Below are positions 1-64,000 of a stretch of DNA of 64,000 bases, in pieces; position 1 is the first letter of the stretch; the number at the start of each line of letters is the position of its first letter. The position numbers were made by a program, and so were the translations under genes. The notes below the pieces were generated by a model. The model made no database searches, was not told the DNA's origin, and worked only from the letters and a program-made list of their open reading frames with translations. The stretch comes from Sphagnum compactum (taxonomy: Eukaryota), in NCBI GenBank assembly GCA_965153455.1, contig OZ234494.1, forward strand, positions 11,036,001 through 11,100,000, given 5' to 3'.

Positions 1-399
1 CTTGACCTGCAGAGGTCTGAGGTGACTGAGCACAACTAGATCAAAAACATATAATTAAAAGTTACCCTTGGACCAAAAGCTATGATTCCAATGGCTTAAA
101 TAGAAAGAGGCCTTACTCAGTATGTATGGGAGGTCTTCCTTGTAAGTGCAAGATAGCTTTCACCTTTACCAAAGGAGAAAAACCATGTATATAAAAATCA
201 AGAACAGGAACCCATCCATCAAAAGTAAAAAGCAAATGAGAGCACAAGTAGACACAACCCCAAAAAAAAAAAAGCAAACAATCAACAAAAAAAAGTAAAA
301 ACCTATGCAAATAAAACCCATGGTTACGAAATGACGATCAATGATAACAAAGAAGACCTAAGATAAAAGAGTTGTCGTCTGTCACAAATTGGCTAATGA

Positions 400-2220
400 C
401 GGAGGTGCATTAGCTATGATGTGTGCAAGAAATGAGGAACTTCGAAAAAATTCAGCAGCCCATTGAAGAATCGTTATGGTTTGCACATGCTACAAGGTTA
501 TGGACATGCATTGTTGATAGTAAGAAGCAAGCATCGAGGGGACTAAAAAAGACCGTTGATGATGCGCGATAGTGGTCTGTGCACAAATGGTAAAAAATGA
601 ATCAAAATGAAAATGAAAACATCCATACGTCTCAATAGCAAGGGGAATGAAGTCATTGCCTAGTGTTCATTCAACATATAATCGTGTTTATTATTAAGCA
701 GCCATCATTGTTGCATGTGTTGTCATCGTTGATGTTTGCTGCACCATATCCGTGCAAATCGGATCAACAATGACAACATCCATCAAAGTCCAAAAGTCGT
801 GTTTGGTGATAAGGATATTCACTTATCGTTGGGTGTGGTGAGGAAAAGGTGGGAAACCTCCTTTTGAACATGTGCTCCACTTTCCAAAATAATAGCTGCG
901 ATAGTATCTTGAAGTGTGTTGCGAGTTATTATAAGTTCATTCTTGCAAGGGCACTGAAGCAAATGCGTACCTAGATCATCAATGGTATGACCACATTGAC
1001 ATTGTGAAAGATGGGCAAATGTAAATTGTGGCAAGCCAAAATAGGTATATAATGCTATAAGAAAGTGGGTTGAAGATAAACGAAATACAGGTGTGAAAGG
1101 ATGAATTAATAACCAAGCACTTGCCCTTGGACCTGCGCATGAGTGAAGACATGTTTGCATGATATTTGAAGGAACGTCTATTAGAAGTGAAGTAAATATT
1201 TGCTTGCGTAGGCAATCTGTTAAAGAAACCTACAATTGGGGATAAGATTGAACCACTAAGCTCTCAAAGGGTGGGACCTAAGAGCGGACAACTTGGGGTA
1301 ACATGGCTTGGACATCTCATAGTGTCATTTGAAACAAGGAAGTGTTAGTTTCAACATGTGTTACTACATCTAAAAGAATAGGGTGATCATCTCGTTGGAA
1401 ACAAATGATAAGTGTAAGAGTGATTAGTGCCCAACACCCCAAGAATGCACGGGCAACAGTCCAAACCATAAAATGGAAGCCGAACCCACTTGAAGAAGTA
1501 GGGAGAGTGGCTCGATGGTGAGCTAGGTGACCAATAGAATCACCAAAGATCCTGCATTAAATAACTTTTCTAACATAGCTATGGTATGAGTATCGAATTC
1601 AGTGTAATGTTGCAAAATACTTGGAAATGGAAACATTGTACAAAGCAAGTAACTTGGGCGCTAAGCATAGCACAACGAAAGCATCACAAAAATCGCCTAA
1701 GGATTTACAAGTGCAGGGAGATTAGCTATTATCCTAAGATCTTCATGAAAATCTTCAACCATAAACAACCCAATGAATAATGTGGATCTCACTGGTGCAC
1801 CCAAAATATGAAAACTTAAGTTGGGAGTAAGAAAGCTAGGAGGAAGTGATATAGAATGATCCAACCTTTGTGGAAACCAAGTTACACATTTCGTTAGCTG
1901 CACTAAAAGCCCTAATGCCGATAATTCCTACTGCAATTGTAAAAATGTAGGAACCACATTTGATGCAAGACTTATTATATGTGTATCATCTACTAAGGAA
2001 GGGAAAACACAAGTAGGGTGGGTTGTTGTTGTAGGGCAAAGAGTGTGAAGGTGAATCAAAGCAAACAACGTTCCTCCCAATGGGTCCCCTTGTCGTGTAC
2101 CTAACTTCGATGAAATGACTATGAAATCGCCATGTCGAGAAGCCTAAGAAAAATACAATAGAAATGGGCATGCGTAAAATTGTCGAACAAATGGGAAAAT
2201 TTGATTTAGATAACTAGACG
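400..2220 (-). mobile_element. Decayed non-LTR retrotransposon with RT and C-terminal restriction-like endonuclease (CRE/SLACS-like)
   Basis: Minus strand, in order: GTRQGDPLGGTLFAL (~2101-2057, RT QGDPL motif), FPSLVDDTHI (~2005-1976, YxDD-like), FHILGAPV, CQCGHTIDDLGTHLLQCPC zinc knuckle (ORF 819-1160), DILIT...LMDVVIVDP (RLE-like), and a terminal Q-x-x-S-I-T-L-x-x-x-Q helix near 500. Many stops and frameshifts; ends approximate. Confidence 0.8.
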
Positions 2221-2822
2221 AAAATTGTAATTACTAAAAAATGATTGACGATGATATTGAATTAAAAGCATTATGGACATCCACTTGTAACACCACTCAA
2301 TTTGGATACAAATCTAACATCACTAGAATGTTATGAACCATTGTTTCACACCCACAACGAGTTGCTACACCAAACTGATGAAGATTAAAATGATTTGTGA
2401 AATTATCTCTAAACTAAATAATCAAAGTGTAAGCAACTAAACAATAGGTCACCTCATTGATTATGATGGAACGCATACATACAAACTGCTTCTTCAACAA
2501 TAGGAGTCGAGACACAAAAAAAACAAAAATGATAGTAAAATAAAACATGACGTCAAGCAATGTGCCCACATACATAAAAAAAATAAAAATAAATCGAAAC
2601 CGCTCACAGAATCATCTAAGACAAAACACCTTTTAACACCTTATTATTAATAAATAATTATATTATCTATGCTTTACAATGGGCAAGGGTCATTCCCCAA
2701 ATGTGGCCTAACTGGATTAGACTTGATAGCCTTGTCCTAGGCCACTTATTTTTTCTGAAATGTCCCCAGTGTTCAGGTGTCTTACCCAATACTAAGTTCC
2801 AAAGCTGCAAGTCTGAGAATAA

Positions 2823-3147
2823 GGCCCACGAGGGTCCAGGGTCCAATTTCCTAGGAACTGATTTGGACTGATTTGAAGCAAATTGAATCCTTGAGTTGGA
2901 CTCTACCTGAGTCCCTAGCCTGATTCTTGGTTCTCCAAATCAGGAGCTCTCCTTTTAACACTGTTTTTTGGTCCGAACCAATTGATTTTCCCTCCAAAAC
3001 ATGTGCCATGTAGGTTTAGCCTCAATTTGCCACTTTTTGGTTTTTGACCTTCATCTAAAGGCCTTGGGACCGATTTAAAGCTTTCGACCAATAAGCTTGC
3101 TTGAATTGATTGGTCCATAGCCCTTGGACCCTCATCTAAAGTCGGCC
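2823..3147. mobile_element. PIF/Harbinger (Tourist-like) MITE
   Basis: TAA at 2820-2822 and at 3148-3150. Termini GGCC..GAGGGTCCAGGG / CCCTTGGACCCTC..GGCC form an imperfect inverted repeat, with the left arm shorter. Confidence 0.6.
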
Positions 3148-4066
3148 TAAGTTAATCTGGGGACTTTACACGCATCCTACTATAGACATGATACACCATC
3201 TAAGTTACAACGCTGCTTCCTGACGTGGGTTAATTCAGGAACTTTGCAGGCATACTACCAGAGAGATTTGTCATCTGACTCGCACCAAACAGTTTTAGTA
3301 AATTTACAGACTCTAAATTTATAATAGTTCCGAAATTATGATCTGGACACAGGAAAGCCGATCCGTCAGTAACACGTGGGAAAGGGCAAGGCCGAATGGC
3401 TCCACCTAACAAAGACCTTGAGAGACACATAAATTTTTAGATTGTGTTGATCTGTAACTATGTAGCTACTTGTGAACGCATTTCCCTGCCACACAGGAAT
3501 GCATTCACAAATGAGCTTGATGGGGCAAGGGGGGATATTTAGCGTCTTGCAACAGGAATCCCGTGTTCTGTATCTCAGCCTAGTTTTGGGAGCACCCGTA
3601 GCTATGCCTCCTTCCCTCCCTCCTTCCCCTATAGGGAAATGCTGAAAGTTTGTATGTTGTTGGAAGGGCAACCAAGCCTTCTAAGGCACATCATGTAATA
3701 TCGTAAATGATTTCTTATGGAGAGCTCACCGGGCTGCAAGGAAGCAGGCGATTGAAGTTCCGGGTACTACCTTGGGACACAATTGGAAAACGTGAACCAA
3801 ATTCGAAATTCAAATATATTTACATATATATACACATGTACATGCCAATCTTGCTCTTCCAAAGTCCATTTTTGAAACAATACAGATCGTAGCTAGCTGA
3901 CAGATTTCTTTGCAATCAAGTCTGCTTCTGCAAGTTGCAAACTTTTTCTCACGATCACTCTGCTGCTGAGAGTGTCACAGATGGTTATAACCCCATGTCT
4001 GGACTCAAAGGCATTTCAGACGTGTCACGAATGCAAGATATTATACTCGAAGTAGGCAGTTAATGT

Positions 4067-5557
4067 TTAACAGGAAAGCTCAGAAAGTGACTTGTATCGT
4101 CGAATTAGAAGCTTGGAATTCGAAGTTTTCTCCCTTGTAGGTGACTCGTGCATAATTCGGAAACTCCGACGTCCATGATGTGAACTGATGTTGGCTTGTT
4201 TTGACAATAAACCAGTTCTCACGTCAGTGGGGGCCAGATCTGCAGGATCAGAAGGATCTGAACCTGGAACCCGACTCAACGATAACTTGCTCTTCACCTT
4301 TTGTCTAGCATTGTCGAACTCGGGACGAGTATTGGGACCTCCGCCTAGCTTGCGTCTGATCACGAATGATCCCTTTCGTATCTCCCCTGGGTTCAGCTGC
4401 ACGTTGCATTGATTTGTTACAGATGAATCGGCTTCCCACATTTGATTCAATCCTCGCTTAGCATTGGATTTTGACGGTGTGAAATCATCACCATCCTGCT
4501 GCTGTCGATTTTGGTCTGAGAAAACCTTGGTACCAAGTTCATTCTTCACTGGCCACAAGTTGGTGTGTTTCGCGGCAGAGTTTGTTTGTTGATCTGGATT
4601 CGTAATGCAAGTGACTGGAAAACTAACAAATCTGCTGTCAAAACCACTCCTGAAGGTAGAAGAAACATTGCATCTTAGTACTGATGAACTACAGTCCGAT
4701 GGAGCCCGAATTCTAAGATCCTCTTTGATCCTTGAGGCGCCAGCTTTTGTTCCCTGTACATCCATGTCTATCACGCATTGATTGCATCTCCAGGAGAGGT
4801 CTCGCAGATTCGAATTTGTTCCAGCTGTCTGCCCTCTAGGATTAGGAGCCATACAGTACCTGTCGAAAAGCCAAAACAAAGGTGAATTGATCATAAGCCT
4901 CGGAGGTTGATTATATTTTGCTGAATCATGTGCAACAACGGATCTTGGTGAACATAAGAACCGTGTCGACTTCAATGCACTTAAAGAGTGTGATCAGACC
5001 AGCAGGAGAAATAGTGCTCCAGTGGCTAATCGTAATCAGGCATGTATGATGAATATAGTTTCTAATTGTTGCTGGACCGACGCAGTCGACGGTCTATGCT
5101 TCAATTCATCTACGCGAGTTTGCATTCTAGCAAGCAGATTTGGAACCCGGCTCTAGTGAATCCAAATCTACTGCTCTAGGCCGATGATCCGATGCAAATA
5201 GGAAGAAAAATAATCTTGCAGCACTGTTATCAAGACTACGAGAATTCTAGTGAACCGGCTGTGCCAATTAGTGAATAGAACTTAGAGTGCTACTCACAGA
5301 TGCTGAGCACGAGATTGGCAAACGGAACAGAACTGCAGAAGATCCACAAATCCCACATCGCCACACATAATGCACTCGACGCCAGACGGGTGATCAGCAG
5401 GTTGATAATTGTGTTCGTCTCCCCGTTTGTCTTCCGAACAGATTTCTACCGCTCTAAGAAGACGGCCATCCGATGAGGACACTGCGGTAAGCGACTTCTC
5501 CGAAATATTTCTGATCGAACTTCTATTGCCATTCTCTCCATACTCAGATTCCACCAT
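4067..5557 (-). CDS. Plant-specific PHD-type zinc-finger protein, 2 exons: 5557-5298 and 4859-4067
   Basis: Donor CT|GTGAGT at 5298/5297 and acceptor CAG|G at 4860/4859 join in phase. The result is ECIMCGDVGFVDLLQFCSVCQSRAQHLYC...WRCNQC, with the family-typical C-terminal RRYKxLxE motif (IRRYKSLSELSC*). Confidence 0.88.
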
Positions 5558-8500
5558 GGATTATCCTTGATTACTGTTCTCGTCCGTATGTTGAAGTTTG
5601 TTCTGACTCCTGAGAACGCCGGGAATCGCTAAGCTTTGAAATTCACGAATGTAGAATATCTCCAGCCTCGATGTCAATACTGATCTATTTCACTCAGTTC
5701 CCCAGATTTCAAATTACTCGATCATCGCTGCGAATCCAGCTACATGGTACTAGTTTTAACGGATTCTGATGCTCCTCGATAATGCGTGAGTAAGCAAAAT
5801 CGAACTCATGTCGATCAACACGGCCTGTCAACGCTTCTCCATACCATATTATTCTCGACCACATCAAACCTTAGAACTAATGAGAGTTCTGCATCTCTCA
5901 GCTACTTCCTAAGGCAACACAATCTTTTGACGAGAAACTGTACCCAGTTTTTCTTCGCATGAACTCCTTCAGAAGCACTAATACCGTCTACGGTGCACAG
6001 TCCTGTTCAAGACTCAAACAACAGCCTCTGTAGCCAATGAAAACCTTCTCTCATCACCTCTTGCACATTTCAGCATGTTTTTTTGGTCTACCACCTCTCC
6101 ACCAATATTCTCCCCTTGACATCGATGTTGCAAAACTTCTAGAGTTCCCAGAAAAGAACTCACAACGGAGCCGAGAGTCGATCACTTAACTTTGTGCAGA
6201 CGCGGTACACGAAAAAAAAATTCTAGCTTGCAGGCATGACTCATGCGCTACAGAAACAAACTTCCTAAGCGCGGATCGATTGCTAAGGAAACCGACAAGT
6301 AAGTGTATGTAAACAGTTTAGGGGAGGCTAGTAAGAAGAGGCATGGAGAGAAAGCAAGCAAAAGTATCTTCGCAGAATCTGAGTGACACAGTAATATACC
6401 TCTCATAATTTTGAGACCTGATTTTTCCAAGAGCAAGTGATGAGTGGATAGAGTGCAGGTCGGTGTCACCGCCACACCGCACAAACGGCGTAATGAGACG
6501 CGAGTCTTACCCAGGGTGTGAAGGGATCAGGTTAGTTGCCTGGTCATCGGGTGCAGCTAGCGCATTACCATCGCGAAGATGCAGAGTCCCGGAAACGGCG
6601 CGTCGGGAATCAGATGAGCGGCGACGTACACGAGACTCCCACGTCAGGGCGGAGGGGGGGGGGGGAGAGGGGGGGAAATATCCATCCCGAGTTTAGCTGC
6701 TATAATTAGGCGGCTGCTTTTTCTGACGCACCCCCGGCAATGGCTTTTCAAGGACTGCAAGCGCCAGGTGTGTATTGGTCTCCGTTTGCCTTTGGAATCC
6801 GTGTTTATGTCTACTGTTGCTTCACAACGTACGACTTTAGTTTGTCTTTTGCTCTGACGTTGAAAATACACGGTTCTTGAACTATGATTATTGATAATGA
6901 CGCGGTTGGTCACTTGTCATGGGCTGATTGGTGCCGGGACGCTGGTTCACACCGGCCAGTTCATCGTTGAGGGCGCTATTGGATACCTTCGGTCTTAATC
7001 AGTGTGGGGGGCGGGTATGAGTATTTGAAGATAAAAAATGCAAAGAATTGCTCAGGTTTGGGTCTTAGAAACCCAAAGAAGGGTGGTTCTGAGGTGGGGG
7101 TGGGGGTATCTGATTATAAGGCCTAGTTCTTTAATAAGGAACTAGATTCTTTTATTAAGGTTTTGGAAGACCCTTTCAAAACATATGCTACGTCTTTATT
7201 AATGTCCTTCAAGGTCTTTAAGCTTTGACAAAAAGTCTTAAATCTTTTAAACTTACAAGGCAAGAGTTCTTTTTTTTTGGCAATTTGAAAATATCACGGT
7301 TACAAGTTTTGAAAGTAGAGTGCAAAGCAAAACTTCAAAAGGTGATCGTCATGATTTTCATTGAAGTTAACAAACTACAACCCAACTATTGGTTAACCCC
7401 AAACAACTAAAAAAATGTGAATTAAAATGTGAATCTAACTGTGGCCTCCCTTGAATATGAAAAGGCTATTGATTTAGGTTTTTGAAAAACACCTTACATT
7501 ACATGTTATTTCCCCTTGGTTGGCTCCAATTATGAATACTTGAAATTTAAAAATCATTGGCCCATATGAGATGGAAGGGGTGGTGTTAAGTTTCAAAAAA
7601 TGCTAAGTAGGAGGGGGGATTTGGGTTTTCAAAAAAATAAGACATTACATGCAGATATGCATATATTTGGTATCATATTCAATTAATACCTAGAGCAAAA
7701 AGAAATACCCATGTCACAGTTGGGGTGCATTCACAGTTGGCGTACCACAATGGGAACCATGACACTCATTTGTCCTATGTTCTAAATCGCAAAACAAGGA
7801 TTTAACAAAATAAATATTTTGAGATGCTAAACAATGAAAAGGGGATATGTATGTTTAGGCTTTTAACCAATAAGTGTTATAATGAATGATTCAAATCAAT
7901 TGAACAAAATTTAAACGTCTAATACAAGTATAAAAAAAAAAAGAAATGCAGGATTACTCAAGTATTCCAAAATGACATACTTTCATTTGGAGCACCAAAA
8001 TCCTATTAAAAATATCACATTAAGTCTTTTTTTGCACCCATGTCTCTTATATTTCTTTCCAAACCTTTTGATTATAAATTTGTAATAAAAATAATAATTT
8101 GATTATCCTAATTATAGCATCCATTTTATTAGAAAATTTAAGATTCTAGCATTAATTCCACCAAATTTGATGATTTATCATACTAGAAATTTGTGCCATC
8201 ACATAGAAAATATTTTATTTTATTTGTGGTTAAAATGTGGAACAATTTGAACATATATTGTGAATCATGTTGAGTCCTTTTCAATAAAACTAGGCAATGA
8301 GATACAATTCTTAAGTCATCTTTCAGGACATTTAATGACATGTTTTAATGATCCAAATCACAAAAAATCACCATCATTTTAATCAAAACATATGGGAATA
8401 TCTAATGAAAAAAACATTTTACCAAATAAGTTTCATTGATAAAAACTAAATGATAAAATAAAACATTCATCCATGATTTTGATGGAAGTTTTATGTATTA

Positions 8501-8759
8501 AAAGCATGTAAATTCAATTTTTTTTTCATCCATACATTAGATGAATGAAAAAATCATTCATCCATAATGAGAATGAATGTTTACATTCATCCCCATGTTT
8601 GCTTCTAGGTTTATCAACTATATAACATTCATTTTGTGATTAAATTCTTGAGTTTTACCTATATGTGTATATGGAAAAAGACATTTTACCATCCCAAGAT
8701 CCAACTCTAGGCTCTAGGCTCAAGCTCTAGGTTCATGCAATAATTTGCTTCTGTTCTAA

Positions 8760-9580
8760 ACCAATTTAGGGGACATTGGTTGTTAAGTGATGCCCTTCAT
8801 TTTGCCATTTCAATTAACTTGAAATTGAGAGAAAATTTTAAAAATGCACCATCTTTTCAAACCCTAATGGAAAAGGATTCTAATGTGGCACTTGGGTTAA
8901 TTTGTTTGGTTTCCAACATTAAAAAAAAAGTTTGTGGAATTCTCAATAGTTTTTTTTCCTTCTTGAATAAATTTGATGAAAAACACATATAATATGTTAG
9001 CTATAATGTTAAACCCAAGATTTAAAAGTTTTCGCTTAGTGTCTTTCTTCATTGTTTGTGATCAAGGAATAGCAATATGATACAATGTCATTATATCTTA
9101 TGTTCATGAAGTTATTATCACTTGCATCCATCAATGGTTTTGTTGACCAAAAAATGGATGATGACAATAGTTTGAAATTTTTTCAAATGACAATAAGGAG
9201 TAATGAACTAACAAAAGAGCTTGTTAAAAAAGAACTTTTAGTTTTTTAGGATTAGAAGGAGATCAAATGTCCCCTTCAATGGTGAAAAAAACATGAAGCC
9301 ATGTTTCCCATAGTTAGGTTTCTTGTTCATCAAATTTTACAGATTGTTGGTTTTCAAATAGAAACTAAAAGGATCTTTTCCTCAGTTGGAATCCTCACTA
9401 TTTTGAAAAGATGTCGTTTATAATCAAAAAACTTAGATAATTTAATTATTGAGAACAAAAATTGGCCCAATGATTATAGAGTTTGGTTGTAAATCCTTTT
9501 TAACCTTTTAAATTTATTTATGCAAACTTAGAAAAGGAGTTAGAACAAGTTGAAAGAGATGACATTATGGATTTATAAAT
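8760..9580 (+). mobile_element. Decayed hAT transposase fragment (C-terminal dimerisation domain)
   Basis: Translates across stops as MLNPRFKSF...EIKCPLQW*KKHEAMFPIVRFLVHQILQIVGFQIETKRIFSSVGILT...NLDNLIIENKNWPND, matching the WW...FP...ERxFS hAT dimerisation pattern. Confidence 0.75.
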
Positions 9581-10569
9581 TGTTGAACATAGATTCAAAG
9601 TTTATTTTTTGATCAAAAAAGTAATGTAATGAAATAAATTTCCAAGCCTGACAATGGGGTTTTCTTTCCTTAAAAAAAATCTAATACCTAAGACGATTTT
9701 CGTAAGACATTTTTTTTAAAAAAATCAAGAACCGACCCAATTCTCACATAAAGACATAAAAAACTAGAATTGATAGTTTTCAAAAAGAAATGAGAATGCC
9801 AACATTGGTTTGAACTATGTTTCCTAATGTTTTAGTACTAGAAAGGCACTTTAAAAAAACTTGGATTTGAATAGTAGAGTAGTTTAGAATGCATTTTTTC
9901 TATTACTTAAAAAACTCATTTCAAAACAATATGCTTCTAAACAAATTATTTCGTAAATGTAATGGTCATTCAAAGTAGTATTTTGACAATGATTTTGGGG
10001 CGAGATAGTCCTTTTGTGTACCGCAACTAGGAATGTAACCATTGGTCTTAACCAATGTTAACGAGTACCTTGATGGACTCAACTATTTGGGCTTGGTTTT
10101 AGTTTAGTTCCAAGATCCTAATTAGAATCAAGTCCCAATTTTGGACTTGAATGGATTTGAAACTTGATAATTAGGATTTAGTTATTGGAAATAAATGGAA
10201 TCCATCCCCTTGGTTTTATCATTACAAGAAACAAGAATTGAACCCGTGGTCTAGTTCCAAGATTAATAGAAAATTGAGATCATATTGATTTTTTCAAAAA
10301 GATTTAATTTAGTTCCAATTCATTTCAAGCCTTTAGCGTTTCCTTTTAGGCCAACAATCAAGTTACAAACAAAGTAAGTTGTGTGTTAAACACACATTCA
10401 TAATGTTTTTGCTTACCACTTTGCTCATTAGTTCGCCTTTTTTTTGTTTTTATTGTGGGGATGATTGTGATGATGATGGACTTTTTGTTTTAGTGAATAT
10501 TTTTCCTTTTCATTACCTAACTAATCATTTTGATCCATTTTTTTAATTTGAATTTTTTTCTTTCAATGA

Positions 10570-11050
10570 TTTCATTTTTTGGTCTTGGAAGTTTACAAGA
10601 CCAAAAAATGAACTCCTTGAAAAATAAAAATTCCATTAAATTTTATTTTTCTTCCAAGGAATCTTTTTTTGGTCTTGTGAATTTGTAAGATCAAAAAATA
10701 AATCCTTAAACAATAAATTCCACTTTTTGGACTTCCAAAAATGGAACTTAAATTGTTTTTTAAAGAGTCCTATTTCTGGTCTTGGGAAATTCAAACATTT
10801 TTAAAATTCAAAAGAAAATTAATTACTTTCAAGGAGTCCAAATTTTGATATTGCAAACTTCCATTTTTTGAACTTGTAAAAACCATAATTTATTATTATT
10901 ATTATTTTCAATAGGTCCATTGTTTGGTCTTGCAAACTCACAAGACCAAAAAATGAACTTGCAAAACCAATTCCATTTTCTGACCTTGTAAACTCATAAG
11001 ACCGAAAATTAGACTCTTTCAAAAACATGAATTTCTTTTTTCAAGGAGTT
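10570..11050. repeat. Degenerate array of short inverted repeats (TTTTGGTCTTG...CAAGACCAAAA)
   Basis: Hairpin-like unit recurs at about 10580, 10670, 10775, 10925 and 10980. Confidence 0.6.
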
Positions 11051-13014
11051 CAATTGTTGGATGTTGGAATCGAAACCAAGGGTTATGGAACTAGGAACTA
11101 AAATTGGCCTAATTTCAAAATGAGAAAAAAAACCAAAACCATAATCACCCTTAACTAAAAATAAATCCAAAATCAAAATTGGGTCCCATATTTTTTTAAA
11201 AAGTAACCAAAACTAATCCTTTGAAAAATGTTAATGGAACCAAAGGTTTACCCTCGAATTGGAAAATTAATGGCTTATTAATGTTAAAACCAAATGGTGA
11301 CTAGTTTTCAACTTTCAATTTATACTTGGTGTGTTTGTGTGTTTGTAGATGTTTGGTTTTAATTCGTGGTGGCTAGTTTTTAATTTTCATTGTATATTTG
11401 ATGTGTGTGCACATGCATGTAGGTGTTTAATTTTAACTAATGTTGACTAGTTCATAATTTTCAAATTATACCCAATGTCGCATGAACATATAGGTGTTTG
11501 TGGTAAAAAGGCAAGGTAGGATGTATATGTAGTAACATTGTAATGGTGAAGGTGGACAATGACTATCACAATTTTTGTCAATACCTAATGTTGCATCATA
11601 CATCAATATTTCATTGGTTATGATTTTAGGTGGCCTTCCTTTCCTAAGTGTCTTTAATGTTCAAGGTAATTATTTGTAGTCATGGCTTTAGGGTGAAAGC
11701 ACATTACGATGACCCCTTTTGGGGTGTCACATTGTATTATTTTCCAGGGGTGTGCATGTTTGAACGTATCCCACCTCAAACTTTTGAAAGAATTTCATAA
11801 TATTTTTGCATATTATGTTAGAATATAACCTAGGCAAGATATTAAAAAAAACATTATTTCATTTCATTTTATAAAGTGAAAGATTGGAGTACTCATAAAT
11901 AGAAATATGTTCCAAAACAATTTAAATGATTTAAAATCTTTATGAAAGTTGAAAGTATATTGACCCATGTCATTTCACATAGTTTGAACCATGTTTGGAT
12001 ACCATGTGATTAATTTGAAATTTTCCATTTCAATAAATCAAATTTTTCAACAAAGATGCGATAAATGTGTGGTAAATTGAAAATTTAATAAATAATCACA
12101 TTCACATGGAAGATGGCAAACATAGCTAGATGGGCCATTTGTTTAATTCCATCAAAATTGATTAATTTAATGATTAATGAAACTTTTAAAGTTAATGTAG
12201 TCAAAACGAAATAGTGACCCTATTATACGAATGTATATTATAAATATACTTATGGATCCTTCAATATTGATAATGAAAAATTTTATTATCTTAAAATAAT
12301 ATTACATAACATTAATTCTGTACAAATAATAATTTTAAGGCCCAAAAACCAAAATTGTTACCCAAAATTAGATATACCATCTTTTGGAACAATTATGTTG
12401 TATGTACTATAATATTAAACCCAAAAGTGCCCCAAAGGAGGTCATCGTAGTGTGTTTTCACCCTTCATTTTTTTGTTTGGAATGTAATCTGGAATGGTTG
12501 AAACAAAAAATGTTTAAAGGTTGAAGCGCATGCAATTTGTGTGACGGAAGAATCACCGTGTGGATGAACCAAAGTTATATATTTGTTTTCATTCTGAAAA
12601 TTCATGTTCACGAAAATGTCACTACCTTGCAATTAGGTATCCAAGACAACTATATGCAACTATTCAATGAAAATATGAGAAATTAAAAATTAAAATTTCA
12701 AGTCAAACATCCACATATTTTAATTGTAGTTGCATGTTAATTGCAAAATGGACCCCTATACAAATGTAATGCAACCCATATATACAATTGTGGTTAATCC
12801 TATTTTGATTTCATGAGCAAGTTGCATAAGAATTATAATTGGCACCTACCATACAACCTTGATGCATATGATCATGAAATGTGTATGCATTGCTTTCATC
12901 CATTAGATTTGGCAGTTTCAACTCTTTTGCAACTATTATCAACTATGATTCTTAATGATACAACTAGTGATACCACTATTTGTATAAATAGTTTTTGTAG
13001 GTTCCATTGACACA

Positions 13015-14200
13015 ACTAGGGAGTGGAAGGATGCTCATTGCATATGTAATTCATTGGATGGATACATCGAAACCATTAAAATCGACAACATTGTACAAAT
13101 TTGTACAAACAATGCCTCGAGCATGAGAAGTGCAGTTAACCTTCTAATCCATTGTTTTCCAAGTCTTTATTTTCAAGGTAATGTTGCTCATTGTCTAAAC
13201 TTGCTATTGGAAGATTACGAAAAAACAACATGGGTGAAACGAATTGTGAAAAAGGCGAAAGTTGTTGTTTATTTCATATGACAACACCATGCGCCATTAG
13301 CAATATTACATTGTTATGAGACTAACCTTATGTTGCTAAACCCCACTAAAACATGATTTACAACCAAGTTTTTAATGGTTGAGAGGTTGTTCAAACTCAG
13401 TTTTGCCATTGAACAAACTATTGTCGATCCTAATTAGACAACTTTTGTCAACACATTACATGGTAGCCATAGTCAAAAGTCACTCACCAAGGCAAGAGCT
13501 ATTCAAATGAACATAAAGAGGGGCGAATTTGGGGATACTTGTGCCAACTTTGTGCATATGGTGGAACCGGTTTCAGTGTCATTAAGGGCATTTGATGGCA
13601 AACAACTTTGCATGGGGAGGGCATGGCTTCTCATGAAAACATTGGAATGACATGTTTTATCATTATGAAATCAATCATTTGAATTGCCATCAAACCTTGT
13701 AGATGTGATTGAAAATCAATTTTACCAGAAGTGGAAGATGTTGATGACTAACCTACATTATGTAGGGGCCCTTTTCAATCCATACTTATTGGATGAAGCT
13801 CACCTACATGATGATGTAGATGCAAAGGAAGCTTCAAATAGAGTTTTGTGAAAAATAGTTCGTACCCGACCACGTATGCCTTAACTTTAAAAGACTTTGT
13901 AGATTTTGTTGAAAGTCAAGGTCCTTTTTCTAACACCCCCTAATGAAGGACCTAGTGGTGGGATTTGATTAAAACTGGTGGATGCACATTTGCACCCATT
14001 GCTCAGTGCATTTTGGTGCAAGTGTGTTCCACATCATCATGCGAGTGAAATTGGAGTTTATATCCATTTGTCCATAGCAAAATGAAAAATCAATTAACCT
14101 CAAATTGGGCGAAGGACTTGGTGTACATATACACTAATAGCAAGCTTTTATGAGAATGACTTGGTGCCAACCCCACAGCATGGTATGAAAAGAATATGTT
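13015..14200 (+). mobile_element. Decayed hAT transposase (DUF659-type plus dimerisation region)
   Basis: IDNIVQICTNNASSMRSA..FPSLYFQGNVAHCLNLLLED (TDNA and CxxH motifs), LHYVGALFNPY, and VQVCSTSSCE*NWSLYPFVHSKMKNQL...DLVYIYTN. Multiple stops. Confidence 0.8.
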
Positions 14201-16099
14201 ATTTGAAGATTTGATGTCCGATGTTGATGAAAATGAGGATGAAACCAAATCACCGGGTGAAGACCCCATAACATTAGATGAGCTTGATGAAGATGAAATT
14301 GAACATGACCCCTTTGAATTCCTTAATGATGACGAGATTCCATTTTCAAGATTTTTGTTTCATTCAATGGTTTGGAGGTTCAAGGGTTTGACAATGGCAA
14401 TGCAAATCCAAACCATTATTTGATGACTTGTTCACCCCTTTGATGTACCCCCCAGGTTATACATGCTTCAATAATCCAAAACCAACACATGCCCATGCAA
14501 TCAATGGGGTCCATGCAAATGTTCCCCCCAAGTAGCTCGAATGCACTATTAGCTCGAATCATCATTCCAAAACCAAACACACAACTTAATAAACACCTCA
14601 GACATACAAGGGGACCCACTCGTTAATCCTCCCAATATTATAGTTGATGACATTAGGGATATTACATTGGAGCCATGTGTGGGCCCACATATGGTCATTA
14701 ACACAAGTGCACCCCAAGTTGTGCATCCAAATCCTTCAAGTCTTAAACCTACAAGACTTGAGGAGTCAACATAAGGCGATTCAAATTCTGATCATGCACC
14801 AATCAATGAGTACTTACGACATCCGAAACCCTCGATGGCTAAAATTGATGTGGGGCTAAGATTAGTCAATGTGGCAACTTCCATGAACCATCTTGGACCA
14901 CCTATTGAAAATTCATCCACACATCGAGTTACTTGAGGGAAGAAGCCCTCTAATCAAACAATAATTACTTTCGTAGGTGAACATAACTATGAACGACCAC
15001 ACACCAATGATGGCATTTGGGATATTGAAGGATGGCACCCCACCAAAAAAATTGTGACAAATTGCTCGAGGCAAAATATCATCACAACCTTGTGTGGGAT
15101 AGACATTTTAGAACCGGAGGAAGGGCGCAATGATGATGATGATGACGATGACACCGACATTCCTAATGAGGCAATTGAAGCCACAAATGATATTGACTAC
15201 CATGAACCTTGACCCCAAAATCCAAATCTTGCCATTAGTCATCCTCTTAGGTCATGAATCACAATGGCTTCACAATCATAAGCATTTGGCATTTTGTGAT
15301 ACTTACACATAGGTTGAACATTATATGTAAATCCACATGGTGGCTTAAACATATCTTCTTCCAACTATATATTTTTTGGTAATAAAATTGTAACTATCTG
15401 CTTTGGGACCCTATTTGGAAATTGGTATATTTCATATAAGGTAATTTCATTTCCATAAATCAAATTCCAAACTTTCATTTCAAGGGCACTCTGAATGGAG
15501 TGCCCCCATATAGTTGCAATTATATGCTTTCCAAATCACTCTAATCACATTGTCATCAATAAGGTTCAATATTCAACAATTATGGGCCATATCCAATCAT
15601 CCAATTCATTTTTCAATTATAAAACATTACATATCATTGTAATTAACTAGGTCTACATTAGTTGTGACAAACTCTTAGGGGAAATAAGTTATTTGCCCAT
15701 TTTGCCCCATAAATATCAATTTTGTACATTATTGATGCTATTTTACAATGTACGTATGTTGCATTTAGTGCAAAATTCCACCTCACCCTACTATTACGAT
15801 CTATTACATCCTCTATTACTATTTTCCCCAATATTACTACCACGTTGTCAACTAGCACAATTTCCTAGCCCGATGAATTTCCCATTCAAAATTGCATCCA
15901 ACCTAAGAAGATTATCTATGTCATTGAGCATTGTGATTGTGTGAAGAAATATTACAGTTAATAATGCAAAAGCAGCATCATCTTTCAAATGCTGCCTTTC
16001 ACTAATTTCCTCCAATGTCAAGTTGGCCACATCTTCAAATTAAAAATCTCTTATATATAGTGAACCCCTACCTGATCTCCTCCCCCATCATGTTTTACC

Positions 16100-17170
16100 A
16101 AACATGCTTCGAATTGAGAACATATTCAAACTTATTAATTCTTGGGTTATACCACCCCTGAAATATTTGATAAAACCAATGCGTCGTGTATCGGTCGTTG
16201 ATGAGTACAACAATTCACATGCCTTCTAAATCATGGATTCGTCATATTGCCATTTGTCATAATGATTCCCCCATGTAATAACAGACATGCCAACATTCCA
16301 AATCCATTCCATGTCTATGCCCTATGTTTGTGGGATGTTGGGTGTGTTAAACATGTTGTACTCCCAATGTTGTGGCATGGCCACTTGAAGATTGAATTGT
16401 TTGTATAGGTGCTAATGAAATGGAACCCTACATTGTGGACATCTCCTCTTTGCCACCATCAAAGTGATTAGGCATTGCGGATGGTACAAGTGTTGGAAAA
16501 TGCCTAAAATCCATGTTCCTTTTGGTTCAAATGGGGGACAACAAATAAAACATAGTTCCCCATTTTGCGTGAAGGGTTGAGTTGTGGGCCACAAAAATTC
16601 CCTTTTCATTTTTGACACAATAGTGACATATTCCCAATCAAACTTGGGATGTGTTACCCACTATATGTTTGCATTCTCTTACATCTTTGGTAAATCGTCA
16701 CAAAACATCTCTAATATCTTGGGCCATGATGTCAAACTATGTGATTAGAACCTCCCATCTTCATGGTATTTCACTTGCATTTTTACAAGTTTCATTTCTA
16801 TCTGTGTAGCTCAAGATGCTACCAAAATACATGCAAGTTACATGTGGTTTGAATTTTGTTGGGTTGCCTTCACAAATGCTTCACCATCTCTTTGATACTG
16901 TTATTTCATGTCAATCAATGTTTGATGGTAGTGTTCGATGTTTTCCATAGATTTTAGACATTTTTTTTTGCCTCAATGGCCTTTGCAAGTGCCTCTTCAA
17001 GTGCCTTTTGTTGATTGGTAGCATCTTGTTCTAACCCAAGACATTTTGTTTGGCATGCAACTAATTTTGTCCCCTCCCAAAGTTGGATTTGCATTACACC
17101 CATTTCCCTTAGCAATGCTTGAAGAACATGTTCTTCAATATTGACCCATTTTGTCAAGGTCAATATGCTA
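16100..17170 (-). pseudogene. Decayed coiled-coil plus RING-H2-like ORF, intronless and probably repeat-borne
   Basis: CFICCPPFEPKGTWILGIFQHLYHPQCLITLMVAKRRCPQCRVPFH (16412-16560), preceded by a broken coiled-coil-like ORF (16954-17163). Confidence 0.5.
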
Positions 17171-18439
17171 GCACTTTATGCCAACCCCTTCTAACCGTTT
17201 GTTGTGTCAAATGGCATATAAAATGCCATTTGAACCACAACATTCAACTGTTCTCCATCCATGGAGTTATCCATGCTGGAGGGTGATTGAGAAGGTTTTT
17301 GTTCTCAAGGGTGTTGAATAATTCAGTCCTTCATCACAAGAAAAAGATCTTGGGTACAAAAGGTACTTAGTATTGTTAATTCGGGAACAACCAATAGTAG
17401 TGGTAAAAAACCAGTTGAAAAGAGAAAGGGTGAATGACAAAGGCAAATATGGGAAGAACTCGAGGTTGTGCTATAAAAACTCAAGGTCGTGTAAGCGTTG
17501 GGAGAATTTCTAGAAAAGTCGATGGATTTGCCCCCGCAAATCTATCCAATTGATATGGAGGCACATTACCAATTCATGAACTTGGAACAATCCTCCAATC
17601 GACCTAAACCCCAAGCACCACCTCTACATAAACCACAAATTAAGGCACCTAGGTTTTGGAAAAAAATTAGCTCCTCGTCATGGCCATGTGCACCTCCAAA
17701 ATGTGTGCATTCATATGTTCATCTAGGCAACTTGTATATTGGGCAGAATTATTTTTCTTGTGGGTTTCATGCCTAGAAAGTGGCCATTTCTTGTCAATGT
17801 GGCACCACCACACATACTGCAAACATAGGGTGTATGACCAAGGTTAGGGAAGGTTTGTTAGATGGTTGGGTCTTCAAGTGCTTTGAATCTTGCTTCATGC
17901 CATCTTCCTTTTGCACCATGACCCCTAGCCACTTTCCTTTGGTTCATAATATCCACCATCATACCCACCATTTGTTAATAAATAGGTAAGTTAAGGGTAA
18001 ATTAAGGTTAAGTTCATAATAAATTGGTATAGGGGTCCTCTAAGAAGCTCAACTTTAAAGTCCAGCACATAATTATTTTCATAATTGACGTCATGAACTT
18101 TAAAGCCCTACAAAAAACTCCCACTTTCTTCCAAGTTTATGGCATTGATTGCTCAAAGCAAACAAAGTTTTCACACGTGTGAGGTGACTTTCTGTCCCTC
18201 TACTCCCGATTCTATGAGGTGACTATACTTTAAAATACATATGCTACCGATGAAGGAAAAGTGCAAGTGTATTTCTAGATGTTAGATTGCGGTTGTAGTT
18301 GAAACTAAGTAGCTTGCTTCCTATGCATCATTTACGATTTAGGATTTATAGATATATTTTCCAAGCCCAAACACTCCAAATCCTAGAATTTTATGTTAAC
18401 TTATCATTTATTTAATCCAACTTTTAGGGTTCAATTCCA

Positions 18440-18812
18440 TGTTCAACTTGGCAATAGACCTCCAATCACTTAAAATATTATTCCCACCACATACAATATC
18501 CAAATCTAGCTTGCTTAAGCTCATTAAAAAGGTAACTACAAGGCGCACCTTCCTACCAAATCTTAAGCTCTATAACTAAACCAACAAGAAGTTATGCTAC
18601 CAAACCCAAAAGGGTTTTACGAAGGTAGAGAGTTCAATTTGGTTGCAGACCACCAATCACTTGAAATATTATTCCTAACACATACATTATTCAAATCTGG
18701 TTTGCCTTAGCTTATTAGAAAACTAATTACAAGGCGCACCTTCATACCAAATCCTAAGCTCTACAGCTAAACGAGCAAGAAGTTATGCTATTAAACCCGA
18801 GAGGGTTTATAA
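18440..18812. repeat. Tandem duplication, ~191-bp unit x2
   Basis: AGGCGCACCTTC at 18541 and 18732; flanking sequence aligns along the whole unit with scattered substitutions. Confidence 0.85.
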
Positions 18813-19073
18813 AATTTCTCTAAGATTTTAAGCTCCCAACACTATGCCTACTCATTTCATTCTTTCAAAACTACTTCAAACGTCCATTCTATTTTCTTTC
18901 TTTCCACCATCTACCAAGCCTAATCATTCTTTTCCTATTCAAAAAGGTTGTGGGAACAAGTATTCTCAAGATTTGAATCAAAAATTATCCTCCGAATAAA
19001 AAGAAAGCCCCAAATGATCCGAATTTGCCCCTTTAAAAAGAAGGAGAAGGAAGGAGTGAAAGGAAGATCCCAA

Positions 19074-19200
19074 CTTGGTGGCCAATGGAAGGTTCCATTG
19101 CTTGGTGGCCCTTGGAAAGTTCCATTGCTTGGTGGCCCTTGAAAGGTTCCAATGCTTGGTGGCCAATGGAAGGTTCCAATGTTTGGTGGCCCATGGAAGG
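19074..19200. repeat. 27-bp minisatellite, ~4.5 copies
   Basis: Unit GCCAATGGAAGGTTCCATTGCTTGGTG. It explains the 9-aa repeats in the overlapping ORFs. Confidence 0.9.
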
Positions 19201-20524
19201 AGAAGGAGAAGCACCTCTTCACCTCTTCTCATTTTCCCCCTAACAAATTTTATTTAAACCTTCATTTTTTCCTTTGATCTTAAACTTTTACTTTACCATG
19301 ATTTTAGGCCGTTACTTACGCATTTTTTCCCTTTTCTTTGACCTATAAATTACGATCGCGCATCTCAATGTCACAAGTCTTCCACACATTCATTGTCAAT
19401 TTGATTTTGATTGGAGATCTCTTCTCTTCCCCTTGAAATTATGGCATCATGTATGGCCACGTCTTACGGGCCTCAAGTTGCACAAGTGAATGAAGAACCG
19501 GTTCTGGAGTCATCTTTAGATTTGATGTTAACGCAGCATCCTCATGATGAAGACCCTGAACCGCGAGAGGTGCGCGTTAGTCTTGTAGTCGATCCCCTTC
19601 GAGCTTAGTACTATCGCATTTCTCCAAACTCTTCCACCCTGGTGATTTTGTTGCAAATTGACCCTGCTTTTGGTGATGAACCTGAAACCGTCTGTGAAGG
19701 TTTATGAAACTGAAGACACCTCCATCTTCACATGGTCTTCAATTTCTGGCATTGGACATTATCGTTGGTTGCGCGCTCTGATTTGGCGACTACCTCCTAA
19801 CAGCAGGTGGACTACCTAGTTCGCACCATTCGATGCATCCTAGATTTTTTGCAGTTATGAACTATCATTGTGGCATAACCCAAAACTCAACATGTAATTG
19901 CAGCTCCTCATTGAACTTATCCATAATATAAATAAATGTTTCATCCATTATGAAACTCATGTTGCCATTGCCACCCTATCCCCCTGTTTATTTAATCGTA
20001 AGTTGTTTCAAATTAATTTTATGGTTATAAAACTTGAAGATTGTTCTATCTCTATTGGACCTTTCATTGACACCCCCTCACCTGCTTCATGAATCTCAAA
20101 CATCCTTGCTACTCACTAAATATTAGAACAAGACCAAAGTTTTGTTGCACACCATGAATTTTGGTGTCTACTTCTACCACCAACCCTCTAGAGATTTTTC
20201 ACCCCTAATTACGCCATTTAGGTTCTAAAATTATGGTTTATTAGCATTTTGTTGAAGAAAAAAACTAACCCAATACCTTATTAACCAATATCGTATTTCA
20301 AAAAAGAAAACACCCCCCCACAGAACCATGCGCATTCATCATCCGCTATTCCAACATGAAGTTGTTAAAAACCCCTAATAACCTTACCACATTTGAATAT
20401 CCCTGATGCAATTCTTAAAAATTGAAACTACTGGACATGGCTATGTCGGTATGGCTCACAACATGTCATAGAAAAAAATACATGGAATGAGGTAAGTGAA
20501 AAAATATAGTGAAATGAGGTAATT

Positions 20525-20940
20525 AAAATTTTTGGTCACCATTTGACATGATGCAAGAATCATGAATGCATGGCCATCAAATGGTGACTAGAAGTGGTCA
20601 AGTCACCACTAGACCATTGTGTTAGATGGCAATAAAAAACACCCAAAACAAATTTGGTCACCATTAGGCACATGGTGACCAAAATTTCAATCGCCATTAA
20701 ACATGTGGTGATTGAAATTTTGGTCGTCAATTATACAGCCAACCAGTTGGTGACTAAAAGTTTTTGGTCGCTGACAATGTAGTCAACTAATTGGTGATCA
20801 AAAAAATTCGATTGCCTTTAGCATTTAGGAATGATGATCAAATGTTTTTGGTTACCAACTATCCACATGGCCCATTGGCAACTAAAAATCAGGTGGTGAT
20901 CAAATTTTTCTGGTCACCAAATTTTTTGGGTGCCCCTAAT
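20525..20940. repeat. Degenerate repeat rich in TTTGGTCACCA / TGGTGACCAAA
   Basis: The motif and its reverse complement recur about ten times. Confidence 0.55.
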
Positions 20941-21184
20941 TTTTGGGGTACCACTAATTTAACCTATATAAGAAGTTTCACATTTTCATTTATCCTCACT
21001 TTCTTTTCATGTGTACAACTTTAATTATTTTGGACAATTGGTGCATATTCACCTTTATCACCTTGGCCTTCATCTTGCTCACCTTGGCCTTGATCTCTTG
21101 TTCATCTGATGTGTTATTCGCTTTATATTCTCCTTCATTACTTGGCCTTGTTGTGTAGAGGCTTGAAGGTTAGATTTTGTTGTT

Positions 21185-21485
21185 CATTGCATTTGAATCC
21201 AAAGGCCATATATTTGATGCCCTACACTTAGACTTGATATTCTTTTTTCTTAGTGTTTGCTTTAAAACCTAGTCCACCCATCCGGCTAAAGTAATCTTGT
21301 CTGGTTCCATGTAGTTTCTATTAGCCATTACTGCATCCCTCACCCTTTGAAATGCAGTTTTAAATGGCTTAAAGTAGGAGACATCCAATGGTTGAAGGTC
21401 ATGAAAGGTATGCGCAAGTAAAGTTATCATGTCTAATCCAAAGTCATGGGCTTGTTTTATTGCTTCTTTAGGGTTATGTGGCTAC
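21185..21485 (-). mobile_element. pogo/Fot1-like (DDE_1, Tc1/mariner superfamily) transposase relic
   Basis: (G)SHIT..EAIKQAHDFGLDMITLLAHTFHDLQPLDVSYFKPFKTAF...NIWPLDSNAM, matching the HxSH...LPxHTSHxLQPLDV.F.P.K signature. Confidence 0.8.
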
Positions 21486-24282
21486 CAATGCAGTCCAGCG
21501 GCTAGCTGATAGTCGCAGCTACCCGCAGCTGCAGATCGGCTGCGGCTGCAGCCAAGATTTTTAGCAGCGGCCGGGTGCAGGCGGCTATGCACCTTAGCGG
21601 GCGACTGTGGCTACGGCCGTTATTCAAAGTGTACGTCCTGATTGGTATCAATTTTCAAAGCGTTATGCATATTTATTATAAAGAAGCCAAATTAACATCA
21701 TTAAAACAAGATATTCTGCCGTGGCAACCTTAGAAGTTAGTACTAGAGCTCAGACTCCAGAATTAGTGCTACTTTGCAGTGCATTTTGTAGATTAGCGTT
21801 CGGTGCTCACTGCTTCCTAGTGTAAGTTTTTGACTTTGAGATCATCATTCTCAAATTCTGCGTCTTGACTGGCACAACACATCATGCAGTGCTTCAAGTC
21901 GCTTGATGATGCTAAGAAGAAGATATCCGTTGGTTTGACCAGCAAGAACCCGCAGTATGCGGTGATACCCTTCACGTTGAAGAATTGGCCATCAACCAAC
22001 AAGCTATGGGATCGCATGGGCCAAGTGGTCGTGAAGGCCAGTGGCGAGTGGGTGCGCCTCGATGTGGAGGTGGATGGCAAGGGGTGGACCAACACGGTGT
22101 ACGTGTGCGCCTGCATCAAGCCCACTTGCCTCAGTATCTATGTATACAACTTGCGGGACGGCATGTCGTCAATGAGTGGCCACACCTGCTCGCGTGCAGC
22201 TGCTACAGCTTCCTCTTCAAACAGCTTAGCCGTTTGGGCGAGTAAGCGCGACATGCCAACCGACTCTGCCAAGGCCAACATGACCAATGTCCTCGTCAAC
22301 ATGTGTTCGTGGGACATTCGCCCATACTCGTCTGCGGAGGGCGCAGGCTTCGAGAACGTCATCCAGACCGCCCTGGACATTGGCTTTGCAAGCAAGACGC
22401 CACTGATCGCTGAGAACTTGCTGTAGTCCCGATAGATCGTCAAGCGCAATACGATGGTCCGATTTGACAAAGGTGTCTTGAAGCTACAAGTCATCCTGCG
22501 CAAGCACTTCATTGACAATGGGTGCGTTGCATTCTCCACTGACACTTGGACGGACAACGCCACACAGACGGCGTACAGTGCTAACACCCTCCACATGATC
22601 GACGACAATTGGGTCATGCACGCCGACGTTGTGTCTTGTGATGAGTTCAGCGAAGGCACGAGCCACACCGCGCCAACGATTCATCGCGACTTTGTTAACA
22701 GCATCCGCCCGTTCATATCCTGGAAGGAGGACGAGGTGATGGTTCAGGCGGCGGACTGACAGGTGGTGGTCAAGTCAGATGCGACATCGAACAATAACGG
22801 AGCGGAAGGAATGTCGTCACAGTTCGAGCTAGACCTCTGCTATTGCCATCGCCTGTCGACATGTATCAGCCATGTGCTGCGGAAGCATACTCGCGTGGTG
22901 GGCGGCATCAAGCAGCCAGCGGCCTACCTCTTCTACGAACAGTCCGAATTGGTCTTTGACACGATTAATGATGCGAAGGTGCTGGTCACGTACATGAAGA
23001 ATACGCTCCTGAACAAGAAGTTGAATAACAAGATGAAGCAGGACGTGGGGATGCGCTTTGACGGTCTCCTCATCATGTTGCAGTCTGTGGCCGCCGAATT
23101 GGCTACGTCCATCGAGCTGCTGAAAAAGAGGAAACAGGAGGAGTGCGCCAAGTGCATCATTGAGCCACTGCTCATTGAACTTATTCGACTGCTGCACTAC
23201 TTCAAGCTGGCCAACAAGTCCTTAGAGCCGTTTTTCGCGCCCACCATTCAAGATCGTCGGCATGTGGTTTACCAAACTGATGGCCCACCTCCAACCGCGA
23301 GTTGAACCCGTCACCGTTGACGGTGCAGATGGCGAGAAGGTGACCATTGCAGCTGACAATGACAAGATTGGCCCCATCAAGGCGCTCCTGCTCGGTCAGC
23401 TCAAGGAGAAATACTTCCTCAAGCCGCTCCACGCTGCTGTTGCCTACGTGGATCCGCTGCAAAAGAACCGCCTGCTCGATTGCGGCTTCACTCAAGAGCT
23501 GATCGACCACGGCCTGCTCTACCTCAAGGACATTATGCACAAGGTTGGCCCACCCAAGCAGATGGTGGTGTCCAAGTTCGGTGACAAGCATCCACTACCG
23601 GCAAAGAAGAACCGCGCCAAGAAGCTGCGCACCATCTTTGTCCACGTCGGCCCTAGTCGAGATGACAGCGACGACGATTCTTCGGAGAGCAACGGTGGCC
23701 ACGAGCAAGGCGAGGCGGCTTAGCTCGAGGCCCTTATCGAGCACGAGTTGGCCTCGTATCGCTTGCTCAAGGCTGACAAGAGCGACAAGAAAGTTCTGCT
23801 TCAGGAAGCTACACGTAAAAGAGCCCGACCAGATGGCGAAGTCAAGCACGACGTTGGCCTATTGCCATGGTGGAAAATCAAGTCCGCCAATTTTCCCAGT
23901 CTGGCTCGCGCCGCCTGTGCCATACTCTGCATTCCGGCTTCAAGTTCGATGCCGAAATGTACATTCTCGTCCGTCGGCAATACGCGGACCAACAAGCGCA
24001 ACGCGTTGAAGCCCGACATGCTGAACGCCCTCCTCTACCTCCGCTCCAATCAGGACCTAGACCGTTCATAGTAGGCTGACATTTTTTTATAACATGAACG
24101 GATATGATGAAAACAATGATGTGGGGAAGAAGGCTACAGCCGAAACGTTGTGGTGGTGGGCGGCTGCGGTTGCAACTGGATATCGCTACGTAAATCGGGC
24201 GGCTGCAGCTACGGCCGAGAATTTAGCTGGAATAAAACGGCCAGGCTACGGCCGGATCCGGCAGGATGTGTGGACAGCACTG
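21486..24282 (+). mobile_element. Near full-length GC-rich hAT DNA transposon (Hermes/hobo-like)
   Basis: Imperfect 12-bp TIRs CAATGCAGTCCA (21486-21497) and TGGACAGCACTG (24271-24282), 10/12 match. GCGGCTGCAGC/GGCTACGGCCG subterminal repeats at both ends. Internal transposase. No clean 8-bp TSD. Confidence 0.85.
21884..24071 (+). pseudogene. hAT transposase, intronless, ~730 codons, disrupted by 4 stops and 1 frameshift
   Basis: BED-like finger (CACIKPTC..GMSSMSGHTC), Hermes-like DNA-binding domain (MCSWDIRPYSSAEGAGF), STDTWTD, KSDATSNN, CYCH, and LPWWK...FPSLARAACAILCIPASS dimerisation domain. Stops at TAG 22424, TAG 22433, TGA 22757 and TAG 23721; frameshift near 23250. Confidence 0.9.
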
Positions 24283-24299
24283 GTGTACTGTAGACTGGA

Positions 24300-24612
24300 A
24301 ACACATCTTTGTGTTATTGTCCCACAGCTAATCACACGAACCATGGTGTTTAGCTATGTACTAACTACCCACGTGCATCCACCTACCCAATACTGGCCAG
24401 TGCATTTCATAATAACCAGTAACCACTCATATTCCCTACCTACTAACCTATGATACTTATCCACATACATAGGTGTAGTTACCTACGTAGGGGAAGGAGC
24501 AAGCGCTTACAGAATAGGTTACCAAGGTGGAATCTTGGTAACTGAGTTGTGGTTACTCTACAAGTCATGACTAGTTTCCAACGGATGTTGCACTGGTGGG
24601 TGCTGGGTTACA
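24300..24612. mobile_element. Partial copy of the MITE family seen at 41752-42127
   Basis: GATGTTGCACTGGTGGGTGCTGGGTTAC (~24583-24611) matches the TIR of the 41752 element. Internal GGTTACCAAGGTGGAA matches the reverse complement of ~41844-41859. Confidence 0.55.
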
Positions 24613-26357
24613 TAATCCCACTGCAGCGGACAAACTTGCTGTTCATAGTAGCATCAGTATAATGGAAATGTGCAAGCTCAGACACTCCTCAGCTGCAAAG
24701 AGATACTAAAATCTAAACCAAATGAGATGTAACCTGACACAGGCTTCAGACGGCAGCTGGATGCTCGCACTTGTCAATAATGAGGCAACTCTAGGATCCA
24801 ACTCTCAACTGTCAGCGTTTGGTTGCATAGGTAACCTCTGAACCGTCCATAGAACGCGGATCGTATGCAGTAGCAGGTGTTGGTCGATTATGGGTAACGT
24901 ACTGTGATTTGGGCCCATTTCCATTTCTGTTCAACTGAAAGGACAAGTGTAACAATTACTAATATTACGATAAATTTTACCTCTCAAAGAAACATTCTAC
25001 TGTATTTAGAGCGCACCTCTAAAACCATGAATGTCTCTCCTAGAAAAGATGAGGGATATTACTTATTTTGTAAGAGTGGGAGGGATCCTTTGTGGAGCCA
25101 AGGGTGGCAGCCTCCCGAAAATAAGGGGCCTAAGAGCATCTCCAGTGGTGCTCAGTATGTGATCTGCACAGTAAAAGTGATGGAAAAAAGTCAAAATATG
25201 CCGGTTTGGCTCAGCAAAATGGTTTTGGCTCAGTATATGTGCACACTTTGCAGTGGCTAGTAAAACGCAAATCAACACTGTACACATGCAAAAAAGAGTG
25301 TATTAAATAAAATCTAACTGATGCTCAGTGTTTCTGATTGGTCCGTAATAATGAGTAATAATAGCAAACCACCTGGACCAATCAAAAAGATGAGGGATAT
25401 TACTTATTTTGCTATTATTACTGCACCACCTATTTGCTTTCCCAGTTTCAGTTTTAGGGGTGGGGTTACAAGAAAGTAAACAACTAAACTTGGACATGAA
25501 AAATATTTTTGCAGGGTCACATAGGGAGCCGCAGCTGCTGGAGCTGCTCTAAGATGAGTCTGAAGTTGAGTCCACCCTCTATTTTTGGAATGTCTCCCAC
25601 CCATTGATTTTACCCATCTTAAAGCACAAGGCAAACATTATCATCAACTTAAACACATGTAGATCACAAGTGGAAGGAGGAGAGGGTTCTTGCACCTATA
25701 AATGACATAATTAGGCACATGCCTAAGAAGTAGGCATAAGATCTCTCGTTCTTTTTAGGATTAATATTCATGGGTGTAAGGTGCCCTCCCAGTAAATTAA
25801 GGAATTTGTTTGCCTGCTTTACAGCAGGCTGATCCCTCCCACTCTTAAAAAGTAGGTGTAAGAACCCCTCCTCCACATGTGTTGGTCTACTTACAGTTGT
25901 TACCTATGTAAGTGGGTAACCATAAAGGTGTAGGTATGAAACATAAGTGACTACTATTTAGGTAGGGTGCGTAAGTATAAAGGTACATAAATAGGGAATG
26001 TAAGTGGTTACTATTAAGGTAGGGGAGTGGGAAAGGCATTTGGTGGCTAAATAGATACCAATGTTGATTTGGTATATGATAGGGTTTCAATGAATATGTA
26101 TTTGGGTATACACCTTGGTATGTAAATTCAGAACTGGTTATGTATAAGGTAATATGTGAGGAGTGGAGCATTCCCAAAATAAGCACCTGCCCAAGGCAGA
26201 GGGGCCTAAGGTCGAGGGGTGCTTATTTTGCAAGTGCCTCGCTCCTCACTTGGTACTTGTGTAAAACACCAACAACTTTTTTCTCATTTTGTCTCTTGAC
26301 ACCTGCCAGGTATCACAGGAAAGAACTAAAATAAAAATGAGGCAAAACATTTTGAAA

Positions 26358-26510
26358 AGTGAAACACCCACATGAGTTTCTCAAAATGCACTTCCATTTG
26401 CGGAGGACACATTCCACTTGATAATGTAAGCATATTGACAAGTGAAACACCCACCGGAGTTTCTCAAAATGCCCTCCCATTTGCAGAGGACACATTATAG
26501 TTGATAATGT
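26358..26510. repeat. Short tandem duplication (~83 bp x2)
   Basis: AAGTGAAACACCCAC...GAGTTTCTCAAAATGC...CCATTTGC.GAGGACACATT...TTGATAATGT occurs twice. Confidence 0.75.
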
Positions 26511-27309
26511 ACCCTCCAGATACACTAAAACATTTCTGCCTATGTGAATTGTATCATGTAGATCTCATTCCTAGTTTACTCATTGATGAAACAAGGTCAC
26601 CCAATACACTGTAAGTGCTCTTGAGAAGACATACCTTGTACGTTCTCAAGATTATATGTAGGAATATGTGCAGTCCCCAACTCTGCATCTGCCCTAAGCC
26701 GCAAAATGGAGGCTAAAGTTAAAATGTAAAGGCTAAACCTAAATTGTGACAACTAGAATTAATAGCTTGCCAATGAAACTATAAAACATTGAGAAAGGGT
26801 TCGTAGTTGGGGGTCACTTTGCATGACACTTCTTTATACTAGGTGGGCAGAACCAAGTACCCAGTAACTAAACATTTCTTTGAATTTGAAAGGCAATGCC
26901 TCATGCCTCATTTGATCATTCTACAATTATAAAATTTTGAATGCTATAGTTCTAAAGCTTTGAGTGGTGCTCATAGGTTCTTGAGTGCATTGACATTTTA
27001 GTGTTCAGAAAGGTGAAGCTTTACAAGAAGTTGTCCCATGCTAGAAAAGTTCTACTAGGGTGGATGCTCTTGTAATGTTCATCATCCTAAGTTTATTTAT
27101 CTCCTCTATTTCCATGTAACTTTTGTTTGTCTTTCTTGAAAAGTTATAGTTGAAACTTGAAGTTTCTTATGTTTGTAATTTGTTTGAACCTCAACCATTT
27201 TTTTCCCAAGTTTTGTTTTGCAGCTTACTTTAATTCAGTATTCATATTTGTTTCTTCTTGCGCAGGACAAAGGTATAAACTATGTACTACAGAGGTCACG
27301 ACTCACAAC

Positions 27310-27595
27310 TAGTGTTTTTTTTTCAAATTCATTAAGTAGGTGCACTGGCTAGGATCCTCAGCATTAATTAACAGTAAATGGCGACTGTCCTGGTGTACTA
27401 GTAGATCTTTTTTGGAATCTGCCTAGTTTTGGCTACCTACAGGAACACACTGTTTAAATCTGACGACTTCTAAGTTTTTTTTGGTCAAGATATGGCGAAT
27501 TCTTTTTTTAAATCTCAAAAATCCCTTTGTTGGATTCCCCAGCCCTTTTTTTTGGTCGCCAGGTTGCGAAAATTCGCCAAAAGAAAAAAACACTG
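27310..27595. mobile_element. hAT-type MITE
   Basis: TIRs TAGTGTTTTTTT / AAAAAAACACTG. 8-bp TSD CTCACAAC (27302-27309) vs CTCGCAAC (27596-27603). Confidence 0.75.
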
Positions 27596-27689
27596 CTCGC
27601 AACAGGTGTATTATTTATCTGCTATCCACAATCATGTTTGGAGCAATTTACTTTAAAGTTTTCAAGGCTCCGGTTCTACTACCGTCACC

Positions 27690-28200
27690 GTATTTATTTA
27701 TTTCTTTTTCTGTTTCAATCTTTCGTTTTGTTCTTTCTCTTAACTTAACTCATAACTTATTTCCTTTGTATTGTTCTAGGGATCGTTCAAGTTTCCTTTT
27801 TACCCCTTTTAAAACTGTTTTATTTAACTTTTTCCTGTTTCGTTTTTTCTATTTTTTCCCTTCCTGTTTTAGCATATAGCTTTTCTTTTTTTGCATTTTT
27901 CTAGAGTTATTTCAGGATATTCTTCTTCCTATTTAAAAAAGGATGAATTTTGGTTTGTCTGTTTTCTTTTTTTTCCTGTTTTCTCTGTTTTGTTTTATCT
28001 TTTTTTTGGTATCTATTTACTGTTTCTAGTTTGTCTTTTTCCCCCTTTGATCTTGTTTCTACTTTCTGTGTTTCTCCTCTATTTAATTTCTGTGTTTTTT
28101 ATTCTGTTCTCTATTTTTGTATTCTGTTCTTTGGGAACTTTTATTTTCTTGTTCTATGTTATATTTTATTTTCCGCTTTTTTTCTTTTTTATAAAATATC
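27690..28200. repeat. T-rich low-complexity tract
   Basis: Strongly T-skewed; gives spurious Phe/Leu-rich ORFs. Confidence 0.8.
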
Positions 28201-30304
28201 TTATAACATTGTTAATGGAAATTATACATCTGTTGTAACTAGGGTGAAGGAACGTTTTCCAGGATCCGGTAGTATTGAAGTTTGTTTTAGTATGCCAGGT
28301 GGGGTGTCTTGCATCAGTGAGGACTGTTGTACAATGTCCAAATTATCCCAAGAAAGAGAAACCGGGAAAGGATAATGGGAACATGTGAACTGAGAAAAAA
28401 AAGAATATCTATTTTAAGCAACTTTTAGGTAGGAATAATATTTCTAAAAATTTGATAAGTGCGTTGCAAAAAAAGTTCTTTGGATGTGGGATCTAGGGTC
28501 TTTTTTTCTCAATTTTGTGACGTAAGGCAAATAGGTCATAAAGGAAAGTAGATTTGTTTAGGAACCTGTGGTGACATGCTACAATCAATGGTCTAAATCT
28601 AGCCATTTCAACCTTTTTTTCCTCCACATATGGTGAGTTTGGGCCATTTTAACAAAAAACAAAAAGACCTTTGTAAGTTTGGGGCTCCAATTTTTTTGTT
28701 GCCAAGTGGTGGAATGTCAGTTCCACCAAGAAAAGCACTTCTGGAATCCCTTTTCAAAATTGCAAGAACACATTAAAGTTATCCTTAATATTCTACCTTG
28801 TTTGGGTCGGCCTTTATGCCTTGTTTTTCTTTGTCTCATGGCTTCTTTGTGGTCATCCTTAAAATCTCTCAACTCAAGGATGAACATCCCAAACAACGGA
28901 TGAAACCCCAGAACAAAACCCATGGCATCAACTTGGTTGGTGCCCAGGTTAGAGTCACTCTCCACAAGCTTCTCCTCAGACAGAAGCACTAAAGCTTTCG
29001 TTTTCACTAGAAGCTCACTTCCACTAGAAAGTTGAAACACACAAAACTTTTGCTTCGATTAGAAACACATGAGCCAAGCCTTGCTTTCAAATCTAGAAAT
29101 TGCAAAGAATTGCAAAACTTTGAAGTAATGTACAAAAGCAAAGCAGCTCCAAAATCTGGAAATTCCAAAGAGTAGAATTGTGGAATAGTAGAAACACAAC
29201 AACAAAAAATGTGCACAAAAGTATAACACAAAACCTGGACCTGGCTGCAAATCAAACACACACATACACACTCGCATTGAAGACCTAGAAGTTGCTTTAA
29301 GTCTGAAGACATTGGAGAACACACATACACATACGTTGGAAATTACAAGAACCTTGATGAAATTGGCCTTGAAAAAATTGAAGCTTGAGCTACACACAAA
29401 ATTCCAAACCTTGGAGAACACACACACTTAGAAGCTAGAAATTGCTAGAAATTTCATGAACCTTGCAAAGATTGGGAGCTTGAGCTACTTTTGAAATATT
29501 ACACACATTTTGTGAACCTCGAAGAAATCAAAGCTTGCTACACAAAAACCTTTCCAAAAATTTTGTGAACTTTCAAGAAATCAGCCTTGAAAACATCAGA
29601 GCTTGAGCTACTTACGAAATTTCATAGGTTGCAAAAAGACTTTGCCAAACCCTTGCTGGAAACACAAGGAAATCACAGCACAAGAATAAAATACAAAGAA
29701 ACCTTTTACCACACTCGCTGGAAATTGTAGCTTGTAAAGAGACTTTGCTTCTTCAAAAATCCCATCAGTAATGCAAAGATACAAGGGGTGAAATTCGTTT
29801 CACACTTTCAGGTGGAAAATAAGGGTTTCCTTTGCTATAAAAAATGTTTTCATGCCTTGTGATACTTGAACATTTGACATCAAGTCACTTGGCCCTTATA
29901 CAGATAACTTTATTATTTTCAAAACATGGTTGCAATTTGATAATGTGATTTATGGGCTTCTTATATTCCACTTGGATCAGAAAAAATTCATACTTGTGCA
30001 ATTCACGATTAATTTCTTACAACTTCATGAGATCCATTGGTGTAGGACTGCAGATTCAAACATTAAACTCTTTTTCAAAAGATGCAGGAAAGCACATAGG
30101 GGTAAAGGTTCCAAATGGGTGGTCCCTTCCGCCTTCGGGACACCACCTCACTAGCATCTTATTACGAGTTCACACTTTCTGTGCAATTCGCCATTGGTCT
30201 CTTACAATTTTGTAGTAAACTTACAGTCTGTAAAAAGATTGTAAGTTTCCTCTCTTTGGAAAAAAGAGATGGACCCTATAAGCAAAATTTAAAGTAGGGT
30301 AAGG

Positions 30305-30420
30305 CACTAGGACGAGGGCATTACCAGAAGAAGGAGGGGTTGTGTGAGGACGAGGGCATTACCGAAAGCAGGACCATGCTCAGCTGCCATGAGGACAAGC
30401 CATTACCAGAAGCAGGATCA
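30305..30420. repeat. Three short direct repeats (AGGACGAGGGCATTACCAGAAG)
   Basis: Copies at about 30309, 30347 and 30392. Confidence 0.7.
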
Positions 30421-33400
30421 CTCAGTTGCCACCACACGCAACCCACTTCTTCAGCCCCTACCCCTTCTTGCTGGGGTAGAATTTGGATTTAGAACCTGCC
30501 CTCCCCTAATTCAATAGAATTTTCTTGGCAGGTCTTTACTTGGTTCTTTAGCAGAAGGGTTCCAAATGGGACTTTTGAGATGCCCGCTCTGGAAAGCATC
30601 CATTCGGGGCCAGGCTTCTCTTATAGGAGTCAAACTTGTTCGGGATCATGTAGCACATGGTGGAGTGGAATGTTAGATAAACAGGCTTCTGCGGCTTGCT
30701 CCACCTTTCACACTGTAATAAACAAGAAGGAAGTATTGAAAGAGGCTCAGAAGCTCAGTGACTGAAACGTAATATGTTACGGACTCAGGTGTTTTGAGAA
30801 AATCATGATGATACATGTGACAAGCTTGTGGACCAGGAGTACCTCGATCGTCTGCGGCCCTACATCCCCAACCCTTTTTTTTCTGACAGCTGGAGATCTC
30901 TTGTGTTTCAACCTGATCACTAATTTGCAACGACCTCGTTGTCCAATCGCGTTCCAAATCAATCAACTTCGAGCTGCCGGCTCCCGGCAGTTGGATTATA
31001 ATTCATTGTTTAATATTCTAAAGCGCGTCGGTATGCTGTATCTAGTGATCTGGATGCAATTTCAAGTCTTTGCTTCAATATCCAGATCAAAAGAGTCAGA
31101 CATTTAAGCCCTGTGATACGATTCACAAGCACATGGGAAGCACATGCGGGCACGAGGAAGAAATCGAACTTCCGCTATGCAGCCTCCCGGAGCCTAGACT
31201 CAATCCTATATATAATATTGTCTAAAATTTCGATCTGGTAGACTAGTAGCCTGGGCAATTCACTTTCGATTTGTTGTTGAGGAGGATTTTTTCGTTCAGG
31301 GGTCTTTCAGATGTGTAATTGACCAGATCCTGTCCACGAGGTCGGCTATCTCTGTGACGAGGAGCCTTGTGGCGTTAGTATCTTCGTGTGTAATGAGAAC
31401 TGAGCTCCTCCTCGACAAAAGAAAGGGATCGCAAGAGTAGAAAGGGATATACCCATTCACATGCGATTTCCTTCATGACCCCGATTCAAAACTGCGCTTG
31501 TTCTAGAATAGCAGATTGTCTGAAAGTTTCAAGTTGCGTATCTTGTCAATTCTGGACTTCGAGATGATCAGAGTTTAATGCACGTGTAGATTGTGGCTCC
31601 CTAAGAGGTGATGCACCCTTGTCTCCTACTGCATCCTTCCAGTTTCTGCACAAAGTTAAACCAAAGATCAACCTCAACTGGTCAATGGTTTAAGGTGCAG
31701 GAGTCCACTGACAAAGCTCCTCAATTATGTAGCTGAAAGTTGTGTTGGCTTTCCACTGTACGTGGACTCTAAAGGTTTCTTCCTCAGGACAGACTGGTTC
31801 CCCTAGTACAATATCCGGTAAGATTTCTCTAAATATTCAAATATAAGGATGATGTGATAGAGAGAGAGATGCACATGCAATATTTTTTTGTTGTCACCCG
31901 ATTGAGAAATAAAGGAAACAGTTCTAAAACATGACAGGCTCTAACTTTTGGTGAGAGATTTTCATAAAGTTATGTCTTTCTTTTAGAACATGAAAGGTTA
32001 TAACTTTTTGTGAGAGATTTTCTTAAAGTGTTGTCTTTCTTAATCTGAATGTTCAATTATCATTCAACACCATCCCTTAATGAAAATATTTAGAATTAGT
32101 CTATTGAATGTCTAAGTTCAATTGCATGACAACATATGTCATGGTTAGGCTTTGAAAGCGACTTTGTGAGGACATAAGCTCACATGTTTTCAATTGAACA
32201 TTTTAAAAAAAATTCAAGATTCTTATTCCCATCTTTTCTAGAAGAAAACAATATCAAATTTCAATATGTTGGGTGCCATCTTAGAATCAAGGATTTAAAG
32301 TCAAAGCAATACAAAATTGATTATCACAATGAAGTGATAAGTGAAGTATTATATATATATATATATATATATTCTATAGAGGAAAGAACAAGTATTGCTT
32401 GTTTTATACTTTGCCATTATATCTCCCACCCCACCAAGTAAGAAGACATACTTGAAGGACAATTTACCAAACTTGAGGTCTTCAACCCAATTGGCATCTA
32501 TCCTATCCAACCTTGAGAAAATTCTTGCTTGGCACTTGGGTGAAAGCACGATTAGGTGGACAGTTTCAACTATCACAATTGTATTTTTTTTGGATTATAG
32601 ATGAACTTAAAATTTAAAATCATATCAAACATTAAAATTTTCCATTTTTTCATTATCCATGTTACAATAGATTTTAGTGAGAATCGTATTAAAAATTAAA
32701 AAAGAATGGACTCATTGTGGACTTTTGAATTGATGACATTATATTTGTCACACATAGAAAATGAAAAATGTGAACTCAAAAAATATGTCATAGTAATATC
32801 AAAATTTAAATTAAAAAATAGGCTAGCATAAAATGAATAATTTAATTGTAACATGCATTGAAATTTTTCCAATATAATTGTTTTTCATATTTAAAATTTA
32901 ATTTGTTGTGATTTTCATCATTTTTAAAAATTGATATTCCATTTCACATTGAAATTTTTAACTTTTTTTCTAAATTTCTTGATCAATCACATGTTTAGGG
33001 ATATTTATAAGGTGGTCTATTAATAGTTGTGACCAAAACCATAGGGGACAATTATAGGATTTATAGTTTGATAATTATTTTAAATACAGGAATTGTAGCT
33101 AGTGTAAGATGTGGACTCTTCAATATGTCAAATGTGAGTCACCTAACCATGTTTTTACCCACTTGTAGGATAAGAAATGCCCCAAGTATTAAAACATTCG
33201 TTTCAAATATTGAAAAATTCATTTGATAGCAGCCCAATACAAGGGATTAAGATTGACCATGAATTGAGCATACCATATTGACCAACAATATATGCAATGT
33301 CCAATTGAATGGGTGAAAACATTGTAAAATATATAATTAAATGTCCTTGATTTATAATGGAATAAAACATGAAACAATTTTTAACAAAAACACAAGAAAA

Positions 33401-36400
33401 TAGATTCAAATTTTATTTAAATTTCATTTTGAAACCATGATGCTTTTCATTAGGTTTGTATTAAGTTGAATACAAAAATTTGAAAAATTTTGAAATATTA
33501 AAAGTAAAGAACAAATACTTTTGAATTTGACTAATCAATATGGTGTTCAAAAGTACTTTTTCATTAAAAAATTTAATGAATTCATTAAAAAATTTAATGA
33601 AATAGATTTGTGTGAAGTGATAACATTAAGATCATTGTATATTCAAAGGAAGGAAAATAAATAAATAAATTTTGCTTTCTCTTTTATAGAATATATTTGA
33701 CACATATTTGAAAAAAATAGGCTTCAAAAACTACTTACATTTAGTAAAGTCTACAAACCTACTTTTACAATGTAAAATTTGAAAATTAATTCATGATAAT
33801 GAAAAAATATCTTGTTTTTTATCAATTAAGTAAAAATATTAAATGTATAATAATTTTATGATGGGTTTTGGTCCTACTTCTTATTACCTTGATAAATAGA
33901 CTTCTAAGGTAATTAAATTGTACACTTTACCATGCTTTCACCTGAATACTAGTGTTTTATGAACAATAGTTGCATATGAAATATAAAGGGAAGCGTCATT
34001 TTTTTTGTACAAAAAGTTTGAAATTGATTGCATCATTTTATGCATTCCTTTTGCATTCATTTATAAAGAAATGTAATGTGGACAATTGAACATAAATCGG
34101 TCAAGGGTGCATTATTTCTTTAAGGAGCCACTTTTTGCATAATGATTACTTAGGTTTGTAACTATTATAACTTCAAAATTTATGTAATAAAAAAATACTA
34201 CATTTTGTTTGCATTTCCATGATTGTTACATAGTAGGTTGTTAAACCCCAAAATATAAGATGATGATGGTAAAATTAGAGGATGCAACAACATTAAAATG
34301 TGCTTATAATGTTTGTTTTTTGTCTTAAGTGAGTGTTTAATTGACCATTATAATGAGGAAATCATCCAATTTAGATCAACTTTTGTTGTATTATATGTAT
34401 GTTTGATATAATTTATGTCAAAAACCATCAACTTGCATGTTTACAAAGATTTTTGAATTTGAATCTACTTTGATATTTATTAATTTATAATTAAAGCAAT
34501 AAATCAATTTTAAAAATAAATAAATGCATGGATTCTTTCATTAAATAATACATAATCAATATACGAATATATGGGACATGTGTATGTTATATATATAAAT
34601 TAAACACTTGTACAAATAATTTAATAAATATTTAAACATGTAAAATAATTTTTAAAAATTGAAACCTAAATCTATAACCTAAATTTAGGTAGTATTGCAT
34701 CCAGACCGTCAGTTTCACATATCTTGAAAAGTAGTTAATCTAAACCGTTAATGTGTGCCTTTGAAAAAAGTAATACATTTAAACCATTGATTAAGCGCAT
34801 GAAAATGTTTCCCCTTATACCATTTGGTGAAAATGGTGCCACCCATCGTGAAACAAGTTACACAATGCAAACTGTCATTGAAACAAAGCTTCATTTTGAA
34901 ATTTTCTATTGAGCATGTCCAAAACTTTGTAGGTGAACAACAATGGTTTAGTTAAATGCAATGGGATTTTGAAGATTTTATGTTCTCTTTTAATTATTTT
35001 CAAATTGTTGAGGTTGGCAGCATTGAGGTTGTTTTATAAGTCTTCTTCACACCACCAAATAGTCCAACAAATCTAAAACCCACAATTATTGAACCAACCC
35101 CTTCAACATTGCATCGCCACTACACACCATCAAGATCTAAAAGGTTGTTAAACTTGCATAAAAAGATTGTTGAGGAATTGCTTGATCCTTAACTTGTTGG
35201 TCGTCCCGCTCGGCAATGTAGTCCTATTTCTGAACCCTATTCAGTTCTTGTTCTTGCAAATTCAAGATGGAAACTTTCAAAGTCTGCAATGCCTACTAGA
35301 CCTAAGGTGTTAGGAAAGACAATGTTACCTAGCAATCAAGCATCGTCTTCAAGCCATAATGTTTGTTGAATTAACCTACCAATGTTTTCAAAGATTTGGT
35401 GATGATTCTTTCTAACCTTTGTTGTCCAATATGCTCAAAAGTTATGTGCATCATCTTAAGGTGTATTTGCACTAAGGATCATGACCTAATTATGCCATGA
35501 ACAAACAAATGTGATGTCCATTGAAAAGATTTTGACATCAAAAGGAGTAGCTATTCAATGGGAATCTATCCAGGAAAAATGAAGAACTACCATTAGGGAA
35601 TGGGTGAAAAGGTGTAAGGCTTGCAGAGTAACAACAATAACAACAGAGGAGGAAGTTGCCAATCATGAGTGTGAAGAGTCGAATTTTGTAAGGTTAGAGT
35701 TGGATCGTCATGTTAGGTCAGATGCACCCACACACTACTTGGAGTTTACATTAAAAAAAATCTTGTCCATTCCAACCATATGGTTACAACTATAGATGTG
35801 ACTAATGTCCAAATCAACTACTTTTACAACTATAGTTTGGTTAGTCCTATGTGTGATTTTAGTTGTAAATGCGTGTAATCATATATGCAACTATTATAGT
35901 CACAAATGCGACTATAATGTTGATATAATTGAATGAAGTTGCAAATGCAACCATAATTTGTGATTATTACGTGTTTGGATGGAAAAATAAAATGAAAGTG
36001 CACATTTTTCACCCAATATTGTGACTGGATGAAAACCTAATTGTTTTTGCAACTGGTCATAGTTGTTTTGGCAACTAAGGCCAATAATTTTTCGATTTAT
36101 AATATTTTGATGATTAAAACATATGTGGCATCTTTGGAATTACAATATTTGTTTGATGATCAACTTGTGTCTATTTGTTTATTAGTATTTTGTATTGTTT
36201 ATTAACATTGACAATACAAATTATTATATTTTTATTAAATATATTTGAGTTATGATCTATTTATAAATATTATATATGATGATAATTTAATTATATATGC
36301 TACATGTAAATTAAATTTTATTGGTAAAATTATAACATATTATTATCATAATCAAATATGATATCTTTTTTATATCAAATAGAGGTAAAATGTCTAAAAA

Positions 36401-37199
36401 CTATGTCATTTATTTGATAATAGAACTTGTACCATAATTTGAATAAGTTCATGGCAAGACACCAAACATAATGAAATTCAACTTTAATACTCCAATTATT
36501 AAATATAATTAGTTTTTAAAAACCACCATTATGTGTACATTGTAATTTAAATTGTATCCAATTGTATTATGTGTTATTTGGGAACTATATTTTGTGATAA
36601 GGTATTTACAATATTTTGTGTATGCTGTTTGTATTAATTACATTATAGTTGTAATATAATCTCAGTTAGTTGTAAGTATGGTCGCTAGATATATTTTTCA
36701 TTACAAGGTTATTTATGTATGTTATTAATGTCATTTCACATGTGACATGATGATATAATGACATAATAGTTTTTAAATGCAAACAAGGTGGAATGAAAAA
36801 AATGTGTCTTGTTCCACTTCAACGGAATATATATTGAAGTTCTCAAACTTGAAATAAAATTCATTTTGTGACCTAAATGACAATATTTGATTGTTGGTTC
36901 ATTATTTTTATCATGACCATTTGTATGGGAAGAATAAGTTTTTTGCGCCAACTAACTTGGGCATTATAAATATAAGCAAATTTTATTTCATTAGAAATAA
37001 ACATCTTTAAAAATGTTCTAATAATGTATTTTTCAACCTTGAAGCTAATATAATTTTGTCAATTTCATGTCAAGTTTACCAATATTGATGGAATGCACTT
37101 TTGCATTATGTATTGAACATTGCACATTTGTAATGTGTGCATGCAAAGTTTGAATTGTACATGATGGTGAAAAATGGTGACATGGCATCACAATACTTG

Positions 37200-39600
37200 C
37201 AAAGTTGTTAAAATGTGTCATAACAGTTTTACATTAATTGCATTTTGTAGGCATTATGTCCACAACCAAATATTATTGTCAAATTTATTAGTTGATAAAA
37301 TGTACCAAAATCTATTCCAAAATAGTAATTTTAATCACGAAATGTTTTATTGGTTACAGAATAGCCTAATTCTTTTCAAATCAAAATTGGTTGTAAGTTA
37401 GTATCATGGATATTTTCGGAAGTTGCAATGCAAACATTTCATTCATAATGATGAATATTAGTCACATAAATGCCATGATGGAATGGGTTCAATTTTCCCA
37501 CCAATTTAATGTGTCATTTGATCCACATGAGCACCATTCCAACATTTAGTTCAATATTTTTCTACTAATTTGACATGACACTAAAGGTTTTAACTTAAAC
37601 ATGTAGTTGCAATCGAGTTGCAAAATTTTGGTGATGCTAGAGTTTATGTGGCATGCTAACTATGGTGCCACATCATGTTCATTGGGATTGATGCAATTTG
37701 TGTATGCATCTTCTATTGAAAAATAGGGGTATTTGTTAATGTCAAATAAAGCTAGAAGTCTTAATTGCAAATGTACTTACAAAACGTGAATTTTTAACTA
37801 GTGATATTTTTGGGCAATATTGCAAAAGGATCTTTTATAATGACTAGGTGACATTTTAAGTTTGTTTTAACAAATGTGTTTCACACCTAGTAATCTGAAT
37901 AGACAATGCCCATGGTTATTATGAGTTCCATGTCTAGGAATCAACATTGCAATTCAATAGAAAGTTGAAATGTTACCTTATCTATTATGCTTACACATTT
38001 TCCAAGTTCTATTCCCACATGGTTCTAGAAAAACAAGATCCATTTTCCTTATATGCTAATATTTAGCATGCACAACCATGCCAATTTAGAATCCATAAAT
38101 GAAGTGCACATGTTAGGGCAACCAAAATTTGAATAGCCCACATTGCTAGCAAAGCCTCATTCTAAATGTCATGTTGTCAAAAATAACAAACACATGATCC
38201 TTGAATGTGTTTTTAGTTGCATCGATGTAACACCATATATCAACCTAGACTAATTGTTTCATGGCCTCAACAAAATTCACAACATAGATGTTTCATGCAT
38301 TCGCTATTTTGAGCCAACCATACAATAATTCAAGCAAGGGCATGAAGTAATGGAACTCAAACAAAATTTGAACATTGAGCAATGTCACATGGAAGCCAAT
38401 CATTTGCCCACATTTACATGATGAAGGGTTCATACTTTGCCTACACCTTATAAGCCTAGGATAAATGACTTCCATTTTTTTCCAAATGACATGAAAAAAA
38501 ATTGAAATGCACATTATTGAAGATAATTAAATTTTACTTAAATGTAAATTGGGTGTTTAAATTTTCATTATGAAAATTTACTTATGATATATTTTAAATA
38601 TTTTCAATTAAAAATATTATTTCATAATATATATTTCATAACATATTTTTAAAACCCTTTATTTCATAAATGATACAAAGAGTAATTTCCCTAACTCTTA
38701 ACAAGAAAAAACATTAACAACCAACAAGTTTTCATGTTACAAAGGATCTTTAATGCCTTCAAATCAAACAATGTAACAAATTTTTCAAGTTCAAAAAAAT
38801 TCTTGTTAGATTGAAAAAATAAATTATTTCACTCTAGTTAACAACTTTGCTATGTTGTCAACTGGTGACTAGGTGCATAAAGTTTTCATTGTTAAGTTGG
38901 ACCTATGTGCATCGCAATGCATAGGCATAAAAATTCATAACAAAAAACCATATGTGTGATTTGAACGATGATTCCATTACACACATTAGTTAACGTAAAC
39001 CTTTTGTTAGTTCTAAATGACTCTTTAACTTTTGGCATGTTTCTTGTTCATCCACACCACTAGAATTTAAAAAAGATTAGGCACAACAAAACTTGGGCCA
39101 TATTTGTTGCAATAACATGTATTTTCACATTTTCAACAGTTAACAAAATGGGTATTTGCTTCCACTTTTCAAGCACATATATGCATGGATTGATTTAACT
39201 ATTGTTGTTGATTATAGACATTCATGAATGAAAATGAACCTATTAGCAAATCTATTTCATTTTTGACCCTGTGCCAAACAAGGTCATAATCATGGATAAC
39301 CCAAACAAATCGCTCTAATGTTTCTTTTGGGGAAGTTGCATAAATATTTTAGAAATGCAAACAAATCTTTCAAGCTTTCATACTTTGCCATTAACTAACC
39401 TTGATGTAACACATGAAAATTGGTTGTCTTGTGCCTATCATCTCCTTCAATGCCCACATACACCTACTAGACCTATTGGAACATTGATTGAGATTGGGAA
39501 GCTCAAGCTTTTGCGTATGTTTAATATGATATTAATGTCCAATATCCATTCTAATCATAATAGACATTGCTAGTTCCATGTGACTTTTATGGTGCCTATT
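37200..39600 (-). mobile_element. Highly decayed hAT transposase (ZNF862/KIAA1586-like type)
   Basis: MHCDAHRSNL (CxxH, ~38921-38892), MPLLELLYGWLKIANA*NIYVVNFVEAMKQ, and ELQC*FLDMELII..GIVYSDY. Boundaries vague. Confidence 0.55.
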
Positions 39601-41751
39601 TGGGGATTGCAATCATAAATACATGATTAAATTAGATCAAATATTGATATAAATTGTGAGAATTTGTCGACATGCAAGACATGATGTAATTTAAGTAATT
39701 AAATACATGATAGTTTAATCCATATTTAATTTGTAATTAATTAATTAGGAAATTAAAATCATGGTGAAATTAAATTTAACTATAAAATGTGTGAAAATAC
39801 ATAAGTACCTTACTGTTGTTAAAGACATTAAATTGAAATTCCTAAAATATTTAAGAAATTAATACAATCTATTTCCATTTTAATAATTTAAAAATCAAAA
39901 AATTAAGTGTTAATATCAAATTAAAGACAAATGAAATCAAATTTCACATATAAACTAAAGATGGCTATGAAACTAAAAACATTTCACTTAATTACAACTT
40001 TTAGATTTGAATTTATGGCCCAACTCAAGATATTTAAATTTGATTTGATTTTTGACAATTAAAAATTAAAGTTTTAAGTAAAAGTGATAAAATTAAAATT
40101 AATTTATTGTTTTTACAATTTGAAATTAGAGATGTAATTAATGTCATCAATGTTAAACATTAATATTTACCATGCTTGATTGTGCATACTTATGATTAGT
40201 TCCCATCAAAAGTCCAAAATAATGATAACCTTGAACATAACCTATCATTATCTATTTCAATATGCCCTAATCACTACTTGTTTTTGTAAGCTCCAAAGTG
40301 ATCATTGTTGGGTATGTAAAGTTTGTTGAACATGATGAATATGAAATTCACGTTCAAAATTCAATGAGACAACAAAGTATAAATCTTTGTGAATAGGTAT
40401 GTGCATTAATGCCAAACATATACTTTCTTAATTATCTTAGGTAATGGAGGTTGCAATTAATGAGAGTCTTAAAGTCCTCCCAATAACCAACCACTTAACA
40501 CATTCTTGCAATTATGGGTTGCCCCTAAACCCTAAACCATTTTTGGCCAAAATTCCTTGTGAAAGCTCCATTGTAGGTTCCATGAATTGTAGGTTCCTTC
40601 ATCAACCAAATAAATGACCTATTTTTCATTTATTCAAACTTTGATCTTGAGAAAACTGATGTGGATTCAATGATCAATGGATGACACAATTTGGAATTAA
40701 ATGAAAATTCTAATTAATGGACCTAAAAAAATCAATTGAATGCTAGATTCAAATCTGAGATAGTCATAAAAATACATAATATATATATAAATGGGAATGG
40801 GGTGTTCCCAACTGTATGCATGTGATTTTTTCATGTTCCCACAAGTGCCCAATGGTTATTTATTATGTTCTCAATTTTCTTCTCAAGTTCTCAATGATTT
40901 GGCAATAGGAGCATACTTTATCTTAATATGTTTCACCCAAAGTCCTCATGTTGTGAACTATAACGACTGAGAAAAGGACTACATTATGTAAATTTATTAC
41001 CATAATCATCATTTTTTTCCTTGACAAATAATGATGATTATGGTATATACAATTTTTTTTGAAGGTAATTTTTTTTGTCATGTCACATAGTTATTTGTGA
41101 TGGTTATAAACTACTTCTTTGAATTTGCTACGTGTTAATATGAGTTGGAATATTGTGTTAGGATGATTAGGTATTTGTGTGTCTTGACATTGAAGTGCAT
41201 GTAAAATTATCACAGATCAAGATTATATATATTTATACATAACCACATTTTTTAATGATCTTTTTCTCCAAATCAAAACCTCGTGAAAAAGAATTCTTCA
41301 CAAAACAAATCTCATGTGTACATTAAAAATATTTTGATTAACAAATTATCATATCCTATGACCTCACAATTATACATTAAGTTCTTTTACAAATCTACAT
41401 CATTTTTGTAAGTCTCCAAGTTGAAGACTCAAAATATTTTTCTTAGTTTCCCCACTATTACAAGCTAAAATTTCCATTCTAAAAGCATCCCTAAGGGTGT
41501 TTAGTATGTGAACATACAAACACATTTCTCACATTCAAATTTAGTTGCTTATTTTTTGCAACCTCACCCATAAAACATAAAACTGAAATTGAGATTTCAA
41601 ATAGGTGAGAGACTATTAATAGCGAACCACATGGACCAATCATTGTGATTGGCCAATTAAAAAAAGGGTGGAGCAATCAAATCATATTTATTATGCTCTT
41701 CTTTGGCAAGTGCACAACTTTATTGCTCCTTTTACCAACCTAAGCAAATTG

Positions 41752-42127
41752 GGCCACAGTGAACCAGCACCCACAAGCGCACCATCCATTGGATGTCTGT
41801 TATTATTCAGCTGTGGATGAAGTTCAACTGAGTTAATATTTGGTTTCATCTTGGTAACCAATTCTGTGGGAGATTGGTCTCATACAAAAGCAGATAGGTC
41901 AGGAAATAGGCAACTTCTAGGTGAGTAGATGGATGGTTTATACATAGTTAAGGGCTGTTTTTACTACCTACTTACTAACAACCTGCTTGTTAGTAGGTAG
42001 GTTAAAAAAAGTAACTGAGAAAACCACCATGGTTAGATAGGAAACTGGAATCCAACAGAAAATTGTTCTGTAATCACTTACCATCCATCCTTCATGGTGC
42101 ACTGGTGGGTGCTGTTTTACTGTGGCC
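41752..42127. mobile_element. MITE with ~34-bp TIRs and a 9-bp TSD (Mutator-like by TSD length)
   Basis: Left end GGCCACAGTGAACCAGCACCCACAAGCGCACCAT; right end reverse-complemented GGCCACAGTAAAACAGCACCCACCAGTGCACCAT. Flanks AGCAAATTG / AGCAATTTG. Confidence 0.75.
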
Positions 42128-42986
42128 AGCAATTTGTGCAAATATATTGGGCCAAAACCATTTTCATTAACCAAACTGGCATGTTTTGTTTTTTCTTCAT
42201 TCAATTTTAATGTGCAGGGTCACATGTTGAGCACTATTGAGGATGCTCTAACCAACAAAATATATACCCAAAACAATCTCACACACCTACTACATCTTTG
42301 TTATGTTGTAGGAAGTTTCACGTGTAACTTTTTAAAGCTTAGTTTTCTGTACTCATCCCTATGTACCCCATGACACATCATGTGATTTTTCAAAAGTGAA
42401 CATGCACAATAAATTGTCATATGACTCATCTAATGACTCATTCCATGTGAACCATGCACATTAAATGGTTATATGATTCAGTTACAATGATTCAATTTGA
42501 TTTAATAAGTCACGTATAAACTATTGGGAACTAACTTTTTAGAACTATGACAAATAGGTATCACAAGTATTATTTTTAGTCAATTTTTTATATGTTCAAA
42601 AATTATTCCTTGATTATGAGTCATGCCATATATTTTCTTGATAATCTTGTTACATGCATCAACATCTCTCATTAATATAGATAGGATTTTGAATATTCAA
42701 GACACAAAATCCCCATAAAACTTTATTTTTAAAAACCATAAAATTTTTCCAAGAGGATCAAAGTTGTAAGGATATTGGGAGCCTGAGACTGAAAGCCAGA
42801 TTTTGTTGTGTCTGGTGGTGGAAACTCTGGTGGTGACCGAAAAAGGGTATTTTGTCATACCAACGTCCCGCCGAGGTGAAAATTTGTTCGTAATTTCTTC
42901 TCTGTCATGGTAGTTATATAAAGTGTCTGCTAATTTGGCAGAAGAATCTTGAAATAGCATAAACAAACCTTGTATGGTACCACTAA

Positions 42987-43287
42987 GGCCCGCTTTATAC
43001 TAGGAGTCAAGGCTGAAAGAGAGAAAAAAAACTTTTCAATCTGCCCCAAGCTACTAATAAATGCTGAACTTTATGGCCTTGTATTGGCCCCAAGGCTCAA
43101 AAAAGGATACCAACAAATTTTTGGGAGGCCAATTTGTAACCCCTGGGGCGCATGTTCGAGCATTTATTAATATCCTGACCTTAATGTGCTAGGATTTATT
43201 AGTAACTTGGGGCCAATTTGCAACCCAGAAAATGCTCAAAGGTGGCCCCAAGTTCTTTGGGCCCTTACTCCTAAAGTAAAGCGGGCC
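42987..43287. mobile_element. PIF/Harbinger (Tourist-like) MITE
   Basis: TIRs GGCCCGCTTTA..TAGGAGT / ACTCCTA..TAAAGCGGGCC. Flanks TAA / TGA. Confidence 0.7.
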
Positions 43288-43762
43288 TGAGCATTCTCTA
43301 AAGCAAACCAACTTCAGTCCCAGGGTCCCAAAATGGAAAAAATTAGGTCAAGTTTCTCTCCTCACATGGAGAACCTGGATTTAATTCAAGGATAAGACAT
43401 TCCAAATCTTTAGGGTTTTTAGTTTTTTTAACCATGGTACCAGCCTAGGTACCGGTTCCCCTTTAAGAGGCCCATAAGCAAACAATTCATTGAATCACCT
43501 GATAATATAGTAAAGTTCCACACTCCACAAAAATAAGACCCACCCAAAATAGTGTAAATTCAAGGTAGTTATGGGTGTTCAATAGGCCTCCAAGACAAGA
43601 CAAAAAGGAAACTATTATTAGCCCGAGAAAACTAATCCTAGCCCACAGTCAAATTACATCAGAGAACAACTAAGATTTAATTAATGGTTGTGGAGCCCAC
43701 AACCCACAACATGCCGGCCCACTTACAACAAGAAAAGAATGGGACAAAAATAGAGTGACTTA

Positions 43763-43977
43763 AGGTGCATTCACACCTAATGTTAAGTCAGTGTTAAGTG
43801 AAAATCGAGGTGGCATCTTAGGTGGCACACAATGTCAAATGAGTGATCGTTTAAAGATTAAATGAATGTTAACTTAACATAAAAAGTTTCTTAGTAGATA
43901 AGTTTATGTCCTAAATGACTAGCTTGGTGTTAAAGGACTTAATGTTATAGTCATTAACACCAAGTGTGAATGCACCT
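43763..43977. mobile_element. PIF/Harbinger (Tourist-like) MITE
   Basis: TIRs AGGTGCATTCACACCTAATGTTAA / TTAACACCAAGTGTGAATGCACCT. Perfect TTA TSD at 43760-43762 and 43978-43980. Confidence 0.85.
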
Positions 43978-44239
43978 TTAGTATTTAAAATTTTGCCAAA
44001 GAGAATTTCATTATCTTAAGTAACATAAGATAATATCTTGAATTATTTTTTTGAATGTTATAGTTGAATTGGACATATTGGATGTTAGAATTTCAAAAAA
44101 ACTAGAAATAGGGATGTAATTTGATGTCAATAGCTTATTATTTATTTATTTGTTTAATGGTTAGTTTTGATAATTTATTAAATGATGGGGTTTGATAATT
44201 TAATAATTTGTTAATTGAAACATTAAAATTCATTAGCAA

Positions 44240-45200
44240 GGTCTTTGTATAAATTAATGTGCATGATTCAATATTCGTGATTCTCAAAAAAACTCTTTAC
44301 ACAAATTAATATGCACGACACAATATTGGTGATTCCCAAAAAAAATCTTTACACAATTCATATGTATGACGCAATATTTGTGATTCTTAAAAAAAATCTT
44401 TATACAAATTAACGTGCATGACTCAATATTAATGATTCCCAAGAAAAATCTTTACTCAAATTAACATGCATGATTTAATATTAGTGATTCCCAAAAAAAA
44501 TCTTTGCACAAAGTAATGTGCAAGACTCAATATTGATGATTCCAAAGAAATTTTTTGCACAAATTAAGGTGCATGATGCAATATTAATGATTTCTAAAAA
44601 AATATTTGCACAAATTAATGTGCATAACTCAGTATTGGTGATTTTAAGAAAATTATTTACACAAATTAAGGTGCATGATGCAATATTGATGATTTTTACA
44701 AATACTAATTCCATAAATTAATGTGCATGATTCAATATTGTTGATTCTTAAGAAATGTTTTTGCATAAATTAACGTGCATGACACAATATTAGTGATTCT
44801 TTAAAAAAATCTTTGCACAAATTAATGTGCATGATTCAATATTAGTGATTCCCAGAAAAAACCTTTGCACAAATTAAAGTGCATGACGCAATATTAATGA
44901 TTTTTTTAAAAAATATTTGCACAAATTAATGTGCATAACTCAATATTGATGATTCCTTTAAAAAAATCTTTGCACAAATAAAGGTGCATGATGCAATATT
45001 GGTGATTCTTTAAAAAAATCTTTGCACAAATTGACGTGCATGACTCAAAATTGGTGATTTTTAAGAAAAATCTTTGTACAAATTAATGTGCATGACACAA
45101 TATTGATGATTCGTAAAAAAAATCTTTGCACAAATTAATGTGCATGACTCAATAATGATGATTCCCAAGAAAATCATTTGCACAAATTGATATGCATTTA
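44240..45200. repeat. Tandem minisatellite, ~52-bp unit, ~18 copies
   Basis: Consensus AAATCTTTGCACAAATTAATGTGCATGACTCAATATTGGTGATTCTTAAAAA. Period 51-53 (for example AATATT at 44477, 44529, 44580). Confidence 0.92.
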
Positions 45201-46749
45201 ATTATTTTTTTGTTTAATTTCTTTTTGTTTGTACACAGGTGAACATTTTAGATTAAACACCTTCATTTGATAAGTTTTTTTGTTATAATAGTATAGAATG
45301 TCATAAAATAAACTTTTGTGAAAAAAATTGACAAATTAATCTTTAAAAGTTTTGCCATAGTTTGCAAATGTATAAATTACGTAGTAAAGAAATGGTTGTG
45401 CCATAATATTATACATAGAAAATAAATATTTATGCAAACAAAAACATAAATATTTATAGTTATATAATAAAAATATATAATTTTGATCCTATATTTGTTT
45501 GTATTTCAAATAAACACCTTAAAGCACATGTAAAACATGATACCATGAATTTAAGCATAGGTGGATCATGAGATGTAAAAAGGGTAAGGTTCCTACTCAT
45601 ATTCTTAAATATTGAAAAAGATTTATGCATTATTCCTATGCTTACTGCTTAAATGTGAAGGATCTTACATCTACAAGTAGGCATAAATTTCCTTCCACAA
45701 ATTAAAAAGTAGTTATAAAAACCGTTTTTCCTACACATAACAATCTACATAAATTGAAGTGATAGGTTTTTAGGGGAAAAAACAATAAAGAGCCTATGTT
45801 AAATAAAACTATAAATCACAAGCAAGTTTCGAATCGAAACCATGTTTGTTTATTTACATAGTTATGAAAATCTATGTTCTTGTTTGTAAAAACATTTTCT
45901 CACATTTTTATTGTTTATATATATAACTAATGTGCCACACCATTCTCCTACCATGGACTTCACATAAATTATATTAAAACTTTTCAAAACTAAAATTTGA
46001 ATTTTTTCACAATTCTATTTTATAAAACTTTACATTCATACAACAACAACTTATTTCTATTAAGTGAAGGTGTTTCTAAAGGTCACACACATTCACTTAT
46101 ATACTAACCAAAAGGAAATTAAAGAAGAAATTGTCATGTGAAAATCAATGCACATTAATGTGCGAAAAACTTTTCATATGACTTTTACATGTTTAAGTCA
46201 AGCACATTAATTAAAACTATGACCAAATCATAATTAAATTATGAAATTTAACTAACAAATAAATCATCAAACTTAAACATTAAATAATTACATAAATAAT
46301 AGTCTAATTACATCAAGTTATAAGACCATATGATTTTGGTAATGTTGTCGTATGAAAACTTTATATTGCATAAATCTTTGTTATTTTGCTTTTGTAATAA
46401 AAAAATTGTGATACCATATTTCTTTGGTACGATTCATTTTTATAATAAAATTAAAAAATTCATTTACACATCATAATAAACATTGCCACAACACAAGCAA
46501 AATAATGGGCAAGGCTTTATGTTCATGATAGATATCACCTGGTACCTTCTATTGGGTAAAGCTCATGAGAGAGGGACCTTCCAAAATGCAAGGCCAGCTA
46601 CCACCTCATCCTAGGCCCTTTAGTTTGAGAAGAACCCAACCTTGGGGGCTGTACACTAGGACGGAAATTCACACAGAAATAAGAAAAGAGGGCAGAAATT
46701 TCCTCTGACTCATTTAAGAGGAATTTTTGAATTCAGATGGGATAAAGTT

Positions 46750-47270
46750 TAAACGATCCTATGTCCAGACGAAAGAAAAGGGGGAATTACACTTGGGCGA
46801 TAGAGAAAGGCAGGCGGGGGGGAGTGCCCTAGTCAGGGAAGAAGGCGGGGAAAGAAACGGCTGACTTAATGAGATGAGTAAAGGAAAGCCTTGTTGTGAA
46901 GCAGGGTTTAGTAAGCTCTCTGTGTTTGTTATGATTGAGTGGCAGCGCGGCGTCCGAGACGTTTTGTGAAATTTTACGCTGCTCACGCTGCTAGCCTACG
47001 ACTTGCACTGCTCTTTATTTGTGGCTTCTCCTACGGCCGCCTCTCAAAGCTTCCTGAGTACGCCATCTCCACTTCGGACTTTACTCATGTCTGGATCCAT
47101 CTCTTTCGAGTGCGTTCCGAATGCCCCGCAGTTTCTTCTGTTTGGTACGATCTTCCATTCTTGTTCTTGTTATTTTTTATTCTTTATCTGTGACCAAGGA
47201 AGGAAGGAAGGAATGTGGACGCACATTGTGTTGTGCTTCTTTTCTGCCTCGTGAAGCTGTGTAAGTGTGT
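46750..47270 (+). promoter_or_regulatory. Probable promoter and first non-coding exon of the Agenet gene
   Basis: GC/CpG rises after AT-rich intergenic DNA. Telo-box-like AGGGTTTAG at ~46903, pyrimidine-rich leader, and donor-like GTAAGT at 47261. Confidence 0.45.
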
Positions 47271-48241
47271 TTGTCTTGCCTTCATGTGTGAGGGATTACG
47301 CAAATTTTAAGGAGATTTTTCGACGGTGGACTTTTGTCTAGTTTCGGGCTTTCTTTTGGAGTCCTGTGCTCTCTAGATGCTTTTTTTCGCAAGGCGGTTT
47401 GCTTTCTAGTTTAGGGATCCTGGCTGTGTGGAGACGGCAATGTAGGCGTTCTTCTCTAGGAAGCTTTGGAGGCTGATTTTTTTGGTTTAGGTAAGGCTAA
47501 GTTCATGCTTGTTTACTCTCAGGGGTTTTGTTTGAAGATAGTTTGAGGTCCATTCCCCTCCTATCGCTTTTTCTCTCTCCTTCTGTCGTCGTCTCGATTT
47601 ACATGCAGTATAGCTGAATGATAAATATTTGGATCATGTTGAGTTTACGGTAGCGCAGTCCTCGATTTTTTAATTCGACTATGTATTCTCTTGGATTACT
47701 GTTCTGTCCAAGTCCAGTGCGGAGCTTTTCCGGTTGGCTAACTAGCTAGCTAGATACACAATTCTTTACAAGTTGTTTGCCTCCGACAAGCAATGCCAAA
47801 TTTGCTGGAAGAGGGTCTCTCCTGTGGAAGCTCTGTTTGGAATATGTCATTTGATTTCCATCTTTTGCATTCTCGCTTCAATGCAGGCTTCCTGTCGGTG
47901 CTAGCAGCCTGAGAGATGTGCAACCTGGAATAGCAGCAGCCAGTGAGGTAGCATCCAACTGGTGATTGATTATCTGGAATTTTAGGAGTGTTTTTGTTCA
48001 CAAGAACCACATTGTCTTTCGTCTTGGTTCTGAGAGGACTGCACTATATGACATGTGCTTGTCTTGCATGTTCTGTTTGGAATCTGCTCTGAATCCTAGT
48101 CTATTCCTTGCCTTGTAATGGTTGCTCATGAGAGCAAATGGTTGGTTTCTGTTGAATTGTTTGTACTGAAATAATCAGCATCTGTACTGTGATTTGTCAT
48201 ATATATGTGGCGTATTTTGCAGTGCTTCCTCGTTCTACAAC

Positions 48242-51200
48242 ATGGAGCATGTCTTTGAGGTAGGCAAGGAGGTTGAGGCAAGGTTCAATGAAATTGGCTA
48301 TCGTGGAGCTTGGTTTCGCTGCAAGGTATATTCTATGAGCTCAAGCATCTGTTTTTTCGACCATCGTCTGGAGAGTTTGTCTCTACTTCACCAATGTGCC
48401 ATGCTAAGTCATTTCAAGTCATCATTTGTGTGTAATATGTGACAGATATTAGAATCCAGAAGATCAGGCGAGGAGTGGGAGTACCTTCTGTACTACCTGG
48501 ACTTCACTGAAGAGAGTAAGTATATGGCATGCAGCTTATCGGCCTTCCTTTGCATTTGCAGGTTTTGTAATCAAGGAAAGGGATGTGAACCCAATGTATT
48601 TAATTGTAGTGAAATGCAAGGAGGCACCTACAGTATAGGGCGGGTGCTCAGTCATTCTAGCTCCAATAAGCATCAAAGTTTTAGTGTATACAGCACAATG
48701 GTGTTCTTTGGTGTCATGCTGTTTGGGGAGTAGTAGTCATGTTGTTGGTGGAGAAGACTCTCTGAGAACATTTTTATGTGTGCAGATTGTACTTGGACGT
48801 GTGCCTGTGAACCAGATCCAGTTTCTGGACTTGCTAATAAGAAGAATATCAGATGGATGATTCGCCCTCCAATGCCTCTGACACTGGACGAGATTGAGTA
48901 CCAGCAATGGAAAGAGCCTGGGCTTGTGGTTGTTTTCAACAAGGATTACAGGGTCGGTGACATGGTTGATTGGTGGCATGATTCCTGTTTCTGGACTGGT
49001 CGGATTCTGAGCATGAATGCAGCTAACAACAAAGTTCAGGTGAGAGAACTCACAACTGCTACTTGAGATGATGTTTTTTATAATGGCCTGGAATTCTGTG
49101 ATCTCTATTCTTGAATCAATGCTGAATACCACCCATTTTGATGAAGCACACCTATCATTATCATGAACAGCTGCAAGTGGAGTTACATATCTTGTAAACC
49201 AGGTGGGAGGTGAATCAAATGGACATTGTCTCTAATGGTTTGGAGTGCTGTGTGGAGCTGTGCAGATAACCTTGCTAAATCCACCACAAGGGGAAGGAAA
49301 GAGATATTGGGCACATCCAAAGGATCTTCGCCCAGCCTTAGAGTGGACTATGGAATCTGACTGGATAGCAGTGAAGCCTCTTTTGGCAGAGGATGTAATG
49401 TGGTCAATCCTGATGCCCCTTGCATTCTTGGTCCATGATTCTTTGTACTTTTATTTTCTAGTGTCTTCTGCAAAATTCATTCCATAGAGGTACTTGTTGT
49501 GTGCTGACACATTTGAGTTGGACTTGTTTGTTTGTCAGGTTCACAGACGTAGATCAGTAAACCCTCGGTGTGGTCAGCCACATGTGCAGTTGTTGGATAA
49601 ATCCTCAGGAGCTTCACTAATTGTTGCAGTGTCAGCTGCACATTTTCAAGGTACTTGCACTTTAAGATCTATGCATTGGCAGGCATTAAGGGTATCTTTG
49701 CATTGGTCACTATTTTGTTCTGGCTTTCTCATATTTTGTGCTGGGTCATCTGGCCACAATCCTGAAGAAATCACATATTCTTACTATGATTCGATCTGTG
49801 TCTAGATTCTACGATAGAGGATGTAAGCCTGCGAAGTCAGAGGTGTCATCAACCAGCCCAAGGACCGACCACTGAAGGTTCTGTTATAGGGGAAGCTAGC
49901 AGGGAGAGATGTAGCTGGAATGGACCCACTGGAGAACTGAACATAGCTGTTGAGCCAGCAAAACAGTCCATGCATGCTATACAAACAAGTGCAAAAAGGA
50001 GGTACAGAGTCAAGAAAAAAAGAGAGACCACAGGAGAACTGAACATATCTGTTGCGTCAGTAACAAAATCCATGGATGCTATACAGCCAAGGGCAAAAAG
50101 GAGGTACAGAGTCAAGGAAAGAAGGGAGACCACAGGAATAACTACTGGGAATGCCACAAAGGAAAAAATTCAGAGAAAAAGGAAACGAGTGGTTTGCAAG
50201 GAGGATAACACAATTTGTGGAAAGAAACAATTTTGCAGGACATGGACCCCTAATCTCAGAGAGCAGAATGGAAAGTCTTCTGAGGACCCTGAGATAAGGC
50301 AAAATTTGGAGCAAGCTAATGAGCTCATTGCATTAAACACAAAAATGTTCAGTGCCCCATCAACCCCACAACACGAGGAGGTACGGGACACAGGGAAAAT
50401 CTGGGAAAGCGATGGGCATCCTCAATCAGGAGACACCAGCATGGTATCCGAAGAGGAGAAGATGATTCCAGAAAAAAGTGGAGAAGCAGATCCTGTTCAG
50501 AACGTTCTAGTTGAGGTACAGCTATTAGCTCTGGTTGTATTTGATGTTCTCTTTAATTCTCTGTGCAGAACAGTGATGGTAAAGTTTACCAGATGAAATG
50601 TGTTGTCTGATGATTACTTTATTCTGCTCATGTGGCAGTCCAGTGAAGCTCGTGACGAGAAGGTTGCACTGGAAGGGAAAGAGAGCAATTTTACAGTTTC
50701 ATCAGGCTCACCAAAGGAGCAAGATTGTCAACACCAAGAGGGACAGATGTGCAATGAGGGGGTTGATGTTCTGGATCTGTGCAAGGATGTGAAAGCAGAA
50801 GAGAGCAGCATAAGTACGGAGGTGGGCGAATTGGTCTAATTGATAACTTCTCAGTACAGTTACAGCCTTGCCCACCTTGTGAAAACTGTGTTCTCAGGGA
50901 ATTCAAATCTTTGCACTGCAGGATGGAAAGGAAAGACCAGTACAAGTCATGGTTGTGTCTGAAGGAGAGCAAGCACAAGTTGCTGATGAGAAGACCAATT
51001 TGACCAGTAAGTGCCATCATGAAGCTTAACTGTGATTAGAAGTGGAATATACAGTTTTAAGCATCACATTACGCATGTCAGTTTACTGGTCCAAAGCACA
51101 TACTATGTGTTGGTTGTGAGGAGATTTTTAAGTAGTCCTGGACTCTGATCTTGATCACTATTATTTATTGTAAGAGAACCGTGAGCCTTGTTATGTTATT

Positions 51201-54200
51201 GCAGTAGCACGCAGTGAAGGACTAGCGGAAGCAGGTGCAGCTGCAATCAGAAAGTTCTCTTTGATCGACTTCCCTGAGGAGCTTTATGACTTGGAGCGAC
51301 TGTCAGTGCGAGTCCAATCCATGAGAAAAATTTTGAGACGAAAATTTGGGGGAAAACAGAAGGACCTTATATGGAGAGTAGAAGGGGTTACAGGGAAGTA
51401 CAAAAGCACTGGTGCAAAGTCTTGTGAAGCTGTTGGAGTTGTTCGAGATCAAGAGAGCTCTAAAAATTTACCTCCTGTGCCGCTCGTTCATGCAGTCCAA
51501 TCAAGTGATCAAGAGCATACTGCAGACTTGGCTTTTGTAAAACCAGCATCTGGAATTGAGTGTCATATGATGAACTCCAACAAGATCATCCAAGGACAGT
51601 CAAAGGAAGAGTCCATTCAAGAAGCAGAATTGGAGTTGTTGGAACCGCTATCCTGTCAACCCAATGCCTCTGAAGCCACTGCACAAAAGCAGGAGAATTC
51701 TGATACAGGGGGGCAGCTGAAGCAGCAGAGGCAAACTGAAATTGATATTACTGACTTGGATATGGGTGCTGATGCATTTAGAGATAGTAAGAGCCTTCTG
51801 TCTTGGAATTGCACAATATGATTAAGAAGTTGGATTGATAACCTTAATGGTGAACTGAACCTGTATGTCATAGATTCTATTTGTTTTGTACCACCAGCAG
51901 CTTAATTGCATTTTTGTGAACAGAGATGAAGTCAACTGAAAATGAATCGTGACATTCTCATGTACTTCTTGCATACATGGACAGGATTTGGGGAACTCAA
52001 AGCCAAATTTGTAGAACCTGTGGCCAGTGCCGGAGAGCAAAGCAAGGGAGACAGTTTGCAATGTCCTGGCATCAAATTGCAGCCAAATGGTGTTGGGTCT
52101 GTGAAAGCATACTCACAGGGAGAAGCTGTGTCAATAGGCAATTATGCCTCAATAGAAGCTGGTTTTGCATATGAGAGTGCAGCTGGACATCCACCTTTCC
52201 CTGTAGCAGGAACAGATGCCTCTTCAGGACCAGTCACAAACTTGGATCCCTCCACCAGGTGTGTCTGGTTTTTCTATCTATGCTGCTTGTTCTTCGATTC
52301 CTCATCAATGTCTGACTTCCTGCTCTACACCCAACTGGTGTAGACAAACGGAGGGGTTTAGGGTATGACAAGCTGTTGTCTGCAGGGAACAACAGAAGCA
52401 TGTTAGATCTCTGAAAATAGGGTGAAGTGACAAAAGCTCATGTTTGAACTGGGGTGAGGCCAGCCCTAGGAGTACTGTGAATCTTTTCTAGTATCTGATG
52501 ATTTGTGATGTGTGAGCCTTAGCTTGAAGGTCTGCAAAATGGTTGGATAACATACGAGCATTTATATTGTACATAAGAAATGTGTATAAGAGGAATTTTA
52601 TGTTATGGGATAGCAGTCTAACAGGATATACCCTGTGCAAGAAGGAAAATGTCTATACTGCAAAGGGAATTAATCTAGTATATATGATGTTATATAGGAA
52701 TTGGAACATGTTCAGAACATAGAATTGGATACTAGCAGCACTTCTCCAGGAGCTAATTTGCCTGCAAATTAATAAGTGGAACTGTAGTGTTCCTTTGATG
52801 TTTTCTGTTTCTGTATTCCCTTGTCCATCTATACTAAGATCTTGGCTCCAGACATTGAAAAATCCTTTTCCTTCACCTACTTGTTGAATTGCACCAGCAC
52901 CAGGTATGAAGATAGACAAGCAATATTCAGGGCTGTAATTGAAATTAAGTGTAGCTCTGTTGGTCAAGAAAAAATTAAGCTTAACTATAGCCCACATGGG
53001 GTTTAATGTTTGCCTGATTATTATGTCTGCAGGAGAAAGGATCCAAAGCACAAAGAGACTATGGGTCTGCATCCTACTGCAGCACAATTTGGTCTTGATG
53101 CAGCAAACTCAAGTATTGATGTCACCATAGTCATAGAACCTTCACCAATTGCACAGGGAACTCACACTGGTCCAGAGGGAAGTTCACATCTGAGATGCAA
53201 TGAAACAGCTGAGAGACAGACATCTGTTTGGACTGTAGAAGAAGAATTAGTCTCCGTGGCCAATAGGACGGGTAAGCCTCAACCAGATGAATCTGGTTTG
53301 ATATTTGCTTGTTCAAATAGTAAGAGCGTTGCTGATGCCACAAAACCTGTAGTATTGCACACGTCTAGTGAATGTGATGCAGTGCCGAAAGATGTCAGTG
53401 CCTCCAATGCAACTGGACTGGAAACTCCTCCCTCCTTAGACCTTATCAAGATACAAACTTTTCTTGATTCCATCAGAATGACAGGCTTTGCAACCATGAA
53501 AGAAACAGAGGCTGCATACCAGGCACGCAGAACCTTGCTCCAAACTATATTTTGCACCATTGATGACAGTGCAGAGGGTATGGACAGCATTGCTGGTGCT
53601 GATATGCTTGTGTTTTTTTCATCATCAGTATCATATATTGATAGTGACACCAATGGTAGTAAGGTTATCCTGCGGTCTCGTTCTGGGCAAAGGACAAGCA
53701 AGTATGAGTCAATTCCTATTGGCCTCTATAAGACTCTAGAAGAGGCAGAGGCAGCATGCAGAGCCATCTCACACTGCAGAAGGGAACTGAAGAAGTTTGC
53801 TTCCCTCAGTGGATTGCTCCAGGTATTGTTTTGAATGTCCATTTTCTGTGTATACTCATGTTGGAGCACGTCTGCTAATCCACCTCTATCCAAAATCATC
53901 CTGACCTGGTTTCTGGGCTTTTAATGTTGCAGGTGGTCAATCTGCCACAGATTGCAGGGACTGCATCAATTCTGAAGCCGGAGGCTGTTCCACAAGTCTG
54001 GAGACCTTGTACTTCAGATTCTACACTCCCTCCTACAATAAACCATGGACAGTGCAGCATCCAAGCTAAAGCTCAGCCTTCTAGAGCAATAATCACACAA
54101 GCCAGCGTGCACTCTCCAGGAAATGCAAAGGCCATCATGGGAAACAGGCCTTATCTTACTACATCAACAACTGTCCAAACCAGCAGGCAAACTGAAGCTT

Positions 54201-56043
54201 TTGATGTGGTACTACCAGATACACATGCCAGCCTCCAAGCTAAAGCTTCTCCTCAAGTACAAGTCTGCAAGCAGGCCAGCACACATGAGATTGCTCCTTG
54301 TACAACTCCATTAAATATACAGGTCTGTGTGCCAGGTGGCACCCCTTTTGTTCCAGGCAATGTGCGATTTGAACCTCCAGCAACTCTAGGAGCTGTAATT
54401 ACCATAAACAATGACAGAGAGTGTGGCACACTACCTCTGCCTCAGCCAGTCCACAACCAGACAACATTTCTTCCTGCCAACATTGGCAACACCTATGTCT
54501 GTTGTAAGGTGAGGTGTCTCCAAAAGTTGGCCTCTGTTTGTCATTCATTCTTCATTTTTTCCTCTTCTTTCTAGACAAAGCCAATTCTCTATGCCAGCAG
54601 GTTTCTTGTCTGAAGGAAATATTCACTGATCCTGTTTTCTACTGTTCTACTGAGTGGGGAGGTTGATAGTAAGACTGCTCAGGTTTAATATTGGCAAGTA
54701 ATTCATGGTACACTTTGAGAGATGATAAGGTGTTCCATTGTGCAGTTTATGATTTCTGGTAATTGATCACAATATTTCCTCTTGTGAGTTGAGATCAGGG
54801 GTCATTATTACCACCTTGTTGGGAATTCTTGACTAAGTACTAATACTGTCTTGTGCACCTATTTTGACTAGGCCTTGCAGCTTATGGAATCAGTAGGTAG
54901 GTCAGAGCTATTTCCAGTTTCTGAGGATTTATCTAGCATAGCCTTTGGAGTTGGCTTTCTGAAAGTTTGATATTTAGTTTGTAAGTACATTGTTTCACAG
55001 CCTCCTCATCTGTTGTCTCTTGTGAATGTGTGTAATCTTGTGTCTCCTATCTGTGGTTTGTGAGAAATCTGTTTTGGCCTGTTTGGATGCTTCTTGACAT
55101 TCCAAATTACATGCTACAGACTGCAGTTTGGCCTCTAGACCAAATACTTGTTAGGAGACTGCAGTGCAAGCTCTGCAATTGTACAATGCACACTGCGTGC
55201 GCAATTCGCTCTGGTCAGCTGAGGCTGATGCAATTCACTCGGAATGGTAAGTTTTTAATCCTCTATACCTTCCATTTATTTTTATTTTTTGCCAGTAAGG
55301 TTGTGGTTCAAGGATATGGATTGTGTGTGAAGATTATATATTGAAGATTATATCTCTTTATCTTGTGTTCCTCATTATTCTGCTGATAGAGGAGGACTGA
55401 TATTTCATACTGGATCTTGTTTCTTCATACTATTTGTGAACTGTCTTGTTCACATGCTCCTCTTCATCCTCCTGTTTTCCCAAGAGTGGCAGCTTACCGT
55501 CAATTGCACATGTATTGCAGGTCAAGTACTAGAGCATGTTCTGTACAGGTGCTTGTGCAATTATGACTCAGAAGTATTGTTCAAATTACTTTCTGTCATT
55601 TGGCACATCACAACAGTCATTGCAAAACAACAGAACAGGAACAGGGTGAGGTCTGCAGCAGGTGTGTGGTCTGGAAGTGTATCATCAGTACAGGCAATGC
55701 CAGAGCTGGGCTACCTGATGGAGACACTCTCAAGGTTGGAGCTCAGTTTGAAGGGTGCATCAAGAAATCTTTTCAAGCTCCACAGGATGGTGTCTGCAAT
55801 GATCAATTACACCAAAGTGGCTCCTGATACAGTTGACTACCAACGGTTTGTTGACTGGATAGCATATCATACAAAACTGGCAGCAGGTATGTGTAACTTT
55901 TTATGATAGGTTTTCTGTGGATAGCAAGACCTGTGCTAAATGCTTGGTAACAAAACACCTCTGCATGTGGATTTTTGATGTAGTATCCCATAGACTACTC
56001 CATTAGTTCAGTGATTGCAGATGCTGTAAGAGCATTCCGGTGA
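48242..56043 (+). CDS. Multi-exon Agenet/Tudor-like domain protein with extended C-terminus (AP2-like motifs, OBERON/VIN3-like PHD)
   Basis: In-phase GT-AG exons, approximately: 48242-48325, 48446-48515, 48786-49039, 49266-49394, 49539-49650, 49806-50516, 50639-50821, 50922-51006, 51206-51786, 51985-52258, 53033-53822, 53933-54508, 55120-55246, 55521-55886. The last exon is uncertain (56021-56043 or 56098 onward). Motifs: FEVGKEVEAR..GYRGAWFRCKI, YRVGDMVDWWHDSCFWTG, PPQGEG..KDLRPALEW. Confidence 0.8.
49928..50136 (+). repeat. In-frame 102-bp (34-aa) exonic tandem duplication
   Basis: GGAGAACTGAACATA at 49931 and 50033; TGELNI...MxAIQ..AKRRYRVK..RET occurs twice. Confidence 0.9.
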
Positions 56044-57419
56044 TGTTTGGTGGTGTGAGCAAACTATGACAAGACTTATGTAGTTGTGGGTTGTCAGGTG
56101 CAGCAAGGGCTTGAGTGTACAGTAGAGGACTCTACCATCTGTGACTCACATGAGAAGACTAGTGTAACAAGCAGTGATACTGAGTCTAGGTCATTCTTTT
56201 GAAGGAAAGAAGTGCTAGCACCAATTTGTGTGTTGATGGGATCCTAGGAATACGAATATGCTAGACCTAATGCCTTTTAGAATTGAAAGAACTACCCAAA
56301 AATCTGCAAGATTTTGTCTACTTGCTCATTGTCCTGATATGGGAGTCTGTACAGTAATGACAACTCAGCATACATGCTGATTTAGAACATAGCAAAATTG
56401 AACTGCTGTGGGGAATGATTTGGTGTGTAGGGTGTGTGTTGAACCCATGCATGGTTGTTTCTTGTCAAAATCATGCACTTGTCTCCATTTTGGTCTTGAC
56501 CCAGGTTAAAATTAAATGGAATTGACCCACACAAGCTGGTTGCAGCTTGGATGAAGATGATGTGACTTGTGTGCAAGCCAACATCATGACTGAGTCTTTC
56601 CTGCTGCTATTGGAAATTCTGGACCCAGATTTTGCTCTATGGTTTGCCTGGAATTGTGTGCAGATCATAGTAAACTTATATGCACACACTGTTGGAAGCT
56701 GTTGAAATCAGTGGGTACACATTGAAGCTCATTACTGCAATTTGTGATGAAGTGGATGCTTGCACACATTGTGAATAACTCTTGTAAGGTTATGATCACA
56801 CTCATTCTCATGTTACCTTCTGAATTGATGTTGAGATGTCTCAATTCTTACAAAGGTGAATAGCCTAGTTGATTCCAACAAGATAGTGTCTGACAGTGTA
56901 TTGGTGCATCTGAGTTAGTGCTTTCACAACTCTGTGTCCACACGAGTCTTATGTAAACACACTATCATGAAGGCACCAACTAACATGCACAGGCCAGTTT
57001 TGATGGATGTGGTAATGTGTGGTTTTATCTGGTAAGTATCTCTTGGGGACTAGTATATGCAGGGTGATGATATGGAAGGAATAGAACCCCAAGGACAGGA
57101 AAAAAAGCTCTGGAAAGCTCTGAAGTTATGTAGTGGCAATTTGAAATTTCAAAATTCAAAATTCTATAATTAAGTAGTAATGCTACTAAAGGGTGTTGTG
57201 GAGAAATAGTTGGAAAGGGAAAATGTAAGTTAATGGGTATATTTGCTTTATTCTAATTTTAAATGATTCATCAGAGCTGTTTTTGGTAGGATAACTTTAC
57301 ATTCCATAAGTTGTAGACTGAACAATTTCAAATTGAAATTTGTTGAGCCCATTATCAGTTGAAGAGGCATAGAAAGGTGTTTTTGAATTGGTGTTTAGGG
57401 GTTTTCAATATTGTGGTCA

Positions 57420-57670
57420 TAGGAAGATTCTGAACACATTTTTCACCAATTTGAATCCCATTTGTTTTTAATTCTGAATTCATTCAATTGAATCATAATT
57501 GAATTATTAAATTTGAATTAGAATTAAATTCAAATTCTATTCAATGTCTTTGAATTCAATTTAGCAATTGGGATTCAATCCAATTAAATCTAATGTCACT
57601 TTAAAATCAATTCAAGTTGTATTGCAATGTAATTTATATCTCAATTTCACATAAGAATCAATTAATTTCT
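57420..57670. repeat. AT-rich degenerate repeat (TTGAATTCAA / AATTCAAATT)
   Basis: Recurrent short palindromic motifs between the two convergent genes. Confidence 0.5.
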
Positions 57671-58992
57671 CATCTCAAAACAATCTTGTTCCACAAAAAA
57701 TAGTAATAATAATAAATCTCATATTTTAAGTCTTGGTGCAAATAAAGAGGATTAATTGCATGTTACACGTTGCATTTACCTTTGGTTGAAATTCATTAAT
57801 ATCAACATTAATTCAACATGTCACATCATTGATATATATGTGTTGTATATTTCTCCCTTCAACTTTGGTCTCTTTTAAAATTAAATGAAGATTTGACTTG
57901 TTTTTCTAAAAAAATTGAATCTTTAAATCATTATGATTGTTGTTAGGCCAAGGTCCTAAAAGGATATCCCAACATGGGATGTTGACCTAGCAAACATTCG
58001 CAAATATAAACATCCCTGCTCAAAATTCAAATTAGTGTAATGTTTGATTCAGGAATGACTTAAGCTTGCTCAACAAATAAAACACACCCAAACAACACCA
58101 AGGATGATGAAAGATAAAGAACAATAAAAAGACAAGAATGTTGACAAGGGATGACAAAATATCAACAAGCAATAATAGGGATGTTGAAAAGGTAAGCTAG
58201 AAACACTAGGAAAACTAGGTTGGACATGAATTTTTTATTCTTTCAGTTATATAAGCGGCACCAAGATGATGAGGGTTGAGGCCGTTGGATATAATTTTGA
58301 AGGACACCACCAAGAAATACATAAGAAACATTGGAAAGGCCCCCAAAAAAATCTTTTGATGCAATGAGGGTGATGGATGCTAGAAATATATATATATATA
58401 TGATCATTGATTACCAATGTCTAGCAATTAATTAATTTTAAAATAATTTACTTAAGTAACTTTTAAATATTTTGACCTTAATGTCAATTGAGCATCATTG
58501 GTAGTCTTAAGCAGCACGAAGCACAAGTTTTTATGAATGTAAAGTTTGTAACGATTTAAATCATTTTATGGAATGTTCTAATTGTAAAATTAAAATTAAA
58601 ATTTTATGATCATTTAGCTTCACTTTGAAAGGGGAAGTTTTCCAAGGGAATGTGAGAAAGAGAGAAAGATAATGGTAAAGGAGGTAGAGGTTTTGCCTTT
58701 ACATTTGAAAAATAATGGGAAAGGTAAGGATAAGCTAATGTGCATTTTCATACCCATGTAGGTGGATAGGGGGAGGGAGTTGAGGTAGTGAGGCTTAGAA
58801 GATGCATTTCTAGGTTGCACAAGATAATGTCATGAATGGTTTGAAGCCATATACTTTGGAAAATCCAGAGAAGAGTTTGAAAGGATTTGAGCGTATTCCA
58901 ATTTTTGGGAAAGCAAATCTGTCCATGCTCAAGATTTTGTTATGACTAAACTTTTAAAATGTCATGAGATGATTTTGAGTCTGTAAAGGATG

Positions 58993-59310
58993 TTTGATCC
59001 TGAACCAGAAGGTTATGTATGCATGATTGATCTCTTGTTCCATCATCAGAGATAGGGGATCTAAAAAAAATTGCTGAGCTCACTTGGGCTCGGGGGAGAG
59101 GGCATTTGATCCTGAGTCAGAAGGTTATGCATTATCGATCTCTTGCTCCATCATCAGACATAGGGGATCTAAAAAAATTGCTGAGCTCACTTGGGCTCGG
59201 GGGAAAGGGCATTTGATCCTGAGTCAGAAGGTTATGCATTATCGATCTCTTGCTCCATCATCAGACATAGGGGATCTAAAAAAATTGCTGAGCTCACTTG
59301 GGCTTGGGGA
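58993..59310 (-). repeat. Triple tandem copy (107-112 bp) of the kinase gene's terminal codons, stop and proximal 3' UTR
   Basis: TTTGATCCTGA at 58993, 59105 and 59212. Each copy contains GATCTCTTG.TCCATCATCAGA.ATAGGGGATCTAAAAAAATTGCTGAGCTCACTTGGGCT. Confidence 0.95.
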
Positions 59311-62300
59311 AATTGTGTCTGCCTCCAATAGCTGCACAACTTTATCCATAGTCGGGCGCTCATCAAACACTGGATTTATGCACATGCAGGCCACTTGCAA
59401 AACTGACTCCAATTGTTCCTTGGGTACACCCTGTGAGCATTTTGGATCAAATAGATCTGATTGCTTGCTCTCTGCCACACATTGATGTGCCTGTGATCAT
59501 CACAAAAGAAAATTCACTTAAAGAGATTAGCTGAATTCCAAGTTTTTCTGGTGCTGGCTGGCATCATCATTGCCTCATAAAGAATACTGTGGGTTTTCTG
59601 TCTTCGATGAATCTCTACTCTCAGCTTTACAAAAATTTGAATTCAAAATCAAACCCATTATTGAGCTACGCCCTTCTCAAATGCTTCAAACTGAGTGACT
59701 CAGATGGAAACTTGACGCTAGTGTTAAGTATCATTCACAAATTTCAAAACATAAGCCTTAAACCCAAACACCTGGCAGAGAGTGAGATTACAACTTGTTA
59801 CAATGTGAAATTTCCATTCAGATCAGTAGATTTTGAGAACAATAGTATATCAGGAACATCACGCAGCAAGGTCTGTGTGCAAAGACACCAGATATTTGAC
59901 CAACTCCTACCTGCATTGATTTTGCAGTTTGCCACAGTGTTTGTGTATGTGAAAGAACACAGGGATGGACATACCCATTGAGCAAGATTGAGTCCTTTAG
60001 TTGCCAGAGTAGTGTCACTGGGACGCTTGCCACTAAGGAGTTCAAGTAAAACCACACCATAACTGTAGACGTCACCCTTGTCTGTTGCGCGCCCGTTCTG
60101 CAGGTACTCTGCCTCATAGTTTACAGCAAAAGAACAAGTCAAACAATGGAAAATCTGTGACAATTTGTTGGTATTCATATTGGAGTTTTGGTCTTGCTAT
60201 TGAGAAGTAAAGTTTCAACAGCTGCTGACAACTGAAGAAGATTATCATAAGTTTCTGCATGGGGAAGTAGTATATGGAATATGAAATTTACCAGGTGCCA
60301 GGTATCCAAAGGTCCCTGCCACAGTCGTGGTGACGTGAGATGCATTTTCTTCTAACAATTTAGCCAATCCAAAGTCTGACACATGTGGCTCTAAGTTCTG
60401 ATCGAGTAAAATGTTGCTTGATTTAATGTCCCGGTGGATAATTCGAGGGCAGCAATCATGATGCAAATAAGCCAGGCCTCTAGCTGTGCCAATTGCGATT
60501 CTGATGCGGGCTTGCCAGTTCAACGGCACCTCATGTACCTCCAGTTCTGCAATAATCTCTTCATCAGTTCATCAGCTCAAGTCAATATTTAAGAGCCTAT
60601 TGCAAAAATCATCCAACAGTAAGGAAATCAAATTAGTAGACTACCCACAACCATCAAATGGTTTATGAATGTGATGTTGAAACAACAGTTTTTGATAATG
60701 TAGAAAGCTAGAGACCACTCACCATGAAGTTTTTCGTCAAGGTTTCCATTAGGGAGGTAGTCGTAAATAAGGAGCTTGGCGAGAGGGGAATTACAGAAGC
60801 CACGTAAATTCACAAGGTTTCGATGCTTGAAACATCCCAGAATTTCCAACTCCCCCTCAAAAGCACGGTCAGAGCTTGACCCACAGACTGCAATGCGTTT
60901 CACTGCGAATGACACTCCATCATCCATTATGAGTCGATACACTGTTCCATATCCGCCAGAGCCAATCACATCCTTTTCTCCAAGTTTTTCCAGTCCTTTT
61001 AGTATAGCCGTAGACGTGTATGGCAGATCACCATGAAATACAACCAATTTTGCTTCAGCTTGACCTAACAAGTCATTCAAAAAGCAGACCAAATATTACA
61101 CTCCTGCAAATTATGGTGAGATGGACATCCATATTAATCTCACTTGACTCAAACAAATTTCATACCTGAGTCCCCTAAAACTAGCAAATAAAATCCAAAG
61201 CATTCATCATTCGTGGCACCATTTAGGTACTTGCAAACATTGTATGACTGCAACATTTAGAAGTGACAAAAACAGAGGAGGCTTTCTGTCAATTGACAGT
61301 ATTGGCTAGGTAATCAGTACCGTTTGTGATATCAATTTTTCCTGGAAGATCATCACCTTTGGCTCTAAGCTTGTTGCCTTCCCCTTGAGTACAGCACTTT
61401 TGGTAAAAGAACCAACCCCATGAGCACACAAGGGCAAGTAACAATGTGCTGGCTAGAGTAGTCAATACACTAAAAACTAGGGTGCTGGAATAAATGTGAT
61501 GCTGTCTTTGAGTACCGGACATGATTGTCCATCCTGCCAAAACCCAACCACCAACCATGTTCATGTTCAGCTGCATGTGAAGTCCTCTATAGCATATGAT
61601 GAGCAAGGTTTGCAATATTGAATAGCCTTTTTGACATGTGTGTTATTTGTTCTAGATAAGAACCAGAAATCAGTTACAGGTGAGTGGCGATTGAACTAGC
61701 AAAACATTGAGCTATCTTCAACTATGAAATGCTGTTCACTTTGTCTTGGTCATCTTCGATTCTCAAAGCTTTGAACTGGATGTGCAACATCATGAATCCA
61801 TGAGTTCATGAATCCATTTCTTTTGACCGTCTTCACAGTGGATTTCACATCAAGGAACAGAGTTTTTACCTGGGCTTATAATTGGGGACAGGCCAGAAGA
61901 TGGACCATGGGCAGGTGTTGGAGCAGAAATGGGCTGAGTGAATTTACATGCAACTTTTATTTGAGGACCACATAGACCTGGATTTCCTTCAAATCTGCAG
62001 TTCAAACTAGTCTGAGTACAATTTGTAAATCACAAATGAGCCTCCTGCAAATTTTTTTTGTATCAGATGGAAATTCCCTACCTCAGGTTCCCTCCATTTT
62101 CAAGCTCAGCTATGCTATACATGGCAAAAAAAGATGAAACTAATCAGTTTTTTTATGCTGGAACAGTACTGCAAATTTGTTGACATTTTGGAAAGAAAAA
62201 ACCCCATGTATCCAATTGTGCTGGTTATGGTTTGTCAACTCTTTTGCTGTACAAAGGTATCTTGCTCTCCTCTTTTTCTCACATATAATAACACATGATT

Positions 62301-63484
62301 TGACAACAAGTTAGTATATGTGGAGCTTACGATGTAAAGCTTGAGTTGGCAAAAACTCCAGTTGTTGGAATCTCCCCCACTAAGAAGTTTGATGACACAT
62401 TTCTGCAAATTTGAACAAGCAAACTTGAAAACCATATTTTGCTTGTTCTTAGAATCAGCTCTACATAGATTTATAATCCAAAAGTGGTAACTAGTTCCTG
62501 TGAAATGTGAACTGTGGGGGCATTCTTATGAAAATAAGTGTAGAAAGGATTTTTGTAATGCGGTTAGACTATTTTTTTTCTTCAGTTCCAACACTAGAGA
62601 GTGGGGAGAACTTACAGAAAGGTGAGATTGTGAAGTGAACCAAGTGAAGTTGGAATGGTGCCTGTCAGGCCATTGTTGGCCAGATCCCTGCACAAAGGAG
62701 CAACTTCTAAGTTCTCCAAAGTATACAATCTAAACCTTGTTTCTGATCGATGTTTCAGAAAGTTGCCACCATAATCTAGACCAAAACATACTCTATATAT
62801 CCAAGAAGAGAATACATCACTCTGGGAGATCAACCAGCAAAACAACATCAGGGGCACTTGTAGTAGTCAAAATTGGAATAAACTTAAGATTGAAAAGACT
62901 GATACTAGGATCTTCAGATTCTCAGGCTTCATTTCCTGATTGAACTGATAAGTTGCACTTCTCAGAAAGCACAAAATTTGGAAAGCATTTCAGAATTTTC
63001 TCACAATGCCACGAGTTGTGAAAGATTTCCAAGTTCTACCGGGATATCCCCAGTAAGATAATTCCCTTCCAAATATCTGCAAAACTTGGACACACAGAAA
63101 ATTACACCTCCTGAACCCCATTGAAGAAACACTAGAGATTTTCGTCAAGTGCCAACATTACAGTTTTCTCACACTGGGCAGCTAAGGAGTAAGAAAACAA
63201 GGATTGCAACGATACTTCACTTTGTCTGTAGTGGGTATCACCTCTTGGGTCCGAGACCAGCCATGCTTAGCCAGGGATGGTCTGATCTGAACATCTCTAG
63301 TCCGCTATCAAGCAACATTAACCTCAAATTTGGTCCAAAATTCTTAAAAACAGCATGGATCTTCGTTGAAAGACTCAAATGAATGAGTGGGTGATGTTGG
63401 ACACAAACTTACAGGGACTTCAAAGATGAGCAGTTGCCAATTTCCGGTGGAATCTGACCAAAAAATTCATTTCTGTGAAGGCCT
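59239..63484 (-). CDS. LRR receptor-like Ser/Thr kinase, FEI1/FEI2-like (LRR-XIIIa); 5' exons lie beyond the window
   Basis: 72-bp LRR exons 63484-63413, 63076-63005, 62687-62616 and 62402-62331. Then 61994-61870 (FEGNPGLCG), 61533-61321 (TM), 61064-60723 ([25 protein letters not shown]), 60546-60292 ([28 protein letters not shown]), 60108-59975 and 59490-59239. Confidence 0.93.
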
Positions 63485-64000
63485 CTGCAATCAGATAGTG
63501 AAACAGCAATATATGTCAAACAAAAGATCCATTTGCTTGTGTAGCTGAGCCTGCAGCTGGCTCATGGCTTTGCCAAAAAAGTTCAGAGGTTACTGCTTGA
63601 ATATACTGGGGAACTGAACTCACAGGAGCAAACAAAGTAGAGAAATGGTCATGCCAGTGAGAGGACCAAGTACTGTAGCAACTTTGAGGTGGGACAGATT
63701 GAATCATGAAGTTCTTTGCTGTGGGGAGATCATCGTCCATGGTAGGGATTCTTACAAGCTAGACTTCATAATTGCAGCTTACAAAGCCTGACTAGAAATG
63801 GATTTCAAAACTATGTGAGTGGCAGCAGGAAGTCTGGAACAATATTACATAAAAGGAATTGTGATTTTGGAATTACAAAAGAAACTTTGGCCCCACTCAA
63901 AACATCAAGCTTGTTAAATCAGGGGACAAGAAACCCACTGGGGAGAGTAGAGGGCACTAAGAAATATATTCTCCTGAATGGACTCACAGTCTGTGTAACT

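Follow-up and report, generated by a model that had tools for sequence, protein, structure and literature searches.

A single Sphagnum gene joins a tandem Agenet pair to a moss-specific tail of about 700 residues. The gene occupies 17 exons, two of them 5' untranslated and 15 coding, on the forward strand of the window, i.e. the whole stretch of 64,000 nucleotides of the Sphagnum compactum contig OZ234494.1 that was analysed (positions below are counted from its first letter). The likely reading, which we favour, is that this is one nuclear gene for a modular protein of 1452 amino acids that combines the Agenet pair with an orphan module and a degenerate OBERON-like PHD finger and that would be located in the nucleus and associated with chromatin.

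Gene structure and transcripts across the reading-frame break

The frame that is open from position 51174 runs into a stop at 51819-51821. The original prediction held that a splice from 51786 to 51985 bypasses this stop in phase, and this proved correct: the donor A/GTAAGA after 51786 and the acceptor CAG before 51985 are canonical sites in the window, the frame stays open across them, and the joint occurs in RNA of close relatives. Canonical sites are also found at the joints 52258/53033 (CAG/GTGTGT and CAG) and 54508/55120 (AAG/GTGAGG and CAG), as well as at the donor after 55886 (CAG/GTATGT), and all seven splice sites that had been named are of the GT..AG type and join in frame. The predicted further in-phase exons were therefore recovered, but the coding region does not end near 55886 as proposed. 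Instead, the last intron (55887-56097) leads to five further codons and a TGA at 56112-56114, which lie in the last exon together with the 3' UTR (56098..56504; L001 block 56095-56504, 3' end a minimum). The 15-exon coding model comprises 4359 nt, a multiple of three, with a single stop at its end, and the exon indels relative to five related loci are all multiples of three.

All three joints put forward for an RNA check, 51786/51985, 52258/53033 and 54508/55120, occur in RNA contigs that come from close relatives, at about 95% identity. One RNA contig of 2810 nt (X2 record 8) contains six joints together: 51006/51205, 51786/51985, 52258/53033, 53822/53933, 54508/55120 and 55246/55521. The RNA joints listed (15 of 17 rows) represent 14 introns and are GT..AG in 11 of the 15 rows; in the other four (50817>50920, 51782>51984, 51785>51984 and 52252>53030) a few exon-end letters have diverged in the relatives. 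An intronless contig from a relative, L001 (5191 nt), carries a single ORF of 1464 aa that begins at the Agenet start and extends to the C-terminus, and it matches the window in 17 colinear blocks, plus two cross-matches from an internal repeat. In close relatives, all exons thus lie in one mRNA with one ORF, and the Agenet protein extends some 715 residues beyond the point where the ORF breaks, as the predicted single gene with a long extension requires. The poly(A) RNA run X22 bears the species label of the window, and only 23 of its 110 placed reads reach at least 99% identity. Reads at this level cover the exons on either side of the ORF break on a single strand. The read-level joints listed for X22 are 51006/51205 (three reads) and 50513/50637 (one read), with none at 51786/51985.

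The first 5' UTR exon (47152..47491) is the first colinear L001 block (92.8% identity) and has X2 depth, its 5' end being a minimum. The second (47885..47947) is an L001 block with the joint 47945>48221 in X2 and X1. In the relatives, translation starts within this second exon (MSASSLDN...); the same codon reads GTG in the window.

A similar picture could arise from two adjacent genes, a short Agenet gene that stops at about 51.8 kb and a downstream gene, if nothing but read-through transcripts, chimeric transcripts or assembly artefacts linked them. Unspliced exon 9 reaches a stop 33 nt past its donor, angiosperm homologues end at about the same point, and transcript starts cannot be seen in contig-based evidence. 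Furthermore, the JGI cluster P0002 (873 aa, 36 members) begins at a Met within the helix motif described below; it derives from a 3369-nt contig and is therefore most simply a partial transcript. Two separate genes are nevertheless highly improbable, as the precise in-phase GT..AG joint was seen in L001 as well as in two independent runs, the L001 ORF is unbroken over 1464 aa, X2 and X1 depth is similar on either side of the joint, and both parts belong to one gene model in two genome annotations made independently. We therefore treat the locus as one gene.

The gene model is not new, as it is already public for S. fallax (1345 aa) and S. magellanicum (1399 aa), where the product is annotated as 'hypothetical protein' with both ends present and Agenet as the sole domain recognised. 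The architecture had been called unfamiliar from characterised proteins, and we found no paper that describes it. Both public models differ from L001, with 118 residues missing in one and an exon skipped in the other, so the exon map given here would improve the annotation.

The Agenet pair and its short angiosperm relatives

By sequence homology, residues 1-179 are a tandem Agenet (Tudor-like) pair related to angiosperm Agenet proteins of 358-390 aa. Agenet 1 begins in the start-codon exon (48223..48325, ATG at 48242; Pfam Agenet E 6.8e-5), continues through coding exon 2 (48446..48515; joints 48323>48444 and 48515>48786, L001 block) and ends in exon 3 (48786..49039), where Agenet 2 starts; the pair closes at about residue 179 in exon 4 (49266..49394). 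Exons 3 and 4 have RNA joints, L001 matches and BLASTP matches, for exon 3 to Papaver Agenet proteins. The first exon alone reaches just 23.7 bits because introns split the domain. In the orthologues P0004 (two stretches) and P0003, PF05641 scores 42.3 and 43.7 bits, above the cut-off of 27, and residues 1-179 of the window protein are 97-99% identical to the relatives. BLASTP aligned the pair with the Papaver protein P0019 (39% identity over 168 aa, E 4e-30, both repeats covered), for which the Agenet profile gives 49.3 bits. The tandem Tudor-like readers predicted at the N-terminus are hence well founded.

A linker follows in exon 5 (49539..49650; RNA joints, L001 block) and continues in exon 6 (49806..50515), whose product is probably disordered. 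Exon 6 contains a tandem duplication of 102 nt at 49926-50137 (Tandem Repeats Finder: period 102, 2.1 copies, 86% matches), which encodes two 34-aa units with KRRYRVK(K/E)(K/R)RE, and an RKRKR stretch at 50174-50188. These basic repeats and the RKRKR stretch are candidate nuclear-localisation signals. Exon 7 (50639..50821) has RNA joints and an L001 block and is the one skipped in the annotated S. magellanicum model. Exon 8 (50922..51006; L001 block 50917-51006, X1 joint 50817>50920, frame checked) uses in the relatives the acceptor at 50922 and not the in-frame one at 50898. This alternative acceptor would add 8 aa.

Exon 9 (51205..51786; joint 51006>51205 in X2, X1 and three X22 reads) carries the helix motif YDLERLSVRVQSMRKILRRKFGGKQKDLIW at 51285-51380. 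Angiosperm members of the family had been expected to end soon after this motif, which is what the Papaver Agenet-only proteins do (P0019-P0022, 358-390 aa): they share the N-terminal Agenet pair and a long low-complexity linker with the Sphagnum protein and stop 0-38 residues past LxxLxxRVxxxxxxL, whereas the Sphagnum protein goes on for about 850 residues with two more conserved modules. Local alignment placed the motif in the Sphagnum register in all four Papaver proteins; the scores are not significant taken alone, as they were equalled by 103 to 1873 of 2000 shuffles, and BLASTP of Sphagnum against Papaver left the motif unaligned. The 'plant Tudor-like' proteins of Arabidopsis, about 380 aa long, presumably belong with these short Agenet-only proteins.

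According to the accessible part of PMC4634149, plant Agenet readers pair Agenet with ENT, BAH, PHD or DUF724, and the co-occurrence of Agenet and PHD is reported there as a general class. The Sphagnum protein resembles characterised multi-domain readers in having a tandem Agenet and a second chromatin-type module. It differs from them in that Agenet is here combined with an orphan domain and with a degenerate PHD resembling that of OBERON, both of which were found in Sphagnum only. Pfam models for ENT, BAH, DUF724 and canonical PHD did not match the Sphagnum protein, and there was no row for DUF724 (PF05266) at E<=10 in P0003 or P0004.

Conservation of the extension and its orphan module

The extension begins with exon 10 (51985..52258; joints 51782/51785>51984 and 52252>53030, L001 block) and exon 11 (53033..53822), the 3' half of which (53430-53822) encodes the orphan module of 131 aa (residues 961-1091). 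Exon 12 (53933..54508; RNA joints, L001) encodes a Q/T/S/P-rich linker with a Cys-Cys at its end (54500-54505). Conservation is higher in the Agenet pair, the module and the last 195 residues than in the linkers that separate them: amino acid identity between the window and L001 is 97.2%, 97.0% and 97.9%, respectively, compared to 88-94% in other stretches, and dN is 0.002-0.017 in the modules versus 0.030-0.065 elsewhere. For the extension overall, a dN/dS of 0.60-0.72 from only 18-21.5 synonymous and 41.5-42 non-synonymous changes indicates weak constraint. The extension was found in Sphagnum only, apart from one distant relative of the middle module, P0007 (33% identical, 40 invariant alignment columns).

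Among Sphagnum sequences the module is 96-98% identical, and an AF2 model from a three-sequence alignment (pLDDT 74.6, pTM 0.74) shows three helices followed by three strands and then a long helix. A Pfam search with the module gave no match, a search of PDB sequences with its profile gave nothing, fold comparison returned no convincing match and the ESM Atlas no usable one. It is probably an orphan domain of uncharacterised fold that offers a protein-interaction or nucleic-acid surface.

The original prediction had described this part as AP2-like, with possible DNA-binding folds. AP2 domains consist of three strands followed by a helix and carry an 'LGxFxTxEEAAxAY' element. The module model ends with three antiparallel strands and a long helix (E67-73, E76-82, E94-100, H103-127), i.e. 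in the element order of AP2, and by eye IGLYKTLEEAEAACRAI resembles the AP2 element; the likeness to AP2/ERF consists of predicted strand order and a short EEA-rich helix start. Against this, no PF00847 row appeared at E<=10 for exon 11, the full-length orthologues or P0007 (HMMER filters may hide very weak AP2 matches), and profile searches found no AP2/ERF counterpart and structure searches no convincing one. The module also differs from AP2/ERF in three extra N-terminal helices that pack in and in a net charge of zero, which is unusual for a DNA-binding domain. The AP2-like description was therefore not upheld, and it is unlikely that residues 961-1091 form a DNA-binding domain of a divergent AP2/ERF or related integrase type. 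We regard the module as an orphan domain in the following.

The C-terminus and the possible role of the protein

The C-terminus is encoded by exon 13 (55120..55246; joints 54506>55118 and 55245>55520), which holds a PHD-like core C-x2-C-x4-H-x2-C (55165-55200) with a weak PF07227 match, and by exon 14 (55521..55886; 98% identity to Sphagnum proteins), which holds Y-x-C-x-C (55544-55558) followed by four helices predicted in a low-confidence model. Together with the Cys-Cys of exon 12, eight Cys/His residues occur in the C4HC3 order of PHD fingers: CC (1281-82), C1299-x2-C1302-x4-H1307-x2-C1310 and Y1334-x-C1336-x-C1338. The central spacing is canonical, while the first pair (x0, CC) and the last pair (x1, CxC) are non-canonical; an aromatic residue sits two positions ahead of the last Cys pair. 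We infer a degenerate PHD of the form CC-x16-C-x2-C-x4-H-x2-C-x23-Y-x-C-x-C, followed by four helices.

In the accessible part of PMC9640981, OBE1-4 and the VEL proteins VIN3, VRN5 and VEL1 share a PHD superdomain (PF07227; PDB 7QCE) of a zinc finger with four invariant Cys, a PHD and a four-helix bundle; the same part describes it as restricted to VEL and OBE and contains no combination with Agenet. The Sphagnum C-terminus would correspond to the PHD and four-helix-bundle part of this superdomain, minus the N-terminal zinc finger. The core C-x2-C-x4-H-x2-C ... aromatic-x-C-x-C leads straight into four helices in OBERON and VEL proteins and, as predicted in a low-confidence single-sequence AF2 model (pLDDT 37), would do so in Sphagnum as well. 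PF07227 was the top-ranked Pfam match in three of the four Sphagnum queries that hold the region (E 0.11, 0.52 and 0.037), with 12.8 bits in P0003, 10.6 in P0002 and 14.3 in the 197-aa C-terminal part of P0004, all below the cut-off of 28.8; full-length P0004 gave no PF07227 row. In the ESM Atlas, all matches listed for the C-terminal 230 aa carry PHD_Oberon (best score 0.86, 178 of 256 features shared), although scores below 0.9 are leads only and are not calibrated for protein parts. The OBERON-type assignment originally made is hence partly supported, with a concordant ranking by Pfam and Atlas but with Pfam scores far below the cut-off.

Differences to OBERON and VEL proteins are also evident. 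There is no C-x2-C pair of a zinc finger in the 90 residues ahead of the PHD-like part, where four Cys are scattered, one of them an Arg in P0002. The first and last ligand pairs are CC and CxC rather than CxxC, and the protein has no Pfam match to the Oberon coiled coil, FNIII or VEL domain and is fused to an Agenet pair.

Alternatively, the C-terminus encoded by this one gene may form a helical domain with Cys residues that is distinct in kind and unrelated to PHD, in which case PF07227 and the Atlas would have responded to an amphipathic helix combined with a short pattern of Cys and His. This would fit the irregular ligand pairs, the sub-threshold scores in every PF07227 match and the shuffled proteins, a third of which yield ten concordant top Atlas matches. 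It would also fit the failure of HMMER with P0002 to return an OBERON or VEL protein, or any relative of the C-terminus outside Sphagnum, from 1.84 billion representatives, and of the PDB sequence search to give a match at E<=10. We still consider an unrelated domain rather unlikely, as a profile HMM and language-model features converge on one and the same family out of the 24,736 in Pfam, the register is identical in all three HMM matches (profile 56-110/112 of 130, positions 1-55 unmatched), and C-x2-C-x4-H-x2-C with aromatic-x-C is exactly the PHD core signature given in the accessible part of PMC9640981.

With the PHD relation preferred, the extension is probably a lineage-specific variant, in which the Agenet pair is accompanied by what is probably a remnant of the OBERON/VEL PHD superdomain and by a domain without a recognised fold; it may have originated within the Sphagnum lineage when an ancestral short Agenet gene was extended or fused. 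In plants, Agenet proteins read histone marks, and what they recruit depends on their partner domains. By analogy with characterised members, the Agenet pair may read a methylated histone tail. The PHD-like stretch has a net charge of +12 and may therefore add a second point of contact with chromatin or nucleic acid, like the VEL superdomain, which the accessible part of PMC9640981 describes as positively charged and in contact with negatively charged polymers. Together, the parts could act as a multivalent reader or adaptor.

It may further be speculated, though we hold this to be less probable than its negation, that the protein represents a third family with an OBERON/VEL-type PHD superdomain, which lost the zinc-finger lobe, was fused to a tandem Agenet and a new alpha3-beta3-alpha domain, and serves as a bi- or trivalent chromatin reader or adaptor without counterpart in other land plants. 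If true, this would contradict the restriction to VEL and OBE stated in the accessible part of PMC9640981 and would provide a clear example of how reader domains were shuffled in a moss that diverged early. The PHD relation, if true, would by itself widen the range of the superdomain beyond two families and offer a natural 'minimal' version (PHD and helices, without zinc finger) for structure-function work. The architecture is lineage-specific in Sphagnum, a keystone peat-forming genus. In the relatives, the C-terminal end of the protein reads ...KLAAGAARA.

A single spliced gene across the frame break

On the plus strand, the frame open from 51174 ends at a stop at 51819-51821. The original prediction had joined the Agenet gene to in-phase exons beyond this break, up to about 55886. 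Every splice site that it named was found in the window sequence and is canonical, with donors after 51786 (A|GTAAGA), 52258, 54508 and 55886 and acceptors before 51985, 53033 and 55120, and both RNA contigs of close relatives and the open reading frame of L001, an intronless contig of a relative, agree with the joined exons. The window is nuclear DNA of a plant. Most of the RNA runs in which parts of it occur are moss metatranscriptomes, and the nearest named proteins come from Sphagnum fallax and S. magellanicum.

An exon model was drawn from the window sequence and then refined with the cDNA-like L001. The final model comprises 15 coding exons (4359 nt) with a single terminal stop and encodes 1452 amino acids. 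L001 carries a single 1464-aa ORF at positions 403-4797, running from MSASSLDNMEHVF... to ...KLAAGAARA, and matches the window in 17 colinear blocks with 93-99% identity. Two of these blocks are 5' UTR exons (47152-47491 and 47885-47947) and the other 15 are the coding exons, ending with the block at 56095-56504. Coding continues beyond the donor after 55886: a last intron (55887-56097) is followed by five further codons and a TGA at 56112-56114. At the 5' end (47936-47947 and 48223-48244), translation in the relatives starts (MSASSLDN) 8 codons further upstream, in the second UTR exon. Here the window has GTG instead of a start codon, preceded in frame by a TAG four codons away, and the first ATG, at 48242, is therefore the translation start. 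Exon 8 has two in-frame acceptors 24 nt apart, 50898 and 50922, of which the relatives use 50922 and leave 50898 unused.

Metagenome contigs were scanned with P0002, an 873-aa Sphagnum fragment, which yielded five loci, L001 among them. All exon indels against five related loci are multiples of three. The eight indels listed within coding exons between the runs and the window are 3 or 6 nt long, and three of the four listed after the stop are 1 nt. The gene model is already public as a 'hypothetical protein' in the S. fallax and S. magellanicum annotations; compared to L001, exon 11 is shorter by 118 residues in the S. fallax protein (P0003), and exon 7 is skipped in the S. magellanicum protein (P0004).

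Four runs were aligned to positions 47500-57500 of the window. Two contig sets of close relatives, X2 (moss metatranscriptome contigs) and X1 (only guessed to be RNA), are both about 95% identical to the window and together gave at least 15 joints, with two further ones beyond those listed, representing 14 introns. GT..AG borders were present in 11 of the 15 listed joints; the others show a few diverged letters at the exon ends (50817>50920, two versions of 51786/51985, and 52252>53030). One X2 contig (record 8, 2810 nt) carries six consecutive joints, from 51006/51205 through 55246/55521, so that a single spliced molecule links the motif exon of the Agenet gene to the exons downstream of it.

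The window's own species is the weak point of the transcript support. In X22, a poly(A) run with the window's species label, 23 of 110 reads are at least 99% identical to the window; these 23 share a single orientation and lie on exons either side of the break, and the only joints listed are 51006/51205 (3 reads) and 50513/50637 (1 read). The fourth run, X21, matched short repeats only and left the gene itself untouched, so that its word share of 0.32 is not evidence here. In X1, contigs cross the last intron without splicing (55865-56374), in which case the protein would end in GMCNFL before a stop at 55904-55906, and also extend into intron 12 (54509-54935). Either intron retention or DNA in the X1 run accounts for these stretches.

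Domains of the encoded protein

The identification of the N-terminal half as Agenet holds. Pfam Agenet matched two stretches of the orthologues with 42.3 and 43.7 bits (cut-off 27), and BLASTP to a Papaver Agenet protein covered both repeats (E 4e-30, 168 aa, 39% identity). Pfam searches with 11 single-exon translations of the window returned Agenet below threshold only, the other rows (E 0.014-0.3) being noise. When residues 1-620 of P0004 were compared to proteins shorter than 768 aa, 25 matches were obtained. Four are Papaver Agenet proteins (358-390 aa); the remaining 21 are short fragments, either unnamed or hypothetical, with 55-100% identity. Full-length bryophyte relatives are absent from these matches, but since scoring was limited to the 8000 candidates with the most shared words, the search says nothing on other bryophytes. 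In the original prediction, angiosperm members end soon after a helix motif, which here lies in exon 9 at 51285-51380 (LERLSVRVQSMRKIL). The Papaver proteins stop 0-38 residues past their motif (LQxLVxRVRxLxxLL), and local alignment put it in the same register as the Sphagnum motif in all four. However, these alignment scores are not significant, being matched by 103-1873 of 2000 shuffles, and BLASTP reports no pairing of the two motifs, which leaves this part of the prediction plausible rather than proven. Exon 6 contains a 102-nt tandem duplication (49926-50137; 2.1 copies, 86% matches) encoding two basic 34-aa units with KRRYRVK(K/E)(K/R)RE, and an RKRKR stretch follows downstream. These elements may act as nuclear-localisation-like signals.

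The middle module (aa 960-1091), which has a net charge of zero, was modelled with AF2 from a three-sequence alignment (pLDDT 74.6, pTM 0.74) as three helices, three strands and a long helix. The suggested AP2-like fold reflects a likeness by eye, in that three strands precede a helix with an EEA-rich start, and no test backed AP2 membership. Neither Pfam nor a profile search against PDB sequences gave a match at E<=10, Foldseek with the model gave none at E<=0.001, and the ESM Atlas returned no usable match. We therefore treat the module as an orphan domain.

At the C-terminus, a pattern that begins at the end of exon 12, continues through exon 13 and finishes early in exon 14 reads CC-x16-C-x2-C-x4-H-x2-C-x23-Y-x-C-x-C. 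It agrees with the PHD signature in its central C-x2-C-x4-H-x2-C and in the aromatic residue that stands two positions ahead of the final pair, whereas the first and last pairs deviate with non-canonical spacing. PHD_Oberon was the top-ranked Pfam match in three queries (E 0.11, 0.52 and 0.037), in a constant register (profile positions 56-110/112 of 130), with 10.6-14.3 bits and thus under the cut-off of 28.8. When the final 230 residues of P0004 were used for a feature search of the ESM Atlas, all listed clusters were PF07227; the top score of 0.86 (178 of 256 shared features) is a lead and not proof by the calibration of the tool. Two different methods thus single out the same family among 24,736. 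A study on VEL and OBERON proteins describes a 'PHD superdomain' confined to these two families, in which a zinc finger and a PHD are combined with a four-helix bundle; methylated H3 is bound by the OBE version and negatively charged polymers by the VEL version, itself positively charged (PMC9640981). The Sphagnum C-terminus has a net charge of +12. Single-sequence AF2 of the C-terminal 197 aa gave no reliable fold (pLDDT 37), and the secondary structure of this model has four helices following the final Cys pair. Compared to the superdomain, the Sphagnum C-terminus lacks the N-terminal zinc finger: C-x2-C pairs are absent upstream, and P0002 has Arg in place of one upstream Cys. A true but degenerate relationship to PHD_Oberon is quite likely.

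Distribution, constraint and possible function

A HMMER search with P0002 against 1.84 billion representatives found three proteins only. Two are exon-sized Sphagnum-like fragments (89-94% identity); the third, P0007 (339 aa, unnamed), is a singleton that comes from a Logan assembly and shares 33% identity over residues 381-504. Three matches, all from Sphagnum, were obtained with the alignment profile A1, which P0005 had widened so that the search covered proteins of 483-2000 aa; P0007 and any other relatives with 230-480 aa lie below this range. P0002 had no match at E<=10 among PDB sequences. Within the reach of these searches, the part beyond the break is restricted to Sphagnum.

Amino acid identity to L001 is 97.2% in the Agenet pair, 97.0% in the middle module and 97.9% in the C-terminal 195 aa, with dN across loci of 0.002-0.012, 0.010-0.017 and 0.009-0.016, compared to 88-94% and 0.030-0.065 elsewhere, in the linkers and the motif stretch. 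In both halves, overall dN/dS is about 0.6-0.8, with small substitution counts. This shows that the three modules are under more constraint than the rest of the protein, and these counts reveal nothing beyond that.

Our data show one mRNA with one ORF that encodes three constrained modules, the Agenet pair among them; the original observation is confirmed and its interpretation partly supported. The protein is probably a nuclear multivalent chromatin reader or adaptor, in which the Agenet pair would bind a modified histone tail. A second contact, with a histone tail or nucleic acid, would come from the basic end with its PHD-like part and helices, and the orphan module would offer a third surface. 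The gene probably originated from a short ancestral Agenet gene that was extended or fused in the Sphagnum lineage. According to one paper, Agenet domains co-occur with ENT, BAH, PHD and DUF724 (PMC4634149), so that an Agenet-plus-PHD reader is already a known kind; domain combinations with Agenet are tabulated for each species in its Additional files 1 and 7, which may be relevant to the frequency of Agenet-PHD in bryophytes. The architecture had been called unrecognised among characterised proteins, and we likewise found no description in the searchable literature of an Agenet pair combined with the orphan module and a zinc-finger-less OBERON-like PHD.

Surrounding sequence

Just beyond the 3' end of L001, a stretch of about 31 nt (56567-56597, within a depth peak at 56518-56851) is common to many transcripts and contigs in all four runs. 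X2 depth reaches 119 here compared to about 15-20 nearby, the loose ends of 73 X22 reads fall at 56566, and the flanks show only about 70% mutual agreement. This looks like a dispersed repeat family. A short match to X21 contigs with unrelated flanks (52856-52891) is probably a small repeat within intron 10 (774 nt). No Rfam family was detected in 46000-58000 and no tRNA in the whole window. A 2-kb stretch at 22001-24000 has a G+C content of 0.55, compared to 0.25-0.45 in the rest of the window.
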